64,000 nucleotides of DNA from an uncultured Actinomycetota bacterium (lineage in GTDB: Bacteria; Actinomycetota; Acidimicrobiia; Spongiisociales; UBA4744), in NCBI GenBank assembly GCA_963718995.1, contig CAVRAP010000008.1:1236-65235 (forward strand), in the 5' to 3' direction. The stretch's first letter is position 1. Every line of letters starts with the position of its first letter. The translations under genes were made by a program, and so were the position numbers. Positions 1-64,000 of this stretch are shown here, one piece after another. The notes beneath the pieces were generated by a model, which was given only the letters and a program-made list of their open reading frames with translations, was not told the DNA's origin and did not search any database.

Positions 1-2
1 CC

Positions 3-1316
3 CCGGAGATCCACGTGCCCCCACCGCTTCCAGACCGCTTCAGCCTAGAAGTCCGGCTGGGCCGCGATCACGACGTTGAGGAATGGCTTGCCACGGATAC
101 GGCCCTTGACCGACCGGTACTCATCCGGGTGCTCGGCCCGGAAACCTCAATCGATCGAAGGCAGGCCTTCGTCGACGATACGCGCTCCGGGGCAGCCCCA
201 ACGCACGTGCACCTCGTCTCCGTCTACGCAGCCGGTCTGATCGAAGAAGGCGCCTATTCGGTCACCGAGTGGGCAGGTGGTGTCTCCATGGCCGACCGCC
301 TCGCCGCCGGAGAGACGATCCCCGCAGCAGAATTCCTCCCCAACGCCGCCGGGCTGGCCGACGGACTCGCGGCTTTCCATCAGGCCGGTGGGATTCACGG
401 GGCGATAAGTGCGCGAGCGATCTACTACTCCGGGTCACACCCGGCCAAACTCGGTTCGTTTGGCCGCCCTCACTCCGGAGCGTCCGTTGCCGAAGACACA
501 CGCGCCCTGGCAGAGACCCTCGAGACCTGCATAACCGGTCGCCCGGTTGGAACGGCGACACCTTCCCAGGTGGTCGATGGGATTCCGGCGACGGTCGACG
601 AGGCCCTGCAGGCTGCCCGCGTGGGGAACCTCGATGCCGCCGGTCTCGCTCAGGTACTCCACGCCACGACGCAGAATCCACCGACGAAGCCGCCCGAGCC
701 AAAGTGGTCGTGGCGGTGGTTGGCCCCGGCCACCCTCCTCTCCTTCCTAGCCGTCGGGATCGTGGCCATTGGCCTGGTCCTTCCCTCCGGGCCCGGCTCG
801 CCGATTCTGTTCCCGGATACGCCTGCTGCCAGCACAACCACCCTCACGCTGGCCACGACCTCGACCTCCGTCTCCGTCGTTGACGGCAGCCCGGCCCTGA
901 CCGTACGGGCCTTCTCCTACGACCCGGAAGGCGACGGTAGCGAGCACGACGAGAACGTTCCGCTGGTGATCGACGGTGATCCCGCCACCAGCTGGCGAAC
1001 CGAGCGGTACTTCGACCCCCTTCCCCGCCTCAAGAGGGGGGTCGGCATCGTGTTCGAACTGACCGGTCGACCAAACCAGTTCCTGGCGACCGGCGTCAGC
1101 AACGCAACCGCCTACACCCTGATGTGGGCCGCCGAGTTACCGGCCAACGGTATCGAAGGATGGGAACGTCTGGCCAGCGGCACCGTGTCGGGAGAGCGTC
1201 TGAGTGCACAGATCCCGGAGCGGGAGAACGGTTATTGGCTGCTCTGGTTCACCGATCTCCCCACCCAGGAGGACGGCTTCTACGCATCGGTTGCGGAAGT
1301 ACGCTTCCTTCCATGA
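3..1316 (+). CDS. MviN/MurJ-associated pseudokinase domain, TM segment and extracytoplasmic C-terminal domain; frame is open to the window edge, so the 5' end is probably outside
   Basis: Kinase-like fold but catalytic motifs are degenerate: no VAIK lysine (VLIRVL), HRD loop replaced by IHGAISARAIYY, DFG replaced by KLGSFGR. One TM helix (WSWRWLAPATLLSFLAVGIVAIGLV) then a ~170-aa domain. No stop upstream in frame. Synteny with mycobacterial mviN-sigM-antisigM-trxB-trxC-cwlM. Confidence 0.6.
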   Translation, partial: PEIHVPPPLPDRFSLEVRLGRDHDVEEWLATDTALDRPVLIRVLGPETSIDRRQAFVDDTRSGAAPTHVHLVSVYAAGLIEEGAYSVTEWAGGVSMADRLAAGETIPAAEFLPNAAGLADGLAAFHQAGGIHGAISARAIYYSGSHPAKLGSFGRPHSGASVAEDTRALAETLETCITGRPVGTATPSQVVDGIPATVDEALQAARVGNLDAAGLAQVLHATTQNPPTKPPEPKWSWRWLAPATLLSFLAVGIVAIGLVLPSGPGSPILFPDTPAASTTTLTLATTSTSVSVVDGSPALTVRAFSYDPEGDGSEHDENVPLVIDGDPATSWRTERYFDPLPRLKRGVGIVFELTGRPNQFLATGVSNATAYTLMWAAELPANGIEGWERLASGTVSGERLSAQIPERENGYWLLWFTDLPTQEDGFYASVAEVRFLP

Positions 1317-1894
1317 GTTTTCGGGCCGTCGAAGATGCAGAACTGGTTGCGGCGTTCCTCGCGGGCGATCAACGAGCTTTCGATTCGCTCATGCGGGCCC
1401 ACGAAGACCGGGTCTTTGCCATCTGCCTCCGCATCCTCACCCATCGGGACGCCGCCCTGGATGCTGTTCAAGAGACCTTCATCACCGTGTACCGGAAGGC
1501 TCAGCAGTTTTCGGGTGCTTCGGCTTTCAGCACCTGGTTGTACCGGATTGCGGTCAACACGTGTTACGACCAACTTCGTCGCAGCAAACGCCACCAGGCC
1601 CAGCCTCTCCCGGAAACCAGCGATCCGGCCGATGCTCGTTCCCAGGACCTCCTCGGATCGGTCGAACTACGACCCGACCTCGAACATGCCCTCGCGACGC
1701 TGGCCCCAGAGTTTCGCGTGGCCGTGGTGTTGAGCGACCTCGAAGGCCTCCCTCTCCAGGCGATAGCGGAAGCACTCGATGTGCCCATCGGAACGGTGAA
1801 GTCGCGGGTCTTTCGCGGCAGGCGACTTCTCGCTGAACATCTCAGGAACTTTTCGGGTCCCTCGGTTCATCAAAGAGGTGAACATGATGCATGA
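1313..1894 (+). CDS. ECF (sigma-70 family) RNA polymerase sigma factor, SigM-like by synteny
   Basis: Regions 2 and 4 recognisable (FITVYRKAQQF...STWLYRIAVN; LSDLEGLPLQAIAEALDVPIGTVKSRVFRGRRLL). ATG at 1313 overlaps the upstream stop (ATGA). Confidence 0.85.
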   Translation: MSFRAVEDAELVAAFLAGDQRAFDSLMRAHEDRVFAICLRILTHRDAALDAVQETFITVYRKAQQFSGASAFSTWLYRIAVNTCYDQLRRSKRHQAQPLPETSDPADARSQDLLGSVELRPDLEHALATLAPEFRVAVVLSDLEGLPLQAIAEALDVPIGTVKSRVFRGRRLLAEHLRNFSGPSVHQRGEHDA

Positions 1895-2681
1895 GCACGA
1901 CTTCGATGTGATCGCCGCTATCGCCGAGGGCGACCTGGGACCCGCACAACAACAAGCCGCGGAGGCCCAACTCGAGTCTTGCCAGGATTGCCGCAAGGAT
2001 CTGCAACTCCAACGGGAGGCGCTCGTTCTCCTTCGGTCGGCCCCGACGGTGAACATGACCGATCTCGAGCGAGCTTCGGTACACAGAGCCGTTGCACAGC
2101 ACGTTGGCCCGGCCGCCCCAACGTCGCGCCTTCAGCCAAAAGCGCCGTGGTTCCAACGTTTGATGCCGGTGATGACCGCCGCTGCGGCCCTCCTGGTCGT
2201 CGTCGGGGTTGGTTCGGTTCTCGTCAGCGGCTCGAACGACGCCGGGTCTTCCTCCGAAACAACCTCCGCCGCGACCAGTGGTAGCGCAGAAAACAGCAAC
2301 ACCGAAGAGATGGCTGAGATCTCCGGGGCTCTCAGCGATGACGGTGCCGAGATGACGACCACAACCATGGCTTTGGCAGCACCAGGCGTTTCCACTATCC
2401 AAGAGTTTGGCTCTATTTCCCGAACCGATCTGGCAGATATCGCCACACAACTGAAGCAGTCGGAGCCAACCGCAACGGAGGATGACTACTCCGCTGACAA
2501 CCTCCGCTCGCTCAGCCTCGAACCGGCTCTCGTCTGCTCCGACGTAGCCATAGCCGATGGCAGTGTCACGGCCATTGGGCGAGCGATCGTCGACGGTGAC
2601 CCTGTTGAGATCTATCGAATCGCTGACCTCGTTGCGGTGTACTCCACTACGGATTGCAGCTTGATCGACCAATTCAAGTGA
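1884..2681 (+). CDS. anti-sigma factor, zinc-binding N-terminus plus single TM and extracytoplasmic domain
   Basis: HEHD...CQDCRKD H/C motif immediately downstream of and overlapping the ECF sigma; TM segment VMTAAAALLVVVGVGSVLV; SD AAGAGG 5 nt upstream of the ATG at 1884 (GTG at 1878 also possible). Confidence 0.7.
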   Translation: MMHEHDFDVIAAIAEGDLGPAQQQAAEAQLESCQDCRKDLQLQREALVLLRSAPTVNMTDLERASVHRAVAQHVGPAAPTSRLQPKAPWFQRLMPVMTAAAALLVVVGVGSVLVSGSNDAGSSSETTSAATSGSAENSNTEEMAEISGALSDDGAEMTTTTMALAAPGVSTIQEFGSISRTDLADIATQLKQSEPTATEDDYSADNLRSLSLEPALVCSDVAIADGSVTAIGRAIVDGDPVEIYRIADLVAVYSTTDCSLIDQFK

Positions 2682-2723
2682 TCGGCCGAAAATCCGTCCA
2701 GAGATCAAGCTAACCTGCAATCC

Positions 2724-3014
2724 ATGGACGAACTTGCCACGCGCTTTGCTGATTTGCTCGAAAACACCGCGCTCAAGGTGCGGTCACTGACAATCGATCG
2801 CCTCGATCGGGCCGTCAAGCTCACGGCCCTGGGGATCATCGCCGCCACGCTCGGCGCCATTGCCGTCGTATTTCTGATTCGCGCCGTATTTCAAGCCGTA
2901 GCGGTTCCGCTCGGCGTGCTCGGCGCCTACGCCCTGTTCGGGGGACTTTTTGTGGTCGGCGGTGCGTTCATGTGGGCGATACGCAAGCGCCAACCGAAAG
3001 AAGACAATGGCTGA
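2724..3014 (+). CDS. small hypothetical membrane protein (2 predicted TM helices)
   Basis: 96-aa ORF with two hydrophobic helices between the anti-sigma gene and trxB; 8-nt overlap with the trxB start. Confidence 0.45.
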   Translation: MDELATRFADLLENTALKVRSLTIDRLDRAVKLTALGIIAATLGAIAVVFLIRAVFQAVAVPLGVLGAYALFGGLFVVGGAFMWAIRKRQPKEDNG

Positions 3015-3927
3015 AAAAGTAATCATTATCGGCTCCGGGCCGGCCGGGTTGACCGCGGCCATCTACGCCGCCCGGGCCGACCTCGACCCCCTGCTGTTCG
3101 AAGGAAGCCAGGCCGGTGGACAGCTGATGCTGACGACCGAAGTCGAGAATTATCCGGGTTTCCCCGATGGGATCCTCGGACCCGATCTGATGGATCACAT
3201 GCGCAAACAGGCGCAACGGTTTGAAACCCGGATCCAAACCGCCGACGTCAGCAAGGTCGATTTCAGCTCGCGTCCGTTCAAGGTGTGGGTCGGCGGTGAT
3301 GAACACCTCGCAGAGTCGGTCATCATCTCAACGGGGGCGTCCGCCCGGTGGCTTGATGTTCCCGGAGAAGAACGGCTGCGTGGTCGCGGAGTTTCGGCCT
3401 GTGCAACGTGCGATGGTTTCTTCTTCCGCGACCGGCAGATCGCCGTCGTGGGTGGGGGCGACTCGGCCATGGAAGAGGCGATGTTTCTCACCAAGTTCGC
3501 TTCGAAGGTGACGATCATCCACCGCCGGGATGAATTTCGCGCCTCGGCCATCATGGCCAAGCGGGCTCTCGAACATCCCAAGATCGAAGTGATTTGGGAT
3601 ACCGTCGTCGAGGCGATGCTCGGAGATGATGAAATCTCCGGGCTCACCCTCCGCAACCTGAAGACCAACGAGATCACCGATTTCCCCACTGAGGGTGTCT
3701 TCGTTGCCATCGGCCACACCCCCAACACCGAGATCTTCCAGGGACAACTCGCCATGGACGCGGTGGGCTATCTGGCCCTGCGGGGCGACGGTTCCACGGC
3801 CACATCAGTCGAAGGGGTATTTGCGGCAGGCGACGTTGCAGATTCGATCTACCGACAAGCGGTTACGGCCGCCGGGACCGGATGCCAGGCGGCCATCGAC
3901 GTGGAACGCTGGCTCGACCAGGAATGA
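3007..3927 (+). CDS. trxB: thioredoxin-disulfide reductase
   Basis: GSGPAG FAD motif, CATC redox-active disulfide, GGGDSA NADPH motif; ATG at 3007 (internal to a longer track ORF). Confidence 0.9.
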   Translation: MAEKVIIIGSGPAGLTAAIYAARADLDPLLFEGSQAGGQLMLTTEVENYPGFPDGILGPDLMDHMRKQAQRFETRIQTADVSKVDFSSRPFKVWVGGDEHLAESVIISTGASARWLDVPGEERLRGRGVSACATCDGFFFRDRQIAVVGGGDSAMEEAMFLTKFASKVTIIHRRDEFRASAIMAKRALEHPKIEVIWDTVVEAMLGDDEISGLTLRNLKTNEITDFPTEGVFVAIGHTPNTEIFQGQLAMDAVGYLALRGDGSTATSVEGVFAAGDVADSIYRQAVTAAGTGCQAAIDVERWLDQE

Positions 3928-3957
3928 ACCCGCGTCGTTTGCTGTTTCTGGGTACTC

Positions 3958-4305
3958 ATGAGCAAAGGGAGAATTTTGATGGGTGAAAACGCTATGACGG
4001 TTACCGACGCGAACTTTGAGGAGTCCGTCGCCGGGGATAAGGCCGTACTGGTCGATTTCTGGGCTGAATGGTGCGGGCCGTGCAGGATGGTTGCCCCTGT
4101 CCTGGAAGAAATAGGCAAGGAATATCCGGATCAGATCACCATCGCCAAACTGAATGTCGACGAAAATCCTGCCGTTGCGGCCAATTACGACGTGATGTCG
4201 ATCCCAACCATGATCGTTTTCCAACAGGGCGTCGAAAAGAAACGCATCGTGGGAGCCCGACCCAAGCACATGATGGTGTCGGAACTCGCCCAGTTTCTGA
4301 ACTGA
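3958..4305 (+). CDS. trxA: thioredoxin
   Basis: WCGPC active site, ~108-aa thioredoxin fold; alternative starts at 3979 or 3994. Confidence 0.9.
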   Translation: MSKGRILMGENAMTVTDANFEESVAGDKAVLVDFWAEWCGPCRMVAPVLEEIGKEYPDQITIAKLNVDENPAVAANYDVMSIPTMIVFQQGVEKKRIVGARPKHMMVSELAQFLN

Positions 4306-4459
4306 GCCGTCGTATCTGCTCCGACGAGCGCTGGGACGTCGCCGCGCCCGTCGCGGCTTCTCGGGTCGCCTTTCCCTGGCCGGGTGCTGAACCGTCCTGA
4401 GCACCATCCGATCTTCGCCCATCTATCCGCGTATCAACCAAACCTGCGACGATAGAGAC

Positions 4460-5470
4460 ATGAGGCTCTACCGTTTGGGAGACGCGGGGACTGCGGTGCG
4501 GGATATCCAGGACCGGCTCAGCGCACTCGGCTACCCGTGCAGCGCGGACCCGCGCAGCGAGTACGGCCAAGCCACCCTTTCTGCGGTTGTTGGTTTCCAG
4601 CGCCGTCGCGGCCTTCCCGCTGATGGAATCGTCGGGTCGGAGACCTGGAGAGCGATCTACGAGGCCGGGTTTCGCCTGGGTGACCGTTTGCTCTACCTCC
4701 GCCGTCCGATGCTGCGCGGTGATGATGTCGCCGAACTTCAACGCAGGCTCAACTCACTCGGGTTTGATGCCGGCAAGATCGACGGGATACTCGGTTCCAA
4801 TACGTTGCGGGCCCTGGTCGACTTCCAGCAGAACCGGCGAATGGCAGAAGACGGCATCGCAGGACCCCGCACGCTCGCCGAGCTTCGCCTCGTGGCAAGA
4901 GCCACGCAGAAGACGGGTCGCGAGGCTATCCGCGAGCGCGAGTGGCTCCGCGAACTTCCCCACTCGGTAGTCGGGGCCCACATCTTCCTCGATCCAGCCT
5001 GCCGTGACACAGACGAGGCCGACCGGACCTGGTCGGCGGCCAGCGCAACCGCCTCGATTTTGCAGCAACTGGGAGCAATCCCGCTCCTGTCACGAAGCAG
5101 CGACACCACGCTCCCCGAGCGGATTCGAGCGCGTCGCGCGAACCGCCTCGGCGCGTCGCTCATTGTCTCGTTTCAGCTTCCCTATGCCGAACCGGCGTCC
5201 GTATTCTTCTTCGCCTCACCGATGAGCAGGAGTGAGGCGGGGGCCATGCTGGCTGCGGCCATCTCCGAACGGCTCGGTCTGCCCGTCGAAGGCCGCGCCC
5301 ACCCGATCCTCAAGGAGACGAGAGCGCCGGCCGTCGTGGTGGCGACCGACACAATGAACGAGGCAGCGGGCAAGGTCGTGGCTGAGGCGATCAGCGGGTT
5401 CTTCTCTTCCGCCCAGACCGACGTCGACAACCCTCCCCCCCACGGTTCTGGACTATCGGGCCTCCTCTAG
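4460..5470 (+). CDS. cwlM: N-acetylmuramoyl-L-alanine amidase (CwlM-like): two peptidoglycan-binding repeats plus an amidase_3 domain
   Basis: Two PG_binding_1-like repeats (ALGY...GxxT / LGFDAGKIDGILGSNT) followed by an amidase_3-like region; synteny with mycobacterial cwlM. Confidence 0.8.
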   Translation: MRLYRLGDAGTAVRDIQDRLSALGYPCSADPRSEYGQATLSAVVGFQRRRGLPADGIVGSETWRAIYEAGFRLGDRLLYLRRPMLRGDDVAELQRRLNSLGFDAGKIDGILGSNTLRALVDFQQNRRMAEDGIAGPRTLAELRLVARATQKTGREAIREREWLRELPHSVVGAHIFLDPACRDTDEADRTWSAASATASILQQLGAIPLLSRSSDTTLPERIRARRANRLGASLIVSFQLPYAEPASVFFFASPMSRSEAGAMLAAAISERLGLPVEGRAHPILKETRAPAVVVATDTMNEAAGKVVAEAISGFFSSAQTDVDNPPPHGSGLSGLL

Positions 5471-5480
5471 GCTTTCACTA

Positions 5481-5498
5481 TTACGTCACGTGACGTAA
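5481..5498. repeat. perfect 18-bp palindrome TTACGTCACGTGACGTAA between convergent cwlM and parB; candidate bidirectional terminator hairpin or protein-binding site
   Basis: Equals its own reverse complement; sits in the 42-bp gap between two convergent stop codons. Confidence 0.4.
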
Positions 5499-5512
5499 TG
5501 CTCCCTGAGCCA

Positions 5513-6373
5513 TTAGGCCGAAAAGAACTGCCGATAGATCCGCTCGAGATCGTCGAGGGAGCTGAAATCGATGACCAGCTTGCCGCGATCGTTGGCGTAC
5601 TTGATCTTCACCCTGGTCGACAACTGGTTGCGAAGTCGCTGCTCGAGCTCGACGATGGCGGCCGGCCGCGCCGGGGTCGCCCGCCGGCCGCTGTGATCCT
5701 CGGACACTGCCTGGTTGCGCGATCGGACCGCATCCTCTACTTGACGTACAGACCAACCTTCTTCGACTGCCCGATCGGCGATGTGCTCTGCAAATTTACG
5801 GTCCTCGAGACCAAGCAACGCCCGTGCATGTCCCGCCGACAGCTCACCCCGTTCCAGCTTCCCCTGGATGGCAGCCGGAAGTTGCAGGAGACGGAGAGAG
5901 TTGGTGATCGCCGACCGACTCTTCCCAACCCGGTTGCCCACCTCTTCGTGGGTAAGCCCGAAATCTTCTAACAACTCCTGGTAGGCAGTGGCTTCCTCGA
6001 GAGCGCTGAGATCCTCCCGCTGGAGGTTTTCCACCAGAGCCTCGGTAAGAAGCGACCGATCGTCGCTCTCCCTGATAATGGCAGGGATTTCCGTGAGACC
6101 GACCTTCCTGGCAGCTCTCCACCGTCGTTCGCCGGCAACCAGCGTGTATGAACCCTCTTCCGCTTCGCGAACGATGATGGGCTGCAAAACCCCGACCTCT
6201 ACGATCGACGCAGCCAATGAAGCGAGGGCCTCTTCGTCGAACATGGACCGGGGCTGATGGGGGTTTGCCGAGACACGGTCGATCGGAATAACCGCAAAGC
6301 CGAGGTGGTTCTCCTCGCCTTTCGGGATGAGCGCCTCGAGTCCTCGTCCAAGTCCACTCCTACGCGTTGCCAT
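5513..6373 (-). CDS. parB: chromosome partitioning protein ParB
   Basis: GLGRGLEALI N-terminus, ParB box II (GERRWRAA), HTH; SD GGAGG 9 nt upstream of the ATG. Confidence 0.9.
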   Translation of the reverse strand: MATRRSGLGRGLEALIPKGEENHLGFAVIPIDRVSANPHQPRSMFDEEALASLAASIVEVGVLQPIIVREAEEGSYTLVAGERRWRAARKVGLTEIPAIIRESDDRSLLTEALVENLQREDLSALEEATAYQELLEDFGLTHEEVGNRVGKSRSAITNSLRLLQLPAAIQGKLERGELSAGHARALLGLEDRKFAEHIADRAVEEGWSVRQVEDAVRSRNQAVSEDHSGRRATPARPAAIVELEQRLRNQLSTRVKIKYANDRGKLVIDFSSLDDLERIYRQFFSA

Positions 6374-6386
6374 GGGTAGATGCCTC

Positions 6387-7174
6387 CTAGTCGCGACCGT
6401 GTCGCCTGCGAAACTCTCGTCCCAGTTCCCGATACACGATCGCCGCCCCTACTCATTGGATCAAATGCCTCGATGGGTTCTCCATAGGATGGCGCCTCGG
6501 ACAAACGCACCGATCGGGGAATGACGGTCTTGAACGCCACATCGCCAAAGAAGTTCCTGACTTGCGCCACCACATCTCTCGAGAGGTTCGTGCGACCATC
6601 GAACATAGTCAGAACGACCCCGCCGATCTTGAGATCACGATTGAGGTTGCCGGAAACGAGTTCAATATTCTTCATCAATTGGCTGAGTCCCTCGAGGGCG
6701 TAGTACTCGCACTGAATCGGGATCAAAACTTCGCTCGAGGCGGCCAGGGCATTGATCGTCAAGAGGCCCAGGGATGGTGGGCAATCGATCAGAACGAAAT
6801 CGAAGTCCTTCTCAATATGGGAAAAGGCTTCCCGTAGGCGCAATTTCGCGGGAGAACATCGAAACCAGTTCGATTTCCGAGCCTGCCAGGTCGATCGTAG
6901 CCGGAACAACAAAGAGATCACGGACGCTCGTTGGTTCGATAACATCCACCAGGGGAGCGTTCCGAATGATGACGTCGTAAATTGAAGAGGTTATGGCAGA
7001 TCGGTCGATGCCGAGACCGGAGGTGCTGTTTCCCTGGGGATCGAGATCGACCACGAGGACCCGCTCGCCCTGATAGGACAGGGCGGCAGCCAGATTGATC
7101 GCGGTGGTTGACTTCCCCACGCCACCCTTCTGGTTGGTGATAGCGACAACGGTGAAGTCGTGTTCAGTGTTCAC
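6387..7174 (-). CDS. parA: chromosome partitioning ATPase ParA/Soj, interrupted in this sequence by two apparent +1 frameshifts (near 6844 and near 6445)
   Basis: N-terminal Walker A (KGGVGKST) and C-terminal part lie in different frames; removing one base from the aaa/ttt run at 6844-6846 restores SRELRLREAFSHIEKDFDFVLIDCPPSLG. A third frame gives the canonical C-terminus SRGAIVYRELGREF ending in a TAG that overlaps the parB SD. GTG start at 7174. Confidence 0.75.
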
Positions 7175-7817
7175 TGGGCTCCATGATAAGAAGTGAGACG
7201 GCGCCGTCAAGGACCGTTGCCGGAACCTCAACAATCCGCAGCGATCGTCCCGAGGCCGAAGGTCCGGCCACCGAGAGAACCGACCGCCGGCCGCGGATGC
7301 CCACCACGGCTCTGCCCTCCGGACGACACAACGCATCGGCAACGTCCCGCGCCCGGGCGGGTGGGAAAACAGCCCTGAATACGGCGCTTTCCCACCCCGA
7401 AGGCTCCTCGAGGGCGTCGCCCCGCTGCACATCGACATTCTCGAGGCCCAGTCGCCGTACGGCCCGCCGGGCCAGATCGAGTCGGCGGTCCGACCGATCC
7501 AAGAGGATGATCTGGGTCTGTGGCCAGAGAATCGCCAGGGGAATACCAGGGAGGCCAACGCCCGCACCAACGTCGAGCACCTGGCTAGGAGGACCATCCG
7601 GCCATCCGACGGCAAAACTGAGGGAGTCGGCGATATGGCGGGTCCAGATCCGCTCAGACTCGTGCGGTCCGATGCCCCCGGCTCGCACGGCCTCGTCGTT
7701 CAACCACGTCACGAATGATTCGAGTTGCGTCCACTGCGCTGAGGCCAGGGGTTCCGGCCATTTCAGCCAGCCGAGGATCCGCCCGACAGCCTCACGGCCC
7801 TCCTCAGCATGTTTCAC
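7164..7817 (-). CDS. rsmG: 16S rRNA (guanine527-N7)-methyltransferase RsmG (GidB)
   Basis: SAM-binding LDVGAGVGLPG motif; conserved position between jag and parA. Confidence 0.85.
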   Translation of the reverse strand: MKHAEEGREAVGRILGWLKWPEPLASAQWTQLESFVTWLNDEAVRAGGIGPHESERIWTRHIADSLSFAVGWPDGPPSQVLDVGAGVGLPGIPLAILWPQTQIILLDRSDRRLDLARRAVRRLGLENVDVQRGDALEEPSGWESAVFRAVFPPARARDVADALCRPEGRAVVGIRGRRSVLSVAGPSASGRSLRIVEVPATVLDGAVSLLIMEPSEH

Positions 7818-7825
7818 GTGAAACT
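7810..7825. promoter_or_regulatory. parS centromere-like site (TGTTTCACGTGAAACT)
   Basis: 15/16 match to the parS consensus TGTTNCACGTGAAACA; overlaps the rsmG start codon. Confidence 0.75.
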
Positions 7826-7841
7826 CGAGGGATGCCCCTAC

Positions 7842-8771
7842 TTACTCGTCGGCCGCAATGACGACCGAGCGCCGTGGCTCTTCGCCTTCCGAATAGGTCC
7901 GGAGGCCTTCCATCTCGCCAATGGTGTCGTGAATGACCTTGCGCTCCGCAGCATTCATGGGTTCGACCATGACTTCACCGCCCTCGTCTAGGACCTGTTG
8001 GCCCAAGCGCTGGGCATAGATCTTCAGCGCTTCGCGCCGACGCTCTGCATATCCGGCAATATCGAGTCTGATTCGGGCAGATTCCTGGGTCTTTCGCTGC
8101 ACAACCGTCTTGGCCAACTCGTGAATGGACTGCAGAATCACGCCTCGCGACCCCACCAGCGCCTCGGTTTCGCTCCCGAGCACATCCGCGTAGATGATAT
8201 CGTCGTCAACTCGTGTCTCAACGGTTCCCTCGAGGCCGAACGCTCCGAGCAGACCCTCGAGGAATTCGCCCACGACGCTGGCCTGCTCTTCTCGGCTCAC
8301 GCTTTTCTCCTTTGGTTGTGTATCAGATGTTTTGCCGTCGCCGGCCTTGGCGGAACTTGCTGGAGTTCGTTGCTTGCCCGACGGGTTCGACCGACGAGAG
8401 GACCCCGCTTGTTGGGCCTGGCCGGACTTCTTTTGTTGATCGCGCCCCTGCCCGGAACGGCCCACCCGGTCTCGACCTTGGCCAGAAGCTGATCGCTGAT
8501 CGCCTCTTTGCCTGGAGCTGCCTGCTTGGGAACGCTCTTCCCGGGTGCCGTCGCCCTTACCCTTGGCAGAACGGGTGCGGCGCCGCTTCTTCGGACGGGG
8601 TTTCACACGGACGACGGCGTCGGTACGGCCAATGCCCAGAAAGCCTTTTTCGGGCTCCTGGAGCACCTCGACGTCTACATCATCACGGGATTCGATGCCC
8701 AACTCAGCCAACGCGGCCTCAACGGCTACCTCAACGGAAGGTCCTTTGACTTCTACCCACTCCACGGTCAC
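7842..8771 (-). CDS. jag: Jag/KhpB-family RNA-binding protein (Jag_N, KH, R3H) with a long basic low-complexity linker
   Basis: Jag N-terminal domain, C-terminal KH-R3H (GSRGVILQSIHELA...RKVIHDTI); conserved yidC-jag-rsmG order. Confidence 0.8.
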   Translation of the reverse strand: MTVEWVEVKGPSVEVAVEAALAELGIESRDDVDVEVLQEPEKGFLGIGRTDAVVRVKPRPKKRRRTRSAKGKGDGTREERSQAGSSRQRGDQRSASGQGRDRVGRSGQGRDQQKKSGQAQQAGSSRRSNPSGKQRTPASSAKAGDGKTSDTQPKEKSVSREEQASVVGEFLEGLLGAFGLEGTVETRVDDDIIYADVLGSETEALVGSRGVILQSIHELAKTVVQRKTQESARIRLDIAGYAERRREALKIYAQRLGQQVLDEGGEVMVEPMNAAERKVIHDTIGEMEGLRTYSEGEEPRRSVVIAADE

Positions 8772-9619
8772 TTCCTCCTGCGCCGTTTGCGCTTCTTGGC
8801 TGACACCGGCTGCGAGACCGGCTTAGGCGGTGTTTCTACGGGATCGGGTTCCGGTTCCCGGGGGGCCGGTGTTGGACGGCCATCCATCTTGAAGATCAAC
8901 GCCTGTTGGCCGATCCGGAAGAAGTTGGCCGTGATGAAGTAGACGTTCAACCCTGCCGGGAAGGTGTACGCAAAGAAGCCGAACATCAGGGGCATGATCT
9001 TCGTGATCATTTGCATCTGCCGAGCCTGGTCGCTGTCCTGTTTCTGCCCGCGCGTCGTCTGCCATTGCTGGAAGTACGCGGTGCCCAGGACGACGAGCAC
9101 GGCCGCGAAATAGGGGAGGGCCGTGCCGAGGTCGAAGCCCGTGTCGGCACCGACGATCTCGCTTGGCGCCTTGCTGAGGTCCATGCCGAGGAACCTCTGC
9201 GGCGCCGTACTCAGTGCCTGGTAGAGAGCGGAATCCGCCGGAACGAAGGGAATCTGCTCAACACCGTCGGTGGACACATTGAGCGGGTTTCTGAGCAACC
9301 GGAATAGCCCGAACCAGATAGGCATTTGGATCAGCATCGGGAAGAGGCAGCCGGCCGGGTTGACGCCCTTTTCCTTGTAGAGCGCCATCATCTCTTTCTG
9401 GAGCGTCTCCTGCTCGTCCTTGTATTTCTTCTGGAGTTTCTTGACTTCCGGCTGGATTTCGGTCATGGCCCTCGTCGAACGCGTCTGTTTGAGGGTCAAG
9501 GGGAACATCAGCACATTGACCACGAGCGTCAGGAAAATTATGGAAAGCCCGTAGTTTGGGATGATTTCGTAGAAGAACGTCATCGGAACGGCGATGATCC
9601 TGGCCAGTGTGTCGAGCAT
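8768..9619 (-). CDS. yidC: membrane protein insertase YidC (short actinobacterial form)
   Basis: 60 kDa inner-membrane insertase core with five TM helices; 4-nt overlaps with neighbours. Confidence 0.9.
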   Translation of the reverse strand: MLDTLARIIAVPMTFFYEIIPNYGLSIIFLTLVVNVLMFPLTLKQTRSTRAMTEIQPEVKKLQKKYKDEQETLQKEMMALYKEKGVNPAGCLFPMLIQMPIWFGLFRLLRNPLNVSTDGVEQIPFVPADSALYQALSTAPQRFLGMDLSKAPSEIVGADTGFDLGTALPYFAAVLVVLGTAYFQQWQTTRGQKQDSDQARQMQMITKIMPLMFGFFAYTFPAGLNVYFITANFFRIGQQALIFKMDGRPTPAPREPEPDPVETPPKPVSQPVSAKKRKRRRRK

Positions 9620-9882
9620 TAGCGGTCTTTCCTAGAGGTGGCGGGTACCGGGTCGTATCCGCCCTCAGCGAGCGGATGGCACCGGCCGATTCGTTTCATT
9701 CCCATCCACGTTCCCCGCATCAGCCCGAAACGGCCAATGGCCTCGTAGGAATAGCTGGAACAGGTAGGGGAGTAACGGCAGTTCTTGCCCATGGAGGGCG
9801 AAAAGGCTTTCTGGTAGGTGCGAATAGCGGCGCGCCCCAACCAGGCCGCCGGCCCGGTTCTTCTTGCTTCGAGATCATCCAC
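9619..9882 (-). CDS. yidD: membrane protein insertion efficiency factor YidD
   Basis: [10 protein letters not shown]...[15 protein letters not shown] signature; GTG start at 9882 (alternatives 9897 or 9933) overlapping the rnpA 3' end. Confidence 0.75.
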
Positions 9883-10240
9883 CTGGTGTCTCCTCACCAA
9901 CCGCCCCTTGCAACCATCGCACAACTTCGCCAAACGGTGCGGTCAGCACCGTTTCTGAAGCAATGACCACATAGTCATGGCCGTCTCGCAGGGGTATCCC
10001 CACAAGCGCTTCCCTGAGGCGGCGTTTCGCACGGTTGCGTTGCACGGCGCCGCCTATTCTCTTCTTCCCGGCCACCACGCCAACGCGCGGAGGACCCGGA
10101 TCGCCCGATGCCACGATAACGACCACACCGCCCCTACGAAGACGTCTTCCTCTACGAAAGACCCGCTGGAAGGCGACACGACCACGAAGAGGAGCGTACG
10201 GCCGGCCGCTAGGCGGAGATACGCTGACGACCTTTGGCAC
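9875..10240 (-). CDS. rnpA: ribonuclease P protein component
   Basis: Basic RnpA motif ([11 protein letters not shown]...[19 protein letters not shown]); position between rpmH and yidD. Confidence 0.8.
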
Positions 10241-10343
10241 GCCTGCGCTTCAGGATCGCCCGTCCGGAACGTGTACGCATCCGGGAACGAAAGCCATGCT
10301 TTCTCTTGCGTCGCCGAACGTTGGGTTGGTAGGTACGTTTCAT
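10209..10343 (-). CDS. rpmH: 50S ribosomal protein L34
   Basis: [44 protein letters not shown], 44 aa from the internal ATG. Confidence 0.9.
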
Positions 10344-10765
10344 CGAGACCCCGGTTTCGAAAGAAGAGGCAAACGAAAAGGTTACTGCGGGCTGGTCACT
10401 TGTCAAAGGCGTGGACGCCGGGCGACCGGCCGGTCAGGGCTACGGGTCGTGACGGAACGACCACCCGGGGAGGACCCCGCGAAGACTTTTCCTAGTGCGC
10501 GAAAAGCAGTCTTGCCCTGATTCGTGGGGGTAAGGGGGGGTTCGAGGGTTGTTCCAATCCGGCGAAAAGGAGTCCCAAGCTGGGCAAACTTAATCCGTCA
10601 TAGCGTCGGAAAAGTCTGGGAAGAGCCGATTTCGCGTTTTTGTGGGTCACCCGGTCACGTCATATACTCGCTCACCGTTGGCACCCGTGGAGTGGCCCCA
10701 CTTCCCCCGGATGGAATACATCCGGCTGTGGCCGCTTCGCCTGAGGGACCGACGTGCAGGCTGGT

Positions 10766-10798
10766 TTCTCCACATATTGTGGACAGGTCTGTGGATAG
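10766..10798. promoter_or_regulatory. cluster of three DnaA boxes in the dnaA promoter region (TTCTCCACA, TTGTGGACA, TGTGGATAG)
   Basis: Matches to the actinobacterial DnaA-box consensus TTGTCCACA 40-70 bp upstream of the dnaA GTG; typical autoregulatory arrangement. Confidence 0.5.
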
Positions 10799-10837
10799 AG
10801 ATGTTGTAAGCAGACGTAGTGACTCGGGAGGGGACAC

Positions 10838-12208
10838 GTGGCGGAACCTCAGTCGCTGACGGGGGAAGTGGACTACTTCAGAAACGCGGTGCAATCCCGT
10901 GTGAGTCCCGTCAACTGGCAAACCTGGCTGGCTCCACTTGGAGTACGACCGAACGATGGTTCGGTCAGCATCACCGCACCAAGCGAATTCCATCTGCGGT
11001 GGGTCCGTGAGAAGCACTTGGCCGTTCTCGAGGAGGCCGCACTGGCAACGTTCGGGCCCGGGAGCGAACTGATCTTCGATATCGATCTCACCGACCTGGC
11101 GATGAGGGATACCAACTTCGAGGACGAGGAGGAAGGGCCGCCGGTCAGTGCCAACAGCCGCCCGCCCGAATTGGCGCCGGCAGAGCGGCGCCTCCAGGCC
11201 AAATACACCTTCGAAAATTTCGTCGTAGGACAATCAAACCGGTTCGCTCATGCAGCCGCGATGGCCGTCGCCGAACAACCCGGCGGGCATTACAACCCCC
11301 TCTTCATCTACGGCGGCGCCGGGCTGGGGAAGACCCATCTCCTCCACGCCGTCGGGCACCATGCTCTCGAGCTGCGGCCGGCCGCCGTTGTTCGCTACGT
11401 ATCTTCAGAGAACTTCTTCAATGAATTCATCGACGGGATCCGCAAGAAACGCATGGATGAGTTCAAAGCCCGATATCGCACGACCGATGTATTGCTCCTC
11501 GACGACGTGCAGTTCTTTGAGCGGAAGGAACAGATCCTCGAGGAGTTCTTCCACACCTTCAACGACCTGTACGAGGCCGGCAAGCAAATGGTCATCAGCT
11601 CCGACCGGCATCCCAAACACCTCGCGACCCTCGAAGACCGTCTGCGGAGCCGGTTCGAGTGGGGCCTCCTGACCGATATCCAACCACCCGACGTGGAGAC
11701 CCGTATTGCGATCCTTCGCAAGAACGCGGAGTTTGCTCCCAAGCCGGTTGGGGCCGACGTTCTTCATTTCATCGGTGAGCATGTCCAGGACAACATCCGG
11801 GAACTCGAAGGCGCTCTGACCCGCGTCACTGCTTATGCGGCCCTCACCAATCAGACCATTTCCCTCGAGATGGCCAAGGATGTACTGCAGGATCTGGTGC
11901 CGGCCGCATCACAACGACCCGTCACGGCCGAAGACATCATCAACGCCACTGCTGCTGCCTTCGGATTCTCTCCAGACGATCTCCGGAGCCCGAGCCGGCG
12001 TCAGCCCCTTGTCCTGTCTCGCCAGGTTGCGATGTACGTGTGTCGCGAACAAACCGATCTGTCTCTCCCGAAGATCGGGGCCCTGTTTGGCGGCCGGGAC
12101 CACACCACCGTCATGCACGCCATCGACAAAGTGAAGCGACTCTTGCTCACCGATCACCAGGTCTTTGAGCGAGTCACCGCTCTCTCCCAACAGCTGAGGA
12201 GAACGTGA
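10838..12208 (+). CDS. dnaA: chromosomal replication initiator protein DnaA
   Basis: AAA+ Walker A ([13 protein letters not shown]), Walker B (LLLDDVQF), DnaA signature, C-terminal DNA-binding domain (VAMYVCRE...[20 protein letters not shown]); GTG start with SD GGGAGGGG. Confidence 0.95.
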
Positions 12209-12397
12209 TCTTGTCCACACGAAGCTGCGGTCTTGTCGCGGGTGCGGTGGATAACGCCGACACCTGTCCCCATGGGGTGTGGACGGACCGCAGGTAAGGT
12301 GACCAGCCCTTTTGGTGAGTTCTCCCCAATCCACAGGGCCTACTACAACTACTACCGTTTAGTTACAAAAACATAGAAGCAGAAGGGATGGGACAAC
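12209..12397. other. oriC, chromosomal origin of replication in the dnaA-dnaN intergenic region
   Basis: At least five DnaA boxes (TTGTCCACA at 12211, GTGGATAAC at 12248, TGTCCCCA, TGTGGACGG at 12277, ATCCACAGG at 12329), then an AT-rich stretch (12341-12385) as a candidate DNA unwinding element. Confidence 0.7.
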
Positions 12398-13484
12398 TTG
12401 CGGATTCGAGCTGAAAGAGACGACCTGGCCGATGTGTTCTCGAGAGCCAATCGAGGAGTCGGGGTACGTCCTGCCCAGGCCATCCTGCAAGGCGTCTTGT
12501 GCGAGGTACAGGGCAACAACCTCAAAGTCACCGGGACCGACCTGGAGATGACCGTCAGGACCACCACAGAAGTGGAAGTCCTGGAGGAAGGTTCCATCGT
12601 GATCCCTGCCCGTTTGGCTACGGAGGCCATCAAGAAGATGCCGATCGGAGCAGTCACGCTTTCCTCGAGCGACGGCGAGGTCGAGATCATGGGAGCGGGA
12701 CCGCGCTTCAGCCTGCGGGAGCTGCCGGTGGACGAATTCCCCCATCTCGGTGAGGTGGACTTCACAGGAGCGGTTGACGCCGATGGCGACGAGTTGATTG
12801 CCGCCATTGCCCAGGCCACCGTGGGAGCTTCGATTGACTCAGCCCGACCCATCTTGACCGGGGTTCTCTTTGAGAAAGACGACGAGGGCGTCCGCCTGGT
12901 CGCGACCGACTCGTATCGGTCTGGCTGTTCGCAAGCTGCCCGGCGTTGCTTTGAAAGATTCGGGACTCGTGCCCGCTCGCGGGCTGCGGGAAATGAGCCG
13001 GACGGTCGGCGCCGCCAAGATGCAGTTCTCGATCCAGCAGCGAGAGGCCGTCTTCGGCTCCTCGCGCGGGTCGCTGACCTTGCGCCTCATCGAGGGAACC
13101 TTCCCCAACTACCGGCAGCTCCTTCCCGAGTCCTACCCCAATCGCGTGGTTGTTACCAAGGAAGGGTTGCTCGAAGCGCTCGGAAGGGCGTCCCTTGTGG
13201 CCGAGGATCACATTCCGGTGCGGCTCCGGTTGATGGAAGGTGGCGTCGAGGTCACGGTCACCCGCCAGGACGTTGGAGGCGAAACGGAACACATCCCCGG
13301 CGAGTATCAGGGCGAAGCTGAGGACGTGACCATTGCGTTCAACCCGCGTTACCTGACGGACGGGGTAGCGGCTATCGATTCGGACAAGGTGCAGATCGAG
13401 GTCACCGATGGACTCAAGCCAAGCGTGATCCGCGGCGTTGATGATGATCGGTTCACCTATCTGTTGATGCCCGTTCGCATCTGA
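12398..13484 (+). CDS. dnaN: DNA polymerase III beta sliding clamp; one apparent single-base insertion near 12920 splits it into two track ORFs
   Basis: N-terminal 175 aa in ORF 12398..13321 and C-terminal 190 aa in ORF 12870..13484 are colinear DnaN; deleting one T after cgg at ~12920 gives VATDSYRLAVRKLPG; TTG start with SD AAGGGA. Confidence 0.85.
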
Positions 13485-14579
13485 ATGGAGTTCTCCTGGC
13501 TCGAGCTCAGGGATTTCCGCTCGTACCGTGAACTTCGGATCGAACCCGATCCCTCCATCAACGTGCTGGTTGGGGCAAATGGTGCGGGGAAAACCAACCT
13601 CCTCGAGGGTGCTGCGTATCTCAGCGCCCTCCGTTCGTTCCGGGGGGCACCCGACGAAGCCTTGATCAACGACGAGTCTGAAGCAGCGGTAGTTCGGGGT
13701 GAGGTGCGACATGCGGAAAGCACCTCACTCATCGAACTCGAGCTCCCGCGCAGCGGCCGGCGGCGTGTCCGGGTGAACGGCCAGCGTCCGGCTCGTTCGA
13801 CAGATCTCCTGGGTCATGTGCGGGCGGTCATGTTCCTTCCCGATGACCTCGACATCGTCAAGAGGGGCCCGGCCTACAGACGGGACTTCCTCGATGCGGT
13901 CGCGGTGCAGCTCTGGCCGGGGGCCTACCTCGACCAGCAGGAATACGATCGGGCGTTGCGTCAGCGAAACTCACTGCTGCGGCAGTCGGGCTGGGACGTG
14001 GATCGGCCCACGCTGGCCGTCTGGGATCAACGGCTGTCACAGGCAGCCGGCAAAATGATGGTGCGTCGCGCCGGCGCAGCCGCTGCCCTGCGGGAACGTG
14101 TTGCGGAAACCTATGCCCGCCTTTCGGGGGCGGGGACGCCTGTTGAGATGCTCTATGCCTCGAAGTGGGGAGGCTCGTTGGAGGGACAACCAGCGGAGCA
14201 TACGGCGGTCCGGCTGGCCGAAGCCCTGGAAGGCAGCCGTCGGGCGGATACCGAACGGAGGGTGACGACCATGGGACCCCATCGAGACGAACCCTGGTTC
14301 ACGGTGGCGGGCCGCGACGCCAGGACCCGGGCCAGCCAAGGGGAGCAGCGAACGCTGGCCCTGAGCCTGCGCCTGGCTTCGCATGCGGCCATCAGTGAGG
14401 CCACCGGGGAAACGGCCTTGCTGCTCCTTGACGACGTTTTCTCCGAGTTGGATATGGAGCGAGCCAATGCATTGGCCGGCATGCTGCCACCGGCCCAGAC
14501 TTTCATAACGACGGCTCGGGAAGAGGAAGTGCCGGTGCACGGCCGCACCTTCGTGGTCGAGCCGGGGAGGATCCGATGA
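13485..14579 (+). CDS. recF: DNA replication and repair protein RecF
   Basis: Walker A (GANGAGKTNLLEG), SMC-like signature and Walker B (LLLDDVFSELD). Confidence 0.9.
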   Translation: MEFSWLELRDFRSYRELRIEPDPSINVLVGANGAGKTNLLEGAAYLSALRSFRGAPDEALINDESEAAVVRGEVRHAESTSLIELELPRSGRRRVRVNGQRPARSTDLLGHVRAVMFLPDDLDIVKRGPAYRRDFLDAVAVQLWPGAYLDQQEYDRALRQRNSLLRQSGWDVDRPTLAVWDQRLSQAAGKMMVRRAGAAAALRERVAETYARLSGAGTPVEMLYASKWGGSLEGQPAEHTAVRLAEALEGSRRADTERRVTTMGPHRDEPWFTVAGRDARTRASQGEQRTLALSLRLASHAAISEATGETALLLLDDVFSELDMERANALAGMLPPAQTFITTAREEEVPVHGRTFVVEPGRIR

Positions 14580-14887
14580 GCAAACTCGAACCGATGGGCG
14601 GCCTGGTAGCCCGGGCCCTGAAGAACCTCGGCGTCGAGCGACTCGATGTGACGCTCAGTCTGGTCGCCGAGTGGGACGAGCTCACGCCCGAACCGTGGCG
14701 GTCGCACGCTACGCCGCTGCTCCTCAAGGGAGGAGAGCTTCTCGTCGAAGCAGACTCTCCGCCGGCGGTCAGTCTCCTCCGGTACGCCGTCGGCGACCTC
14801 CTGCGGAGCCTCGATGAACGCTTTGGCGAGGGCGTCATCGGGTCGGTCCGCGTGCAGTCTCCGCCCCCGGCGGGTCGACGCGCCTAG
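14576..14887 (+). CDS. DUF721 (DciA-like) protein in the conserved recF-gyrB gap
   Basis: 103-aa ORF with 4-nt overlap to recF; same position as the mycobacterial DUF721 gene. Confidence 0.7.
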   Translation: MSKLEPMGGLVARALKNLGVERLDVTLSLVAEWDELTPEPWRSHATPLLLKGGELLVEADSPPAVSLLRYAVGDLLRSLDERFGEGVIGSVRVQSPPPAGRRA

Positions 14888-15054
14888 AGAGGGTCAAAGC
14901 ATTTGGAATGGTCCGTAGGTATTGGCGTTTTCGCCTCTTCAGAGCTTGGGGTAGTCGGCCCAAACGGGTATACTTACATGCGTGTAAACAAGGGCTCTGG
15001 CGAGACTCGTCGGGTGGTTTCGCTGTCGGCCCGTTTTCTTTTTGAAGGAGCGTT

Positions 15055-16978
15055 GTGAGTACTGCGAATCGCGCCTCTGAGAGGTACGAGGCCGCCGATA
15101 TCACCGTCCTCGAAGGCCTCGAGGCGGTCCGGCGCCGTCCGGGCATGTATATCGGATCGACCGGACCACGGGGCCTCCACCATCTCTTGTGGGAAGTGGT
15201 GGACAACTCGGTCGACGAGGCGATGGCCGGCTTCTGCACGCGTATTGATGTGACCATCCGCGAAGACGAAAGCGTGCAAGTACGGGACAACGGTCGCGGC
15301 ATCCCGGTCGACAGACACAAGAAGACCAAACAGTCGGCACTGACCACCGTTCTGACCACCCTGCACGCCGGGGGTAAGTTCGAAGCGGGCGCCTACCAGG
15401 TCTCCGGCGGCTTGCATGGCGTCGGCGTTTCGGTCGTCAACGCCTTGTCGGCTCGACTTGAAGCCGAGATTGTGCGCGACGGGTTCCAATGGACGCAGAT
15501 CTTCGAGGAAGGCTATCCCGATCGGTCCCGTCAAGAAGGGCAAACCCGCCAAACGGACCGGCACCCAGATCACCTATTGGCCGTCGCCGAAAACGTTCGT
15601 TGAAACCCGGTCCCTGGACCTGAGTATCGTGACGGCCCGGCTCCGCGAGATGGCATTCCTCAATCGGGGCCTGGAGATTCGACTCGTCGACGAACGAGAA
15701 GAAGAACCTGTCGAAGAGGTCTTTCACTACAAGGGTGGCCTGATCGACTACATCAAGCACCTCAACGCAACGAAGGATCCGCTGCACGCCCACATCATCT
15801 ACTTCGACGATCAGAGCGAAGATGCCGAAGTCGAGGTGGCGATGCAGTGGACGTCCTCATATACCGAGACGGTTCTGAGCTTCGCCAACAACATCAACAC
15901 CCATGAAGGCGGTACGCACGAGGAAGGGTTCAGAAAGGCACTGACGAGGGCGCTCAACGACTTCGCCAGATCCAAGGGGCTCCTCAAGGAGAAGGACGAA
16001 AACCTCACAGGCGAGGACGTGCGAGAAGGTTTGACGGCGGTGGTTTCGGTCAAGGTGCGCTCTCCGCAATTCGAGGGACAAACTAAGACCAAACTGGGGA
16101 ACACCGAGATCCGTGGCTATGTAGAGAAGACGCTCAATCGCCTCCTGCCCGAATGGCTGGAGAGGTACGGCGGCGAGGGACGCTCGATTGCGGACAAGAG
16201 CCTCATGGCTTCCCGGGCCAGGTTGGCAGCCCGCAAGGCAAGGGAGCTGACCCGGCGCAAGAGCATGCTCGAGTCGGCCAGCCTGCCCGGCAAGCTCGCC
16301 GATTGTTCATCGCGCGACGCATCGGTGAGTGAATTGTTCATCGTCGAGGGGGACAGCGCCGCCGGTCCCGCCAAGCAGGGACGAAACAGCGAAACTCAGG
16401 CAATCCTCCCCATTCGCGGCAAGATCATCAACGTTGAGAAGGCCCGTCTCGCGAAAGCCCTGCAAAACACGGAGATCCAGTCGCTGATAACCGCCATCGG
16501 GACGAGCATCGGCGAGGAATTCGATATCGCGAAGGCTCGCTACCACAAGGTGATTTTGCTGACCGACGCCGACGTAGACGGGGCTCATATCCGCACCCTG
16601 CTGCTGACGTTCTTCTTCCGTCATATGCGGCCCCTCATCGAGGCCGGGTACGTCTACTTCGCCCAACCCCCGCTCTATAGGGTCAAGGCCGGCAAAGAAG
16701 TTCACTACCTCGGGTCCGACGAGGAACTCGAGCAGCTCAGAGAAGAACTGAGCGGGAGAAAGCTCGACGTCAGCCGATTCAAAGGCCTTGGTGAAATGAA
16801 TGCCTCTGAGCTGCGAGACACCTCCATGGATCCCGCCCTGCGACATCTCGTCAGGGTCGAACTGGAGGACGCTGCGCTGTCGGAGGAGGTCTTCTCAACG
16901 CTGATGGGGGATGACGTCGCTTCCCGTAAACACTTTATCCAGCGCAATGCCAAGGACGTCCGGTTCCTCGACGTCTGA
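15055..16978 (+). CDS. gyrB: DNA gyrase subunit B; one apparent single-base insertion near 15520 splits it into two track ORFs
   Basis: N-terminal ATPase (ORF 15055..15603) and remainder (ORF 15416..16978) are colinear GyrB in frames offset by one; the junction reads ...QIFEEGYP / [26 protein letters not shown]; GTG start with SD GAAGGAG. Confidence 0.9.
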
Positions 16979-16993
16979 TAGGGAGAGACGAAC

Positions 16994-19447
16994 ATGGTCG
17001 ATGAAAGAACCTACGAAGAGAACAACCTCGTCGTCGACATCAACGATGAGGTCAAGAAGTCCTTTCTCGACTATGCCATGTCGGTCATCGTGTCGCGAGC
17101 CCTCCCCGACGTTCGGGACGGTTTGAAGCCGGTACAGCGTCGGATCGTGTATGCCATGTTCGAGGCCGGAATGCGGCCGGGGACCAGCTTTCGAAAGTGC
17201 GCGACCGTGGTCGGCAACGTCATGGGCAGCTATCACCCCCATGGCAACGATGCCATCTACGACGCCCTGGTTCGTCTCGGACAGGATTTCAGCTCTCGCT
17301 ATCCCTTGATCTCGCCCCAGGGCAACTTCGGGACCATCGACGACCCGCCGGCGGCCATGCGGTACACCGAGAGTCGCCTGTCGCCGATTGCCATGCACCT
17401 GCTGGAAGGAATTCGCGAGAACACGGTCGACTTTCAGGACAACTACAGCGGCGAATCATCGGAGCCGATCGTCTTGCCCGCCCGATACCCGAACCTTCTG
17501 GCCAACGGGGCCACCGGGATCGCCGTAGGCATGGCTACCAACATCCCACCCCACAACCTCGGCGAAGTGATTGATGCGGTCATTTTTGCGATCGATAACC
17601 CGGACGCACCGATCGAGGACTTCCTGAAGATCGTTAAGGGGCCGGACTTCCCGACGGGCGCCTACCTGGTCGGTACGAGCGGCATCCGCGATGCGCTGAC
17701 CACGGGACGAGGCTCGGTGAAGATGCGGGCCGTTACGGACGTTCAAGAGATCCGCAAGGGCCGCACGGCCATCATTGTCACCGAGCTGCCCTATCAGGTC
17801 TCTCAGGATCGGGTCCTGGCCAAGATCGCCGACCTCGTCCACGAGAAGAAGATCGCCGGAATATCCGATCTGCGCAACGAGAGTTCGGCCCGGCTCGGCA
17901 CCCGGTTGGTCATCGAACTCAAGCGGGACGCCGTCCCGCAGGTGGTGGTCAACCAGCTCTTCAAGATGACCCAGCTGCAGGAGACATTCGGGGTGAACGC
18001 GGTAGCGCTGGTCGACGGCGTCCCGCGCACCTTGAATATCGCCGAGATGGTCGGTTACTACATCGACCATCAGATGGAAGTAGTTGAACGGCGCACGCTC
18101 CATCGATTGGAGGACGCGAAGGCGAAAGCACATGTCCTCGAAGGGCTGATTATTGCCGTCGACAACATCGACGAAGTTGTGCAGATCATTCGTTCGTCCG
18201 AAGACACCCCGACGGCCAAAAGCCGCTTGATCGAGCGGTTCGGGCTCTCGGAGATCCAGGCGAACGCCATCCTGGAGATGCCCCTCCGTCGTCTGACTGC
18301 CCTGGAAACGGGGAAACTACGCGAGGACCTGCAGCAATTGAAGGACCTCGTCGCCGAGCTGGAGGCCATTTTGGCCGATCCCGCTCGCCGGCGGTCCATC
18401 ATCGTTGAGGAATTGACCGAAATCCGCCAGAAGTTCGCCGACAAGCGCCGGAGCAGGATCATTCCCGACGAAGGAGATCTCTCTCTGGAAGACCTCATTG
18501 CCGACGATGACCTCGTCGTGACGGTCTCCGCCAATGGATACCTCAAATCCGTGGAGGCCAGTATCTATCGAACCCAGGGCCGGGGGGGCCGGGGAGTCAA
18601 GGCGGCTTCGCTTCACGAGGACGACGTCGTCAACAAGCTCGTCCATACAACGGCGCATGCCTACCTGTTGTTCTTCACCAACCAGGGCAAGGTTCATCGG
18701 ATCAGGACGCACGAAATCCCCCGCAAAGACCGAACCGCGAAGGGTGTGTTGGCGCAATCGGTGCTTCCCCTCGAACCCGAAGAACGGATCGAGGCCGTGA
18801 TCGATACGCGCAACTATGAGACGTCGCGCTTTCTCGTGATGGTCACCAAGAAAGGCCTGGTCAAGAAGACGCCATTCAGCGACTACGACTCCCGGAATTC
18901 GACCCTGGTCGCCATCAACCTGGTTGAGGGAGATGAGCTGGTCGCCGTCCGTACCACCAATGGTGAGAACGACATGCTCCTATTCACCGAAATGGGCCAG
19001 GGGATCCGCTTCTCAGAGAAGGACCTGCGGCCGATGGGGCGGGCAACCCGTGGAGTGCGGGGCGTCAAGCTTCGTGAAGGAGACCGGGTCATCGGGGCCG
19101 CGTCGAGTTCCGATGGAGAGCAGGTCTTGCTCATCACCTCGGGCGGCTACGGAAAGCGCGTTGCGATGAGCGGGTTTCCCAATCAACGTCGCGGCGGTCT
19201 GGGAGTGAAGGCCATCAAGCTGACCAAGGTGCGCGGGACGCTCGTCGGTGCTCGAGCGATTCTCGACGGTACGCAGATCTTCGTTATCTCCTCGGACGGG
19301 GTGGTCATCCGGACCAAGGTGAATCAGATCAGCCGTCAGAAGCGGGAAGCCAGTGGTGTCAAGGTGATGAACATGCCTGCCGGTACGACCATCTCGGCAT
19401 TTGCACCTATCCCGAAGGAAGAAGAGGAAGAGGTTCCGGGGAACTAG
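16994..19447 (+). CDS. gyrA: DNA gyrase subunit A
   Basis: 817 aa with catalytic Tyr region, QRDR ([13 protein letters not shown]) and a GyrA-box-type C-terminal beta-pinwheel. Confidence 0.95.
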
Positions 19448-19538
19448 TCGACGGGCGACGTCGTTGCGTCGGGGGATGGATCACCGGGGTTACCGAGGTT
19501 GGGCGTTACACTCGCCCCCACACGAGGAGTTGGTGGAT

Positions 19539-20057
19539 ATGACATCCGTGCGGCGAGTACGCAGGGTCATACGAAAATTCGATCCGTGGACTGTTTTGAA
19601 GGTCTCGATCGTCTTCTACGCCGTGATGGCCGTTGCCATCGTTCTCGGCCTGGTCATCCTTTGGGCGGTGGTCAACAACGCCGGTATTCCCCAGGCCATC
19701 GAAGACTTCGGCAAGAAGATCACGCTGCTCGAGGCGGATGCGGAGTTGTTTGCCGACGGCGAGCGTTATCTGCGAGTCGCCGTCTTCCTCGGCGTCGTGT
19801 GGACCGTTCTCTTTACGGGGTTCACGACCCTGGCAGCCGTCATGTACAACCTCATCTCCGACATCGTCGGCGGGATTGAGATTGTCGTTCTGGAAGAGAC
19901 CCTCAACGCTCCGCAGGGCATGCAATCGGGCGTTCGCATTCCGCGTAGCTGGCAGACGACTACTCCTCCACCCCCCTCAGCCCTCCCGGCCGATCAGGTC
20001 GACCTGGCGACCGAAGAAGTGGTACTCAGCGAAGAACCTGCCGCGGTCTTCTTTTGA
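19539..20057 (+). CDS. DUF3566-family membrane protein conserved downstream of gyrA
   Basis: Internal ATG at 19539 with SD GAGGAG; two TM helices; position equals mycobacterial Rv0007. Confidence 0.65.
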   Translation: MTSVRRVRRVIRKFDPWTVLKVSIVFYAVMAVAIVLGLVILWAVVNNAGIPQAIEDFGKKITLLEADAELFADGERYLRVAVFLGVVWTVLFTGFTTLAAVMYNLISDIVGGIEIVVLEETLNAPQGMQSGVRIPRSWQTTTPPPPSALPADQVDLATEEVVLSEEPAAVFF

Positions 20058-20117
20058 GGTGCGCAGCTCGTAACGCACCCCGTCCTCCACGCGGCCGCAG
20101 TCGAGCGGCCGCTTTCG
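20058..20117 (+). terminator. GC-rich hairpins followed by TTTCG; candidate bidirectional terminator between convergent genes
   Basis: GGTGCG...CGCACC and GCGGCCGC-agtcgag-CGGCCGC stems followed by a T-tract, immediately after the stop at 20057. Confidence 0.5.
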
Positions 20118-20133
20118 AGGCTGACGGCCCCGG

Positions 20134-20892
20134 CTATCGGTGCTCGACGAACGTTGCGACTTCCAAACCGGCTCTCACAGCCCCGTCGACATACGCACGG
20201 AAGGCAGCCGTTGGATAGTTGATTCCTACCGGGTACGCCCCCGACCCGGCCGCCAGGACTGCTGCGGCGAAGGCAATTCCCGCCAGGAAGGCAGCGTCGT
20301 CCGCCACACCCAGGGTTCGTACTTCAACTCCCGCCGAGGTTGCCGCCGTAACCCTGACGGCTAGTCCCATCCAGGGCCCTTCGACCGGTGCAACCAGGAA
20401 CCGGGTAGCAGGAGGCGCTCCCGGCCACAGGTCTTGGCCCGGCTGAGCCCAGAGGTTTCCCACTGGTTGAGGAAATGCGAGCGGCTCGCCGCGCCGCAGG
20501 GGGCGACCCGGTTCCGTCCATCCGACGACGGTCTCCATGGTGGTGTCGTGGCGCGAGCACTCGTGAGCCGCCAGGCCGGCCGCCAGACCAAAGCTCGGGT
20601 TGGCACCCACAACGAATGGGATGTCGGGTGCAAACGAAAAGACCGCATCGCTGGTCGGGACAACGAGAGGAATGCCATGATCCGAAGCTTGCCGGTAACG
20701 ACGTTCGAGGTGCTGGAGGTCGTCGCTGGCGACCACGTCCCACCCGGCGAGGTTGGTGATGGTGCTCACGCGAGGATCGCCGGATGTTGCACGACGACCG
20801 ATGAGGCCGATCGCTTCCACCGATCGTTCGGCCAGAAGCACCCGGGCGGCTCGCGAACCGGTCTTGCCGGTGGCCTCCAGTGCAATCTTCAT
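20134..20892 (-). CDS. hypothetical protein, possible N-terminal NAD(P)-binding Rossmann-like fold
   Basis: 252-aa ORF; N-terminal MKIALEATGKTGSRAARVLL resembles a dinucleotide-binding beta-alpha-beta; no further recognisable motifs. Confidence 0.5.
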   Translation of the reverse strand: MKIALEATGKTGSRAARVLLAERSVEAIGLIGRRATSGDPRVSTITNLAGWDVVASDDLQHLERRYRQASDHGIPLVVPTSDAVFSFAPDIPFVVGANPSFGLAAGLAAHECSRHDTTMETVVGWTEPGRPLRRGEPLAFPQPVGNLWAQPGQDLWPGAPPATRFLVAPVEGPWMGLAVRVTAATSAGVEVRTLGVADDAAFLAGIAFAAAVLAAGSGAYPVGINYPTAAFRAYVDGAVRAGLEVATFVEHR

Positions 20893-20902
20893 GGGTGTTT
20901 GG

Positions 20903-21025
20903 TCACCGTTCGAGGTCGACCGGTTCCCAGGCCCCGGTTTTCCCGGGAGGGCTGACCTGTCGCTTCTTGAATGCCAGGATGGCGGCGACCAACGCAGCCA
21001 CGATCAAGATGGGTTTGCGGATCAT
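20903..21025 (-). CDS. possible small membrane protein (40 aa) translationally coupled to the downstream hypothetical gene
   Basis: MIRKPILIVAALVAAILAFKKRQVS...; its stop lies 10 nt upstream of the ATG at 20892; too short for the ORF track. Confidence 0.3.
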   Translation of the reverse strand: MIRKPILIVAALVAAILAFKKRQVSPPGKTGAWEPVDLER

Positions 21026-21099
21026 CGGGCCAGTGTAGGGAGATTCTCTTGCCGGTCGGCAGGCGGCTAATCTTTGGACTGTCCGGTTGAGCCGGACAC

Positions 21100-21230
21100 C
21101 GTGAAGGTCCCATCAGTGGCTAAGAGCGAAGTCCGGTGCAAATCCGGCGCTGTCCCGCAACTGTGATGCCCTCTCTGGAGGGATGAGCCAGGTCGCCTGC
21201 CGTCACGGTCACGAAAGTGCTCTCGTAGGA
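21100..21230 (+). promoter_or_regulatory. cobalamin (B12) riboswitch in the leader of the btuFCD-like operon
   Basis: GGTGCAAATCCGGCGCTGTCCCGCAACTGTGA core plus B12 box GAGCCAGGTCGCCTGCC; SD GGAGGA of the downstream gene 5 nt before the GTG at 21286. Confidence 0.7.
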
Positions 21231-21285
21231 AGGGCGCTCGTGCGACCGTGTCGGACGAAGCGTTCTCCGAAGGATTGGAGGACTA

Positions 21286-22155
21286 GTGAAACGTCCGATG
21301 GGTTGCCTTCTGGCATTGGGTCTCCTGCTCGCCGCATGTGCGTCTCCCATCACGGTCGATAGTGATGGCGGCCGGGTGACACTTGACGATAACCCCGGGC
21401 GGATTGTCTCTCTATCGGCAACGCATACGGAGATGCTCTATGCGATCGATGCCGCCGAGTTGATCGTTGCCACAGACCTCACCTCGAATTACCCGGCCGC
21501 GGCCCAAACGACCACCAAGGTGGACGCCTTCAATTTCAACGTCGAAGAGATCGCGGCCGTCGAACCCGATCTTGTCGTGACCGGATTCAACTTCCAGGGA
21601 GAACTCGAAGCGCTCGAGGCGATCGGGATTCCGGTTCTGCTGCTCGCCCCGGCGGCGAACCTGGAGGAGGCCTACGAGCAAATCGAGATACTGGGTTCAG
21701 TCACGGGCAGGGAGCGGGAAGCTGCCGGCTTGATCTCGTCCATGCAGGCCAGGATCGACGCCCTGACCGGGTCGACTCCGGGGGGGTCGCTGACGGTGTA
21801 TCACGAAGTCGATAACACCCTCTTCTCCGCTAGTTCAGCGACGTTCCTCGGGGACATCTACCGCCGGCTCGGAATGTCGAATATCGCCGACGCGGTCCCC
21901 GACGAATTCGGATCCGGGTATGTGCAGTTGTCGGAGGAGTACCTTTTCTCCGAAGATCCGGACCTGATCTTCCTCGGCGATGCTGGGTTCGGGGAGAGTT
22001 TGGAATCGGTCACCGCTCGCCCCGGTTGGGGCTCTCTCACTGCGGTCCAGAACGGTGCCGTGTTTGAACTGGACGGCGATATCGCAGGACGGTGGGGCCC
22101 GCGGACCGTTGATCTCGTCGAGGAGATCGTTGCGGCGATCAAGGCTGCTCCCTAG
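21286..22155 (+). CDS. ABC transporter substrate-binding lipoprotein, cobalamin/iron-siderophore (BtuF/FecB) family
   Basis: Lipoprotein signal with lipobox LLAAC; periplasmic binding protein type III fold; downstream of the B12 riboswitch. Confidence 0.85.
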   Translation: MKRPMGCLLALGLLLAACASPITVDSDGGRVTLDDNPGRIVSLSATHTEMLYAIDAAELIVATDLTSNYPAAAQTTTKVDAFNFNVEEIAAVEPDLVVTGFNFQGELEALEAIGIPVLLLAPAANLEEAYEQIEILGSVTGREREAAGLISSMQARIDALTGSTPGGSLTVYHEVDNTLFSASSATFLGDIYRRLGMSNIADAVPDEFGSGYVQLSEEYLFSEDPDLIFLGDAGFGESLESVTARPGWGSLTAVQNGAVFELDGDIAGRWGPRTVDLVEEIVAAIKAAP

Positions 22156-23186
22156 TGGCTACCCCGGCCGCAGTTCCGTCGAGCCGTCGGAAGCGCGCCT
22201 ATGTCCTGGCTGTCTTGTCTCTCGTGGCGATGGCCATCCTGGGAGTCACGATTGGTCCTGTGCGAATCGGAGCCGGCGCTGCCCTTATGGAAATCGCCGA
22301 CCGGGTGTTGCCACTGAACATCGATTCTGGTCTCAGCGATCAGGAGGCAGCGATCGTGTGGCAACTGCGCGCTCCTCGCGTTGTTTTGGGGAGCCTCGTC
22401 GGGGCGATGCTGGCGATTGCCGGGGGCGCTTACCAGGGAGTGTTCCGGAACCCGCTGGCGGATCCCTACCTGCTCGGTGTCGCCGCCGGAGCAGGTTTGG
22501 GAGCAACGGCCGCTCTAGCTTTCGGAGCAGGCGCCGTCGCCCTGCCGCCGGCGGCCTTTCTGGGTGCGGTCCTGGCCGTGGGGGCTACCTACTTCTTCGC
22601 CCGTGCGGCAGGCGGCCGCCGGACGGCCGCAACACTGATCCTGGCGGGAGTTGCTGTTGGGTCATTCCTGACGGCTATCCAGACCTTCGTGCAACAACAA
22701 TCGTCCGACCGGATCAGAGAGGTCTTCACCTGGCTCCTGGGCCGTCTCAGCGCCGCCACCTGGTCGCAGGTCCGTACGGTGCTGCCCTATGTGGTTGTTG
22801 CCCTGGTTGTCCTGCTCGCCTACCGCAGGGTCCTCGACGTTCTCTCGGTTGGCGAAGAGGAGGCAGCGACTCTCGGTGTACGTCCGGCCAAAGCCCGTCT
22901 GGTGATTATCGGAGCCGCCACCCTTGGTTCGGCAGCCGTTGTTTCCGTCACAGGGCTGATCGGATTTGTCGGGATCGTGGTTCCGCACGCCGTGCGGTTG
23001 GTGGCCGGGGTGAGTTACCGGGTGATCCTGCCCCTCTCGATGGTTATCGGAGCGGGGTTCTTGCTGGCTGCGGACCTCCTGGCCCGTACGGTGATCTCTC
23101 CCGGCGAGTTGCCAATCGGCGTGGTGACGGCCTTCGTGGGAGCACCGTTCTTTGCCATCATTCTGCGACGGCGGGAGCCTGTCTGA
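22155..23186 (+). CDS. ABC transporter permease, FecCD/BtuC family
   Basis: About 10 TM helices with the FecCD signature; overlapping stop/start with neighbours. Confidence 0.85.
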   Translation: MATPAAVPSSRRKRAYVLAVLSLVAMAILGVTIGPVRIGAGAALMEIADRVLPLNIDSGLSDQEAAIVWQLRAPRVVLGSLVGAMLAIAGGAYQGVFRNPLADPYLLGVAAGAGLGATAALAFGAGAVALPPAAFLGAVLAVGATYFFARAAGGRRTAATLILAGVAVGSFLTAIQTFVQQQSSDRIREVFTWLLGRLSAATWSQVRTVLPYVVVALVVLLAYRRVLDVLSVGEEEAATLGVRPAKARLVIIGAATLGSAAVVSVTGLIGFVGIVVPHAVRLVAGVSYRVILPLSMVIGAGFLLAADLLARTVISPGELPIGVVTAFVGAPFFAIILRRREPV

Positions 23187-23995
23187 TGTCTCGCCTCGAG
23201 TGCTTCGGGTTGCGGGCCGGGTACGGCCAGAAGGAGGTGCTGCACGGGGTCGACCTCGATGTCGCAGAGGGCGAGTTTGTGGTGGTTATCGGGCCGAACG
23301 GATCCGGGAAATCGACGTTGCTGCGAGTGGTGGCCGGAACGTTGCCCGCAACCGCCGGCGAAGTGCGGGTCGCCGGTGGCCCGGGTGAGGGAGCCGGCGG
23401 GAAGCGCCGATCTCGTCAGATAGCCATGGTTCCGCAGAACCCCGTGATTCCAGATGGCATGACCGTGCTGGATTACGTTCTGCTGGGTCGGACCCCATAC
23501 ATCCCCTTCTGGGGGACGGAATCCGGCAGCGATCTGCGGGTCGCCGGGCGAGTCCTTGCGGAGCTCGATCTTGGACCCATGACGGATCGGGTGCTGCAGT
23601 CGCTCAGCGGAGGTGAGTTGCAGCGGGTGATTTTAGCCCGGGCCCTTGCTCAGGAAGCCCCGGTCTTGTTGCTCGACGAGCCGACCACGGCCCTGGACAT
23701 TGGCCATCAGCAGCAGGTCCTCGAACTGGTCGACCAGTTGCGTGCGACCCGGTCAATCGCAGTCCTGGCTGCCATGCATGACCTCACCCTGGCCGCCCAG
23801 TACGCCGATCGTCTGGTGTTGCTCGTTGATGGACGCACCGCGGCTGCGGGGCCGGCAGAAGTGGTGCTCACCTCCGCCCTGCTCCGCCAGCATTACAGCG
23901 CCGAGGTGAACATCTTGAGAAGTCCGGATGGGAGCGTTGTGGTTGCGCCGAAACGAAAGACCGAATCAGCCCCGATCAGAGGTCGAACCCCCTAA
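23186..23995 (+). CDS. ABC transporter ATP-binding protein (BtuD/FecE-like)
   Basis: Walker A GPNGSGKST, signature LSGGELQRV, Walker B LLLDEPT; only the C-terminal 270 aa of the 671-aa track ORF is real. Confidence 0.85.
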   Translation: MSRLECFGLRAGYGQKEVLHGVDLDVAEGEFVVVIGPNGSGKSTLLRVVAGTLPATAGEVRVAGGPGEGAGGKRRSRQIAMVPQNPVIPDGMTVLDYVLLGRTPYIPFWGTESGSDLRVAGRVLAELDLGPMTDRVLQSLSGGELQRVILARALAQEAPVLLLDEPTTALDIGHQQQVLELVDQLRATRSIAVLAAMHDLTLAAQYADRLVLLVDGRTAAAGPAEVVLTSALLRQHYSAEVNILRSPDGSVVVAPKRKTESAPIRGRTP

Positions 23996-24018
23996 CCTGA
24001 GGGCTCGGGAGGGATGCA

Positions 24019-24918
24019 TTGGAAGCGCTAGCGGAGACCCTGGGTCTCTCGACCGGTCAATTGAAAGCGATTCAGTCGACCGTAGTGATTCTGGTCCTGG
24101 TCTTGCTTCGCTGGGTGGTGCTGCGCATCATCCACCGCCGGATTCAGGATCCTGAGGTTTGGTACCGGGCCCGCAAGATCGCCACCTATACGGTGACCTT
24201 CCTGGCGCTCTTCTTCCTTCTGCGAATCTGGTTGATCCAGTTCGAGAACTTCGCCACCTTTCTCGGCCTCCTCTCGGCAGGTGTCGCGATTGCCCTCTCC
24301 GACGTCCTGAAGAACATGGCCGGATGGGCCTATATCCTCACCCGTCGGCCGTTCCGGACCGGCGACCGGATTGAGATCGGCGACCATGCCGGGGATGTGA
24401 TCGACATTCGGGTCTTTCGCTTCAGCATTCTCGAGATCGGCAACTGGGTCCATGCCGATCAGTCGACGGGTCGGATCATCCATGTTCCGAACGGGCTCGT
24501 GTTCACGTCGCCGGTTGCCAACTTCACGGAGGGGTTCAGCTTCATCTGGCATGAAATCCCGTTCTTGATCACCTTCGAATCAGATTGGAAGCGGGCCGAA
24601 GTGGTCTTTGGCGCAGTTCTCGAAGAAGTTGCGCCGGGGATCACAGGAAAGGCCGCCGAGCGGATCAAGGCAACCGCCCGGGAGTATCGGATCAAGTACA
24701 CCCACCTGACCCCAACGGTGTATGTGACCGTTCGGGACAGCGGCGTGCTGCTCACCGGCCGGGTCCTCGTCTCCGCCCGGCAACGCCGCGGCGTCGATCA
24801 GGACGTCTGGAAGAGGCTTCTGAACGCGATCGCCGTCGAACCGAACATCGAGCTCGCCTACCCAACCGTCCGTACGGTCCTCCAGGATCCCATCAGGCTC
24901 CAAGAGCCAGAGGCTTGA
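24019..24918 (+). CDS. small-conductance mechanosensitive channel (MscS family)
   Basis: Three N-terminal TM helices then the MscS beta-domain (GDRIEIGDHAGDVIDIRVFRFSILEIGNWV); TTG start with SD GGGAGGGA. Confidence 0.8.
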   Translation: MEALAETLGLSTGQLKAIQSTVVILVLVLLRWVVLRIIHRRIQDPEVWYRARKIATYTVTFLALFFLLRIWLIQFENFATFLGLLSAGVAIALSDVLKNMAGWAYILTRRPFRTGDRIEIGDHAGDVIDIRVFRFSILEIGNWVHADQSTGRIIHVPNGLVFTSPVANFTEGFSFIWHEIPFLITFESDWKRAEVVFGAVLEEVAPGITGKAAERIKATAREYRIKYTHLTPTVYVTVRDSGVLLTGRVLVSARQRRGVDQDVWKRLLNAIAVEPNIELAYPTVRTVLQDPIRLQEPEA

Positions 24919-24982
24919 GGCAAGGGGAACCCTCCAGCAGGTTGCTGCTGTAACCATGCTCAGGCTCGTCTAGCCTGAAGGC

Positions 24983-25720
24983 ATGGACCTATATGCTCGT
25001 GTCAATATTCTCGACGGACGGGCCGTGCGTCTACCGCACGGCGACGTCCACGAAGCCGCCATTGCTCTCGATGCCGATCCCGTCGCCCGGGCCCAGGGAT
25101 GGGAGGCAAAGGGAGCCGATCACCTCCTGGTTGTGGACTTGAACGCCGCGGCCTACGGGGACTACTCAAACCGGCCGTTGATCGATCTGATTGTTTCCGA
25201 AGTCGAGATCCCGGTGCTCGTAGCCGGCGGAGTTCGGTCGCTTCAAGAAGTGGAGCGTCGCCTCGCGGCGGGTGCCTGGCGCATTGCGATGGGGACCACC
25301 GCGATCGAGGATCAGGTGGCTACCTGGGAGATCTGCCGGGCGTTCCCCGGCCAGGTCATGATCACCATGGATGTGAAACCCGACGAGGAGCTCATTGTGC
25401 GAGGTTGGACGGCGCATAGCGGCCGATATCTCGAAGAGGTGATCATCGAGCTGTCCTCGGCAGGGGCCGCCGGATTCATGGTCGCGGAAGCCAATCGCGA
25501 TGCGCTTGCAGAACCGCCCAACTTCTTCATTCTGCGTGAAGCGATGTCGTATGTGGAAGATCCGGTCATTGCCGCCGGTGGCGTGCGTCACCTGTCCGAC
25601 CTAAAAGGGTTGACCGAATTGGAGACGGACGGCAAGCACCTGGGCGGGGTGGTAGTTGGACGCGAAGTCACCGAAGGCCGATTCACGATGGAAGAGGCTG
25701 CCGGGCTCCTTTCCGGCTGA
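24983..25720 (+). CDS. HisA/PriA-family (beta/alpha)8-barrel protein; divergent paralog with altered catalytic residues
   Basis: Colinear with ProFAR isomerase HisA/PriA (VNILDGRAVRL...GGVRS...AGGVR), but the first catalytic Asp is Asn (RVNIL) and the conserved VTDI motif is VAEA. Confidence 0.65.
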   Translation: MDLYARVNILDGRAVRLPHGDVHEAAIALDADPVARAQGWEAKGADHLLVVDLNAAAYGDYSNRPLIDLIVSEVEIPVLVAGGVRSLQEVERRLAAGAWRIAMGTTAIEDQVATWEICRAFPGQVMITMDVKPDEELIVRGWTAHSGRYLEEVIIELSSAGAAGFMVAEANRDALAEPPNFFILREAMSYVEDPVIAAGGVRHLSDLKGLTELETDGKHLGGVVVGREVTEGRFTMEEAAGLLSG

Positions 25721-25800
25721 GGACGTCTGATTTCCGCACTCGAGCGGCGGTGACGAACTGAGGAGAGGAACCCCCTGCTTGCGAGGGCTATCCGTCTAGG

Positions 25801-25884
25801 CCGTTCTCGCCCGGAGGCGAGTAGGCAGCGACCGGATTCTGTTAGGTCGTTCTACTCGCCCGGAGGCGAGCAGGAAGCGACCGG
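25801..25884. repeat. two tandem imperfect 35-38-bp direct repeats, each containing the hairpin CTCGCC-cgga-GGCGAG, just 3' of tRNA-Ile
   Basis: ccgttctcgcccggaggcgagtaggcagcgaccgg versus tcgttctactcgcccggaggcgagcaggaagcgaccgg. Confidence 0.5.
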
Positions 25885-25886
25885 CG

Positions 25887-25961
25887 TGGGCCCACCTGGA
25901 CTTGAACCAGGGGCCTCATCCTTATCAGGGATGCGCTCTAACCAGGCTGAGCTATGGGCCC
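25887..25961 (-). tRNA. tRNA-Ile (anticodon GAT)
   Basis: Cloverleaf GGGCCCATAGCTCAGCCTGGTTAGAGCGCATCCCTGATAAGGATGAGG...GGTTCAAGTCCAGGTGGGCCCA; anticodon loop CTGATAA. Confidence 0.9.
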
Positions 25962-26015
25962 AAAACGGGAGCGTTATGGTAGCAAGCCAGGTGAACGACG
26001 AAAGCGGGTAACGCG

Positions 26016-26621
26016 ATGGACCACGAGAGTTGGAACAGCCGCTATCAGGGGCGTGAGTTGGTCTGGACCGCTTCACCAAACCAGTTCCTGGTAGCTGAAG
26101 TTGATTCGCTCGTCCCCGGGCGGGCCTTGGACCTCGGCTGCGGTGAGGGTCGAAACTCCGTGTGGCTGGCGGAACAAGGTTGGACCGTCACCGCCGTTGA
26201 CTTCTCCGATGTTGGTATCTCCAAAGGCCGGGAGATGGCGTCCAAGCGCGGGGTAGAGGTCACCTGGGTTGTTGAGGATCTCAATCGCTATGAACCGGCG
26301 GTGCAGGCCTTTGATCTGGTTATCGACTTCTACATACACATTCCCCCCGACCAGCGGAAGGCCCTGTTGCGCAAAGCCGCCGGGGCCGTCGCACCGGGGG
26401 GAACCCTGCTGGTAGTCGGTCACGATCTCACCAACCTGAAGGATGGATACGGCGGTCCCCAGGACCCGACCCTCTTGTTCACGCCGGACGAGGTCGGCGC
26501 AGCTCTGAGCGACCTGAAGGTGGTCACTTCCACCCGGGTCGGGCGGACCGTCGAGAACGAAGCAGGGCAGTTCGCGGCAGTCGATGCCCTCGTTCGAGCC
26601 GAACGGGTGCTCGTGCCCTAG
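26016..26621 (+). CDS. class I SAM-dependent methyltransferase (TehB/TPMT-like)
   Basis: Motif I LDLGCGEGRNSVWLAE, post-I acidic and motif II regions. Confidence 0.8.
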   Translation: MDHESWNSRYQGRELVWTASPNQFLVAEVDSLVPGRALDLGCGEGRNSVWLAEQGWTVTAVDFSDVGISKGREMASKRGVEVTWVVEDLNRYEPAVQAFDLVIDFYIHIPPDQRKALLRKAAGAVAPGGTLLVVGHDLTNLKDGYGGPQDPTLLFTPDEVGAALSDLKVVTSTRVGRTVENEAGQFAAVDALVRAERVLVP

Positions 26622-26939
26622 CCGATGGTTCACCGGGTGAGCTGTTCGGCAAACCAGAGATCGGCGTGGGAGTTCGTCTCGAATGTGCGTGGTGCCTGGT
26701 AGGGCCGACCGTCGGGTCCCTTGGAGCGGCTTGGTAGTGGCCGGAGGGCTGTTGGGGTGGTTGGTGCGCTGTCGTCGGCCCAGGCGCCTGCAGCGCTCTT
26801 GAAAGTCGACCGACAAATAATACCAGCGGCCTGTCGCGCTGGAGCCTAATCCTGGTTAGCTTTTCTTTCCGGTCTTGCCCTAAGAATGAGTTCATTGGAC
26901 TCTGATCGTCGGGCACGCAACGGACGAGAATCTGAATCG

Positions 26940-27443
26940 ATGCGAGTTCACCTTGGCGGACAAGGCCTACGTTGGGCGCTGGCGCTATTGATCGGGTTGT
27001 CGGGGTGTAGTACGACGACCACCACCACGGCATTGACGACGACGACCACGGCACCCACGACAACCACTGTGGACCTGGATTCCACCTCTTCAGACCCGGA
27101 CGGAACACTCCACGCTCGTCTGATAGGCGAATGGGAACTCGTACAGGCCGAATCCGAAGCGTTCAACCCAGATGTTGAGTGGGTGTCCATCACCGCAACG
27201 TTTACAGACACGGAGATGACCGGCTGGGAGTCCTGTGCGCCCTACTCCGCCCACTATCAACTGGACGGCAGCAGGTTGGAGATAATCGACTGGGAATCAA
27301 CCGGCGAGGATTGTGGGGATTGGACCGATGACGGCGTATTCGTCAGGTCCCCAACCGAATCACTAACGGTTTCATTCGAGGGCTCCAGCCTGGTGCTCAC
27401 CAACAGCAGGTGGGCCTTCTTTTTCGAACGGGTCGGTCCGTAA
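26940..27443 (+). CDS. secreted lipoprotein with Thr-rich linker and a META/HslJ-like domain
   Basis: Signal peptide with lipobox LSGC, poly-Thr linker, then a LIGEWEL-type META-domain motif. Confidence 0.55.
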   Translation: MRVHLGGQGLRWALALLIGLSGCSTTTTTTALTTTTTAPTTTTVDLDSTSSDPDGTLHARLIGEWELVQAESEAFNPDVEWVSITATFTDTEMTGWESCAPYSAHYQLDGSRLEIIDWESTGEDCGDWTDDGVFVRSPTESLTVSFEGSSLVLTNSRWAFFFERVGP

Positions 27444-27715
27444 AGAGCCCCCTGTCCATGTGCGGTGCACGGCACTACTGCTCCGGTTGAAACTCGCCTA
27501 CCGATTGTTTCCGTCTCTGGTATCCAGATCATCGGACCAGCTTCGATCTGGTTACGTTCTTGGACGGAAACGAGTGCGTCGGCTACCAAGGTGGCCCGCC
27601 GCCCGGCAGCCTCGCCCGGGCCGATCTCTGGTGTGAGAACCTGTGCAGCTGGGGGGAGTCGGGAAAGGCCCGATACATGCAAGAATGTTGACGAACAGCG
27701 AAGTTCATTGACAAC

Positions 27716-27788
27716 GGGGATGTAGCTCAGTTGGAAGAGCACCTGCTTTGCAAGCAGGGGGTCGTCGGTTCAAGTCCGATCATCTCCA
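27716..27788 (+). tRNA. tRNA-Ala (anticodon TGC)
   Basis: GGGGATGTAGCTCAGTTGGAAGAGCACCTGCTTTGCAAGCAGG...; G3:U70 alanine identity pair visible in the acceptor stem. Confidence 0.9.
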
Positions 27789-27860
27789 CCCACCTCGCCC
27801 TCCTGGCGGCCTGCTCCTCGTGTGGCCCCTAGCATTGCCCCGGACGTAAAAGGAGCAACC

Positions 27861-29033
27861 ATGCAAACCGCCGTCATCGTTGACGCCGTCCGGACACCAA
27901 CCGGCAAACGCAACGGCAAGCTGAAGGATTGGCACGCGACGGACCTGGCCGCCCATTCGCTCGAGGCCCTGGTCGAGAGGAACGGGCTAGATCCCGGCTT
28001 GATCGACGACGTGATCATGGGGTGCGTTTCCCAAACTGGAGAACAGGGCGTCAACATCGGGCGCAATGCTGCTCTGGCGGCCGGGTTTCCCGAAGAAGTC
28101 CCGGGCATGACGATCGATCGTCAGTGTGGCTCGAGTCAGCAGGCCGCCCATTTCGCAGCTCAAGGGGTGATGGCCGGCGTCTATGACATCGCCATCGCCG
28201 CTGGAGTCGAATCCATGACGAGGGTACCGATGCTGGTCACCGCCCAGCAGGGTCCGGGTGTGCCGTTCGGGCCGAAGATGCTGGAGCGCTACGACCACGC
28301 GCTCGTCCCACAAGGGGTGAGCGCCGAGATGGTTGCAGAGAAGTGGAACATCGGCCGTGAGGAACTCGACCTTCTATCGCTGGAGTCGCACCACCGGGCG
28401 GCCCGGGCCACCAAGGAGGGACGTTTCGAAGGCCAGATCATCCCCGTGCCCGTCACGGTTGACGGCACCGCCGAACGGATGACCGTCGATGAGGGGATCC
28501 GTTGGGAGACGTCACTGGAGAAGCTGGCCTCGCTCAAGCCTGCGTTCAAGATGGACGGCGTGATCACCGCCGGGAACTCGTCGCAGATCTCCGACGGGTC
28601 CGCCGCCGTCTTGATCATGAGCGAGCAGAAGGCGGAGGACCTCGGCCTCCGGCCCCGGGCGCGATTCGTGAGTTTTGCCCTGGCCGGGGTCGATCCCGTG
28701 ATGATGCTCACCGGCCCCATTCCGGCCACCCGGAAGGTGCTGGAACGGGCCGGACTCTCTATCGACGATATCGACCTCTTCGAGATCAACGAAGCCTTCT
28801 CGTCGGTTGTCGCTGCTTGGAAACGGGAGATGCCCGGCGACGCGACCGACCTCATGGAGCGCACGAATGTCAACGGCGGTGCCATTGCCCTTGGACATCC
28901 GCTCGGCTGTAGCGGCGCCAAGCTCTTGACCACGCTGGTCCACGAGCTCGAGCGGACCGGTGGCCGCTACGGGTTGCAGGCCATGTGCGAAGGGGGCGGC
29001 ATGGCCAACGCCCTGATCATCGAAAGGATCTGA
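27861..29033 (+). CDS. acetyl-CoA C-acyltransferase (thiolase)
   Basis: Thiolase active-site Cys region (DRQCGSSQQA), C-terminal NVNGGAIALGHPLGCSGA; SD AAAGGAG before the ATG at 27861. Confidence 0.9.
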   Translation: MQTAVIVDAVRTPTGKRNGKLKDWHATDLAAHSLEALVERNGLDPGLIDDVIMGCVSQTGEQGVNIGRNAALAAGFPEEVPGMTIDRQCGSSQQAAHFAAQGVMAGVYDIAIAAGVESMTRVPMLVTAQQGPGVPFGPKMLERYDHALVPQGVSAEMVAEKWNIGREELDLLSLESHHRAARATKEGRFEGQIIPVPVTVDGTAERMTVDEGIRWETSLEKLASLKPAFKMDGVITAGNSSQISDGSAAVLIMSEQKAEDLGLRPRARFVSFALAGVDPVMMLTGPIPATRKVLERAGLSIDDIDLFEINEAFSSVVAAWKREMPGDATDLMERTNVNGGAIALGHPLGCSGAKLLTTLVHELERTGGRYGLQAMCEGGGMANALIIERI

Positions 29034-29065
29034 GCAAGGCGCCGGTTCCGGGTACGCTGCGATCC

Positions 29066-29311
29066 GTGGGCGACATACTCATTGCGATTGCCATCGGGGT
29101 GATGATTCTCTGGGTGACCAGGAAGATCCTTGTCATGTTGGCGACCCCGCCGCCAGAAGTAGATCCTGACGAGATCATCGAGGTGGAGCGGCACTATCGC
29201 TGCTCGATCTGCGGGACGGAACTGATCGTCACAGCCGCCTCGACTACCGAGACTGAGCCCCCCAAGCATTGTCGCGACGAGATGACCCTGACCTGGCAGG
29301 CCGGGAGCTGA
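29066..29311 (+). CDS. small membrane protein with a C-terminal CxxC...HC zinc-ribbon-like motif
   Basis: TM helix ILIAIAIGVMILWV then YRCSICGTELIV...PKHCRDE; GTG start chosen to avoid overlapping the thiolase. Confidence 0.35.
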   Translation: MGDILIAIAIGVMILWVTRKILVMLATPPPEVDPDEIIEVERHYRCSICGTELIVTAASTTETEPPKHCRDEMTLTWQAGS

Positions 29312-29422
29312 TCCACAGGCTGTTGACAGTTTTGGGGAAAACTACACGCATGTAATTCCGTTCTTGCGTGAGAAACCGCGACATAGTGCAGGAAAGTCAC
29401 GCAAGAACGGAATGAGACGAGC

Positions 29423-29674
29423 CTATCGGTAGTTCGTCGTCATCAGGAACCCGGCGGCGATACCGAGCAGGCCCACCCACAGTCCCCATCCACCGAAGAC
29501 GTCGGTGATCACGTAGTTCAGAACCACCAGTATGACTCCGAGAGCCATCAATCCGAACATCGTCACGACGTACCACATGGGCGATTCGCCCTTGACTTTT
29601 GAGGCCGGCGTCGAGGGGGGAGTCGGTCGTCCCGGCTGGCCCTTCTTCTTCTTGCGAACCTTGGATTTCGGCAT
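29423..29674 (-). CDS. crgA: cell division protein CrgA
   Basis: MPKSKVRKKKKGQ... N-terminus and two TM helices typical of CrgA; synteny next to trpG and pknB. Confidence 0.8.
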   Translation of the reverse strand: MPKSKVRKKKKGQPGRPTPPSTPASKVKGESPMWYVVTMFGLMALGVILVVLNYVITDVFGGWGLWVGLLGIAAGFLMTTNYR

Positions 29675-29737
29675 GGCGGCAAGCGTAGTCCGCCATGATG
29701 GACCTGTCAGCCTCGGAGCAGGTAGGCTCACCGACCC

Positions 29738-30298
29738 ATGAGAGTCCTCGTTCTCGACAATTACGACTCCTTCACCTTCAACCTGGTCCAATACTTGGGC
29801 GAGCTGGGAGCCGAGCCGCTCGTGGTTCGGAACGACGCGCTGGCACCGGCTGAGGCGCAGCTACTCAAACCTGATCGTCTGGTGGTCTCTCCGGGACCTG
29901 GCCGGCCGGAAGATGCCGGTTATTCGATCGAGTACATCAAGGAGCTTGGGCCAACCGTCCCCACTCTGGGAGTGTGCCTCGGCCATCAGGCGATCGTCGT
30001 CGCCTACGGGGGAGCGGTCGACCGGGCCCCGGAAATCCGTCATGGCAAGACTTCGGAGATCACGCACGACGGGCTAGGTGTGTTTGCGGGGCTCAGCAAC
30101 CCATTCACGGCGACTCGCTATCACTCGTTGGCGACCACCCTCGTTCCCGATGAGCTGGAGGAGTGCGCATGGAGCGAGGAGGGGGTTGTACAAGGAGTCC
30201 GCCACCGGGAGCATCCGGTGGCAGGCGTCCAGTTCCACCCCGAGAGCATCCTCACTGTGGAGGGGAAAGCTCTGCTCGCGAACTTCCTCTCCGGATAG
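29738..30298 (+). CDS. trpG: anthranilate / aminodeoxychorismate synthase glutamine amidotransferase component
   Basis: Class I GATase triad context (GVCLGHQ...HPE); 186 aa; same position as mycobacterial Rv0013. Confidence 0.85.
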   Translation: MRVLVLDNYDSFTFNLVQYLGELGAEPLVVRNDALAPAEAQLLKPDRLVVSPGPGRPEDAGYSIEYIKELGPTVPTLGVCLGHQAIVVAYGGAVDRAPEIRHGKTSEITHDGLGVFAGLSNPFTATRYHSLATTLVPDELEECAWSEEGVVQGVRHREHPVAGVQFHPESILTVEGKALLANFLSG

Positions 30299-31138
30299 TC
30301 AGGAGCCGGGCAGCCGGAAGGATCCGGATTCAGTCTCCTCAATCATTCGGTCCTCCACAAGTGTTTTGAGAGCGGTATTCAGGCGTTGGCGATCCAGACC
30401 GGTTTCCCTGGATATCCGGGTCAGCGTTGCCGGGCCCCGCTGGACGAGGTGACGGATGATCGCTCCCCGGCTTTCCCGGTTGGAGCCCCGGAATCGGCCC
30501 TGGGGGGGCGGGGCCACGTAGGTTGTGGGTCCGGCACACCACCGCGCGACGGGACAATCGCCGCACAGGGGTTCGGTGGGTCGGCAGAGCCCGGCACCCA
30601 GATCCATAACGGCCTGATTCCAATCTGCTGCTCGACCCTCCGGCAGTTCGTTTCGGGCCGTCTCGGTCAACGAGCTTCCGCTCAAGGGCCGTCCATACCA
30701 GCGACTCACCACGCGCCGCACGTTGGTGTCTACAGCTGGTATCTGTTCCCCGAAGGCGAAACACGCCACGGCAGCCGCCGTATACGGGCCGATCCCCGGC
30801 AGCGCCTGCAAGCCGGCCGTGTCGGTTGACCATCCCCCGGCGGCGATGCGCCCGGCTGCTTCCTGCAGCCGCAGAGCGCGGCGGTTGTAGCCGAGGCCCG
30901 ACCACAGGGCGAGGATCTCGCCAACCGTTGCCTCGGTGAGGGCCACCGGTGTTGGAAACCGGGCTATGAAGCGCTCGAAATAAGGCACAACGCGTCCGGC
31001 CTGAGTTTGCTGCAGCATCACTTCGCTGACCAGCACGGGCCAGGGTTCGCGGTTCGCCCGCCAGGGAAGTTCCCGCCGGTGGTCTCGGTACCACTCAAGG
31101 AGCGCGAGAGCCCTTCGGTCGCGGTCCGGGACGTTCAA
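30299..31138 (-). CDS. HhH-GPD base-excision DNA glycosylase (MutY/Nth-like) with a 4Fe-4S cluster loop and a C-terminal winged-helix domain
   Basis: HhH motif (LQALPGIGPYTAAAV), CRPTEPLCGDCPVARWC cluster ligands, C-terminal wHTH. Confidence 0.7.
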   Translation of the reverse strand: MNVPDRDRRALALLEWYRDHRRELPWRANREPWPVLVSEVMLQQTQAGRVVPYFERFIARFPTPVALTEATVGEILALWSGLGYNRRALRLQEAAGRIAAGGWSTDTAGLQALPGIGPYTAAAVACFAFGEQIPAVDTNVRRVVSRWYGRPLSGSSLTETARNELPEGRAADWNQAVMDLGAGLCRPTEPLCGDCPVARWCAGPTTYVAPPPQGRFRGSNRESRGAIIRHLVQRGPATLTRISRETGLDRQRLNTALKTLVEDRMIEETESGSFRLPGS

Positions 31139-31142
31139 GTTC

Positions 31143-33056
31143 CTAAGGGGCGGCGGTCGTGGTGGTCGTTGCCTGGGTTGTTGTGGTCACGGGTGCCCTC
31201 CCGAGCGTGATCGAGATCGTGCTGCCCGGCTCTACCTTTGCTCCGGCTGCGGGCAGTTGCTCGGCGACCAATCCGTCCTTGTCGGGCGCCACCTCAATCT
31301 TGGTCGCGTTGACCCTCAGAACAAGGCCGAGTGCTTGCAGAGCGGACCGCGCCTGGTCTTCCGTTGATCCGATGAGGTTGGGCACATCGACCGGTTCCGG
31401 GCCTTTCGAGACGTATACCGTAATCCGGTCGGCCTTGTTGACCGTAGCCCCGGCCGCCGGATCGGTTCTGATCACAAAACCTTTGAGAACCTCTGATGAG
31501 AACTCGGTATCGAATACAACCGTGAGGCCCAGATTGCCGAGAATGAATCCGACATCGCCCTCCGACCGGCCGGTCAGATCGTTGGGAACCGGGAATTCTT
31601 CGAGACCCGTGGAGACGACCAGATCGATAGCAGTGCCGGGGGCGGCATCCTCCCCGGCGGGCGGGTTCTGGGAGATCACTTGCCCCGCGGGTATCGCATC
31701 GTCGGGAATCTGCTCCACGGTACCCAGGACGAACTCGGCCTTCTCGATGAGCTCGGTCGCCCGGATCAAGTCCTGTCCGACCACGGGAGGAACCGGGAAG
31801 GCTTCCGCTCCGAGCGAAACGTAGACGATGATGAACGATCCGTCCTCGGCCTCCTCGCCGGCGGCGGGTTTGGTACCGATGACCCGGCCTTCCTCGACGG
31901 TTTCGCTGGCGTTGGGTTCGGGGATCACATTGAAACCCAGTTGCTGCAACTCCAACAACGCTTCAGCCTGAGTCATACCGGCCACATCAGGAATCAAGAT
32001 GAGGGTTTGGTCGGGTGTCCCGGGCGCCAAAGCCCTGAGGAGCAGGAAGATGCCAACAGCCAACGCAATCACCAGGGCGAACGTGGTGATGATGAAGGGC
32101 AGTTGGCTGCTGTTGGGCTCGGTAGGGGCCACCTGGCGGTAGATCTCGTCGGGGGTGGCGGTGGCTGGCGGGATGGGCGCTGCTTGGATCAGGCGCGTTG
32201 GTGCCTCGGCTGATGGGACCGCAGCAGGGGTCTCGCCGCGTAGGAAGAGCAGGAGCGCCTGGCGCATATCGTCGGCCGTCTGATAGCGAGCGTCGGGGTT
32301 CTTGTCGATGGCCCGCATCACAATTGCGTCTAGCTCGGGGGGCACATCCGGGTTGTCTATGGACGGTTGAGCAGCCAGCGACGAAACGTGTTGATAGGCG
32401 ACGGCCACCGGACTATCGCCCGAGAAGGGGGGCCGTCCGGTGAGCATCTCATACATGACCACACCGAGGGCGTAGATATCCGAGCGTTCGTCGGCGGGGG
32501 TTCCCTGCGCCTGTTCCGGGCTGAAGTACGTGGCCGTTCCGATGACGGCGCCGGTCTTGGTCAGCTCGGAAGAGTCGTCCCAGGCCCGTGCGATTCCGAA
32601 GTCGGTTACCTTCACCGTCCCATCCGAAGTCAGGAGCATGTTTCCGGGCTTGATATCACGGTGGACGAGACCGGAGCGGTGGGCCACACTCAACGCAGCC
32701 GCCACTTCAGCACTGATTTCGACGGCGCGACGCGGGAGAAGCGGGCCTTCGGCCCGCAGCACATCTCGCAGAGATCTGCCCTCGATCAGTTCCATCACGA
32801 TGAAGTAGGTCGATCCTTCCTGTCCCCAGTCGTAGATGCCGACGATGTTGGGATGGCTGAGGTTGGCGGCGGCCTGGGCCTCCCGCCGGAATCGTTTGAC
32901 GAAGGCTTCGTCGGAACTGAATTGTGAGTGGAGTACTTTGACCGCAACCCGGCGGCCCAGCAACGTGTCACGGGCCTCATAGACGTCGGCCATACCACCG
33001 CGAGCGATATGCCCGAGCAGTTCGTAGCGGTCGGCGAGCGTGCGGGAAGGTTCCAT
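31143..33056 (-). CDS. pknB: serine/threonine protein kinase PknB with C-terminal PASTA repeats
   Basis: GGMADVYEA glycine loop, VAVK, HRDIKPGNMLL, DFG, APE motifs; TM; PASTA repeats; start could also be the upstream ATG at 33086. Confidence 0.9.
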   Translation of the reverse strand: MEPSRTLADRYELLGHIARGGMADVYEARDTLLGRRVAVKVLHSQFSSDEAFVKRFRREAQAAANLSHPNIVGIYDWGQEGSTYFIVMELIEGRSLRDVLRAEGPLLPRRAVEISAEVAAALSVAHRSGLVHRDIKPGNMLLTSDGTVKVTDFGIARAWDDSSELTKTGAVIGTATYFSPEQAQGTPADERSDIYALGVVMYEMLTGRPPFSGDSPVAVAYQHVSSLAAQPSIDNPDVPPELDAIVMRAIDKNPDARYQTADDMRQALLLFLRGETPAAVPSAEAPTRLIQAAPIPPATATPDEIYRQVAPTEPNSSQLPFIITTFALVIALAVGIFLLLRALAPGTPDQTLILIPDVAGMTQAEALLELQQLGFNVIPEPNASETVEEGRVIGTKPAAGEEAEDGSFIIVYVSLGAEAFPVPPVVGQDLIRATELIEKAEFVLGTVEQIPDDAIPAGQVISQNPPAGEDAAPGTAIDLVVSTGLEEFPVPNDLTGRSEGDVGFILGNLGLTVVFDTEFSSEVLKGFVIRTDPAAGATVNKADRITVYVSKGPEPVDVPNLIGSTEDQARSALQALGLVLRVNATKIEVAPDKDGLVAEQLPAAGAKVEPGSTISITLGRAPVTTTTQATTTTTAAP

Positions 33057-33078
33057 CGGCTGAGATTGTAGAGGGGGT

Positions 33079-34539
33079 TTATCCATTCGTTTGAACCCAG
33101 TAGGCAAGAATCTCTTGGGCGATGGGCGCTGCCACCGATCCACCCGTCGCGTTTTCACCCGCTTCGCCTCCCGATTCGACGAGGACGGCGAGCGCAATCG
33201 TTGGTTGTTCAACCGGGGCGAACCCGATGAACCACACGTGGGGAGGACCAATTCCGGTTTCAGCAGTACCGGTCTTTCCCGCTACTCGAACGCCGGGGAC
33301 GGTCGCCCGGGTTCCCGTTCCCGACGCGACGACTCGCTCCATCAAGTCCGAGATGATGGCGGCAGTAGATGGCGACACGGCTCGTTGCAGCAGGGCCGGT
33401 TGGTTCTCGGTGAGTACGGCGCCCTCAACATCGAAGATGCGGGAGACCAGTCTCGGTTCCATGATGATGCCGTCGTTGGCGATGGCCGATGCTACGAGGG
33501 CCATCTGGAGGGGTGTGGCCCGTACGTCCCGCTGCCCGATGGCGCTCTGCGCCAGGGCAGGCAGATCGTTGGAGAATGCCGACGGTTGCGGGAAAACGGA
33601 ATTGAGGACCGGAATCTCGAAGGGTGTGTCCTGATTGAATCCGAATGCTTCCGCTTCTGTGGTGAGCGCTTCAGCGCCCAGGAGCAATCCGAGTTCCCCG
33701 AAAACCGTGTTGCACGATCGGCGGAAAGCGGTCTGCAAGCTCACTTCGGGGCCATCGCTGCAAGTTTGTCGGTCGAAGTTTCGGATGACTTCTACGGTGC
33801 CAGGGAGTTCCAACTCGAGTGGATCGGGCAGCAGGGTTTCCGGCCCGGCCGTCCCGGACTCGATGGCGGCCGCCGCGACCACGACCTTGAAAGTCGAACC
33901 CGGTGGGTAGGTGCGATTGGTAGACCGGTTGGCGAGCGGTTCGAGTGGGTCGGCCAGCAGAAGGTCCCTGGCAGGAATGGCGTCCGGGCCTAGGAACACA
34001 TTGGGGTCGAAGGAGGGCCGAGAAACCATGGCCAGAATCTCGCCCGTGTCGGGTCTGATCGCGACCACAGAGCCCCGCTGGTTTCCGAGAGCCTCGTAGG
34101 CGATCCTTTGGAGGTTGTGGTCGATGGTCAACTGGATGCTCTTCGGCCTGAGGTCGCCTCCGAGGAGAGCGCTCAAGAGGTCGGACACCGTCAGGTCTCG
34201 TTTTGACCGAAGGTCGGAGGCGTACACGAGCTCGAGGCCGTCATCGCCGAAGTTCAGCGACGAGAAGCCGATCAGGTGCGCGTACAGCTCCGCTTCGGGG
34301 TAGATCCGGCTGAACCTTTGCGGGTCACCGGGATCGGCTACCGACTGCGCCAGGATCTGCTCATCAGCCGAGAGGATAAGACCGCGCTCCTTCCCGGTGC
34401 GGCTGGCGATGACGCGGGGATTCCGCTCATCATCTCGATAGCGGGGTCCGGCGACGACCTGCAGGTACGTCACGTCGAGGATGAGCACCGCAAAAGCAAC
34501 AAAGAGGACGGCGGCGAGGCGTCGCAACGGTTGGTTCAT
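33079..34539 (-). CDS. pbpA: penicillin-binding protein A (class B transpeptidase)
   Basis: N-terminal TM, STFK active-site motif (PPGSTFKVVVAAAA), SxN and KTGT motifs. Confidence 0.85.
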   Translation of the reverse strand: MNQPLRRLAAVLFVAFAVLILDVTYLQVVAGPRYRDDERNPRVIASRTGKERGLILSADEQILAQSVADPGDPQRFSRIYPEAELYAHLIGFSSLNFGDDGLELVYASDLRSKRDLTVSDLLSALLGGDLRPKSIQLTIDHNLQRIAYEALGNQRGSVVAIRPDTGEILAMVSRPSFDPNVFLGPDAIPARDLLLADPLEPLANRSTNRTYPPGSTFKVVVAAAAIESGTAGPETLLPDPLELELPGTVEVIRNFDRQTCSDGPEVSLQTAFRRSCNTVFGELGLLLGAEALTTEAEAFGFNQDTPFEIPVLNSVFPQPSAFSNDLPALAQSAIGQRDVRATPLQMALVASAIANDGIIMEPRLVSRIFDVEGAVLTENQPALLQRAVSPSTAAIISDLMERVVASGTGTRATVPGVRVAGKTGTAETGIGPPHVWFIGFAPVEQPTIALAVLVESGGEAGENATGGSVAAPIAQEILAYWVQTNG

Positions 34540-35831
34540 GCTCGTTCCTCATGAGAGACTCGGGCCAGGAGTGCCAGGAGGAGGAAATTTGCAACGAGCG
34601 AGGACCCGCCGTAGGACATGAAGGGCAGGGTGATGCCGGTGAGCGGCAACAGGCGCGTTACCCCGCCGATAATGAGGAAGGTTTGCAGACCGAGTACGAA
34701 CGCCAAGCCGCCGGCTAGAAGTTTGCGAAAGGTGTCCCGGGAACGGAGGGAGATCCCGAACCCGACCGCCACGAGCAACGCATAGGTAGCGATCACGGCC
34801 ACACTTCCGGCCAGGCCGAGCTCCTCCCCGACGGCGGCAAAGATGAAGTCCGTTGCCGCATTGGGGATCCGATCCGGGGCGCCCAGCCCCAATCCTGATC
34901 CAGACAGGCTTCCGCTTCCGAATGCAAACAGGCTCTGCGCGATCTGGTAGCCGGTGTCGGCGAAGTCGGCAAACGGGTCCAGCCAGGCACTGACTCGACG
35001 CTGGACGTGGGAGAACGAAAACCAAGCGGCGAAACCTCCTGCTGCGAAGAGGAGTCCGCCGCTGGTCAGATAGACAGCCCGCCCGGTTGATGCGTAGAGC
35101 ATGGCAATGAACAGCGCGAAGAGGAGCAGGGATGCCCCGAGATCCCGTTGGTAGATGAGCACAACAAAGCTGGCCGCCCAGGCGATCACGAGCGGGGTCA
35201 GCTGGCGCATTTCGGGGAGTCGGTAGCGGCGCAGGGGGCGGGTCTGAACGCCAAGCACGGCCTGGCGTTCGCTGAGGTAGGACGCCAGAAACGTGGCCAG
35301 AACCAACTTGGCGATCTCGCCCGGCTGGAACTGCAAACGAAGCGGTCCGGCTTCGAATCGAATCCACAAGCGGGAACCGTTCTGCTCGAAGCCTCGCAAC
35401 GGCAGGGACCAGTCGGTCGGGAGGAGCGGGAGGAGGAGCAACAGCAATCCCGAGAACAGAAATACGTATCGGTAGCGCCGAAGTGGAGCCAATCCGGTAT
35501 TCCGGATGGCCAGCAGAAGCGACACGGCCAGGACGGTTGCAATGAGCAGCCACCACCGTTGCAGGGAGGCAAGTCCCGGGTCGAGTCGGTACACCTCGAC
35601 GAATCCAATGGCGGTGAGGATGGCCGCCAGCGGCAGGAGATACGGGCTGGCTTCGGACGACCACTGTCGAATGGCCAGGTGGAAGCCACCAAACGAAGCG
35701 ATCATCACGATGAACGTGAGGGCAACCTGCGCGTCAAGTCCGGCACCCCTGGCGAGGTTCACGAGGGCAACACCAAAGGCAGCAACGGCTGCCGCGCCGA
35801 CCAGAAGCGCAGCTTCAGCGTTTCTGGTCAC
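34536..35831 (-). CDS. rodA: peptidoglycan glycosyltransferase RodA/FtsW (SEDS family)
   Basis: SEDS fold with about 10 TM helices; GTG at 35831 forms a GTGA overlap with the pstP stop. Confidence 0.85.
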   Translation of the reverse strand: MTRNAEAALLVGAAAVAAFGVALVNLARGAGLDAQVALTFIVMIASFGGFHLAIRQWSSEASPYLLPLAAILTAIGFVEVYRLDPGLASLQRWWLLIATVLAVSLLLAIRNTGLAPLRRYRYVFLFSGLLLLLLPLLPTDWSLPLRGFEQNGSRLWIRFEAGPLRLQFQPGEIAKLVLATFLASYLSERQAVLGVQTRPLRRYRLPEMRQLTPLVIAWAASFVVLIYQRDLGASLLLFALFIAMLYASTGRAVYLTSGGLLFAAGGFAAWFSFSHVQRRVSAWLDPFADFADTGYQIAQSLFAFGSGSLSGSGLGLGAPDRIPNAATDFIFAAVGEELGLAGSVAVIATYALLVAVGFGISLRSRDTFRKLLAGGLAFVLGLQTFLIIGGVTRLLPLTGITLPFMSYGGSSLVANFLLLALLARVSHEERA

Positions 35832-36538
35832 GGACCCACATCGACGATGGCCACCGTGATGTTGTCGTGGCCACCAGCTTGGTTGGCCGCCTCGATCAAC
35901 GTCCACACTGCCTCTTCGGGAGCGCCAAGCCCGAGGGCACCGGTGAGCCGCTGGTGGTCGATCATGTTGGTCAACCCGTCCGAGCAAATCATCAACCGGT
36001 CGCCCTGGCGGGTCCTCGTCTCGAGGAGATCGACCTCGATGTGAGGATAGAGACCGAGCGCCCGGGTGAGCATGCTTCGCTGGGGATGGGTGGCAACGTC
36101 TTCCGGTCGAATGCTGCCTGCTCGCAGGTACTCGGCGACCACCGTGTGGTCACTCGTGAGCTGTTCGAGGATTTCGCTGCGCAAGAGATAGGCCCGGCTG
36201 TCGCCGACATGCGCGACGATGAGTGATCCATCCGGCGAAAGCTCCGCCGCGGTCAGGGTCGTACCCATTCCCCGCAGCTCTGGATTGGCCTGCACCTCCG
36301 CCAGGACCAGGTCATTGGCGGCCGACACGCGGCGAGCGATTGGCTCCTCCTTCCCCGTGGCGATCGCCTCGATGGCAATGCGGCTTGCGACCTCACCCCC
36401 GACGTGGCCACCCATGCCGTCGGCGACGGCTACCACGAGCGGGCCGTCGGTCTTGCCCCCGTTCTTGGGGTAGACAGAGTCTTCGTTGTTATCCCGGATA
36501 CGGCCGCGGTGCGATCCGGTAGCCCATGTGAAGGTCAT
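35828..36538 (-). CDS. pstP: PP2C-family serine/threonine phosphatase (PstP-like, no membrane anchor)
   Basis: PP2C motifs (VAVADGMGGH, HVGDSRAYLL, CSDGL, GGHDNITVAIVDV); 236 aa with no TM segment. Confidence 0.85.
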   Translation of the reverse strand: MTFTWATGSHRGRIRDNNEDSVYPKNGGKTDGPLVVAVADGMGGHVGGEVASRIAIEAIATGKEEPIARRVSAANDLVLAEVQANPELRGMGTTLTAAELSPDGSLIVAHVGDSRAYLLRSEILEQLTSDHTVVAEYLRAGSIRPEDVATHPQRSMLTRALGLYPHIEVDLLETRTRQGDRLMICSDGLTNMIDHQRLTGALGLGAPEEAVWTLIEAANQAGGHDNITVAIVDVGP

Positions 36539-36948
36539 CGGACCTCCATGATGGTCTTGCCAACCTGGATGGCGTCTCCCTGGCTCAAAGCGACCGGCGG
36601 CCCGACCCGCCGCCCGTTGACGTAGGTTCCGTTCGTGCTTCCGAGGTCGTGCAGAACAATGCCGCCGTCCTGTCGTACCAGCCTCATATGGAACTCCGAC
36701 GCATAGGGGTCTTCGAGCACGATATCTGCTTCGGCGCTCCGCCCCAATACGACTGCGTCCCGGACCGCGATATCCAGGCCGGCCTGAGTTTCAGATTTGA
36801 TGATCACTACCTGTTTGCTGGGTCTGCGGCGCCGCGCCGTCTCACTGGTTCCCACGTGTGAGCCAACCGCTCTCGCGACCTGCCAAACGAAGAGGTAGAC
36901 GAAGGCAACAAAGATGAACTTGAGAAGGGTCAGGAGAAGAGCGGGCAT
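36535..36948 (-). CDS. fhaB: FHA-domain protein FhaB (FoxA-like): N-terminal TM helix plus C-terminal FHA
   Basis: TM ALLLTLLKFIFVAFVYLFVW then an FHA domain (VVLGRSAEADIVLEDPYASEFHMRLV...STNGTYVNGRRV). Confidence 0.7.
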   Translation of the reverse strand: MPALLLTLLKFIFVAFVYLFVWQVARAVGSHVGTSETARRRRPSKQVVIIKSETQAGLDIAVRDAVVLGRSAEADIVLEDPYASEFHMRLVRQDGGIVLHDLGSTNGTYVNGRRVGPPVALSQGDAIQVGKTIMEVR

Positions 36949-37006
36949 CAGAGGGTCACGAGGGTCTTGATGGAGAAGGCAGGGCCGACCGAAGCGTCGT
37001 GCATGA

Positions 37007-37666
37007 TCAGTTGTCTCCAAGACGGAAAGCGAAACCGACGGGACCGAACGTGATGATCGAGTCGTCCGAGAGGACGAGGGGAGCATGGGAGGACCGACCG
37101 TCCACCCGGGTGCCATTCGCTGAGTTGAGGTCAAGGGCCCAGGCTTCGCCGCCCTCTCTCCACAGCAAGGCGTGCGTGCGGCTCACCCCGGGATCCACGA
37201 TGGCGATGTCCGAGCTTTCGCCGCGCCCGACGATGCATCGGTTGTAGTGGAGCTCACGCCTCTCGCCGTCCGAAGATGTGAGGTCGGCCCACGATGGGCG
37301 CCGGCCTGGTGATCGATCGGTCCGGCAATCGACTGTGCCCGGCGAAACGGTCTCGGTGGGTTCCAGGGTTACTCGCACGGGTCCGTCCAGTCGCCACCCC
37401 CGGTCGGCCGCGGTTGACTCCAGCATCTTTTCCAGTTCGCTCACGAGCCCGGGAGGAACCGCGAAGTCGAGATCACGTGGATTGACCCGCAGGTTGTACA
37501 CGTTGGCAACCGTTGGCCCGGCGGCGCTGTCCTCGACCGAAAGGTCGGCCTCTCGCACGAGCCGGGTTGCCAGCTCGACAGGTTGCAGCTTTCCCCGGAA
37601 GACTTTGCCCGCCATGCCGTCAACGAGCCTTTCGAGGCGTCTCTCGAAGTCGCGTACGAGCTTCAT
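37007..37666 (-). CDS. fhaA: FHA-domain protein FhaA (N-terminal DUF3662 plus C-terminal FHA)
   Basis: MKLVRDFERRLERLVDG DUF3662 start; C-terminal FHA (IVGRGESSDIAIVDPGVSRTHALL...SANGTRVDG). Confidence 0.75.
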   Translation of the reverse strand: MKLVRDFERRLERLVDGMAGKVFRGKLQPVELATRLVREADLSVEDSAAGPTVANVYNLRVNPRDLDFAVPPGLVSELEKMLESTAADRGWRLDGPVRVTLEPTETVSPGTVDCRTDRSPGRRPSWADLTSSDGERRELHYNRCIVGRGESSDIAIVDPGVSRTHALLWREGGEAWALDLNSANGTRVDGRSSHAPLVLSDDSIITFGPVGFAFRLGDN

Positions 37667-37817
37667 AGGGGTCAGTCTACGGCACGTGCGTCGGCTGATC
37701 GTGGCCCGGTCCACTCGATTGTCGACCGTGGAGCCGCCCATTTTCGGGCGTGGTACGATGCTCCCCCTCACAGATTCTGTGTCTCGTAACGACCGTGTGC
37801 GTGGATCGCAGGATTAG

Positions 37818-37904
37818 GGGCGAGTGGCGGAATTGGCAGACGCGCAGGCTTCAGGTGCCTGTGAGCTCAGGCTCGTGGGGGTTCAAGTCCCCCCTCGCCC
37901 ACCA
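37818..37904 (+). tRNA. tRNA-Leu (anticodon CAG), type II with long variable arm, CCA encoded
   Basis: GGGCGAGTGGCGGAATTGGCAGACGCGCAGGCTTCAGGTGCCTG...GGTTCAAGTCCCCCCTCGCCCACCA; same position after fhaA as mycobacterial leuT. Confidence 0.9.
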
Positions 37905-37905
37905 C

Positions 37906-38916
37906 GTGTATCCCACGTATCCAAACCGTCGGCGCCGGCGCGGCGCGTTGTTAGTGCTGGTGCTCGTGTCGATCGTTGCGGTGGTGATCGTTGCGGCGGG
38001 CAGCCTGCGCTCCGACACGCGCGCCCTCGTTGCCTATCTCGAAGAAGCACGATCGTCGGCTCTCGATCACAGTGAGCGGTCGATCGACTTCACGAACCAG
38101 GTGATTTCGGGCCTGCAGAACCTCGACAGGGACCGGCTTGCTACCTTGATGACGCAGATGGTTGAGACGGCAACGGCAGTTACTGCCCGGCTGGATTCGA
38201 TCGAAGTCCCACCCGCGGCCGCCGGCTCCGCAGCTGCGCTGACTCTGGCTACTTCGTCCTGGGAGACGGGGTTGACTGAATTCGAGGGGGCCTTGCTGGA
38301 CGCAGTGGACGATCCCGAGAATGGCGTGGTGGTCGGGCGACTTGCGGAGGTGTTGGTCGATCTGGAGGTCGGCGACCGCGCCTATGCGCGCTTCGTAGCG
38401 GAAGCGGACAGGCTCCGCAGCGAGGCAGACGTTGAGATCGGCCAGTTCCCCGACGTCGGCTATGTGTCGGTGGCCCTTTCGTCATTGACCTATGCCGAAC
38501 GGTTGGCGGGAGTCGCGTCTCGCTCAGAGGGTTTGGTGCTGAGCCGGGATCTGGCGATAGCCACGGTCCGGTTGGATCCCGAGGAGACCGGTGGGGTAAC
38601 CGATGGAGCTCCCATTATCCCGAACACGGATACCTTGCTCATCCAGGTCGTCGTGGTGAATCAGGGCAATCGCGACGAGCAGGGCTTGACGGTCTCGCTG
38701 CTCATGCAGGACCAGGCAGGTGTCACGCTCGAGGACCGATCTGAGGAACTAGCCGAATTGAAGGCGGGGGGAAGCGTCACCATCGAGTTTGACCAATTGG
38801 CGGTGACGGCCGGCGAGAAGCTCACTGCGGTGATCAGCGTCACGCTCGTGAGCGGAGAATCGGACACAGACAACAACCGTCGCGAAGTCCCGTTCTTCGT
38901 TAATGAGCCGGCATGA
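37906..38916 (+). CDS. membrane-anchored hypothetical protein (basic N-terminus, one TM, ~300-aa extracytoplasmic domain)
   Basis: GTG just after the tRNA; NRRRRRGALLVLVLVSIVAVVIVAAG anchor; the track ORF start at 37750 overlaps tRNA-Leu and is rejected. Confidence 0.5.
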   Translation: MYPTYPNRRRRRGALLVLVLVSIVAVVIVAAGSLRSDTRALVAYLEEARSSALDHSERSIDFTNQVISGLQNLDRDRLATLMTQMVETATAVTARLDSIEVPPAAAGSAAALTLATSSWETGLTEFEGALLDAVDDPENGVVVGRLAEVLVDLEVGDRAYARFVAEADRLRSEADVEIGQFPDVGYVSVALSSLTYAERLAGVASRSEGLVLSRDLAIATVRLDPEETGGVTDGAPIIPNTDTLLIQVVVVNQGNRDEQGLTVSLLMQDQAGVTLEDRSEELAELKAGGSVTIEFDQLAVTAGEKLTAVISVTLVSGESDTDNNRREVPFFVNEPA

Positions 38917-39362
38917 ACACGGGCCTGTGGATTCTGGCGGGGGTGTTGACGATCGCCGTTGCCTGGTTGGCCTGGGAAGTCGTCAATCTGAAACAAGCTA
39001 TGTCCGGCGTGCCGATTGGCGACGATGAGCTGTACGACCTCATCCACCGGATCGATAACGAATTGGGGCTCCATTCCGCGGCGATTGCCGATCTGCAACA
39101 GCGATTGCTCTACGTCGAACAGCGATCCGTCACGTCCCTCCGACGGACCGGAGTGGTCAGCTACGACGCGTATGACAATGTCGGTGGGGCTCGTTCTCGT
39201 TCGATTGCCTTGTTGGACGACGAAGCCACTGGCCTGGTCGTGAGCGTTCTCGTCTCTCGAACCGAGACATCGTTCTACCTGAAGAGAATCGCGGCCGGGA
39301 CTCCCGAGGAGGCACTTTCGCCGGAGGAGCAGCAGGCAGTCAACAGGGCGTTGCAGCAGTAG
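38913..39362 (+). CDS. DUF4446-family protein
   Basis: N-terminal TM, VVSYDAYDNVGGARSRSIALLDDEATGLVVS core; ATGA overlap with the upstream stop. Confidence 0.6.
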   Translation: MNTGLWILAGVLTIAVAWLAWEVVNLKQAMSGVPIGDDELYDLIHRIDNELGLHSAAIADLQQRLLYVEQRSVTSLRRTGVVSYDAYDNVGGARSRSIALLDDEATGLVVSVLVSRTETSFYLKRIAAGTPEEALSPEEQQAVNRALQQ

Positions 39363-39375
39363 GATCCGAGGCGAC

Positions 39376-40632
39376 ATGATCGACCTGACCGTTTTGAGAG
39401 AAACTCCGACGGCTCTGCGCGAAGCCCTGCAACGCCGCCATTCCGATATTGACGTCGATCAGCTGATCGAGTTGGACGAGCGACGTCGGGAAGTGCGAAC
39501 CGAAGCAGAGCAGGTCCGGGCCGATCAGAAAGTGGCCGGAAAGGAGATCTCCGGCCTCGACGGTGAAGCCCGCCAGCAGGCCATTGTGAACGCCGGGCAG
39601 TTGGCCGAGTCCTACAAGCGACTCCTGACCGCTGCAGACGATCTCGACGACCAGTTCCAGAAGCTGTGGATCAACGTTCCCAATATGGCCCACCCGTCGT
39701 CACCCGACGGCACCACGGAAGAAGATGCGGTCGAGGTCCGGCGGTGGGGGAGTCCTGCCGATTTTGGGTTTCCCGTTCGGGATCATCAGGATCTGGGTGA
39801 ATCGCTCGGGATCATCGACATTGAGCGAGCCGTCCGGGTTTCCGGTTCGCGTTTTGCCTATCTGAAGGGGAGCGCCGCGGAACTGGAGCTCGGCTTGGTG
39901 CGGTTCGCCATGGACCGTCTCACCGCGAAGGGATTCACTCCTGTCATCCCTCCGGTGTTGGTGCGCGATGAGGCCCTGTTCGGTACCGGTTTCTTTCCCA
40001 CTGAGCGGGATCAGGTCTATGCGGTCGAACGCGATGAACTATTCCTTGTTGGCACTTCGGAGGTCTCGCTGGCCGCACTGCATCTCGATGAGATCCTCGA
40101 TGTCGACGAGCTCCCGATCCGGTACGCCGGGTATTCGAGCTGTTTTCGTCGGGAGGCGGGCACCTACGGCAAGGACACCCGGGGCATATTCCGGATGCAT
40201 CAGTTCAACAAGGTTGAGATGTTCTCGTTCTGTCATCCCGAATCATCGTGGGACGAACACGAGTACATGCTGTCGATTGAAGAGCAAGTTTTGCAGGACC
40301 TCGAGCTTCCGTATCGCGTCGTGAACGTTGCGGTCGGCGACCTCGGCGCTCCGGCTGCCAAGAAGTACGACATCGAGGTGTGGGTCCCCTCTCAGGAAGC
40401 TTTTCGGGAGATCACCTCTTGTTCGAATACGACCGACTATCAGGCCCGCCGTCTCCGGGCCAGGTTCCGCGACGAAGCGGGCAATCACCTGGTACACACC
40501 CTCAACGGGACGGTTGTGACCAGTTCCCGTACGATGCTGGCCATCATCGAGAACCACCAGCAGGAGGACGGTTCGGTGCGTATCCCTGCCGCGCTCCGGC
40601 CGTACGTTGGTTTCGACGCCATCAGACCGTGA
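39376..40632 (+). CDS. serS: serine--tRNA ligase
   Basis: N-terminal coiled-coil arm, class II motifs 1-3 (FRREAGTYGKDTRGIFRMHQF, GTVV...). Confidence 0.95.
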   Translation: MIDLTVLRETPTALREALQRRHSDIDVDQLIELDERRREVRTEAEQVRADQKVAGKEISGLDGEARQQAIVNAGQLAESYKRLLTAADDLDDQFQKLWINVPNMAHPSSPDGTTEEDAVEVRRWGSPADFGFPVRDHQDLGESLGIIDIERAVRVSGSRFAYLKGSAAELELGLVRFAMDRLTAKGFTPVIPPVLVRDEALFGTGFFPTERDQVYAVERDELFLVGTSEVSLAALHLDEILDVDELPIRYAGYSSCFRREAGTYGKDTRGIFRMHQFNKVEMFSFCHPESSWDEHEYMLSIEEQVLQDLELPYRVVNVAVGDLGAPAAKKYDIEVWVPSQEAFREITSCSNTTDYQARRLRARFRDEAGNHLVHTLNGTVVTSSRTMLAIIENHQQEDGSVRIPAALRPYVGFDAIRP

Positions 40633-41267
40633 ACGAGCGGGCCCAGGGCCAGGAGGTCTTCTCGGGGATCGCGGCTCGTTACGACACCCTGAACCGGATC
40701 CTCTCACTGGGGAGGGAGCAATCCTGGCGCCGGAGAGGTGCCGATCGGCTACCGCCCGGCCGGTTGCTCGATCTCGGCGCCGGGACGGGAGCAGCCCTGC
40801 CGGCTTTTGGCGATCGACACGTGGTCGCACTCGATCCGGTTTCCGAGATGCTGGCGCTCAACCCCGCCTCCGCGCGCGTTGTTGCCGTCGGCGAGGCGCT
40901 GCCCTTTGCCGACGGGTCGTTTGACGGTGTCTTCTCCGCGTTTGTATTCCGTAACCTGACGTCGATCCCTGCGACATTGCAGGAGATCGAGCGAGTGTTG
41001 CGTCCCGGCGGCAAGGTGGCTGTGATCGGATTGGGGCGACCGCAGGGTGCGGTAGCCGCAACGGTCCATCGTGCCGGTACCGCCGTGGTGCTGCCGCTGG
41101 CCGGGTCCCTCGTTGGGGCACGCCGGGAATACGCCTATCTCCACCAGTCCTTGGACAAGTTGCCACCACCGGAGGAGTTGTTCGGGTGCGGCCCCTTGCA
41201 GGTCGAGGACATATGGCGGATGGGTCCGCTCGGGTTTGTCTACGGCGCTCTCCTGGTCAAGCGCTAA
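40629..41267 (+). CDS. class I SAM-dependent methyltransferase, UbiE/MenG (demethylmenaquinone methyltransferase)-like
   Basis: VFSGIAARYDTLNRILSLGREQSWRR N-terminal signature and LLDLGAGTG motif I; GTG start overlapping the serS stop. Confidence 0.75.
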   Translation: MNERAQGQEVFSGIAARYDTLNRILSLGREQSWRRRGADRLPPGRLLDLGAGTGAALPAFGDRHVVALDPVSEMLALNPASARVVAVGEALPFADGSFDGVFSAFVFRNLTSIPATLQEIERVLRPGGKVAVIGLGRPQGAVAATVHRAGTAVVLPLAGSLVGARREYAYLHQSLDKLPPPEELFGCGPLQVEDIWRMGPLGFVYGALLVKR

Positions 41268-41409
41268 GGACCACACCGCTCCGGCAGGCTCGGACAACCC
41301 AGGTTTCCGAAACACGAGAACACGTACGGCTCATCAAAGGTGAGCGCATGTACGACCGTGCACCTGCCGTCGAATGCCACCACCCGGCGCTTTCCGAGTC
41401 GCCGGCTCC

Positions 41410-41510
41410 AGCCAGGCACTCCTGCAACACCCGGGACCGAGCGCTTAGGGCTGCTTCCTTCCGGACCTGACCCATTTCACGAAGTCCCGCCGCGCAGGAC
41501 CCGGCCTTCA
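41410..41510 (-). ncRNA. ffs: signal recognition particle RNA (4.5S / ffs), small bacterial type
   Basis: Minus-strand sequence has the invariant domain IV motif GGUCAGGUCCGGAAGGAAGCAGCC flanked by complementary arms (CCUGCGCGG...GCAGG; GGGAC...GUCCC); lies in an otherwise non-coding 380-bp gap. Confidence 0.6.
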
Positions 41511-41663
41511 ACGCTGCGTGCTCGGTGCTGACCCGAATGGCGGACACCCTCGGGCAGGGATTCGGCCCCGCTTGTAGAGGTTTTCGGGTACAGGGCACCC
41601 CTAGCGCCCCGCCTAGCACGATCGGAGAGAAGGGTACTACGTGCCTTGAAGTCATCGGTCGTT

Positions 41664-41686
41664 AGTTCTCAGTTCTCAGTTCTCAG
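41664..41686. repeat. heptamer tandem array (AGTTCTC)x3, equal to (CTGAGAA)x3 on the tRNA strand, 3' of tRNA-Ser(CGA)
   Basis: Three perfect 7-nt units; part of a ~120-nt element paralogous to the one after tRNA-Ser(GGA). Confidence 0.6.
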
Positions 41687-41788
41687 TCTGATTACTGAAA
41701 GTGAGGGGCTATCAGGCCCCGAGCGACTGACGGCTGAAAGCGGCCCGTCGGAGCGGGCCGCGAACTGAGGTCGGCCGAAGGCCGGCGT

Positions 41789-41882
41789 TGGCGGAGGGAG
41801 AGGGATTCGAACCCTCGAGGGCGGGTAAACGCCCTACGGCATTTCGAGTGCCGCGCACTAGGCCGGACTATGCGATCCCTCC
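41789..41882 (-). tRNA. tRNA-Ser (anticodon CGA), type II, CCA encoded
   Basis: GGAGGGATCGCATAGTCCGGCCTAGTGCGCGGCACTCGAAATGCCG...GGTTCGAATCCCTCTCCCTCCGCCA. Confidence 0.9.
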
Positions 41883-41967
41883 GGTGGCGAGGATTGTACC
41901 GTGGGTTCGCCTGGCCTAAGAAGCCGACGGCGTGACACAATGGCCGTAACCAGGTGAGGAGCAGCAA

Positions 41968-43179
41968 ATGGGTGGCGAGATTCGTTCCGAAGTGGGGCCG
42001 TTGCAGTCGGTCATCGTTCATCGTCCTGATCTGGAACTGCACCGTTTGACTCCGGGCAACAAGGATGAGTTGCTCTTCGATGAGCTGGTATGGGTCGAAA
42101 AAGCTCGCGAAGAGCACGATGTCTTCAGCGCAACGATTGCTCGGGCGGGGGCCGAGGTCCTCTATTTGTCGAAGCTCCTCGAAGATGTTCTGACCGACGC
42201 GGAGTTGGCGCTCGAATTTGTCGAAACTCATGTCAGTGAAGATCTGTGCGGGCGGCGTCTCGCTAATCGGGTTCGGCGCTTCCTGATCGAGTTACCCGTC
42301 CCGGAATTGGTACGCCACCTCATTGGGGGAGTAACCCTCGAGGAGGTGGGGGAGGCGCAGGGCTTGGTAGCCGCGCTCCACGGTCCCGACGATTTCATCC
42401 TGACCCCTCTCCCGAATGCGGTTTTCATGAGGGATTCGTCGGTTTGGGTGGGTGACGGCGTCATTCTGAGCCCCATGAACCGGCCGGTTCGTCAGAGGGA
42501 GACGGATCTCCTTCGCCTGGTCTATGGCCTGCATCCGTTGTTCGCAGGCACTCCCATCTGGTTCGGCGATCAGCCGGGCGAGCATTACCCCGCGTCTGTG
42601 GAGGGTGGCGACATCCTGGTGGTGGGCGAGCGGGGGCTCGCCATTGGGATCTCGGAGCGAACGACTCCATCGGGAGCGGCCGCGCTGGCAGCCCGTTTGT
42701 TCGATCAGAATGTGGTCGATCGGATTCTGGCGGTTGAGTTGCCGAAAGCCCGCAGCACCATGCACCTCGACACCGTGGTGACCATGGTCGACATCGACTC
42801 CGTTGTGCTCTATCCCAGGATCAGGCAGCAGGTGCGGTCGTTGGAGGTCACCCCCGGCGCCGAGGGGCATTTGAACGTATCGGAAGCACCCGATCTCCTA
42901 GCCGGGTTGAGGTGGGCGACGGGTCGCGGCGAGATTCACTCCATCGAGCCGCCGCTGCAGAGCGTTCAAGCCGAACGCGAGCAATGGAACGACGCCAATA
43001 ACACCTTTGCCCTGGCGCCGGGAGAGGTGGTTGCGTACGAGCGAAATGTGGCTACCAATGAAGTTCTCGAAGACGCGGGCATCACGGTGCATCGGATCCC
43101 GTCCTACGAGTTATCACGAGGCCGGGGAGGCCCCCGCTGCATGACCTGTCCGGTACGGAGGGAACCGCTGCCGCTTTAG
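41968..43179 (+). CDS. arcA: arginine deiminase
   Basis: ADI signature N-terminus (EVGPLQSVIVHRPDLEL...) and catalytic Cys (GGPRCMTCP) near the C-terminus. Confidence 0.9.
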   Translation: MGGEIRSEVGPLQSVIVHRPDLELHRLTPGNKDELLFDELVWVEKAREEHDVFSATIARAGAEVLYLSKLLEDVLTDAELALEFVETHVSEDLCGRRLANRVRRFLIELPVPELVRHLIGGVTLEEVGEAQGLVAALHGPDDFILTPLPNAVFMRDSSVWVGDGVILSPMNRPVRQRETDLLRLVYGLHPLFAGTPIWFGDQPGEHYPASVEGGDILVVGERGLAIGISERTTPSGAAALAARLFDQNVVDRILAVELPKARSTMHLDTVVTMVDIDSVVLYPRIRQQVRSLEVTPGAEGHLNVSEAPDLLAGLRWATGRGEIHSIEPPLQSVQAEREQWNDANNTFALAPGEVVAYERNVATNEVLEDAGITVHRIPSYELSRGRGGPRCMTCPVRREPLPL

Positions 43180-43637
43180 GCTCTGCGCGTTTCGAAGAAC
43201 TCCTGCAACTGGTGGGCGCATTCGCTTTCGAGGAGCCCGCCCACCAGATCGATGTGGTGGTTGAGCCTCCGGTCTTGCGGGATGTTGTACAGGCTCCAGG
43301 CGGCACCGGCTTTCAGGTCCGGGGCACCAAACACGATCCGTTCGAGACGCGCCAAGACGGCCGCCCCGGCACACATGGCGCACGGTTCGAGGGTGACGAC
43401 CAGGGTATGCCCGGTCATCCTCCAGTCGTCGCGGTTCCGGGCGGCTGCCGAGAGGACCAATATTTCCGCATGAGCGGTCGGGTCCTGCAGCTGTTCCCGA
43501 CGATTGTGATCGGAGGCAACGACGGTGCCTTGCGGATCGAGCAAGACGGCGCCGACCGGCACGTCACCGTGTTCGGTGGCCCGGCCGGCCTCTGTCAGGG
43601 CAGCTCGCATCGCGGTTTCGAGTTGGGCTTGGTCCAT
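43176..43637 (-). CDS. tadA: tRNA-specific adenosine deaminase TadA
   Basis: CDA-fold zinc ligands HAE and PCAMCAGA; 153 aa. Confidence 0.85.
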   Translation of the reverse strand: MDQAQLETAMRAALTEAGRATEHGDVPVGAVLLDPQGTVVASDHNRREQLQDPTAHAEILVLSAAARNRDDWRMTGHTLVVTLEPCAMCAGAAVLARLERIVFGAPDLKAGAAWSLYNIPQDRRLNHHIDLVGGLLESECAHQLQEFFETRRA

Positions 43638-43661
43638 GTCGCTTTACACTATGTCGCTGTT

Positions 43662-43752
43662 GGAGGGATCGCATAGTCTGGCCTAGTGCGCACGCCTGGA
43701 AAGCGTGTAGGGGGTTCACGCTCCCTCGAGGGTTCAAATCCCTCTCCCTCCG
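43662..43752 (+). tRNA. tRNA-Ser (anticodon GGA), type II
   Basis: GGAGGGATCGCATAGTCTGGCCTAGTGCGCACGCCTGGAAAGCGTG...GGTTCAAATCCCTCTCCCTCCG. Confidence 0.9.
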
Positions 43753-43858
43753 CGACGGGTCGGCCGTTGGCCGGCCCGAGTGCGCAGAGCGGCTAAGCCG
43801 ATCTGCTGTCAGTTGTCAGTCCGCTCGGGGCCGAGTGCCCCTCGCTTCAGTCGTCAGA

Positions 43859-43882
43859 CTGATAACTGATAACTGATAACTG
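43859..43882. repeat. heptamer tandem array (CTGATAA)x3 between tRNA-Ser(GGA) and tRNA-Ser(TGA)
   Basis: Three perfect 7-nt units, preceded by hairpins (GGCCG-ttgg-CCGGCC, GGGGCCgagtGCCCC); paralog of the element at 41664. Confidence 0.6.
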
Positions 43883-43903
43883 CGGTGGCGTGGCCACCGT
43901 TAT

Positions 43904-43992
43904 GGAGGGATGACCGAGCGGACGAAGGTGGCAGTCTTGAAAACTGCTGTGGGGTTCACGCCCTACCGTGGGTTCGAATCCCACTCCCTCCG
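43904..43992 (+). tRNA. tRNA-Ser (anticodon TGA), type II
   Basis: GGAGGGATGACCGAGCGGACGAAGGTGGCAGTCTTGAAAACTGC...GGTTCGAATCCCACTCCCTCCG. Confidence 0.9.
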
Positions 43993-44538
43993 CCGACCGC
44001 CTAGCTTCACGTAGCCGGATCCGAAGCGAAACGAGCACAACATCCGCTCGCACGGGATGGGGACTTCGGCGTTCGTTACCTGGGCTACTCGGGTCGCCGG
44101 GCTGGGGTACTGGGGATTGCCGGTCCTGGGAGGTGTTCAGTTGACTCGCGGCTCATCACCATCGGCCTGTTGGGCATTGCCGGTGTCGCCCTGGGCGGCC
44201 TCACCGCGGCCGTGCTGGGTGTTGTGGTGTGTCTGGTCGTTGTGACGGCCCTCAGCGTTGAGACGGTCCCACATCGGGATGCTCTCCGCCAGCTTCGGTG
44301 AGGGCGCTGCAAGACTGACGACGCACGATGACTAGAGCCAAAGGGGGCACCAAGGTTCTGTGAATCTGGGGTGTGACGGCGGCACCAAATACCTTCCCGG
44401 CGATAGCTACCACTGATCAGTGCCGACAAAGCGGATAGGTCACACCGGCGACCGGACCGTGATCAACTACCGTCTCTGTCGAGTGCTTTGAGAATTTCAG
44501 CACAGATTTGGGCAGACCGCCCGAGAGGAGATCCAGCC

Positions 44539-45348
44539 ATGCCGCTCTTTATGGACCGTCACGACACGCCGGGGGCGACGGCGGCGGAGATTGCGCAGGC
44601 CCACGCCAGTGATATCGAAGTGTCGGCGAAACATGACGTCCAATTCATGTCGTATTGGTTCGATGAGGAAAACGGTGGTGTGTATTGCTTCGCTAGGGCT
44701 CCCGGCAAAGAGAACCTGACCGCCGTCCATCGAGAATCGCACGGAATGCTGCCCAACGAGATAATCAGCGTTTCAGAAGATGACGTCTTTCGATTCCTCG
44801 GAGGGATTCATGACCCCGTGGACGATTCGGAACTCAAAAGCCCCTTCCGAACCGTTCTGTTCACCGATCTGGAAGGCTCGACGTCGCTCCTCCAGGAGGT
44901 CGGAGAAGCCGCATTCATGGTCTTGCTCACTGAACACGATCTGATCATTCGTCGTGCGCTAGTGGCTTCTCGGGGACGTGAGGTGAAGCACACCGGGGAC
45001 GGGATTATGGCCTCGTTCGAGGATGTGGGAGATGCCTTGACATGCTCCGTCGCCATTCAGGAAGGTTTTGAGGCGAGGGGGAACCAAGGAGGGACTCCGG
45101 AACTTCGAGTCCGTATCGGGCTGGCTGCGGGCGAGCCGGTCAGGCACAACGATGACATCTTTGGTTCGTCCGTGAACCTGGCGAGTCGGATCTGCGACGC
45201 TGCTAGTACCGGCGGCATTCTTGTGTCCGCTGTTGTCCACGACCTCGGGGTGGAGCAGGGGTTCTCCTTCGCAGTACCCGAAGAGCGAGTCCTGAAGGGC
45301 TTTGCCGGCCCCACCCAGGTCTTCGAGTTGGTGCCGAACCGGGGCTGA
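44539..45348 (+). CDS. class III adenylate/guanylate cyclase domain protein with an N-terminal DUF4242-like domain
   Basis: C-terminal cyclase motifs (RTVLFTDLEGSTSL, HTGDGIMASF, GLAAGEPV, GSSVNLASRI); N-terminal ~100 aa MPLFMDRHD... DUF4242-like; SD GAGAGGAG. Confidence 0.75.
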   Translation: MPLFMDRHDTPGATAAEIAQAHASDIEVSAKHDVQFMSYWFDEENGGVYCFARAPGKENLTAVHRESHGMLPNEIISVSEDDVFRFLGGIHDPVDDSELKSPFRTVLFTDLEGSTSLLQEVGEAAFMVLLTEHDLIIRRALVASRGREVKHTGDGIMASFEDVGDALTCSVAIQEGFEARGNQGGTPELRVRIGLAAGEPVRHNDDIFGSSVNLASRICDAASTGGILVSAVVHDLGVEQGFSFAVPEERVLKGFAGPTQVFELVPNRG

Positions 45349-45537
45349 GTATCGAGCATGTAGCCGATCGACACGCAGATGGGGTGTTCGTTGGCCATGT
45401 CACTGGGACAGGGGTATTGACCAGCGGTCTCATTGCTTGATCCAGGTTGACCTTGGCGGCCCGGCGGGCTGCCGGCATGCATGTCTGCCGGGCTGCGACA
45501 ATCGGGTGCAAGAAGAACCTCGGGGACCGCAACAACT

Positions 45538-46290
45538 ATGAAACGTCGACGAGCGAAGGCCTTGGAGGCTCCGTTTTCTGATTCGTGGCGCGCCCTGCTG
45601 GGCGAGAGGTTGACTTGGTGGCCGGCTCTCGACGCTACGGATCGCCTCAACATGGAGGATCTGATTCGTACCTTCCTGGCCGAGAAGCTTTTCGAAGGCA
45701 CCCGCGGATTTGAACCGACGGAAGACATGAAAGTCCTGGTCGCCGCCCAGGCATGTCTCCTGATCCTGGGTCTTGATTACGGCCTCTATCGCGACGTGAC
45801 TTCCGTGATCATTTCGCCAACGATTGTGCATCAGGCCGGGCCGCGCCATCTCGACGGCGGGATCGTCAGCGGCGACCCTACCGCTCTGGCGGGTCAGGCC
45901 ATGCTCCACGGCCCCGTCCTCATCGTCTGGGATCAGCTGTCCCGCCAATTTCGCCACCCCGGTCGAGGTCATAACGTGGTCTTTCACGAGTTTGCCCACA
46001 AGCTCGACATGCGAAATGGGGCCAGCGATGGGGTGCCACCTATGTCGGCAGAGCTGAAACGCCGCTGGGAACCGGCGCTGCGCTCGACCCTGCAACGGCT
46101 GCGGGACGGCGCACAGGTCGAGCTCGATGCGTATGCGGGCACGAATCCGGCCGAGTTGCTGGCAGTCGCCACCGAAGCATTCTTCGACACCCCCTCCCGC
46201 CTGTCGCAGGAGGAACCCGAGCTGTACGACCTGCTCAAGGCTTTCTACCGCCAGGATCCCGCCTCACGACGGGGAGACGACCGGTCCTGA
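45538..46290 (+). CDS. MtfA-family (M90) zinc-dependent peptidase
   Basis: HEFAH zinc-binding motif and MtfA-like core; internal ATG at 45538. Confidence 0.7.
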   Translation: MKRRRAKALEAPFSDSWRALLGERLTWWPALDATDRLNMEDLIRTFLAEKLFEGTRGFEPTEDMKVLVAAQACLLILGLDYGLYRDVTSVIISPTIVHQAGPRHLDGGIVSGDPTALAGQAMLHGPVLIVWDQLSRQFRHPGRGHNVVFHEFAHKLDMRNGASDGVPPMSAELKRRWEPALRSTLQRLRDGAQVELDAYAGTNPAELLAVATEAFFDTPSRLSQEEPELYDLLKAFYRQDPASRRGDDRS

Positions 46291-46520
46291 AGGCTTCGGG
46301 CGGGTCGGTCTACAACGGGAGCGAGGGCGGCCGGGCTGATCATGATGGTGAGCCGTCCCGGTTCGTGGATCACCCGTCAACCAGAGGTCAGTCCGGTCGT
46401 CGCGTCACGCTCCCGTTCTCTCTGTATGACGGAGTGCTGCCGGTTAGCCGGGGTCGAGGGTTGGAGCTTGGAGCGAGGAACTTGTAACTTGGTCAGGCCA
46501 CCGGTGAAAACCGGTGACCT

Positions 46521-46613
<93 letters not shown>

Positions 46614-46682
46614 GGTGCATGCCGTTGGCCTTGCTGGGCCGAAATCGGGGATACGGGCCTTTGGAAGGCGGTTGCCCTCCTC

Positions 46683-46850
46683 TCACCTCAGCAGCGGGCG
46701 GCCGTGGCGTTCTTCTATCTCGAGGATCGTCCGGTCCGCGAGATCGCTGGTCTGCTCGGCTGTTCCGAAGCCACGGCGAAAGTCCATCTTCACAAAGGGC
46801 GGTTGGCGCTCGCCACTGCCCTCGACCACAACCTCGCGAAGGAGCGGTGA
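46683..46850 (+). pseudogene. remnant of an ECF sigma factor (region 4 only), immediately 3' of tRNA-Ser(GCT)
   Basis: Translates as SPQQRAAVAFFYLEDRPVREIAGLLGCSEATAKVHLHKGRLALATAL, a region-4.2 HTH; no region 2 anywhere upstream; the frame runs into the tRNA. Confidence 0.5.
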
Positions 46851-47165
46851 TGAGCACCGACGACCGGAACCCGGATCCTCTCGACCGCAAGGTACAGCGA
46901 GGCGTTCCAAAGACAATCCAACCGTATCGCAGCTCACGTCGACGCCCGGGCCGGGCTCGAACACATAAAGGAGCCATCCACCATGGTCCGTCGTAATCTG
47001 ACAGCCGCTTTGGCCGGTGCCGCAGTCAGTCGTTCTGGTCACGGGCGCGGTGGTCCTGTTCAACCCGTTCGACGGGGGCGTCGACCCCGCCGGGCAGTCT
47101 TCGACAACCACAACCAGCGAGGCGACGGCATCTACCACTGAAATGAGCCGTCCGTTCCGGTAGCA
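46847..47165 (+). pseudogene. possible degraded anti-sigma factor (cytoplasmic N-terminus and a TM helix in different frames)
   Basis: MSTDDRNPDPL... starts with TGATG overlap on the sigma remnant stop; a TM-like segment (SVVLVTGAVVLFNPF) is found only after a frame change. Confidence 0.3.
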
Positions 47166-47196
47166 ACCTTTTCTGCGGAAGGTCAGTGTGTGTTCC

Positions 47197-48950
47197 TCAT
47201 CCCTGGCCGGCAACCCATTCATCGACCAGCCATTCGAGAGTCGACATGGTGACCGGGCCGGAGGTGAGGACGGTGTCGTGGAACCCTTTGATGTCGAATC
47301 GGTCCCCGAGGGCCGTGCGAGCCTTTTCGCGTAGGCGGAAGATCTCCCGCTGCCCGAGTCGGTAGGCGAGAGCCTGGCCGGGCCAGCCAACGTACCGGTC
47401 GACCTCCACTTCCGCTTCCGATCGGGCCACTGCGGTGTTCTCGACCAGGAAGTCGACCGCCTGATCGCGACCCCAGCCTTTGGCGTGCATCCCGGTGTCC
47501 ACAACCAGACGCCCGGCCCGCCACGAGTCGGCGGACAGCATGCCGAGTCGCTGCAGGTCGCTCGAGTACAAACCCATCTCGTCGGCCAGCCGCTCGGCGT
47601 ACAAACCCCAGCCCTCCATGAAGGAGGTGGCGCCCATGTACCGTTGGAAGGTGGGGATCTCCTCGAGTTCTCCTGCAATCGCCAGTTGGAGGTGGTGGCC
47701 CGGGATGGCCTCGTGGTATCCGATCGCCTCAGCCTGGAACTTCATCCGTTCGTGAGGGTCAACCAGATTCACGAAGTAGGTGCCGGGGCGTGATCCGTCC
47801 GGGGCCGGCGGCATGTAGTGCGCGGCCGGCAGATCCTTGGCCATGAACTCCGGGATGGCCGCAATCAGGCAGTCGGCTTGAGGGAGTACGCCGAACCAGT
47901 CCCCGATCGCTGCCTTGGCACGAGTCAGGATATTGCGGGCGGATTCCATGATTTCGTCGGCGGACGCGAAGCGGAGATCGAGGTCATCGCGAAGATGATC
48001 GAAGATCGCCGGCACCGAGCGGGTGCCGAAGACCTTTTCCCCAATCTCGGAGTATTCGGCTGCCAACCTGACCTCGATGTCGTCCATTCCGATCTCATGG
48101 ATCTCGTCGGGGGTCAGCTCGAGACCGGTGTGCTGGGTGACCGCGGAAGCGTAGATTTCGTCGCCGCCCTCGACCCAGGTGAGTCCGCACCGATCATCCG
48201 GTCGTGCCACAGGTAGCAATTCGCTCTCAAAGGCGTCGCGGTAACGCTGAAAGGCCGGACGGAGGGTGCCGGCGACGATGGCGCCCAGCTCGTTCCGCCA
48301 GGCCGTTTCGCCGTCCCATTCCTGCGGTCCGCCGACCGTGGCAAACATGTCCGCGTCCGGAGGGGACGCAAGGTAGCCGTCCAGCATGCTGAGGCTACGG
48401 ACGACCGTGATCCGGGCGGGTGGTCGCCCTTTCCGTATCGCTGTGCGAAAGCGATCGAACGCCTGGTCCAGGGATGCCGGAATGGCCCGGAGACGCTCGA
48501 GATAGGCCCCGGCGTGCTCAGGCTCGGGGAACATCCACTGTGATACGACATGCATCAGCGAAGCGTGGGGTGAAACCAGCTGATCGCTCTGCATCTCGGC
48601 GATCTCACTGTCAATCGCGGCTACGTTCTTCCGGCACTCTCCGATCATCACTTCCCGAGTGACTTGCTCCGCATGACTGAGGGTGGTGGGATCGATGGCT
48701 GCGGCCCGGTTGGCGAAATCGCTGAGCTGCTCGCGCTGAATCCCTTCCTGCTCCTCGGAGTAGTCCTCGATCAGGTGGTCGAACCGGTGATCTCCGAGCA
48801 TCGTTGCCGAAGACGGTGAGTTCTCCAGACCGAAATTCCACAACTCGGTGGCGAGGCGGTCGAGTTCAGGATGCATCAGGTTCTCCCCGGGGTCGCGACG
48901 GGCGAAGTCTGGCACAGTCGCAGGCAGGTCGTTCTCCCAAGACCGCCGGA

Positions 48951-48954
<4 letters not shown>
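47197..48954 (-). CDS. DUF885-family protein (putative metallopeptidase-like), co-transcribed downstream of metH
   Basis: 585-aa ORF with the DUF885 core including the AIPGHHLQ motif; 4-nt overlap with the metH stop. Confidence 0.8.
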
Positions 48955-52412
<3,458 letters not shown>

Positions 52413-52530
52413 GCCGCTCCTTCGGATAGATCGAAGAGGAGCGAAAGCGCCACCTCATCGATCAGGCCTTGGCACCGTGATCCCGGGGATCGGTTGCCGC
52501 GGTTTCGTCGGGCCTGTCCCTCCACCGCTC
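52413..52530 (-). promoter_or_regulatory. SAM-I (S-box) riboswitch in the metH leader, with an SD-sequestering expression platform
   Basis: Minus strand: CUCAUCUUGAGCGGUGGAGGGACAGGCCCGACGAAACCGCGGCAACC...ACGGUGCCAAGGCCUGAUCGAUGAGG matches S-box P1-P4 conserved positions; downstream GCUCCU...GGAGCG hairpin occludes the SD before the ATG at 52412. Confidence 0.7.
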
Positions 52531-52640
52531 AAGATGAGTTCGCAGAAGCATACCCTCGGTCGATCGATGGTCAACATGCGGGGTTTTCGTTTACTCCGGG
52601 GTCGACTACCTTTAGCGAGCAAACCCCTCGTGGGGATTGT

Positions 52641-52715
52641 GCGCCCGTAGCTCAATTTGGATAGAGCGTCTGACTACGGATCAGGAGGTTGGGGGTTCGA
52701 GTCCCTCCGGGCGTG
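52641..52715 (+). tRNA. tRNA-Arg (anticodon ACG)
   Basis: GCGCCCGTAGCTCAATTTGGATAGAGCGTCTGACTACGGATCAGGAGGTTGGGGGTTCGAGTCCCTCCGGGCGTG; anticodon loop CTACGGA. Confidence 0.9.
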
Positions 52716-52912
52716 CGCCGTTCGCTGCGCTCACGAACCGAGTTCGGCTTCGCCGAACATCGCCTTGCGTGGGCTTTGCGTTGTCAATCTCCGATGGCGC
52801 TGCGGGGTTTCGGTCATCTCCCGCCGAGTTCCAGGCTGCCTGGCCGGCGACCCGGGCAGGTGGCTGGTCATCTCGCACAGGACGTACCCATCCCCGGTCC
52901 TACACTCCTGTG

Positions 52913-54160
52913 ATGCCCAATTCGTCCGCTGTTCCTGCGCGCTCCTTTGTGGGGTGGCGGATTCTTGCCTTGGCTGTTCTGACCGCCGCGTTGACCGGTC
53001 CGGGTCAGACCATCGGGGTCTCCGTCTTCGTTGACTCCTTCATCCAGGATCTCGACTTGCAGAGATCAGCGGTGGCCGCTGCCTATCTCATCGGAACACT
53101 GGCCGCTGCGCTTGCCTTGCCGACAGTGGGGCGCCGCATCGACTCGCTCGGCGTGCGCCGGGGCATGACGATCATTGGATCTGCCTTTGTATTGGCTCTC
53201 ATCCTGATGTCACGGGTGTCAGGGTTCGTAACCCTGACGGCCGGATTTGTGCTGATCCGCATGCTGGGTCAGGGTTCGTTGTCGTTGGTCTCGACCGTGG
53301 CGGTGACCCTGTGGTTCGAGAGGCACCGCGGTCTAGTACTCGGAGTCCTGGCCACCGGATCAGGCATGCTCATGACCTTGGTCCCGATCGGTTCGAACGC
53401 TCTCATCGACTCCATCGGTTGGCGATCCGCCTGGTTGGTGCTTGCCGGTGTCGTGGCGCTGACCGTGGTTCCCATCGGATGGTTCGGCATGATCGACAGG
53501 CCCTCCGACCGAGGCCTCGCTCCCTACGGCGTGAAATCGTCGGACTCGACCGAAAGGCGCAGCGTTCGCCGGTCGTTCACTCGGCCCGAAGCCGTGCGGA
53601 CTGCCCGATTCTGGATCCTCGTTGCGGGTTCTACGTCGGCTGGCATGCTCATCACCGCCCTGAACTTCCACCAGATCTCGCTGCTCGGGGACGCCGGCCT
53701 CACGACCGCCGAGGCGGCCGCTATGTTTCTCCCCCAGTTCGTCGGTACGGCCATGGCCGGGATCGCCTTCGGGTGGATCAGCGACAGGCTGACCGGTCGC
53801 ACGCTCATTCCGTTAGTCATGGCGGTTCTCGCGATCACCTTGCTCCTGGCGGGGACACTGACCGATGGCCCAATCGTCCTGGTCTATGCCCTCTTGCTCG
53901 GCGCCACGGGCGGAGCCTCCCGGAGTGTTGGGAGCACATTGATGCCCCGCTGGTTCGGCGTCGACCACATCGGGTCGATCACGGGATTGGCAACGCTGGT
54001 CTCGGTGGCCGGCACGGCGGTCGGCCCTGTCGCGTACTCGCTGGCCCGGGACGTGACCGGTACCTACACCACGGTTTCTCTGGTCATGGTTTCTGTGCCG
54101 CTGCTGGTCGCCTTGGCAGCCATCGCCGCCGGGCAAAGGATGACGGCCGGAGCCGGGTAG
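52913..54160 (+). CDS. MFS transporter (12 TM)
   Basis: Twelve predicted helices, MFS motif A-like GRRIDSLGVRRG; ATG at 52913; the longer track ORF overlaps the tRNA and is rejected. Confidence 0.8.
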   Translation: MPNSSAVPARSFVGWRILALAVLTAALTGPGQTIGVSVFVDSFIQDLDLQRSAVAAAYLIGTLAAALALPTVGRRIDSLGVRRGMTIIGSAFVLALILMSRVSGFVTLTAGFVLIRMLGQGSLSLVSTVAVTLWFERHRGLVLGVLATGSGMLMTLVPIGSNALIDSIGWRSAWLVLAGVVALTVVPIGWFGMIDRPSDRGLAPYGVKSSDSTERRSVRRSFTRPEAVRTARFWILVAGSTSAGMLITALNFHQISLLGDAGLTTAEAAAMFLPQFVGTAMAGIAFGWISDRLTGRTLIPLVMAVLAITLLLAGTLTDGPIVLVYALLLGATGGASRSVGSTLMPRWFGVDHIGSITGLATLVSVAGTAVGPVAYSLARDVTGTYTTVSLVMVSVPLLVALAAIAAGQRMTAGAG

Positions 54161-54327
54161 CGAGTCTGTTACCCATGCTGCACCAGTGGTTGGTGGAGCG
54201 GGTGGTCACGTGGGTGGCCCGCTGGTCAGGGGTCGACAGGCCGTTTGAGTGAGGAACTCGGTCGAAACGGAATCCCCCTCGCTGGTGTGCCCGCCGCAGC
54301 CGTCAAGGTCCGTGTACGGATGTTTCC

Positions 54328-55735
54328 TTAGGGTTGCCGGAAAGGGACGGAGTCGGCGATCGGCAAAGAGATCCGGACTGTTGCGCCCCCGCCGGGCGTG
54401 CCGGTGATGGCGACGTCACCCTGGTGCGATGAGACAACCTCGCGGACGATGGCCAGTCCGAGGCCGGCGCCTCCCTTGGTTCGGTCCCGGCCCCGATCCG
54501 GTCGTGCGAATCGGTCGAACACCAACTCGCGTTCGGATTCGGCTATCCCCGGTCCATGGTCGGCGACGGTGATGTGAGCGTGGGCATCGGTGCGATGCGC
54601 CTCCAGCTCAATCGGGGTAGACGCTCCGCCGTAGGCGACGGCGTTGGTGATGAGGTTTTCGATGGCCTGCCGCAACCAGACGGGATCGGCGTCGACCATG
54701 ATTGATCCGTCGGTGTCGACACGGATGTCGCAACCGGTGGAGATACGCATATCCTCGGCGATGTCCTTCACGAGGGCGCCGACATCCAGGCGCTCACGGC
54801 CGGAGCCGATCTCTCGATCGAGGCGGGCGAGCGCCAGCAGATCTTCAATCAACCGCCCGGCGCGATGGCTGGCTTCATTGATACGTTCCATCGCCCGATC
54901 GAGCTTCGGGCCCGGCTCCACCCCGCCTTCGGCGTAGAGCTCGGCGTATCCGGTGATGGCTGCAATCGGCGTCCGCAGCTCGTGGGAGGCATCGTCGGCA
55001 AAGCGGCGGAGGCGCTCGGCCTCGCGCAGGCGGTCCCGGTCGGCGCTCTCGATACGGGCGAGCATGTGGTCGAGTGCCGTCGCCAGTCTTCCGAGCTCGG
55101 TACTTGACTGGACCAGGTCGGCCCTTTTCGTGAGGTCACCCTCGGCGATGGCGCCGGCGGTGTCGATCATGTCGTCGACCGGTCGGAATCCTCTTCTGAG
55201 CAGCAACCACGCGACCGTGATTCCCGCCAGCGCCGCCATCAAGCTGACGGCCAGCGAGATCAAGACCGTTTGGCGGGCCGCCAAGTCCACTGAGTCCAGG
55301 GACCGGGCGAGCAGCTCATATCCATCGGGGCTCTCCCGGACCAAGGCGCGCACCGATCCCGAACCATCGATTGTCGCCCAGCGTGACGAAGGTTCCGGCG
55401 CTTCCACCCAGGTCTGCCTCGGTCAGATTGCTCACGTCCGGCAGGGGTTCAGGCTCGTCGGCGTACCCGGCGGGCTGTTCGAAGACGACCTCGCCATTCT
55501 GGTTGAAGCGAATCAGAGCGAAAGGTTGGAAGGGCTCGTCGCCGGGGGCGGGCACGGCCGGACTGGGACCGGGACCGGGTCGGGTGGAGAAGGCCAGCAG
55601 GTCTTCGTCCACCCGATCGATGAGAACCCGTCTGGTCGTCAGCGAAACGGCGGCGGCGATAGAGGCGCTGACAATGAGGATGATGAGCCCGACCACGATG
55701 GTCAGGCGACGCCGCAGCGTCCACGGCCGGCTCAT
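54328..55735 (-). CDS. two-component sensor histidine kinase (TM sensor, HAMP, HisKA, HATPase); one apparent frameshift between 55316 and 55407
   Basis: N-terminal TM plus sensor in ORF 55316..55756, remainder in ORF 54328..55407 (H-box DDASHELRTPIAAITGYAEL; N, G1, G2 boxes); ATGA overlap with the response regulator stop. Confidence 0.8.
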
Positions 55736-56424
55736 GGACCGGAGGAGCGCAGGCAATAGCCGAACCCGCGCACGGTGTGGATGAGCTTGGGACGGCCTTC
55801 GTCGACCTTCTTGCGGAGCTGTGACACCGCGGTCTCGATCACCGAGTCGCTGTACTCGTACCCCCAGACGGCTTCCAGGATCTGCGCCCGGGACAGGACT
55901 TGTTCGGCGTTCGCCAGGAGGTAGCGGAGCAAACGGTATTCGACCGGCGAAAGGCTGATTTCGTCGTCTCCCCGCGACACGCGATGCTGCGCATCGTTCA
56001 GGACCAGATCGGCACAGATCAGCTCGATCGTTGGCCGCCGGATTCCGCCGCTACGCCGCAGGAGGGCCTCCACCCGCAACCGCAGTTCCTCCAGCCTGAA
56101 CGGCTTCGTGAGGTAGTCATCGCCGCCGGCCTCAAACCCGGCTCGCAGGTCCTCGATGTTGGATCGGGCGGTGAGGAACAGCACCGGCAGGTCCGGGTCG
56201 GTGCTGCGCAAGCTCCTGGCCACCTGAAAGCCGTCGGGTTCTGGCATGTTGACGTCCAGAATCACCAGGTCCGGCCGCTGAGTTCGCACGGTGTTGAGGG
56301 CTGCGAGGCCGTCGGTCGCTACCACGATGTCGTACCCGGCGAAGCTCAGCGCGTCGCTGACCATGTCGAGCAGCATCTGCTCGTCGTCCACAACGAGGAT
56401 CTGTGCCTTGGCAGCATCGGTCAT
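55732..56424 (-). CDS. OmpR/PhoB-family response regulator
   Basis: Receiver domain (ILVVDDE, phospho-acceptor D in LVILDVNMP, K in YLTKPF) plus winged-helix trans_reg_C. Confidence 0.85.
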   Translation of the reverse strand: MTDAAKAQILVVDDEQMLLDMVSDALSFAGYDIVVATDGLAALNTVRTQRPDLVILDVNMPEPDGFQVARSLRSTDPDLPVLFLTARSNIEDLRAGFEAGGDDYLTKPFRLEELRLRVEALLRRSGGIRRPTIELICADLVLNDAQHRVSRGDDEISLSPVEYRLLRYLLANAEQVLSRAQILEAVWGYEYSDSVIETAVSQLRKKVDEGRPKLIHTVRGFGYCLRSSGP

Positions 56425-56499
56425 CGCCACAACTCTAGGGTCGCCGGCTGCGTCCCCTTCATCGTTCGGTAGCGATCGCGATCGGCCAAACATCCCGGC

Positions 56500-57945
56500 C
56501 TACCTCTCGACCACGGTCTCGAGGAACGCCATCCGATCAGCGACCCATTGACGTTTCGCCGCTGCGGCTCTTTCGAGCTCGGTATCGGTCACGAACTGCC
56601 GGTCGGCATTGCTTGTAACCAGTAGCCCCGAGTACTCGTCGATGAGATCGGCGACGCCATCACCCGCAAACAGGATCTCGTAGAGCTCGGCGTAGCGCTG
56701 CTCGTAGGCAGCCAGGAACGAGTCGGTGGCCAGGAACCGATCGACCAGGGGGTTGTTGTAGTCGAAGGTCACGTCACCACCACCGACTCCGGGCTCATTG
56801 GCGATCCCGTCGAGGGGTGGGCCACCTCCTCCCGGCCCTGCCGGCCTCTCGCCGCCCGCACCATCTGCACCGCCGGCGCCGGATCCGGTGAGGTTGCTCC
56901 AATCTGGCAGCAACACGGTGCTGGGTTCGGTCGAGGCCATCCAGAAGCCGCCGAAGCTCTCGTTGAGGTCCCAGGCCAACACCGTGGACCGGTCATCACC
57001 GGCGTCGTACCACAGGTAGTAGTTGTTGCCGTTCCCGGGCATCGAATCGACGCTGACCAGCAGGTTGTTGACGGCGACGTAGTTCACGAACGATTCGATG
57101 TCGAGCCAGTCCTCCAGCTCGGCCTCGAACTCCTCGTCGGTGGAGGTGTCGACGAACTCGAGGAAGTCGATCAACGGCTCCAGATCCGCCTCATTCGTGG
57201 CGGTCTCCTGGGTGAAGGCGCCTTCATAGGCGGTCGGGTCGTGGCCGAGATAGGTGAACGAGTCCCCCGATTGGGCCTTGTAGAGCACTCCGTCATCGTC
57301 GAAGAGCCGTTCGACGTAGCCGTTGTCGAGGAGTTCGACCACCACCCGCAGGGTCTCGGCTTCACCGTTGATGGAGAGCCCGGTGTAGCTCGTCCCGGGG
57401 AACGGCAGTCCGGCGATCTCGAGGACCTCGGCGGTCACCATCTCCTCGAGAATCAGTTCATCTCCCCGGGGTCCCTCGGTGCGGAGGGCCAGTTCCGAGA
57501 ACCCCTGATAGGTGACGCCCGAGGTGTACTCGTCCAGCTTCACCAGAAACGGAATGTCGTCGGGGTCGGCACCGCCCTGCAGCGCCGTGCGGAGCGTCGA
57601 GTTTCCCTTGATGCGCACTCCGACGTCTTCGATGGTGACGCCGTCGATGGTGATGTCGGCGAGGAAATACTCCTTCTCACCGGTCTGTGTGTAGATGGTG
57701 ATGGCGGCCTCTAGATCGGACTGATCGAAGTCGAGCGCGATCGTGTGCACCACGGAGTCGTCGAATAGGTCAACAACATTGGTGTAGTCGACGCCAACGC
57801 TGGTGGATGACCCCGCCTCGTTGTCGCCTCCTGTACCTACATAGGCAATGATGCGCGTCTGGCCGCCCACCAGTGCCAGGGTCACCGCCAGCGCCACCAT
57901 GCCCAGCGGGATCTTCCAATGTCTGCGCCACCTTGTGCTCATCAT
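56500..57945 (-). CDS. CotH-family protein (atypical secreted kinase fold) with signal peptide and Gly-rich low-complexity insert
   Basis: Signal peptide MMSTRWRRHWKIPLGMVALAVTLALVGG; CotH motifs NNYYLWYD and WDLNESFGG. Confidence 0.75.
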   Translation of the reverse strand: MMSTRWRRHWKIPLGMVALAVTLALVGGQTRIIAYVGTGGDNEAGSSTSVGVDYTNVVDLFDDSVVHTIALDFDQSDLEAAITIYTQTGEKEYFLADITIDGVTIEDVGVRIKGNSTLRTALQGGADPDDIPFLVKLDEYTSGVTYQGFSELALRTEGPRGDELILEEMVTAEVLEIAGLPFPGTSYTGLSINGEAETLRVVVELLDNGYVERLFDDDGVLYKAQSGDSFTYLGHDPTAYEGAFTQETATNEADLEPLIDFLEFVDTSTDEEFEAELEDWLDIESFVNYVAVNNLLVSVDSMPGNGNNYYLWYDAGDDRSTVLAWDLNESFGGFWMASTEPSTVLLPDWSNLTGSGAGGADGAGGERPAGPGGGGPPLDGIANEPGVGGGDVTFDYNNPLVDRFLATDSFLAAYEQRYAELYEILFAGDGVADLIDEYSGLLVTSNADRQFVTDTELERAAAAKRQWVADRMAFLETVVER

Positions 57946-57951
57946 GTTCTC

Positions 57952-58635
57952 CTACAGATCAGAGCTGCCGTATCCCGTGAGCAGCGTCACCTTCTGGTTC
58001 TCGTTGAGGCGCTTGATCTCAGCCAGGAAGGCTTGCCGGTTGGTCGATGGTTTCAGGGCGATGGCGTACACCACCTCGGTCAACATCCCGCCGCGGACCG
58101 AATCGACGCTCACCAATTCGGCCCGTTCGGTGTTCCTGGTCAGGAGGTCGTCGAGCACCGTCTCGAAGGGGATGTCATTGGTGACCTGCACCTTCAGCAT
58201 CTGGGAGACGCTGGTGCGGTCATACCAGTTGAACCTGCTCATCAGCATCACAACCATCGAGATGACGGCGGTGGCGATGATGGCCAGCAGGTAGAAGCGG
58301 GTGCCGGCGGCCATGCCGATGGCCATGGCAAAGAACACGAATCCGACATCGCGGGTCTCTTTGATCGCATTGCGGAACCGGATGATGGAAAGCGCACCGA
58401 CCAGCGAAAAGGCCCGGGCGATGTTCGAGCCAACTACCAGCATGATGACACTGACGATCATTCCCATCAGTACCAGGGTCTGCACGTAGCTCTTCGTGTA
58501 CGACGCTCCCTCGTGGGTGCGCATGTACACCCACCCGACGATGGCCGTGAGCACAAAGCTCAGGACCATGCTGATCACTACATCCGCCACCGTGAAGGTG
58601 CTGGTCAGGTCCTCGAACAGAAATAGCTCATCCAT
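57952..58635 (-). CDS. DUF4956-family integral membrane protein
   Basis: Three or four TM helices and the conserved LVGALSIIRFRNAIKETRDVGFVFFAMAIGMAAG segment. Confidence 0.75.
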   Translation of the reverse strand: MDELFLFEDLTSTFTVADVVISMVLSFVLTAIVGWVYMRTHEGASYTKSYVQTLVLMGMIVSVIMLVVGSNIARAFSLVGALSIIRFRNAIKETRDVGFVFFAMAIGMAAGTRFYLLAIIATAVISMVVMLMSRFNWYDRTSVSQMLKVQVTNDIPFETVLDDLLTRNTERAELVSVDSVRGGMLTEVVYAIALKPSTNRQAFLAEIKRLNENQKVTLLTGYGSSDL

Positions 58636-59433
58636 GGGTTCTTACCTTTCGTAGGTTCAGTCGTTGGTCGTCAAAGAAGAAAATCGAGCGGGGGGTCAGT
58701 TCGGCCGCTTCGAGGCTCTGGCAATACTTCGAGATCCGGATCAGCTCGCAGTCGTGGCGGGCAACCAGCTCGGTCAGCCAGAAGGGGATGCGTTCATTGA
58801 CCTTGACCTCCATGACCTCCCACGAAGGGTTGATGGCCGGCAGGCCCGGCCCGGGAGAGGTCAGGTCGAGGTCCCGGGAGCGGTACCGGATGTCTTTGTC
58901 GAAGGTGACCCGGAGGCCTGGATCGGGCTCCCGGCCCACGTACGCCTCTCTCTCGTAGAGCGTGATCACCGCCCGCCGTAAGTCGTAGTACAGGGTCATG
59001 GAGGCAATCTCGTCATAGGTGGCCGTGTCCCTCGGGTCATGTGGGGGGACGATCCCGGAACCACACAGCGCCAGCGCCTCGGCGAGTGGCGCGACGATGC
59101 GCCGTTTCTGGGTCACCCGATTGACCCGCTGCTTGATCTCGGCGAACACCATGGTCGATGGCTCCGGAGCCGGGTCGTAGGAGCGGATTCTGAGCTTCCG
59201 ACGGAACTTGATCCCGTCGAGTTTTTCCCAATAGAACCGGTGGTCTTCGGTGTCGTAGTACAACGATGCCAACGGATACGAACCGGTCGGTCCTGCGTGC
59301 GGGTCGAGGTCGACGTAGTGCACCAAGTCATCCCGAAAGGCGTTCGCCTGGTCCGACGTCAACAGATATTTGAGCTCGAACCGGTTGAACGACCGCACCG
59401 CGCTCGTCGGGTTGGGGTTGATGCTCAGGTGCG
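58590..59433. repeat. copy A of a >=844-bp near-identical direct repeat (partner at 63157..64000)
   Basis: Covers the first 15 codons of the DUF4956 gene plus most of the VTC gene; one nucleotide difference seen (58682 A versus 63249 G, synonymous). Confidence 0.85.
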
Positions 59434-59476
59434 GTTGGGGTTTCTGGCGCGTCGTCATGCCACCACTGTCCACCAC
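58628..59476 (-). CDS. VTC-domain (CYTH-like triphosphate tunnel, polyphosphate-polymerase-domain) protein
   Basis: Hallmark FNRFELKYLL start, YYDT, FAEIKQR, EVKVNE motifs of PF09359; start could be ATG 59476, ATG 59458 or GTG 59431. Confidence 0.8.
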   Translation of the reverse strand: MVDSGGMTTRQKPQPHLSINPNPTSAVRSFNRFELKYLLTSDQANAFRDDLVHYVDLDPHAGPTGSYPLASLYYDTEDHRFYWEKLDGIKFRRKLRIRSYDPAPEPSTMVFAEIKQRVNRVTQKRRIVAPLAEALALCGSGIVPPHDPRDTATYDEIASMTLYYDLRRAVITLYEREAYVGREPDPGLRVTFDKDIRYRSRDLDLTSPGPGLPAINPSWEVMEVKVNERIPFWLTELVARHDCELIRISKYCQSLEAAELTPRSIFFFDDQRLNLRKVRTHG

Positions 59477-59611
59477 GCAACTGGTGGCCCCCCAAGCGCA
59501 AGCTCAGCGTTCCCTCACGATCGTGAATCGAGCGCGGTATCCAAAAGGAACGCCACGGTCGGTTCAACCTGGGAAGCGCCCCCGCCGGGAGCCAAGTTGG
59601 GAGCCATTCGC

Positions 59612-59700
59612 AGTGGACCTGTGTGGACGGCTGTGGACGCCGGTGAAATCGAAAGCCTTTCATTTCGGGCTGTGTGGACGTCTGTGGACGTCTGTGGACG
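59612..59700. promoter_or_regulatory. two clusters of three 10-bp-phased direct repeats (TGTGGACG; CGTCCACAGA on the operon strand) upstream of the VTC operon
   Basis: Units at 59612 (variant AGTGGACC), 59622, 59632 and at 59673, 59683, 59693; phasing typical of OmpR/PhoB-family tandem half-sites; also resembles the DnaA box (CGTCCACA versus TTGTCCACA). Confidence 0.5.
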
Positions 59701-59715
59701 CTGCTTGGAGATCTG

Positions 59716-59755
59716 CGGATCAGGAGGTTGGGGGTTCGAGTCCCTCCGGGCGTGC
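59716..59755 (+). repeat. 40-bp exact copy of the tRNA-Arg 3' half (anticodon loop to acceptor stem); attR-like
   Basis: cggatcaggaggttgggggttcgagtccctccgggcgtgc identical to 52677-52716. Confidence 0.8.
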
Positions 59756-60059
59756 TAGTGAAACCCCTGCGAGAGCGGGGGTTTCGTCGCGAGCAGGGGT
59801 TGGCTCCCGGAAGCAGGTGGACCTTGGGAGCCTTTCTCCATCTGAGGCGGCTTTCGCTTCGAGGTTGCGGCTTGGTGAAGCGTGATATATGCGGATGCGT
59901 GAAGACGCTATTCCCGCCCGGGATCGGCCGTTTCGCCGAGCGACCGGACAATCTTGCGAGCCTCCTCGCCCCGAAGGGATTGAGACACGATCTTGGGCGT
60001 AATGTTGTTCGTGTTCAGGTTTTGGCCGCATTCGCTCCCTGTATAAGTGGAGGATCAGA

Positions 60060-60557
60060 GTGGTCGAGGCGCTCAACCGGGAGATCAACGTTTCGAGAGG
60101 GTCGGAACTCGATGGTTTCGACCGGCTGTATAGAGAACAGGCATCTCGCTTGTGGCGGGCGCTTACCGCGTACACGGGCAGTCGCGACGTGGCACAGGAT
60201 GCGGTCGCTGAGGCTTTCGCGCAAGCGATTGCGCGCGGCGGAGAGATTCATTCACCGCTGCAGTGGGTGTGGAAGTCCGCATATCGAATCGCAGCTGGTG
60301 AGCTGAAGCGACGTGGAGCATTCACCGAGTTGGTGACCGATCATCCGACGACGGCAGACGAACCAGCGTCGGAGGTTCGAGCGGCGTTGATGAAGCTGTC
60401 GCCGATGCAGCGCTCGGCGGTGGTGTTGCACTACTACGCGGGTTATCCGGCTGCCGAGATCGCCCGAATCACCGGCTCGACCGCCGCTGCAGTGTGGGTG
60501 CACTTGAGTCGGGGACGGCGCCACATGGCCCAGTTGCTGGAGGTAGACGATGACTGA
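60060..60557 (+). CDS. ECF sigma factor
   Basis: Region 2 (DVAQDAVAEAFAQA) and region 4 (LSPMQRSAVVLHYYAGYPAAEIARITGSTAAAVWVHLSRGRRHM); GTG start with SD GGAGGA. Confidence 0.8.
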   Translation: MVEALNREINVSRGSELDGFDRLYREQASRLWRALTAYTGSRDVAQDAVAEAFAQAIARGGEIHSPLQWVWKSAYRIAAGELKRRGAFTELVTDHPTTADEPASEVRAALMKLSPMQRSAVVLHYYAGYPAAEIARITGSTAAAVWVHLSRGRRHMAQLLEVDDD

Positions 60558-62061
60558 CTTGCGGGAACGCCTCAGCGAATTGGATCGGCTCGATGCACCT
60601 GATATGCGGGTGAGCATCGATCGGCGTGTCGGCGAACTCCAATCTGCCACCCGTGTGTCACTTGTCCATTCAGCAAGTCCGGTGTGGCGGGGTCCGCTGA
60701 TCGCATTGGCGACGGCTGTTGCGGCCATCCTGGTGGTTGCCGCGTCGATGCTGGTGTTGCGGACGGAACAGCCGGACATGGTCGACGAACCGGCTCCCAC
60801 CTCTCCGACAACGATCGAGGCGCCCGAGACGAGCTCTCCGTCGGCGAATCAGGCTCCTCCGAGATCCCCGGCTTATTACGGTGCAGCCCTCATCGAGTGG
60901 ATGTATGGCGTATGTGACGTTGCGGTTGCGCCGGATGGTCTGGTGTACGCGGCGGCCCCGGCGGGGATCGGCTCAATGGACGCAGCGGGCGAGTGGACCC
61001 TGATCGACATTGCCGGACTCCCGCAGGGCAGACCTCTGGACAACGGGTGGCCGGCTCCGAGGATCGGAAACGTCGCCATCGGCCCCGACGGCGCTCTGTG
61101 GGCGGGCGGCACCTCCTGGTCCACCGTCGACGATGAGGAGTTCGGGGGAGTTATCGCCGAGCCGTTGGGCTCCATGGCGCCGGCGGCCCGGTTCAAGACG
61201 TGGGCGGCACGCTACGACTGCGGTCGGGAACCATGCTCGTGGACGGTGTTCACTACGGACGTGGCTCCCGGAACGGACTTCGACATCGGCGATATGGCGG
61301 TGTCGAGCGACGGAACCGTCTACCTCACCACCGGTGACAACCTGTTGCTCATTCTCGACGGGACCGAATGGGAATCCCACACCGTCCCGGGGCTCCCGAC
61401 CGGCTTCGGTAGCGGCGTGTCGCCGTGGTCGAGTTCGCTGGCGATCGATGCCGATGGTGTCGTGTGGGTGGGCACCAACGCCAATGACGATCCGGGGTGG
61501 GGGATCCCCAGCAGCGACTTTCGCGAAGGGCGCGGTCTGTTCGCTTTCGACGGTACCGATTTCACTCGATACACCACCGAGGACGGGCTTCCCAGCGATC
61601 GCGCCTTCCAGGTGTCGGTCGATGCAGATGGAACTATCTGGGTCGCCACCGACGGCCCTGATCACGTGAATCGGATCGTCGGGGAATATGGGTTTGTATG
61701 GTACGAGGGCCCTAACACGAGCCTGCCGCCGGAAGCAGCAGCCGGGATCGCCGGCTTCGACGGCACCACCTGGACCCCTTACACGGCCGCCGACGGACTG
61801 CTGTCGAACAACGCCGTACTGGCTGCAAGCCCTGACGGGACCATGTGGGCTCTTCACTCTGCGACAACCCCCTACGGGTACTCCCACTTCGACGGCACCG
61901 CATGGACCGCCTATCCGGCCGAACTCCCGGCTGGTGCGTTCCGGACCTTCCGGGCAGAAGTTGCTCCCGACGGGACCCTGTGGACGATCTCAGATCAGGG
62001 TGTGGGTAGCTTCGACGGCATCACCCCAACGATCCACACATCACTGTTTCCCCGCCCGTGA
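60550..62061 (+). CDS. anti-sigma-like membrane protein fused to a two-component-regulator-propeller (Reg_prop) beta-propeller domain
   Basis: 8-nt overlap with the ECF sigma; cytoplasmic N-terminus, one TM (LIALATAVAAILVVAASMLVL), Pro/Ser linker, then ~8 repeats of the DG(T/A)(L/V)W...FDG..WT.Y propeller type. Confidence 0.7.
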   Translation: MTDLRERLSELDRLDAPDMRVSIDRRVGELQSATRVSLVHSASPVWRGPLIALATAVAAILVVAASMLVLRTEQPDMVDEPAPTSPTTIEAPETSSPSANQAPPRSPAYYGAALIEWMYGVCDVAVAPDGLVYAAAPAGIGSMDAAGEWTLIDIAGLPQGRPLDNGWPAPRIGNVAIGPDGALWAGGTSWSTVDDEEFGGVIAEPLGSMAPAARFKTWAARYDCGREPCSWTVFTTDVAPGTDFDIGDMAVSSDGTVYLTTGDNLLLILDGTEWESHTVPGLPTGFGSGVSPWSSSLAIDADGVVWVGTNANDDPGWGIPSSDFREGRGLFAFDGTDFTRYTTEDGLPSDRAFQVSVDADGTIWVATDGPDHVNRIVGEYGFVWYEGPNTSLPPEAAAGIAGFDGTTWTPYTAADGLLSNNAVLAASPDGTMWALHSATTPYGYSHFDGTAWTAYPAELPAGAFRTFRAEVAPDGTLWTISDQGVGSFDGITPTIHTSLFPRP

Positions 62062-62086
62062 CAACAAACAGCTAGGAGGTGTGAAC

Positions 62087-62668
62087 GTGCCGGGCCAACT
62101 CCGCACCCCGACCAGGAGATGGATGTCATGGAGGCACTTTGTGAGACATCGTGCGGTTCTTCTACTGCCTGTTCTTACCCTGATTCTTGGAGCGTGTGGC
62201 GCCAGTTCCATCACAGGAGATCGGACCTTCGTCTACGGGACTGGCAACTGCGACTGCAACTTCGCTTCGGCGACCGCCGAGGGTGATACACAGATCCTCA
62301 ATGGAACGTGTGTCTGCATAACTCACCTATCCGACCCGAGAGTCAATGGGTACGAAGAAATCCCTATGACCCTGACCATGTTTCCGGACCAGACCCCGGA
62401 AGTGCACTGGTTCGAGTACAACGACGCAACCCTCACCAGCGAAGAAGCCACATGGGGCAAAGGCGAGGGCTTCGGCAGTGAGTTCTTCGACAAGAGTGGC
62501 GGCTTGCTGACTAGTGGATACGCCAGATACCTCGGTGAAGGTACGTTTGACGGTCTCGTGTACGAGTACTTCTACTCGCAGGCTCCCGCCTTCGCTTCGG
62601 AGGACGACCCCCACGAGGGCTATCGGATCTCTGGATGGATCATGCAGGTCCCGGACGAAAAAAACTGA
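62087..62668 (+). CDS. secreted lipoprotein, Cys-rich N-terminal region (function unknown)
   Basis: Signal peptide with lipobox LILGAC; CDC/C.C motifs; start GTG 62087 or ATG 62123. Confidence 0.55.
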   Translation: MPGQLRTPTRRWMSWRHFVRHRAVLLLPVLTLILGACGASSITGDRTFVYGTGNCDCNFASATAEGDTQILNGTCVCITHLSDPRVNGYEEIPMTLTMFPDQTPEVHWFEYNDATLTSEEATWGKGEGFGSEFFDKSGGLLTSGYARYLGEGTFDGLVYEYFYSQAPAFASEDDPHEGYRISGWIMQVPDEKN

Positions 62669-62804
62669 ACCGCCCCATATCACGGGAATCTCGCACCAAA
62701 AAGAGCATGTCGCCGAGTGTCCCCGAGCGGCACGTCGGCGTGTGCTCGTCTGGGGCCTCATCCGCTCCCGGACATTCGTCACAGCATTACCGAGATGTGG
62801 AATC

Positions 62805-63134
62805 ATGCGCAACGTGATGCAACCTACGCTTCGCGCTACCACGGAGTCCGGGGCCGTCTGGGACGATCCTTCGGAGGATCTGCTCTTCGAACTGCTCTCC
62901 GATGTGGAACAAGGAAGAGAGTTGTTTCTCGTTATTCACCGACTCGGCGCTACCGACATGTACATCCAGGTCTTATTGCAAGACGAATGGACTTACCTCG
63001 TCGAGCACCGTGATGGGGGACCGTCATCGCATTTCGCTGCGACGTCCCACGACAAGCGGACCGTGCACGAGGTCCTCACGACATGGGCCTACCAGCTTCC
63101 CGGTGGACGAGCCTGCTCGGTTGGACGTCCGTGA
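62805..63134 (+). CDS. hypothetical small cytoplasmic protein (109 aa)
   Basis: ORF from an internal ATG; no recognisable domain. Confidence 0.45.
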   Translation: MRNVMQPTLRATTESGAVWDDPSEDLLFELLSDVEQGRELFLVIHRLGATDMYIQVLLQDEWTYLVEHRDGGPSSHFAATSHDKRTVHEVLTTWAYQLPGGRACSVGRP

Positions 63135-63156
63135 GTTTCTAGCTAGAGCCGTCACG

Positions 63157-63204
63157 CCGTGAAGGTGCTGGTCAGGTCCTCGAACAGAAATAGCTCATCC
63201 ATGG
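63157..63204 (-). pseudogene. 15-codon remnant of a DUF4956 gene N-terminus (MDELFLFEDLTSTFT-A-stop) at the boundary of the duplicated segment
   Basis: Identical to codons 1-15 of the gene at 58635, then diverges into a stop. Confidence 0.5.
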
Positions 63205-64000
63205 GTTCTTACCTTTCGTAGGTTCAGTCGTTGGTCGTCAAAGAAGAAGATCGAGCGGGGGGTCAGTTCGGCCGCTTCGAGGCTCTGGCAATACTTCGAG
63301 ATCCGGATCAGCTCGCAGTCGTGGCGGGCAACCAGCTCGGTCAGCCAGAAGGGGATGCGTTCATTGACCTTGACCTCCATGACCTCCCACGAAGGGTTGA
63401 TGGCCGGCAGGCCCGGCCCGGGAGAGGTCAGGTCGAGGTCCCGGGAGCGGTACCGGATGTCTTTGTCGAAGGTGACCCGGAGGCCTGGATCGGGCTCCCG
63501 GCCCACGTACGCCTCTCTCTCGTAGAGCGTGATCACCGCCCGCCGTAAGTCGTAGTACAGGGTCATGGAGGCAATCTCGTCATAGGTGGCCGTGTCCCTC
63601 GGGTCATGTGGGGGGACGATCCCGGAACCACACAGCGCCAGCGCCTCGGCGAGTGGCGCGACGATGCGCCGTTTCTGGGTCACCCGATTGACCCGCTGCT
63701 TGATCTCGGCGAACACCATGGTCGATGGCTCCGGAGCCGGGTCGTAGGAGCGGATTCTGAGCTTCCGACGGAACTTGATCCCGTCGAGTTTTTCCCAATA
63801 GAACCGGTGGTCTTCGGTGTCGTAGTACAACGATGCCAACGGATACGAACCGGTCGGTCCTGCGTGCGGGTCGAGGTCGACGTAGTGCACCAAGTCATCC
63901 CGAAAGGCGTTCGCCTGGTCCGACGTCAACAGATATTTGAGCTCGAACCGGTTGAACGACCGCACCGCGCTCGTCGGGTTGGGGTTGATGCTCAGGTGCG
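63195..64000 (-). CDS. second copy of the VTC-domain protein gene (5' end may run off the window)
   Basis: Protein identical to copy A over 256 aa; GTG at 63965 corresponds to internal Val of copy A; the upstream ATG of copy A would lie at ~64010. Confidence 0.75.
   Translation of the reverse strand, partial: HLSINPNPTSAVRSFNRFELKYLLTSDQANAFRDDLVHYVDLDPHAGPTGSYPLASLYYDTEDHRFYWEKLDGIKFRRKLRIRSYDPAPEPSTMVFAEIKQRVNRVTQKRRIVAPLAEALALCGSGIVPPHDPRDTATYDEIASMTLYYDLRRAVITLYEREAYVGREPDPGLRVTFDKDIRYRSRDLDLTSPGPGLPAINPSWEVMEVKVNERIPFWLTELVARHDCELIRISKYCQSLEAAELTPRSIFFFDDQRLNLRKVRTHG

What the first reader, a model, noticed from the sequence alone, without database searches (positions are those of the whole stretch)
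52641..59755. tRNA-Arg-anchored ~7-kb island bounded by a 40-bp tRNA 3'-half direct repeat, with no integrase
The 40 nt from the tRNA-Arg(ACG) anticodon loop to the acceptor stem (52677-52716) recur exactly at 59716-59755. This is the classic attL/attR signature of an element integrated at a tRNA 3' end. The enclosed cargo is an MFS transporter, an OmpR-type two-component system and a CotH/DUF4956/VTC operon. None of it belongs to the conserved mycobacterial-type origin neighbourhood that dominates the rest of the window. I found no tyrosine or serine recombinase between the repeats. Either the island is a decayed remnant, or it was mobilised in trans by an integrase carried elsewhere, possibly on an adjacent tandem element beyond 64 kb.
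Basis: partly seen in the sequence, partly recalled or inferred. Interest (0 to 1): 0.75.

Follow-up and report, generated by a model that had tools for sequence, protein, structure and literature searches.

The report
Integrase-less island array at tRNA-Arg
A 7-kb block of accessory genes sits between an intact arginine tRNA gene and an exact copy of that tRNA's last 40 bases, which is the footprint of mobile DNA that inserted at the tRNA and later lost its integrase; this is a common, already understood kind of genome scar, here in an uncultured Acidimicrobiia bacterium.

Summary
tRNA-Arg(ACG) lies at 52641-52716, and its last 40 nt recur exactly at 59716-59755 (0 expected by chance). MFS, HK/RR and CotH-DUF4956-VTC genes lie between the copies, and no recombinase does.

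The island reading holds, with corrections. The organism is an Acidimicrobiia bacterium, not a mycobacterium.

- In four of the five closest relatives, a tyrosine integrase sits directly beside the same metH-linked tRNA-Arg. One of them (L001) carries a complete 7.1-kb element bounded by a 48-nt repeat of the same tRNA end.
- None of the five carries the window's cargo at this site.
- A 48-nt relic of such an integrase gene's 3' end survives 84 nt after the window's tRNA.
- A metagenomic contig (L084) carries the same VTC-to-HK module at 80% identity. It too lies between two tRNA-Arg fragments and has no integrase, within a tandem array.
- The repeat block next to the distal copy (TTGGGAGCC plus six GTGGAC) is more conserved than synonymous sites.

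This predicts a third tRNA fragment near 64283.

Verdict: a composite, decayed, CIME-like island in a tRNA hot-spot array. It is a known kind of feature, of low to moderate interest.

The parts
52641..52716 (+). Intact tRNA-Arg(ACG). Its last 40 nt (52677-52716) form the proximal att core (attL-like).
   Evidence: ARAGORN; Rfam tRNA at 62 bits; exact 40-mer match.
52801..52848 (-). Relic of the right half of a tRNA-terminator hairpin plus the last codons and stop of an L001-type tyrosine integrase gene.
   Evidence: Local alignment to L001 sequence just downstream of its tRNA scores 42; 200 shuffles gave mean 19.2, sd 2.3, maximum 31. The weak tblastx hit agrees.
52913..54160 (+). MFS transporter. 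It is specific to the window: no homologue in any related locus.
   Evidence: Pfam MFS_1, E = 5.5e-33; start codon and absence from the loci.
54328..55735 (-). Sensor histidine kinase (HAMP-HisKA-HATPase_c), with a frame change near 55375 that separates the N-terminal 130 residues.
   Evidence: Pfam. tblastn with the L084 kinase hits two frames: 55735-55376 and 55374-54352.
55732..56493 (-). OmpR-family response regulator.
   Evidence: Pfam Response_reg + Trans_reg_C.
56500..57945 (-). CotH-family protein.
   Evidence: Pfam CotH, E = 5.6e-40.
57952..58635 (-). DUF4956 membrane protein.
   Evidence: Pfam DUF4956, E = 4.1e-23.
58628..59458 (-). VTC-domain protein (named a polyphosphate polymerase domain protein by the sources), first gene of the operon.
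   Evidence: Pfam VTC, E = 4.9e-46. Identical to P0001, which is on record from a 103,138-bp contig.
59583..59715 (+). Conserved non-coding repeat block next to the distal core: TTGGGAGCC at 59597-59605, and six GTGGAC units at 10-bp spacing in two triplets (59613, 59623, 59633 and 59674, 59684, 59694). Read as recombinase or accessory-protein arm sites.
   Evidence: Repeat family D3; motif counts. 111 of 134 positions are identical to L084, against a pooled third-codon identity of 0.668 (P = 2.6e-5). The block is absent upstream of the same operon in the contigs that lack an att core.
59716..59755 (+). Distal att core: an exact copy of the tRNA-Arg 3' 40 nt (43 nt with one mismatch from 59713). 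It is not a tRNA.
   Evidence: Rfam 22.7 bits, below the 29-bit threshold.
59760..59785 (+). Hairpin with an 11-bp stem. It is homologous to the hairpin that directly follows tRNA-Arg in L001, L002 and L005.
   Evidence: Folding energy -21.4 kcal/mol, z = -4.4; the relatives keep the stem through compensatory changes. blastn of 59713-59788 to L001, L002 and L005.
59824..59832 (+). Second TTGGGAGCC motif, 68 nt after the core. The same motif lies 62-75 nt after both cores of L084.
   Evidence: These are the only two exact copies in the window, against 0.8 expected; alignment A2.
60060..60557 (+). ECF-type sigma factor (region 4 detected).
   Evidence: Pfam Sigma70_r4_2, E = 5.2e-14. 73% amino-acid identity to L087 and L088. 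Homology starts near 60012, upstream of the first canonical start codon.
60550..62061 (+). Protein with Reg_prop (beta-propeller repeat) matches, overlapping the end of the sigma gene. It may be an anti-sigma or sensor partner.
   Evidence: Pfam Reg_prop. 65% identity to L087 and L088, which have no tRNA or core nearby.
62102..62668 (+). 188-aa protein of unknown family. It has a lipoprotein-like N-terminus and low GC (0.564).
   Evidence: No Pfam match; sequence; GC.
62805..63134 (+). Possible 109-aa ORF of unknown family. It ends just before the duplication junction.
   Evidence: ORF list; no Pfam match.
63157..64000 (-). Second copy of 58590-59433 (843 of 844 positions identical), running off the window. 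It holds the first 15 codons of DUF4956 followed by a stop, and a second VTC gene.
   Evidence: Offset-4567 identity profile; the single mismatch is at 58682/63249; truncated DUF4956; junction sequence.

Best explanation
The interval 52717-59715 is the fossil of integrase-mediated insertions at the 3' end of tRNA-Arg(ACG). This tRNA is a recombination hot spot in this Acidimicrobiia clade.

Mechanism (established knowledge for tRNA-targeting tyrosine integrases): an element's attP carries a copy of the tRNA 3' end. Strand exchange within that core rebuilds an intact tRNA at one junction and leaves the displaced 3' half at the other.

The present interval is a composite that can no longer move by itself. 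Its left 1.6 kb (integrase relic plus MFS) is what remains of an L001-type, integrase-bearing element. Its right 5.4 kb (HK-RR-CotH-DUF4956-VTC, the TTGGGAGCC/GTGGAC block and the core) is an integrase-less, CIME-like island, also seen in L084. A deletion removed the integrase and the internal att junction between the two.

The island is one member of a tandem array. The sequence after the distal core again begins with hairpin plus TTGGGAGCC. It carries a sigma/Reg_prop pair and two orphan genes, and it ends in a very recent 4567-bp-offset copy of the island's right end. A third core is therefore predicted at about 64283-64322.

Shown: the repeat, the cargo, the absence of an integrase, the occupancy of the site in relatives, the shared architecture in L084, the conservation of the repeat block, and the duplication. 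Inferred: the order of events, that the repeat block binds a recombinase, and everything beyond base 64000.
For: 1. The 40-nt repeat is exact, with 0 matches expected by chance.
2. The five closest relatives (MetH 80-90% identical) all have metH-tRNA-Arg. L001, L002 and L005 have a Phage_integrase-family gene ending about 35 nt from the tRNA, and L003 has a different integrase.
3. L001 has a complete 7.1-kb element with a 48-nt direct repeat of the same tRNA end.
4. None of the window's cargo is found at this site in L001-L005.
5. An integrase 3'-end relic lies at 52801-52848, scoring about 10 sd above shuffles.
6. L084 shares 80.5% identity over window 54324-59771, including the repeat block and the core. 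In L084 the module lies between two tRNA-Arg fragments 8051 bp apart and has no integrase. Upstream of it lies the distal end of an L002-type element carrying TTTGGTCCG repeats.
7. The repeat block is 83% identical without indels, against 67% at third codon positions and 45% in the adjoining spacer.
8. GTGGAC clusters are absent upstream of the same operon in contigs that have no core, so they are not the operon's regulator sites.
9. TTGGGAGCC flanks the distal core of the window and of L084 on both sides and also follows L084's other core, always in one orientation.
10. Both core copies in the window share a lineage-specific G (52690 and 59729). Every relative copy has A at that position, which indicates exchange between the copies after the lineage split.
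11. The island's right end is duplicated, with a truncated DUF4956.
Against: - No integrase, excisionase, replication or transfer gene lies anywhere in 52.7-64 kb.
- Composition is close to that of the backbone: tetranucleotide z = 2.5-3.6, and GC3 of 0.78-0.86 against 0.72-0.78.
- The five-gene module occurs in six other Acidimicrobiia contigs with different neighbours and no att core, and five of them have no tRNA either (L081, L082/L083, L085, L086, L097, L098). It may simply be a chromosomal operon.
- In L097 an intact tRNA-Arg(TCG) stands where the window has the fragment.
- The left junction of the window lacks the TTGGGAGCC motif.
- No true empty site or shared right-hand chromosomal flank could be identified.
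- Conservation of the repeat block rests on a single pairwise comparison.
Confidence: 0.62

Rival explanations
1. The island, or at least the 4.6-kb unit between the second and the predicted third core, is still a working satellite. It would be an integrase-less element whose att arms are kept by selection. It would be excised and integrated by an integrase encoded on another element of the tRNA-Arg array (cis-mobilisation by accretion) or elsewhere in the genome (in trans).
For: - The repeat block is more conserved than synonymous sites, and the core is 39/40 identical between the window and L084.
- TTGGGAGCC lies on both sides of the distal core of the window and of L084, as arm-type sites do.
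- The lineage-specific G is shared by both cores.
- L084 shows the island in accretion with the distal end of an L002-type element, the type whose integrase sits beside the tRNA in L002 and L005.
- The unit after the distal core has a hairpin + TTGGGAGCC left end and, if the duplication runs on, a complete right end.
Against: - The arm motifs differ from those of the two integrase-bearing element types seen in relatives (CTGGGCCGC in L001, TTTGGTCCG in L002, L005 and L084). Their integrases are therefore not obvious partners.
- No cognate integrase was found in the window or in L084.
- The window's left junction has lost the motif.
- The duplication junction lies inside DUF4956, which points to illegitimate rather than site-specific recombination.
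- No excision products can be observed with these data.
Confidence: 0.25
2. The distal copy is not an att site. It is the remnant of a second tRNA-Arg gene (or a partial tRNA duplication) that natively adjoined the VTC operon. The genes between the two copies are then ordinary chromosomal genes.
For: - L097 has an intact tRNA-Arg(TCG), scoring 68 bits in Rfam. It has the same orientation and a similar distance upstream of VTC.
- The module is chromosomal-looking elsewhere.
- Composition is near-native.
Against: - The fragment matches the genome's own ACG tRNA, including the lineage-specific G. It lacks the T-stem changes of the L097 tRNA.
- A dead 40-nt relic would not stay 39/40 identical while neutral sites diverged to 67%.
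- The conserved repeat block, the flanking TTGGGAGCC motifs and L084's tandem array are unexplained under this model.
- The cargo is missing from this tRNA in L001-L005, where integrases sit instead.
Confidence: 0.1
3. The 844-nt second copy at 63157-64000, and hence the inferred tandem structure, is an assembly artefact of a metagenome-derived contig, not a real duplication.
For: - The window comes from a MAG-like contig.
- Near-identical repeats 4.6 kb apart are typical places for mis-joins.
- The kinase carries a frame change that could be a sequencing error.
Against: - The two copies differ at one base.
- The junction is a clean novel joint inside DUF4956.
- Related contigs L082 and L086 also carry a second VTC gene near the module.
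- This rival would not affect the 52.6-59.8 kb finding itself.
Confidence: 0.1

Closest known systems
CIMEs (cis-mobilizable elements) and tandem accretion of genomic islands. They were described for ICESt1-related elements of Streptococcus thermophilus and for Streptomyces pathogenicity islands, and are reviewed in PMC5704250.
   Same: - The island is flanked by att copies derived from the 3' end of the target gene.
[quoted passage not shown]
- In L084 it sits in tandem with part of an L002-type element at the same site, the type that carries an integrase in L002 and L005.
- The history fits the published three-step scheme: integration, decay, then integration of another element at an att site.
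   Different: - There is no evidence that the ancestor was conjugative (no relaxase, coupling protein or FtsK-like Tra gene).
- The left arm in the window is degraded.
- Mobilisation was not observed.
- The host is an uncultured Acidimicrobiia bacterium, and the cargo is a VTC/DUF4956/CotH plus two-component module.
Classical tRNA-integrated genomic islands and prophages of the tyrosine-integrase type, for example P4-like islands and actinomycete integrative elements (AICEs). The comparison is from my own knowledge.
   Same: - Insertion is at the 3' half of a tRNA gene, from the anticodon loop to the acceptor end.
- A 40-48 nt direct repeat is formed and the tRNA is rebuilt.
- Relatives L001, L002 and L005 show the full version, with the integrase gene adjacent to the tRNA.
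   Different: - The window's copy has no integrase, only a 48-nt relic.
- No phage, replication or transfer genes are present.
- Composition is nearly native.
The L001 element (contig CAVPPF010000005.1, locus positions 2598-9740).
   Same: - It uses the same tRNA, the same core and the same hairpin after the tRNA.
- It has a similar size: 7.1 kb between repeats, against 7.0 kb in the window.
   Different: - L001 has an intact integrase plus SEC-C, DUF6544 and Fic/VbhA-like genes, and CTGGGCCGC arm repeats.
- It shares no cargo with the window.

Membership tests
tRNA-integrated genomic island (integrase type) | Direct repeat made of the 3' part of the target tRNA gene, with an intact tRNA at one end. 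| tested here: met
   Exact 40-nt repeat. The tRNA scores 62 bits in Rfam and the second copy 22.7 bits.
tRNA-integrated genomic island (integrase type) | Integrase gene inside the element, next to an att site. | tested here: not met
   No Phage_integrase or resolvase domain in any ORF tested. tblastn with the L001 integrase gives best E = 0.44. Only a 48-nt relic of the 3' end remains.
tRNA-integrated genomic island (integrase type) | Variable presence at the same site among related genomes. | tested here: met
   L001-L005 share metH-tRNA-Arg but have different content after the tRNA, and none has the window's cargo.
tRNA-integrated genomic island (integrase type) | Base composition or codon usage that differs from the host backbone. 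| tested here: inconclusive
   Tetranucleotide distance z = 2.5-3.6 for 52-58 kb. GC3 is 0.78-0.86, against 0.72-0.78 in backbone genes. Only the two orphan genes at 62.1-63.1 kb are clearly lower in GC.
CIME (cis-mobilizable element) | Lacks integration and transfer genes. | tested here: met
   The same holds for the L084 copy.
CIME (cis-mobilizable element) | Retains functional attL and attR. | tested here: inconclusive
   The right end (repeat block plus core) is conserved above the neutral level. At the left end the core is intact inside the tRNA, but the flanking TTGGGAGCC motif seen in L084 is missing, and an integrase relic lies there instead.
CIME (cis-mobilizable element) | Found in site-specific tandem accretion with another element and mobilised together with it. 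| not testable with these tools
   Tandem arrangement is seen in L084 and implied in the window by the duplicated right end. Excision or transfer cannot be observed from sequence alone, and the sequence beyond 64 kb could not be retrieved.
Prophage / ICE / AICE | Phage structural genes, or relaxase, FtsK-like Tra or Rep genes. | tested here: not met
   All sizeable ORFs in 52.7-63.2 kb have non-mobile Pfam assignments or none. The motif scans of IMG/VR gave only chance hits.

The most novel reading that the evidence does not exclude
The VTC-DUF4956-CotH plus two-component module rides on an integrase-less satellite island. Its att arms (TTGGGAGCC on both sides of the core, plus a GTGGAC array) would be kept by selection because the island is still moved by an integrase encoded on a different element in the tRNA-Arg array or elsewhere. 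That integrase would not be the L001 or L002 type seen here. The island would then be an active cis- or trans-mobilised element spreading a polyphosphate-related module among uncultured Acidimicrobiia. The 4.6-kb unit between the second and the predicted third core would be a newly formed mini-island.
Probability: 0.25. Interest if true: 0.45.

Novelty: new member of a known kind. Interest (0 to 1): 0.3.

Why it matters
The finding documents a tRNA-Arg(ACG) integration hot spot about 40 kb from dnaA in an uncultured Acidimicrobiia lineage. At least three att-arm types use the same core there. It also gives a clear example of how islands at such a site decay, fuse and duplicate.

Practically, it marks 52.7 kb to beyond 64 kb as accessory DNA for anyone doing comparative genomics or binning of these MAGs. 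It also flags a conserved non-coding repeat block that could be used to search for the missing integrase.

It does not open a new class of mechanism. Tandem accretion and integrase-less att-flanked islands are well described in Firmicutes and Streptomyces.

Tried and rejected
- **Source contig beyond 64 kb.** I tried to retrieve it by exact-protein look-ups of VTC (two start codons), DUF4956, MetH and P0001. None is on record, although P0001 shows the contig is 103,138 bp long. The third core therefore could not be checked.
- **Repeats as response-regulator boxes.** I considered that the GTGGAC repeats are binding sites for the operon's own OmpR-type regulator. I rejected this because the same operon and regulator in L081, L082, L083, L085 and L086 have no such repeats upstream (sequences). 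L097 and L098 also lack a GTGGAC array.
- **IMG/VR scans.** I scanned for CAAGTTGGGAGCCATTC and CTGTGTGGACGNCTGTGGAC. The eight hits lie in contigs of 37-54% GC with no extended similarity, so they are chance matches.
- **Empty site.** No relative shows tRNA followed by the 59756 flank and then the sigma gene. The 59756-59788 hairpin does follow the tRNA in L001, L002 and L005, but an integrase gene comes next. L004 has no integrase within 2.75 kb, but its flank is unrelated.
- **Shared cargo.** tblastx between the window and the elements of L001-L005 found none.
- **Other RNA elements.** Rfam found none inside the island, only the tRNA, the sub-threshold fragment and the metH SAM riboswitch.
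- **Faulty query.** The MFS query was in the wrong frame. I repeated it correctly, and it still found no homologue in any locus.

Full report
**Observation.** ARAGORN places tRNA-Arg(ACG) at 52641-52716 on the + strand, and Rfam scores it 62 bits. Its last 40 nt (52677-52716) recur exactly at 59716-59755 on the same strand. There are two matches in the window, and none in 100 shuffles even with three mismatches allowed. The similarity runs to 43 nt with one mismatch, in the first anticodon base. The second copy is only a fragment (22.7 bits, below the 29-bit tRNA threshold). No recombinase domain appears in any ORF tested. tblastn with the nearest relative's integrase finds nothing in the 64 kb.

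**Organism and setting.** The gene upstream of the tRNA is a B12-dependent methionine synthase, preceded by a SAM riboswitch at 52452-52540. A scan of species-representative genomes with MetH returned only Acidimicrobiia and Actinomycetota MAGs, the best at 90% identity (L001). The window is therefore from an uncultured Acidimicrobiia bacterium. The "mycobacterial-type" origin region is simply the general actinobacterial dnaA-gyrA layout.

**The same tRNA in relatives.** Only the five closest relatives (L001-L005, MetH 80-90%) have tRNA-Arg next to metH.
- In L001, L002 and L005 a 369-379-aa Phage_integrase-family gene ends about 35 nt from the tRNA. L003 has a different integrase there (27% identity). 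L004 has none within 2.75 kb.
- L001 holds a complete element. A 48-nt direct repeat of the tRNA end lies at 9693-9740 and 2598-2645, and it encloses the integrase plus SEC-C, DUF6544 and Fic/VbhA-like genes.
- None of the window's island genes occurs at this site in any of the five.

It shows that the tRNA end is a used att core and that the content after it varies between genomes.

**A relic of an integrase.** Eighty-four nucleotides after the window's tRNA, 52801-52848 aligns with the right half of the L001 hairpin plus the last codons and stop of the L001 integrase. The local score is 42, against 19.2 ± 2.3 (maximum 31) for shuffles. The alignment with L002 scores 30, within the range of its shuffles (maximum 32). 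An L001-type element was therefore once present, and nearly all of its integrase gene has been deleted.

**The cargo elsewhere.**
- Homologues of the VTC protein (75-88% identity) come from other Acidimicrobiia contigs.
- In L081, L082/L083, L085 and L086 the block VTC-DUF4956-CotH-RR-HK is conserved at about 70-82% nucleotide identity. Its neighbours differ, and there is no tRNA, core or integrase.
- L098 (VTC 88%) has a kinase-like gene upstream.
- L097 (83%) has an intact tRNA-Arg(TCG) where the window has the fragment.
- The decisive comparator is L084. It matches window 54324-59771 at 80.5% identity, straight through the non-coding repeats, the tRNA fragment and part of the hairpin.
- In L084 the module, together with Lcl_C and a 241-aa gene in place of MFS, lies between two tRNA-Arg fragments that share 42 nt and are 8051 bp apart.
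- The upstream fragment is not a tRNA (24.9 bits). It is preceded by TTTGGTCCG repeats like those at the integrase end of L002 and L005.
- L084 is therefore a tandem array: an L002-type element, a core, the VTC island, a second core, then a Doc-toxin-like reading frame (my reading of the sequence; no Pfam test was run). The visible part of L084 has no integrase.

**att architecture.**
- Next to the distal core the window has TTGGGAGCC (59597) followed by two triplets of GTGGAC at 10-bp spacing (59613-59638 and 59674-59699). After the core come an 11-bp-stem hairpin (-21.4 kcal/mol, z = -4.4) and a second TTGGGAGCC (59824).
- These are the only two exact copies of the 9-mer in the window.
- L084 has the same motif before its repeat block and 62-75 nt after both of its cores.
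- Between the window and L084, the block 59583-59715 is 111/134 identical with one gap column. Pooled third-codon positions of the five genes are 66.8% identical (P = 2.6e-5), and the spacer beside the block is 45% identical.
- The GTGGAC clusters are missing upstream of the same operon in every contig that lacks a core (for L097 and L098). They therefore go with the att site, not with the operon's regulator.
- The integrase-bearing elements have analogous short repeats, but with different sequences: CTGGGCCGC near both ends of the L001 element, and TTTGGTCCG in L002, L005 and L084.
- I read the block as arm-type binding sites of a third, unseen recombinase type. This is inference.
- Both cores of the window carry a G at 52690 and 59729, where all ten relative copies have A. 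This suggests exchange between the two copies after the lineage arose.

- From 58590 to the window's end, the sequence equals that 4567 bp further on (58590-59433 = 63157-64000), with one mismatch at 58682.
- The second copy contains the VTC gene and only the first 15 codons of DUF4956 before a stop. It therefore derives from the intact operon, and the joint at 63156/63157 is a novel junction.
- If the copy continues, a repeat block and a third core lie at about 64164-64322, just outside the window.
- Between the second core and this copy lie an ECF sigma gene, a Reg_prop protein, a 188-aa lipoprotein-like orphan and a possible 109-aa ORF. The sigma/Reg_prop pair is also found without an att site in L087 and L088.

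**Composition.** The island is only mildly atypical. Tetranucleotide distance is z = 2.5-3.6, and GC3 is 0.78-0.86 against 0.72-0.78 in backbone genes. The two orphan genes have lower GC. This fits long residence or an origin within the clade.

**Most likely history** (the order of events is inferred). Elements with tyrosine integrases repeatedly inserted at the tRNA-Arg 3' end. An older island carrying the VTC module and its arms was pushed downstream by a later L001-type element. A deletion then removed that element's integrase and the internal junction, fusing its remains (relic plus MFS) to the VTC island. Later, a 4.6-kb segment spanning the distal att junction was duplicated. In its present form the 7-kb interval is probably immobile.

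**Rivals.**
- The island, or the 4.6-kb unit, is still mobilised by an integrase elsewhere. This is supported by the conservation of the arms but lacks any partner integrase or excision evidence (confidence 0.25).
- The fragment is the remnant of a native second tRNA-Arg gene, as in L097. This conflicts with its 39/40 conservation, its match to the genome's own ACG tRNA, the arm motifs and the array in L084 (confidence 0.1).
- The duplication is an assembly error. This is unlikely given the mismatch and the clean joint, and it does not affect the main finding (confidence 0.1).

[quoted passage not shown] The associated process is tandem accretion at an att site (PMC5704250, read, which also cites Streptomyces examples). 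Two features are met: the lack of mobility genes, and a conserved right att end in a tandem setting. A functional left end is uncertain, and mobilisation is untestable here. The interval is not a prophage, ICE or AICE by gene content.

**Verdict.** The island is real and the reading is essentially correct. Biologically it is ordinary: a new example of a known kind, in a poorly studied lineage. Interest is about 0.3.

Noticed in passing
window 58590-59433 and 63157-64000: A near-exact direct repeat (843 of 844 positions) runs off the end of the window. The second copy has a VTC gene and a DUF4956 gene truncated after 15 codons. The repeat predicts a third tRNA-Arg fragment at about 64283-64322.
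   Followed up: partly
window 52452-52540 (-): A SAM riboswitch (Rfam RF00162, 77 bits) lies in the leader of metH, 100 nt from the tRNA-Arg 5' end. It explains the short conserved blastn hits to L007, L040, L047, L048 and L054.
   Followed up: no
window about 55374-55376: The histidine kinase changes reading frame: its N-terminal 130 residues are in another frame than the catalytic part. This is either a real pseudogene or a sequencing error.
   Followed up: partly
L097 523-597: An intact tRNA-Arg with anticodon TCG (Rfam 68 bits) lies 169 nt upstream of a VTC operon. It has the same orientation as the window's tRNA fragment and is followed by about 21-nt direct repeats (CCGGCAACGCTTCGCGTT) and an ArsC gene.
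   Followed up: partly
window 52690 and 59729: Both tRNA-end copies carry G where the tRNA-Arg genes and fragments of L001-L005, L084 and L097 carry A. In the real tRNA this would make a U-G pair at the top of the anticodon stem.
   Followed up: partly
window 59459-59540; L081 3894-3960; L082 9930-10000; L097 700-765; L098 440-505: A conserved leader of about 70 nt lies in front of the VTC gene in every contig with the module (core GGGAACGCTGAGCTT...CTTGG...ACAGTGGTGGCATG). It has no Rfam match and may be a promoter or a cis-regulatory RNA.
   Followed up: no
L082 17930-18427; L086 14974-16460: Other Acidimicrobiia contigs also carry a second VTC gene (and in L086 a second DUF4956 gene) a few kb beyond the kinase. 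Duplication of this gene near the module is therefore recurrent.
   Followed up: no
L001 16829-16920 and 20067-20158: L001 has two tRNA-Ser(GCT) genes 3.2 kb apart where the window has one (46521-46612). This may be another insertion or duplication at a tRNA.
   Followed up: no
window 60012-60059: Protein-level similarity of the sigma factor to L087 and L088 begins 16 codons upstream of the first ATG/GTG/TTG of the ORF. The start codon may therefore be unusual or damaged.
   Followed up: no
L002 564-1703 and L005 1918-3024: L002 and L005 share a nearly identical integrase element (about 93% at protein level), although their MetH proteins are only 87% and 80% identical to the window's. This suggests recent transfer of that element between lineages.
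   Followed up: no

What the first reader, a model, noticed from the sequence alone, without database searches (positions are those of the whole stretch)
56500..59476. Conserved but uncharacterised VTC(CYTH)-DUF4956-CotH operon: candidate split polyphosphate-polymerase-like envelope system
Three overlapping genes encode a cytoplasmic VTC-domain protein (RFELKYLL...YYDT...EIK, the triphosphate-tunnel fold of the eukaryotic vacuolar polyP polymerase catalytic subunit), a DUF4956 polytopic membrane protein, and a signal-peptide-bearing CotH-family atypical kinase. A sensor kinase and an OmpR-type regulator sit in the same transcriptional direction. In eukaryotes the VTC tunnel domain is fused to a membrane channel that translocates nascent polyP. 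Here the tunnel enzyme and a membrane protein are separate adjacent genes, followed by a secreted kinase-fold protein. That reads like a bacterial split analogue that makes and exports a phosphoanhydride polymer for an extracytoplasmic CotH enzyme to use. To my knowledge this triad has no experimentally defined function.
Basis: inference. Interest (0 to 1): 0.7.

Follow-up and report, generated by a model that had tools for sequence, protein, structure and literature searches.

The report
Bacterial VTC–DUF4956–CotH envelope operon
This is a real five-gene operon that pairs a yeast-type polyphosphate-polymerase enzyme with a conserved membrane protein and a kinase tethered outside the cell; the gene set is common in bacteria and already noted in print, but nobody knows how it works.

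Summary
On the minus strand, 59476→54328, five tightly packed genes encode:
- a stand-alone VTC tunnel enzyme (PF09359, E 5e-46);
- a DUF4956 membrane protein (PF16316, E 4e-23);
- a membrane-anchored CotH kinase (PF08757, E 6e-40);
- an OmpR-type regulator;
- a sensor kinase, frameshifted in this assembly.

The VTC protein keeps the Vtc4 catalytic residues that could be aligned. Its model matches the Vtc4 tunnel (Foldseek E 4e-13) better than generic CYTH enzymes.

In 57 of the 80 best related loci (Actinomycetota, Chloroflexota, Patescibacteria) the same three genes occur in the same order. The only recurrent neighbour is a two-component system (23 of 57). No pel genes were seen.

DUF4956 is not related to the eukaryotic VTC channel. 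It looks like MgtC: four membrane helices plus an ACT-like domain, with an invariant basic loop.

The trio was already described next to Gram-positive pel operons. Deleting the DUF4956 and CotH homologues in Streptococcus intermedius changes Pel-dependent aggregation; no biochemistry exists.

The [quoted passage not shown] model fits the data but is untested. I give it about 0.35.

Locally, the block is bracketed by a repeated tRNA-Arg 3′ end, and the VTC gene is duplicated 4.6 kb away.

The parts
58628..59476 (-). Stand-alone VTC-type triphosphate-tunnel enzyme (282 aa from GTG 59476; the database twin P0001 starts at ATG 59458, 276 aa). It has no SPX domain and no membrane domain.
   Evidence: PF09359 E 4.9e-46. 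AF2 model pLDDT 87. Best Foldseek PDB hits are the Vtc4 tunnel 3g3r/3g3q, E 4e-13, TM 0.65-0.67. Catalytic residues are aligned and invariant.
57952..58635 (-). DUF4956 membrane protein (227 aa): four or five hydrophobic helices, an invariant basic segment (residues 69-102: GSNIARAF.L.G.LSIIRFRNA.KETRDVGF.FF, dots marking columns that vary), and a C-terminal beta-alpha-beta-beta-alpha-beta ACT-like domain. Its start overlaps the VTC stop by 8 nt.
   Evidence: PF16316 E 4.1e-23, with a weak MgtC PF02308 hit at E 7e-4, below cut-off. Invariant columns. AF2 secondary structure, pLDDT only 59. ACT-like fold hits including the MgtC C-terminal domain 7qa5.
56500..57945 (-). CotH-family kinase (481 aa) with an N-terminal signal anchor plus the conserved RIIAY motif and a Gly/Pro-rich insert. 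The catalytic domain is predicted to lie outside the membrane.
   Evidence: PF08757 E 5.6e-40. Matches B. cereus CotH 5jd9, E 9e-4. K113, K223 and D300 are invariant, and N308, D326 and N328 nearly invariant (at least 90%), in 20 homologues.
55732..56493 (-). OmpR/PhoB-family response regulator, 6 nt downstream of CotH.
   Evidence: Response_reg E 2e-30 plus Trans_reg_C E 5.5e-24. No NCBIfam equivalog cut-off is reached.
54328..55735 (-). Sensor histidine kinase (two membrane helices, HAMP, HisKA, HATPase). It is frameshifted near 55375-55380 in this assembly. Its ATG overlaps the regulator's stop codon (ATGA).
   Evidence: Pfam domains on the 54328-55407 ORF. tblastn of the L001 orthologue aligns in two frames.
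59622..59700 (-). Five phased direct repeats of CGTCCACA (three in tandem at 10-nt spacing, then two more 41 nt downstream), 146-242 nt upstream of the VTC start. Candidate operator for the OmpR-type regulator, or arm-type sites of a former integrative element.
   Evidence: Five of the nine matches in the whole window fall here; 2.85 are expected window-wide. TRF finds period 10, 2.8 copies, 100% match. Not found upstream of VTC in relatives.
59713..59755 (+). Copy of the last 43 nt of tRNA-Arg(ACG), 42 of 43 identical. It forms the right-hand boundary of the 7-kb block.
   Evidence: self-BLAST E 1e-13.
52641..52716 (+). Intact tRNA-Arg(ACG). Its 3' end is the left-hand copy of the 43-nt direct repeat.
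52914..54160 (+). MFS transporter inside the repeat-bracketed block, convergent with the kinase. Its link to the system is uncertain.
   Evidence: MFS_1 E 5.5e-33. The start is inferred from the sequence. MFS is not a recurrent neighbour elsewhere: 3 of 100 upstream genes.
63157..64000 (-). Second copy of the VTC gene (one synonymous difference in 844 nt) plus only the first 15 codons of DUF4956. It runs off the window end.

Best explanation
The locus is one transcription unit, VTC, DUF4956, CotH, response regulator, sensor kinase. It belongs to a widespread, vertically stable and horizontally mobile bacterial module.

Shown:
- The first protein is a cytoplasmic Vtc4-like tunnel enzyme with the polymerase residue set.
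- The second is a strongly conserved polytopic membrane protein with a basic loop and an ACT-like cytoplasmic domain.
- The third is a CotH kinase whose catalytic domain is tethered outside the membrane.

Inferred mechanism:
1. The VTC enzyme docks on the cytoplasmic basic loop and ACT domain of DUF4956 and polymerises phosphate from NTP.
2. DUF4956, probably as an oligomer and together with the conserved CotH N-terminal helix, passes the phosphoanhydride chain to the outer face of the membrane.
3. There the CotH domain uses it as a phosphoryl donor, or anchors it, to modify an envelope or matrix substrate (protein or glycan). No ATP is available at that location.
4. The adjacent two-component system switches the operon on, perhaps through the phased 10-nt repeats upstream.

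Confidence by step: component identities and their functional linkage about 0.9; VTC makes polyP about 0.55; the full export-and-use relay about 0.3-0.35.
For: Family assignments.

VTC enzyme:
- The model matches the Vtc4 tunnel at E 4e-13 and TM 0.67, against E 1e-7 to 1e-5 for generic CYTH enzymes.
- The profile alignment to Vtc4 (8i6v_E numbering) gives K36=K200, R96=R264, R98=R266, K115=K281, Y174=Y359, R176=R361, R189=R373 and R32=R196.
- All of these are invariant in 20 homologues. They are the residues shown to be essential in yeast (10.1101/2023.01.27.525886).
- The invariant E223-x-K225 and S249-K250 motifs fit E426-x-K428 and S457-K458.

Conservation and linkage:
- 57 of the 80 best loci carry VTC, DUF4956 and CotH in the same order and strand, in Acidimicrobiia, other Actinomycetes, Chloroflexota and Patescibacteria.
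- The gene spacing fits translational coupling.
- DUF4956 is 62-67% identical across phyla, with an invariant Arg/Lys-rich segment.

Extracytoplasmic partner:
- The CotH catalytic residues are conserved. The N-terminus is a signal anchor, or a lipobox in distant homologues.
- In at least five Chloroflexi loci CotH is replaced by a mini-ORF that retains just the CotH anchor and GDQxIIAY motif, followed by a Cthe_2159 lipoprotein. This suggests the anchor is a separable subunit and the outside partner is exchangeable.

Regulation and genetics:
- An OmpR-type two-component pair lies within 2.5 kb in 23 of 57 trios, and it is the only recurrent neighbour.
- Deleting the DUF4956 or CotH homologue alters an extracellular-matrix phenotype in S. 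intermedius (PMC12345266).
Against: - There is no biochemical evidence for polyP synthesis by any prokaryotic VTC-domain protein. None was found in 9 literature searches.
- DUF4956 has no detectable similarity to the Vtc1/DUF202 channel. Its nearest relatives (MgtC family) are regulators, not known channels.
- The DUF4956 model is low-confidence (pLDDT 59), so no pore can be seen.
- In S. intermedius the VTC deletion had no clear phenotype while the DUF4956 and CotH deletions did, and those two changed Pel levels in opposite directions (PMC12345266). That is hard to fit to a simple linear relay.
- The mapping of E426, S457 and K458 rests on motifs only (searches failed to align them).
- CotH is only known to use ATP.
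Confidence: 0.35

Rival explanations
1. Co-regulated but not a relay. VTC plus DUF4956 form a membrane-associated unit for phosphate or energy homeostasis. The polyP stays in the cytoplasm, and DUF4956 acts like MgtC as an ACT-domain sensor or regulator. CotH is an independent surface kinase or adhesin-like protein expressed under the same envelope or phosphate signal.
For: - DUF4956 gives a weak MgtC match and has a transmembrane-plus-ACT architecture. MgtC proteins regulate ATP synthase and PhoR (as cited in PMC12345266).
- The S. intermedius authors proposed cytoplasmic polyP (10.1101/2024.04.20.589940).
- The VTC deletion is phenotypically uncoupled from the DUF4956 and CotH deletions (PMC12345266).
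- 13 loci with room for a third gene have VTC-DUF4956 without CotH.
- An orphan VTC copy exists in this window.
Against: - The fixed order and tight spacing of all three genes in 57 of 80 loci across phyla.
- Retention of the CotH membrane anchor as a mini-ORF when the kinase domain is swapped points to a physical link between the membrane part and the outside partner.
- An outside kinase would still lack a phosphoryl donor.
Confidence: 0.3
2. The module is an envelope-glycan modification accessory. CotH (or Cthe_2159 in its place) acts on an exopolysaccharide or wall glycan. The tunnel enzyme works as a phosphohydrolase or nucleotide-processing TTM rather than a polymerase, and DUF4956 couples it to the membrane step.
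For: - The trio adjoins pel operons in Streptococci, Clostridia and Bifidobacteria (10.1101/768473).
- Deletions alter Pel level (PMC12345266).
- C. perfringens NELoc-2 combines VTC x2 and CotH with a glycosyltransferase and a deacetylase (PMC11677781).
- Cthe_2159, a carbohydrate-binding beta-helix, replaces CotH in Chloroflexi loci. PMT_2/YkcB glycosyltransferases flank a few loci.
- Most TTM/CYTH enzymes are hydrolases (PMC8233210 abstract).
Against: - No pel-type or other glycan-synthesis family recurs near the 46 trios whose flanks were scanned with Pfam, nor in this window's flanks.
- The protein keeps the residues aligned to the Vtc4 polymerase set, and motifs consistent with the K458 equivalent that distinguishes active Vtc4 from inactive Vtc2/3.
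- Its fold is closer to Vtc4 than to the hydrolase TTMs.
Confidence: 0.2
3. The adjacency is incidental, or an annotation or assembly artefact with no functional unit.
For: - The contig shows possible assembly problems: a frameshifted kinase and a 99.9% identical 844-nt repeat 4.6 kb away.
- The window's proteins were not retrievable by exact look-up.
Against: - The Pfam E-values are 1e-23 to 1e-46.
- The same order is found in 57 independent loci from several phyla.
- The closest relative, L001, is syntenic for all five genes.
Confidence: 0.02

Closest known systems
Eukaryotic VTC complex (Vtc4/Vtc3 or Vtc2/Vtc1), the vacuolar polyphosphate polymerase and translocase
   Same: The catalytic tunnel domain is the same. 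There is a Pfam VTC match, and the best structural match is the Vtc4 tunnel. K200, R264, R266, K281, Y359 and R361 are conserved. The enzyme is genetically tied to a membrane protein.
   Different: There is no SPX domain and no fused three-helix DUF202 membrane domain, and no Vtc1-like gene. The partner membrane protein belongs to an unrelated family (DUF4956, MgtC-like, with an ACT domain). The system has a third, extracytoplasmic kinase component and is controlled by a two-component system rather than by inositol pyrophosphate and SPX.
cotH / poly-phosphate polymerase / DUF4956 (± DUF4832) accessory genes of Gram-positive pel operons (Whitfield et al., 10.1101/768473; S. intermedius SIR_1592-1594, PMC12345266)
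   Same: The same three families lie next to each other. CotH is predicted to be secreted or surface-located, VTC cytoplasmic, and DUF4956 a four-helix membrane protein with an ACT domain.
   Different: Here, and in the 46 related loci whose flanks were scanned (of 57 carrying the trio), there is no adjoining pel cluster. The recurrent companion is an OmpR-type two-component system. The gene order is VTC-DUF4956-CotH. The CotH protein lacks the FN3 domain. No DUF4832 hydrolase is present. This contradicts the published statement that the trio is not found outside pel loci.
Bacillus spore-coat kinase CotH
   Same: The same Pfam family. The metal-binding Asp (Bs D251 = Bc D247) aligns to D326, and a family-invariant Asp (D300) lies at the catalytic position after allowing for a 3-residue insertion.
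   Different: Bacillus CotH is made in the mother cell, has access to ATP, is encoded next to its substrates cotG and cotB (PMC7821199), and has no membrane anchor. This protein is membrane-anchored outside the cell of a non-sporulating actinobacterium and is linked to VTC and DUF4956.
MgtC/SapB/YhiD family membrane proteins
   Same: An N-terminal helical membrane domain followed by a C-terminal ACT-like domain. There is a weak PF02308 match here and in many homologues. The model's C-terminal domain hits the MgtC C-terminal domain 7qa5.
   Different: The score is below the Pfam cut-off (20.4 against 31.4 bits). The invariant basic segment is distinct. The obligate pairing with a VTC enzyme is not known for MgtC.

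Membership tests
VTC-type polyphosphate polymerase (Vtc4 catalytic domain, PF09359) | Sequence match to the VTC domain model above the curated cut-off | tested here: met
   157.6 bits against a cut-off of 23, covering positions 1-233 of the 235-position profile.
VTC-type polyphosphate polymerase (Vtc4 catalytic domain, PF09359) | Closed beta-barrel tunnel fold closest to Vtc4 rather than to other TTM/CYTH enzymes | tested here: met
   The AF2 model has pLDDT 87. The top 13 Foldseek hits are all VTC tunnel domains (E 4e-13 to 3e-10, TM 0.59-0.67). Generic CYTH enzymes score E 1e-7 or worse, TM 0.47 or lower.
VTC-type polyphosphate polymerase (Vtc4 catalytic domain, PF09359) | Triphosphate-binding residues K200, R264, R266, K281, Y359 and R361 | tested here: met
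   The profile alignment to 8i6v_E/3g3q_A gives K36, R96, R98, K115, Y174 and R176. All are invariant in 20 homologues. The residue list comes from 10.1101/2023.01.27.525886.
VTC-type polyphosphate polymerase (Vtc4 catalytic domain, PF09359) | Metal ligand E426, and S457/K458 (K458 distinguishes active Vtc4 from inactive Vtc2/3) | tested here: inconclusive
   The invariant E223-x-K225 and S249-K250 motifs are in the right order and spacing. The C-terminal third could not be aligned to Vtc4 by sequence.
VTC-type polyphosphate polymerase (Vtc4 catalytic domain, PF09359) | Fusion to an SPX domain and a three-helix membrane domain, and assembly with Vtc1 | tested here: not met
   The protein is 282 aa with only the VTC domain and no hydrophobic segment. 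No DUF202-like gene is present in the operon.
VTC-type polyphosphate polymerase (Vtc4 catalytic domain, PF09359) | ATP-dependent polyP synthesis | not testable with these tools
   This needs an enzyme assay.
DUF4956 (PF16316) | Sequence match above the cut-off; a stand-alone membrane protein of about 225 aa | tested here: met
   82.4 bits against 30.6. 3,841 clusters (50% identity) match at E of 1e-10 or better; most full-length hits among the best 150 are about 215-250 aa and none looks like a domain fusion.
MgtC family (PF02308) | Sequence match above the Pfam gathering score | tested here: not met
   20.4 bits against a cut-off of 31.4. Precomputed PF02308 co-hits appear on many homologues, so this is a distant relative at best.
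Vtc1/DUF202-type polyP channel | Three-helix subunit homologous to the Vtc1 membrane domain | tested here: not met
   No Pfam hit. The Foldseek PDB search of the low-confidence model returns no VTC membrane chain, only ACT-like domains.
CotH kinase (PF08757) | Family match plus the catalytic and metal-binding Asp pair (B. subtilis D228 and D251) | tested here: met
   138.2 bits against 23.8. D326 aligns to Bc D247 (= Bs D251). D300 is invariant in 20 homologues; D326 is nearly invariant (at least 90%). D300 corresponds to D228 only after allowing a 3-residue insertion, so that half is an inference.
Gram-positive pel accessory cluster | Contiguity with pelDEADAFG | tested here: not met
   The flanks are tRNA-Arg, metH, an MFS gene, and sigma/anti-sigma genes. 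No pel-type families were found around the 46 related trios scanned. Window 1-31000 was not scanned.
tRNA-integrated genomic island | Direct repeat of the tRNA 3' end bracketing the block | tested here: met
   52674-52716 and 59713-59755 are 42 of 43 identical.
tRNA-integrated genomic island | An integrase or recombinase gene inside or next to the block | tested here: not met
   Every ORF of the block has another assignment. ORFs to the right gave no Pfam hit or are sigma/anti-sigma genes.

The most novel reading that the evidence does not exclude
Bacteria possess a VTC-type polyphosphate polymerase that works with an unrelated membrane conduit (DUF4956) to deliver phosphoanhydride chains to the outer face of the membrane. 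There a tethered CotH kinase, or an exchangeable partner such as a Cthe_2159 lipoprotein, uses them. This would be a dedicated way of powering phosphorylation outside the cell, where no ATP exists. It would also be a third route of prokaryotic polyP synthesis besides PPK1 and PPK2.
Probability: 0.22. Interest if true: 0.9.

Novelty: new variant of a known kind. Interest (0 to 1): 0.58.

Why it matters
Current reviews and recent primary papers still list VTC4 as a eukaryotic enzyme and give bacteria only PPK1 and PPK2 (PMC13318637). A catalytically intact VTC tunnel enzyme is locked into a conserved operon in thousands of bacterial lineages, including genome-reduced Patescibacteria, Corynebacterium, Bifidobacterium and pathogenic Streptococci and Clostridia. 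This would add a new polyP route.

It would also offer a concrete, testable answer to how an extracytoplasmic kinase obtains a phosphoryl donor.

The data here correct the published view that the trio exists only beside pel loci. They identify a two-component system as its usual companion. They also point to two specific interaction elements to test: the invariant basic loop of DUF4956 and the separable CotH anchor with its RIIAY motif.

Tried and rejected
- Exact-sequence look-ups of the window's own VTC, DUF4956 and CotH proteins, to see the contig beyond base 64000, found nothing. The extent of the duplication is therefore unresolved.
- Single-sequence phmmer of the VTC protein against PDB missed Vtc4; only the profile found it.
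- A profile of the C-terminal third and a Vtc2 fragment used as bait both failed to align E426, S457 and K458.
- The DUF4956 structure prediction was poor (pLDDT 59). Its fold search is informative only for the ACT-like domain.
- NCBIfam has no model for any of the three proteins, and the regulator and kinase reach no equivalog cut-off. A PhoR/PhoB identity therefore cannot be claimed.
- PADLOC gave no hits, so a phage-defence reading was dropped.
- Rfam found no known RNA motif upstream of the operon.
- The consensus promoter and terminator scan was at background level.
- The CGTCCACA repeats are not conserved upstream of VTC in twelve relatives, so they cannot be called a family-wide operator.
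- A nucleotide BLAST against "L001.fa" hit a multi-record file and is usable only for the L001 synteny lines.


Full report
**What is there.** On the minus strand the ORF list and Pfam give five consecutive genes:

| Gene | Coordinates | Evidence |
|---|---|---|
| VTC-domain protein | 59476→58628, 282 aa | PF09359, E 4.9e-46 |
| DUF4956 membrane protein | 58635→57952, 227 aa | PF16316, E 4.1e-23; sub-threshold MgtC hit, E 7e-4 |
| CotH-family protein | 57945→56500, 481 aa | PF08757, E 5.6e-40 |
| OmpR-type response regulator | 56493→55732 | Response_reg plus Trans_reg_C |
| Sensor kinase | 55735→54328 | HAMP, HisKA, HATPase |

The junctions are an 8-nt overlap, a 6-nt gap, a 6-nt gap and a 4-nt ATGA overlap. 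This is the spacing of a single, translationally coupled operon.

Two details need correcting. Only the first gene pair actually overlaps. The kinase is broken by a frameshift near 55375-55380: the L001 orthologue aligns to residues 1-117 in one frame and 119-460 in another. Whether this is a real pseudogene or an assembly indel cannot be decided here.

**The tunnel enzyme.** A 20-sequence alignment used as a profile finds yeast Vtc4 and Vtc2 in the PDB. In natural Vtc4 numbering (chain 8i6v_E) the alignment pairs:
- K36 with K200
- R96 with R264
- R98 with R266
- K115 with K281
- Y174 with Y359
- R176 with R361
- R189 with R373
- R32 with R196

All of these are invariant among the bacterial homologues. 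K200, R264, R266, K281, Y359 and R361 are among the residues whose mutation abolishes polyP synthesis in yeast (10.1101/2023.01.27.525886).

The remaining three residues (E426, S457 and K458, the last being the residue that separates active Vtc4 from inactive Vtc2/3) lie in the C-terminal third. I could not align that part by sequence. The invariant E223-V-K225 and S249-K250 motifs sit in the expected order, so this point is likely but not shown.

An AlphaFold model from the alignment is confident (pLDDT 87). Its 13 best PDB matches are all VTC tunnel domains (E 4e-13 to 3e-10, TM up to 0.67). Generic CYTH enzymes come far behind, at E 1e-7 or worse.

The protein has no SPX domain and no membrane segment. 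It is a bare Vtc4-like catalytic domain.

**The membrane protein.**
- DUF4956 is unusually conserved. It is 62-67% identical between this Acidimicrobiia sequence and Chloroflexi or Methanofastidiosum-bin homologues. VTC is about 50-55% identical and CotH 35-45% in the same comparisons.
- The invariant core is GSNIARAF.L.G.LSIIRFRNA.KETRDVGF.FF (dots mark columns that vary), with five basic residues.
- By the positive-inside rule this basic segment most likely faces the cytoplasm (inference).
- The structure prediction is poor (pLDDT 59). It gives four to five helices followed by a beta-alpha-beta-beta-alpha-beta domain.
- Its fold hits are weak and all to ACT-like domains, including the MgtC C-terminal domain 7qa5.
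- Nothing links DUF4956 to the three-helix Vtc1-type channel subunits.
- A full-library profile search finds 3,841 clusters at E of 1e-10 or better, and most full-length hits among the best 150 are stand-alone proteins of about 215-250 aa.

**The kinase.**
- Against B. cereus CotH (5jd9), D326 aligns with the metal-binding Asp, which is B. subtilis D251 (residue roles from PMC7821199).
- In a 20-member alignment K113, K223 and D300 are invariant, and N308, W325-D326 and N328 are nearly invariant, present in at least 90% of sequences.
- D300 corresponds to the catalytic D228 if a three-residue insertion is allowed.
- The N-terminus is a basic stretch, a hydrophobic helix and a conserved RIIAY motif. 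More distant homologues carry lipoboxes instead.
- The catalytic domain is therefore predicted to be outside the membrane and tethered to it.

**Conservation.** One scan of species-representative genomes with the VTC profile found 575 relatives, of which the best 80 loci were returned. I built HMMs from window-seeded hits and searched the loci with them. The 80 loci divide as follows:

| Arrangement | Loci |
|---|---|
| VTC→DUF4956→CotH, same strand and order | 57 |
| VTC→DUF4956, room for a third gene but no CotH | 13 |
| Contig ends too early | 8 |
| No DUF4956 | 2 |

The hosts are Acidimicrobiia, Corynebacterium, Promicromonospora, Nonomuraea/Streptosporangium, Micromonospora, Bifidobacteriaceae, many Chloroflexota, several Patescibacteria lineages and one Methanofastidiosum bin. 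The 80 loci are the most similar ones, so these fractions describe this subfamily, not all VTC-domain genes.

Pfam censuses of the genes at positions ±1 and ±2 to ±4 around 46 trios show only one recurrent neighbour type: an OmpR-type regulator with a HAMP/HisKA kinase. By distance, 23 of 57 trios have such a pair within 2.5 kb. The closest relative, L001, is syntenic for all five genes. No pel-type or other polysaccharide-synthesis family recurs.

**An informative variant.** In at least six Chloroflexi loci the gene after DUF4956 encodes a lipoprotein with a Cthe_2159 beta-helix domain (E about 1e-100) instead of CotH. In five Chloroflexi loci lacking CotH (L013, L015, L032, L038, L046) a mini-ORF of about 70-90 codons follows DUF4956. 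In the four with enough sequence downstream, it lies between DUF4956 and that lipoprotein gene. The mini-ORF encodes just the CotH N-terminal anchor and its GDQxI(I/V)AY motif.

I read this as evidence that the anchor is a separable membrane subunit of the system and that the extracytoplasmic partner can be swapped. The alternative is that these are decaying CotH remnants. That fits less well with intact ORFs of similar length in five different lineages.

**What the literature says.**
- The trio is not new as an observation. Whitfield et al. listed cotH, a poly-phosphate polymerase gene, DUF4956 and DUF4832 as accessory genes contiguous with Gram-positive pel operons (10.1101/768473).
- The S. 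intermedius study describes SIR_1594 (CotH-FN3), SIR_1593 (VTC-like, catalytic residues present) and SIR_1592 (four helices plus ACT, MgtC-like).
- That study reports that deleting 1592 or 1594 lowers aggregation by more than 50% in artificial sputum medium. Pel levels change in opposite directions in the two mutants. The 1593 deletion has no clear effect (PMC12345266).
- The authors state that the arrangement is not found outside pel loci. My scan contradicts that.
- C. perfringens NELoc-2 also combines VTC genes, CotH, and sigma/anti-sigma, glycosyltransferase and deacetylase genes (PMC11677781).
- I found no biochemical characterisation of any prokaryotic VTC-domain protein or of DUF4956.
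- A 2026 paper still lists VTC4 as eukaryotic (PMC13318637).

**Mechanism.** The best-supported statement is that these three proteins work as one membrane-centred unit. The evidence is the fixed order, the coupling, the cross-phylum conservation and the retained anchor.

Beyond that I commit to the relay model. A Vtc4-like enzyme makes a phosphoanhydride chain at the cytoplasmic face. DUF4956 receives it on its basic loop and passes it outward. The tethered CotH domain uses or fixes it on an envelope substrate. A dedicated two-component system provides control.

Its main attraction is that it explains how a kinase outside the membrane could obtain a phosphoryl donor. Its main weaknesses are these:
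- DUF4956 resembles a regulator family rather than a channel.
- There is no polyP biochemistry for any prokaryotic member.
- The VTC deletion in S. intermedius has no clear phenotype.

I put the full relay at about 0.3-0.35, the co-regulated-but-separate model at 0.3, and a glycan-modification model with a hydrolase at 0.2.

**Local context.**
- The block from 52717 to 59712 (MFS, kinase, regulator, CotH, DUF4956, VTC) is bracketed by the intact tRNA-Arg(ACG) and a 42/43-identical copy of its last 43 nt. This is the signature of an integrated element, but no integrase is present.
- Five phased CGTCCACA repeats lie just inside the right boundary, 146-242 nt upstream of VTC.
- The VTC gene plus the first 15 codons of DUF4956 is repeated at 63157-64000 with one synonymous change, and the repeat runs off the window.
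- An ECF-type sigma factor and a beta-propeller protein lie between the two copies.
- The rest of the surveyed window is ordinary actinobacterial core genome: fhaA, rodA/ftsW, pknB, serS, and metH with a SAM riboswitch.

**Verdict.** The finding is real and correctly described, and its two self-declared refutation tests were passed. It is a further member of a gene trio already noted in print. It occurs here in a pel-independent, two-component-linked form that appears to be the common one in Actinomycetota, Chloroflexota and Patescibacteria. The proposed mechanism remains a hypothesis, but it is now sharpened and directly testable.

Noticed in passing
window 52674-52716 and 59713-59755: The last 43 nt of tRNA-Arg(ACG) are repeated (42 of 43 identical) 7 kb downstream. 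The two copies bracket exactly the MFS, kinase, regulator, CotH, DUF4956 and VTC block. This looks like the attL/attR pair of an integrated island, but no integrase gene is present.
   Followed up: partly
window 63157-64000 (compare 58590-59433): A second copy of the VTC gene, 843 of 844 nt identical with one synonymous change. It carries only the first 15 codons of DUF4956 before a stop, and the repeat runs off the window end. It is either a recent segmental duplication that left an orphan VTC gene, or an assembly artefact.
   Followed up: partly
window 55375-55380: The sensor kinase of the operon is frameshifted relative to its L001 orthologue. It is either a pseudogene or an indel error.
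   Followed up: partly
window 59622-59700: Five CGTCCACA direct repeats phased at 10 nt (three in tandem, then two more 41 nt downstream) lie between the tRNA fragment and the VTC start. They account for five of the nine matches in the whole window. They could be the regulator's operator or integrase arm sites. They are absent upstream of VTC in twelve relatives.
   Followed up: partly
L013:11491-11709, L015:11517-11753, L046:11443-11670, L032:11564-11842, L038:7025-7240: In Chloroflexi loci without CotH, an ORF of about 70-90 codons encodes only the CotH N-terminal anchor and GDQxIIAY motif. In L013, L015, L046 and L032 a Cthe_2159 (PF14262) lipoprotein gene follows it.
   Followed up: partly
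window 60060-62061: An ECF-type sigma factor (Sigma70_r4_2) and an overlapping 503-aa protein with Reg_prop beta-propeller repeats lie between the two VTC copies. C. perfringens NELoc-2 likewise pairs sigma/anti-sigma genes with VTC and CotH genes (PMC11677781).
   Followed up: no
window 52452-52540 (minus strand): A SAM riboswitch (RF00162, 77 bits) lies in the leader of the 1153-aa methionine synthase gene (48951-52412). This is ordinary.
   Followed up: no
L008 (Methanofastidiosum MAG); L004-L006, L021, L022, L036, L040 (Patescibacteria): The trio also occurs in an archaeal bin and in several genome-reduced CPR lineages. DUF4956 in these is more than 60% identical to the actinobacterial protein. 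This suggests horizontal spread, or binning contamination in the archaeal case.
   Followed up: no
window 41664-41882 / 43662-43881 and 43688-43772 / 46545-46630: Four tRNA-Ser genes with different anticodons lie within 5 kb, and some of them share 79-87% similarity.
   Followed up: no
window 62150-63134: Two ORFs with no Pfam match sit between the propeller protein and VTC copy 2. One is a probable lipoprotein (LILGAC lipobox). The other, after trimming, encodes a small protein of about 100 aa.
   Followed up: no

What the first reader, a model, noticed from the sequence alone, without database searches (positions are those of the whole stretch)
58590..64000. >=844-bp near-identical duplication carrying the VTC gene plus a 15-codon DUF4956 stub; second copy runs off the window
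58590-59433 and 63157-64000 are identical apart from one synonymous change (A58682 versus G63249, Ile codon ATT versus ATC). Copy A sits in the intact DUF4956-VTC operon. Copy B starts abruptly inside codon 15 of a DUF4956 gene (MDELFLFEDLTSTFT then A, stop) and contains a full VTC gene. In copy A the duplicated segment ends 280 bp before the att repeat. This pattern fits either two tandem elements at tRNA-Arg that each end in a VTC-att module, or a recent segmental duplication. The synonymous-only difference argues for two real loci rather than an assembly artefact.
Basis: seen in the sequence. Interest (0 to 1): 0.6.

Follow-up and report, generated by a model that had tools for sequence, protein, structure and literature searches.

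The report
Recent duplication in a tRNA-Arg island
A stretch carrying a polyphosphate-polymerase-like (VTC) gene is present twice, almost identically and 4.6 kb apart, inside a chain of integrated DNA cassettes attached to a tRNA-Arg gene; the duplication is fairly ordinary, but the conserved recombination-site module that bounds these cassettes is widespread in soil and sediment metagenomes and I found no description of it.

Summary
Window 58590-59433 and 63157-64000 are identical except A58682/G63249, and the change is synonymous. Copy B starts in codon 16 of a DUF4956 stub. Copy B's VTC start codon (predicted 64025) lies outside the window, so the gene is not fully visible, and the "280 bp before att" end is only the window edge.

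Context: tRNA-Arg(ACG) at 52641-52716 heads an array of integrated cassettes with no integrase. Cassette 1 (52717-59755) ends in a ~170-nt attP-like module: two GGGAGCCA sites, 3+3 GTGGAC repeats at 10-bp spacing, then the 40-nt tRNA 3' core. A hairpin and a third GGGAGCC site follow the core, which marks the left end of a second cassette. The same module occurs in more than 120 metagenome stretches, often as arrays with unrelated cargo and rarely with an integrase. A relative (L084) carries the same VTC operon between two tRNA-Arg fragments.

Copy A is the parent because its operon is intact and syntenic with relatives. Copy B is a recent truncated copy. The simplest model is a tandem duplication of the unit 58590-63156 (4,567 bp). 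The sequence past 64 kb could not be obtained, so the extent is unproven.

The parts
52641..52716 (+). Intact tRNA-Arg(ACG). It anchors the array; its last 40 nt (52677-52716, from anticodon base 2 onward) are core copy 1.
   Evidence: ARAGORN; exact repeat.
52937..54160 (+). MFS transporter, the tRNA-proximal cargo of cassette 1. The tRNA-proximal end 52717-52830 lacks the family's GGGAGCC left-arm site.
   Evidence: Pfam; motif scans.
54328..55756 (-). Histidine kinase, split over two reading frames: N-terminal part 55316-55756, remainder 54328-55407.
   Evidence: Pfam. BLASTP to the L084 kinase: residues 1-130 and 131-471 match the two frames contiguously.
55732..56493 (-). OmpR-type response regulator.
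   Evidence: Pfam.
56500..57945 (-). CotH kinase-family protein.
   Evidence: Pfam.
57952..58635 (-). Intact DUF4956 membrane protein. Its first 15 codons lie inside duplicated segment A.
   Evidence: Pfam; exact protein present in the database.
58628..59458 (-). VTC-domain (polyphosphate-polymerase-like) gene, copy A.
   Evidence: Pfam E=4.9e-46; identical to P0001.
58590..59433 (.). Visible part of duplicated segment, copy A (the parent).
   Evidence: Lies inside an operon syntenic with L002, L084 and L085.
59587..59715 (+). P-arm of the attP-like module. Contains the 21-mer GGGAGCCAAGTTGGGAGCCAT (59587-59607), GTGGAC at 59613, 59623, 59633, a spacer, GTGGAC at 59674, 59684, 59694, and GCTTGGAGATC.
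   Evidence: Conserved in 50 distinct metagenome copies.
59716..59755 (+). Core copy 2: the displaced tRNA-Arg 3' fragment, 40/40 identical to 52677-52716.
59756..59836 (+). P'-arm-like left end of cassette 2: GC hairpin 59760-59785 and third arm site TTGGGAGCCTTTC at 59824-59836.
59926..62745 (+). ECF-sigma block: sigma factor 60060-60557, Reg_prop anti-sigma-like protein 60550-62061, lipoprotein-like protein 62087-62668. About 91.6-91.8% nt identity to L083 and L206, where it is not next to any att site.
   Evidence: Logan contig L001 is identical over 59733-62885.
62792..63152 (+). Block with a 109-aa gene (62805-63134). 91.4% nt identity to L082, where the context is unrelated. The homology stops 5 bp before copy B.
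63152..63202 (-). DUF4956 stub: 15 native codons, then Ala, then stop.
63157..64000 (.). Duplicated segment, copy B. It runs off the window.
63195..64000 (-). VTC gene copy B. The start codon is predicted at 64025, outside the window.
   Evidence: coordinate arithmetic.

Best explanation
The window holds the tRNA-proximal part of a tandem-accretion island anchored on tRNA-Arg(ACG). The island is a chain of cassettes without integrases. Each cassette is bounded by an attP-like module, which consists of a P arm with two GGGAGCCA sites and 3+3 GTGGAC repeats, a 40-nt tRNA 3' core that begins in the anticodon loop, and a P' arm with a terminator hairpin and a third GGGAGCC site. Within this island a single recent event duplicated the 4,567-bp unit 58590-63156 in tandem. 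That unit runs from DUF4956 codons 1-15 through VTC, the att module and the ECF-sigma block to the 109-aa gene. The one new joint, 63156|63157, arose by illegitimate recombination, cut DUF4956 after codon 15 and produced an orphan second VTC gene.

What is shown: the near-identity, the truncation, the att-module family, the absence of an integrase, and that copy A is the parent. What is inferred: that copy B continues through a second module and core (predicted 64154-64322) and then a second ECF block; that a tyrosine integrase encoded elsewhere made the array; and that the cargo operon (VTC, DUF4956, CotH plus a two-component system) handles polyphosphate at the membrane.
For: The duplication and its spacing come, and the stub. 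Copy A lies in the five-gene order VTC-DUF4956-CotH-RR-HK, which is conserved in L002, L084 and L085 at 72-92% aa identity, so copy A is the source.

The att module is conserved in more than 120 metagenome stretches. The core sits at +129 from the 21-mer and a third GGGAGCC site lies about 100-114 nt after the core start. Modules form same-orientation arrays, for example four in 5.5 kb in L148. Genuine tRNA-Arg(ACG) genes head the arrays in L097, L100, L108, L111, L120, L124 and L153. Cargo is unrelated between cassettes, so the GTGGAC arrays belong to the att site and not to the VTC promoter. L084 carries the same VTC operon and module between two tRNA-Arg fragments.

Both TTGGGAGCC matches in the 64-kb window flank core copy 2. 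Elsewhere, modules within an array are only 77-83% alike and the similarity stops at the module, so 99.9% identity that includes cargo indicates a recent event in this genome. A tandem duplication needs only one new joint, and the homology to L082 ends 5 bp from that joint. The database cluster of the VTC protein has a single member. This fits copy B encoding the identical protein, meaning identity continues at least to 64025.
Against: The sequence beyond 64000 was not obtainable, so the tandem unit is an inference from parsimony. No microhomology is visible on the one side of the joint that can be seen. Kilobase-scale tandem duplications are unstable, so a fixed copy carrying a real substitution would require selection or a very recent origin. 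No read-level data were available. The integrase that would act on these sites was not found in the window. The tRNA-proximal end of cassette 1 lacks the family's left-arm site.
Confidence: 0.45

Rival explanations
1. Dispersed copy or sibling elements. Cassette 2 is a separate element whose right end (stub-VTC-P arm-core) is a copy of cassette 1's right end. This could arise from two integrations of the same element followed by internal replacement, or from insertion of a copied fragment. After the second core, different sequence follows.
For: An array architecture with a proper left arm after core copy 2. L084 shows the VTC operon as a self-contained att-bounded unit. Tandem re-integration of the same element is known for tycheposons. 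A real substitution between the copies fits a stable, somewhat older arrangement.
Against: It needs at least two new joints, or several replacement events, within the time in which only 1 of 844 nt changed. Cassette 2's interior is a patchwork of blocks found elsewhere without att sites. No core or P arm precedes copy B, so the left joint is not integrase-made. No other array shows cargo-level identity between neighbouring cassettes.
Confidence: 0.25
2. Assembly or strain chimera. The two left contexts of the VTC segment (intact DUF4956 versus the 109-aa gene) belong to different strains or molecules in the sample, and the assembler threaded them into one contig. The A/G difference would then be a strain polymorphism.
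For: The source is a metagenome-assembled contig of 103,138 bp. The independent Logan contig L001 confirms only 59733-62885 and stops 272 bp before the copy-B joint. Relatives come from assemblies that show frameshift-type errors (split CotH and other genes in L085; the HK frameshift here).
Against: Both left joints must exist in real DNA, since the flanks share nothing that could cause a false join. Sister assemblies have Flye-style contig names, and the Microflora Danica pipeline uses Nanopore reads with Flye, so a ~1-5 kb repeat would normally be bridged by reads. Attributing the source to that project is an inference. L001's end lies inside a gene that is at least 90% conserved across many genomes, which by itself explains a k-mer break.
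Confidence: 0.15
3. The TGTGGACG array is a binding site for the operon's response regulator and the 40-nt tRNA piece is an inert relic. On this view the locus is ordinary chromosome with a local duplication and no mobile-element context.
For: OmpR/PhoB-type regulators bind direct repeats at 10-11 bp spacing (general knowledge). The array sits 150-240 bp upstream of VTC, in an operon that encodes such a regulator.
Against: The same array, 21-mer and core accompany unrelated cargo in dozens of contigs. The array is absent upstream of VTC in L002 and L085, which have the operon but no tRNA fragment.
Confidence: 0.03

Closest known systems
Tandem accretion of integrative elements with decayed CIMEs (cis-mobilizable elements), e.g. 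ICESt1/ICESt3 of Streptococcus thermophilus (review PMC5704250)
   Same: Successive site-specific integrations at the 3' end of one target gene. Elements that keep their att sites but have lost integration genes. Arrays separated by repeats of the target's end.
   Different: Here the target is tRNA-Arg(ACG) in Acidimicrobiia-like genomes. Cassettes are often only 0.7-4 kb, integrase remnants are rare, and the whole ~270-bp attP-like module stays strongly conserved. No conjugation genes were seen.
Tycheposons of Prochlorococcus (bioRxiv 10.1101/2020.12.28.424599)
   Same: Cargo-carrying elements at tRNA genes. Neighbouring elements are separated only by a partial tRNA, and incoming elements push older ones outward. 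Tandem-repeat junctions were seen in cultures.
   Different: Tycheposons carry their own integrase and a replication module; the cassettes here do not. The host phylum differs and no sequence relationship was tested.
Integron gene-cassette arrays
   Same: Same-orientation chains of small cassettes carrying diverse cargo, each ending in a conserved recombination site, with the recombinase acting in trans.
   Different: No intI/attI platform was found. The site is a lambda-type attP with arm repeats plus a tRNA core, not a folded attC palindrome. The anchor is a tRNA gene.
Lambda-type attP of tyrosine integrases and tRNA-targeting actinomycete integrative elements such as pSAM2 and SLP1 (own knowledge)
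   Same: A core identical to the tRNA 3' part starting in the anticodon loop. Multiple arm-type direct repeats on both sides within about 270 bp. The element supplies the tRNA 3' end and a terminator hairpin.
   Different: The arm motifs (GGGAGCCA, GTGGAC) do not match any I can recall. The integrase is not adjacent to the site.
Spontaneous bacterial tandem duplications (own knowledge)
   Same: Direct orientation, near-identity, and the second copy beginning where the first unit would end. One illegitimate joint truncates a gene.
   Different: The full unit and the right end are unseen. One substitution separates the copies.
CotH / polyphosphate-polymerase (VTC) / DUF4956 accessory gene set described next to Gram-positive pel loci (bioRxiv 10.1101/768473)
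   Same: The same three protein families are encoded contiguously.
   Different: Here the set is coupled to a two-component system rather than to pel genes, and it sits on an att-bounded cassette.

Membership tests
tRNA-targeting integrative element / genomic island | An intact tRNA gene at one end and a direct repeat of its 3' part at the other. | tested here: met
   tRNA-Arg 52641-52716; 40/40 repeat at 59716-59755.
tRNA-targeting integrative element / genomic island | Encodes its own integrase (autonomous element). | tested here: not met
   All genes of 52717-63156 have other Pfam assignments or none. No window ORF matches two Pfam-verified integrases from related loci.
CIME-type accretion array | att sites retained while integration genes are lost; several units in tandem at one target. 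| tested here: met
   A P arm, core and P' arm are present at 59587-59836. Arrays of the same module occur in L084, L098, L129, L148 and L154. A third core in this window cannot be seen.
CIME-type accretion array | Excision or mobilisation by an integrase supplied in trans. | not testable with these tools
   Needs read-level junction data or an experiment.
Lambda-type attP (tyrosine integrase) | Arm-type repeats on both sides of a core whose crossover region lies in the tRNA anticodon loop. | tested here: met
   Consensus of 50 modules; positions in the window; identity starts at anticodon base 2. Protein binding was not tested.
Integron | An intI gene with an adjacent attI, and attC sites with R''/L''-L'/R' palindromic structure. 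| tested here: not met
   No integrase lies near tRNA-Arg; MetH and DUF885 are upstream. The module is built of direct repeats, not an attC-type palindrome.
Tycheposon | Tycheposon-type integrase plus a replication module inside the tRNA-flanked element. | tested here: not met
   None in cassette 1 or in the visible part of cassette 2.
Tandem duplication | Two direct, near-identical copies, with the second starting exactly at the end of the first unit. | tested here: inconclusive
   The first 844 nt of the putative second unit match the first 844 nt of the first unit. The remaining 3,723 nt lie beyond the window.
VTC / DUF4956 / CotH cassette | Contiguous genes with Pfam VTC (PF09359), DUF4956 (PF16316) and CotH (PF08757) domains. 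| tested here: met
   The same order is found in L002, L084 and L085.
Rfam RNA families (module as an RNA gene) | A match at gathering score. | tested here: not met
   Only a sub-threshold tRNA hit of 22.7 bits against a threshold of 29, over the fragment.

The most novel reading that the evidence does not exclude
The ~270-bp module (two GGGAGCCA sites, 3-4 + 3 GTGGAC repeats, tRNA-Arg core, hairpin, third GGGAGCC site) defines an undescribed, integron-like cassette system of soil and sediment Actinomycetota. Small cassettes (0.7-8 kb) without integrases and with unrelated cargo would be captured one after another at tRNA-Arg(ACG) by an integrase acting in trans, and their sites would be kept intact by selection. 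On this reading the VTC duplication is a trace of ongoing cassette shuffling.
Probability: 0.3. Interest if true: 0.7.

Novelty: new member of a known kind. Interest (0 to 1): 0.42.

Why it matters
The duplication alone is a minor, probably short-lived structural variant that gives one Acidimicrobiia-like genome a second, orphan polyphosphate-polymerase-like gene. The context matters more. tRNA-Arg(ACG) in these uncultured soil and sediment bacteria is a collecting point for many small cassettes bounded by one well-conserved recombination module. That gives a concrete DNA signature for finding the flexible gene pool of these lineages. It also allows the open questions to be tested: which integrase serves the sites, whether cassettes circularise, and whether they move between hosts. 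Mixed tRNA core variants within one array (L154) suggest that they do move between hosts.

Tried and rejected
1. Extending past 64 kb failed. The source contig (103,138 bp, P0001) is withheld: exact look-ups of the VTC, DUF4956, CotH and 109-aa proteins returned nothing. Only the Logan contig L001 (59733-62885) was returned.

2. The genome-contig scan did not contain the source genome. The best hit was 79% identity (L002).

3. Relatives of the flanking genes (L082, L083, L206) were fetched to find an 'empty site' or the ancestral right end of cassette 2. Those blocks sit in unrelated, att-free contexts, so neither was recovered.

4. The idea that the TGTGGACG array is an operon regulator box was rejected, because the array travels with unrelated cargo.

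5. The module as an RNA gene was rejected: no Rfam family reached threshold.

6. The simple promoter and terminator scan of 59380-60100 found nothing.

7. An integrase-made left joint for copy B was rejected: there is no core or arm sequence at 63100-63157 and no further module remnant anywhere in the window.

8. IMG/VR has no copy of the 21-mer.

9. A search of the Microflora Danica paper's supplements for the run and assembly accessions found no text held, so attributing the source to that project remains an inference.

10. A cognate integrase was not identified. Only L143, L140 and L100 carry full integrases near such arrays, and their link to this module is unproven.


Full report
**The observation.** Window 58590-59433 and 63157-64000 are 844 nt each and differ only at A58682/G63249. 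The repeat finder found the same pair independently, with a start-to-start spacing of 4,567. Both copies give the same VTC protein sequence, so the change is synonymous. It turns AATC in copy A into GATC in copy B. To the left of the repeat the two contexts share nothing. In copy A the repeat begins inside the intact DUF4956 gene. In copy B the reading frame gives MDELFLFEDLTSTFTA and then a stop.

Two details of the finding need correcting.
- The start codon used for copy A is the ATG at 59458, which matches database protein P0001. It maps to 64025 in copy B, so copy B's gene is not complete inside the window.
- The statement that the duplicated segment 'ends 280 bp before att' only reflects the window edge.

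**Genes (Pfam).**
- On the minus strand, VTC (58628-59458), DUF4956 (57952-58635), CotH (56500-57945), an OmpR-type response regulator (55732-56493) and a histidine kinase form one cluster.
- An MFS transporter (52937-54160, plus strand) lies between this cluster and tRNA-Arg(ACG) at 52641-52716.
- To the left of the tRNA are core genes such as MetH and DUF885.
- To the right of the 40-nt tRNA repeat lie an ECF sigma factor, a Reg_prop anti-sigma-like protein, a lipoprotein-like protein and a 109-aa protein. Copy B follows.
- No integrase was found in the annotated stretch. No window ORF resembles two Pfam-verified integrases taken from related loci.

**Origin of the sequence.**
- The source is a 103,138-bp NCBI/ENA contig, but it is withheld from the look-up tool.
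- A 3,153-bp Logan contig from run ERR12040029 is identical to window 59733-62885. It starts inside the tRNA repeat and ends inside the 109-aa gene. That gene is at least 90% conserved in many genomes, which is enough to explain a k-mer break there.
- The closest genomes are Acidimicrobiia MAGs.

**Comparison with relatives.**
- L002, L084 and L085 keep the order VTC-DUF4956-CotH-RR-HK at 72-92% aa identity, with different flanks. Copy A, embedded in the intact operon, is therefore the parent and copy B is derived.
- L084 is collinear with window 54324-59771 at 80.5% nt. The match includes the non-coding stretch upstream of VTC and a tRNA-Arg 3' fragment.
- L084 carries a second tRNA-Arg fragment on the far side of the operon. 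ARAGORN calls that fragment a tRNA, but its 5' half does not fit. In L084, therefore, the VTC operon is a unit bounded by two tRNA-Arg fragments.

**The att module.**
IMG/VR has none.
- In most hits the 21-mer heads the same layout: three or four GTGGAC repeats at 10-bp spacing, a spacer, three more GTGGAC, GCTTGGAGATCTA, then the 3' 40-48 nt of tRNA-Arg(ACG) starting in the anticodon loop. The core sits 129 nt after the start of the 21-mer.
- After the core there is usually a GC hairpin whose stem varies by paired changes, and about 100-114 nt after the core start a third TTGGGAGCC(A/T)TTC site.
- In the window these parts lie at 59613/59623/59633 and 59674/59684/59694 (GTGGAC), 59716-59755 (core), 59760-59785 (hairpin) and 59824-59836 (third site). 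Both TTGGGAGCC matches in the 64-kb window flank the core.
- This is the layout of a lambda-type attP, with arm repeats on both sides of a core. The element supplies the tRNA's 3' end and a terminator. That comparison rests on my own knowledge; no protein binding was tested.

**Arrays.**
- Modules occur in chains in the same orientation: four within 5.5 kb in L148, three in L098, L129 and L154. Core-to-core distances run from about 0.7 to 8 kb.
- Genuine tRNA-Arg(ACG) genes head such chains in L097, L100, L108, L111, L120, L124 and L153. L111 and L120 also share the window's tRNA-Leu / four tRNA-Ser / tRNA-Arg cluster.
- Cargo is unrelated between cassettes: Fic, an ABC ATPase, DUF998, a luciferase-like oxidoreductase, an HD-GerE regulator, a STAND/cyclase protein and a hydrolase.
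- Integrases are rare. Full-length ones occur in L143, L140 and L100, and fragments in L091/L159.
- The GTGGAC arrays therefore belong to the recombination site and not to the VTC promoter. L002 and L085, which have the operon but no tRNA fragment, lack them.
- The picture is tandem accretion of integrated elements that kept their att sites and lost, or never had, an integrase. This matches what is described for CIMEs (PMC5704250) and resembles the tRNA-separated neighbouring elements of tycheposons.

**Reading the window in this light.**
- Cassette 1 spans 52717-59755. The P'-arm signature after core copy 2 shows that a second cassette starts at 59756.
- Cassette 2's interior is a patchwork. 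Window 59926/59976-62745 matches L083 and L206 at about 91.6-91.8% nt. In those relatives the block is att-free, and in L083 it is flanked by transposase genes and a PIN/RHH pair. Window 62792-63152 matches L082 at 91.4% in an unrelated context, and that homology stops 5 bp before copy B.
- No core or arm sequence precedes copy B, and no other module remnant exists in the window. The left joint of copy B was therefore made by illegitimate recombination and not by an integrase.

**How the duplication arose.**
- In the other arrays, modules on one contig are only 77-83% alike and the similarity stops at the module. Identity of 99.9% that includes cargo therefore marks a recent event within this genome, not two independent acquisitions.
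- The simplest event is a tandem duplication of the unit 58590-63156 (4,567 bp). It needs one new joint (63156|63157) and explains why copy B begins where the unit would end. It predicts that copy B continues through a second module and core (about 64154-64322) and then a second ECF block.
- The VTC protein cluster holds a single sequence. This fits copy B encoding the identical protein, so identity would run at least to 64025, unless the gene was not called.
- The rival is a dispersed copy or two sibling elements. It needs more joints or several replacements within the time of one substitution. It does sit better with a stable arrangement that had time to accumulate a real substitution.
- A strain or assembly chimera cannot be excluded without reads. 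Both left joints must exist in real DNA, however. Sister assemblies have Flye-style contig names, and the Microflora Danica pipeline uses Nanopore reads with Flye and Medaka, which would normally bridge such a repeat. Linking the source to that project is an inference (one search found no supplement text).
- My weights are: tandem duplication 0.45, dispersed copy or sibling elements 0.25, chimera 0.15, regulator-box reading 0.03, and the rest unassigned.

**What the cargo does (inference).** The VTC domain is the polyphosphate-polymerase tunnel domain of yeast Vtc4 (own knowledge). CotH, a polyphosphate polymerase and DUF4956 form a recurrent accessory gene set in Gram-positive bacteria. Here the set is coupled to a two-component system whose kinase gene is split by a frameshift. 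Copy B lacks its DUF4956 partner. If it is expressed, it could only add VTC dosage.

**Verdict.** The duplication itself is a fairly ordinary recent structural variant. The surrounding tRNA-Arg cassette array and its conserved att module are the more interesting result and should be followed up with the full contig and with reads.

Noticed in passing
window 54328-55756 (-): The histidine kinase of the VTC cassette is split by a frameshift near 55316-55407. Residues 1-130 of the L084 kinase match one frame and residues 131-471 match the other, contiguously. It is either a real pseudogene or a Nanopore indel error.
   Followed up: yes
L102, L106, L109, L115, L132, L135; L118, L157: The same 21-mer GGGAGCCAAGTTGGGAGCCAT heads other att-like modules that have different arm repeats (GGCCGACAT / GGCCACAT types) and end in the 3' parts of other tRNAs. 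The GGGAGCCA site is therefore shared by several element families with different targets.
   Followed up: partly
L099 1-1520, L104, L162: The 21-mer lies about 37 nt downstream of another tRNA's 3' end, at the junction between two halves of a tyrosine integrase gene. The halves sit on opposite strands and a 14-nt duplication lies beside them. This looks like an inverted or broken integrase gene.
   Followed up: no
L154 224, 3850, 7487; L140 (reverse strand) 3277, 4935, 7478: Different tRNA-Arg core variants, and in L140 different P arms, occur within one array. This suggests cassettes that came from hosts with different tRNA-Arg sequences, and more than one element family using the same site.
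   Followed up: partly
window 62805-63134 (+): The 109-aa protein has no Pfam match yet is at least 90% conserved in 14 database sequences from contigs with different neighbourhoods (for example L082, between MarC and an SDR gene). It is a small, strongly conserved protein of unknown function.
   Followed up: partly
window 59926-59976; L206 67-270 (-): The left edge of the ECF-sigma block retains a 51-nt remnant of a small 67-aa gene that is intact in L206. The block was therefore joined to the cassette's left arm by an illegitimate cut.
   Followed up: partly
L083 6507-7112 and 10304-12277: In a relative at about 92% nt identity, the ECF sigma / Reg_prop pair is flanked by rve-type transposase genes and a PIN/RHH toxin-antitoxin pair. 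This module seems to move between locations.
   Followed up: no
L084 8454-8530: ARAGORN reports a 'tRNA-Arg' here, but only its 3' 48 nt match the real tRNA-Arg and the 5' half cannot pair. It is a displaced fragment, a false positive to watch for when counting tRNAs in such islands.
   Followed up: yes
window 37818-52716; L111, L120: The tRNA order Leu(CAG), four tRNA-Ser (CGA, GGA, TGA, GCT), Arg(ACG) is present in the window and in two metagenome contigs. In those contigs the cluster is compact and all on one strand, and att modules follow tRNA-Arg there too. In the window Ser(CGA) is on the opposite strand.
   Followed up: partly
window 58682 / 63249: The only difference between the copies creates a GATC site in copy B where copy A has AATC. 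Because the surrounding 90 nt are identical, a systematic basecalling error should affect both copies equally, so the difference is probably a real polymorphism.
   Followed up: no
L001 (window 59733-62885): The independent Logan contig ends at 62885, inside the conserved 109-aa gene and 272 bp short of the copy-B joint. That joint therefore has no independent assembly support.
   Followed up: partly
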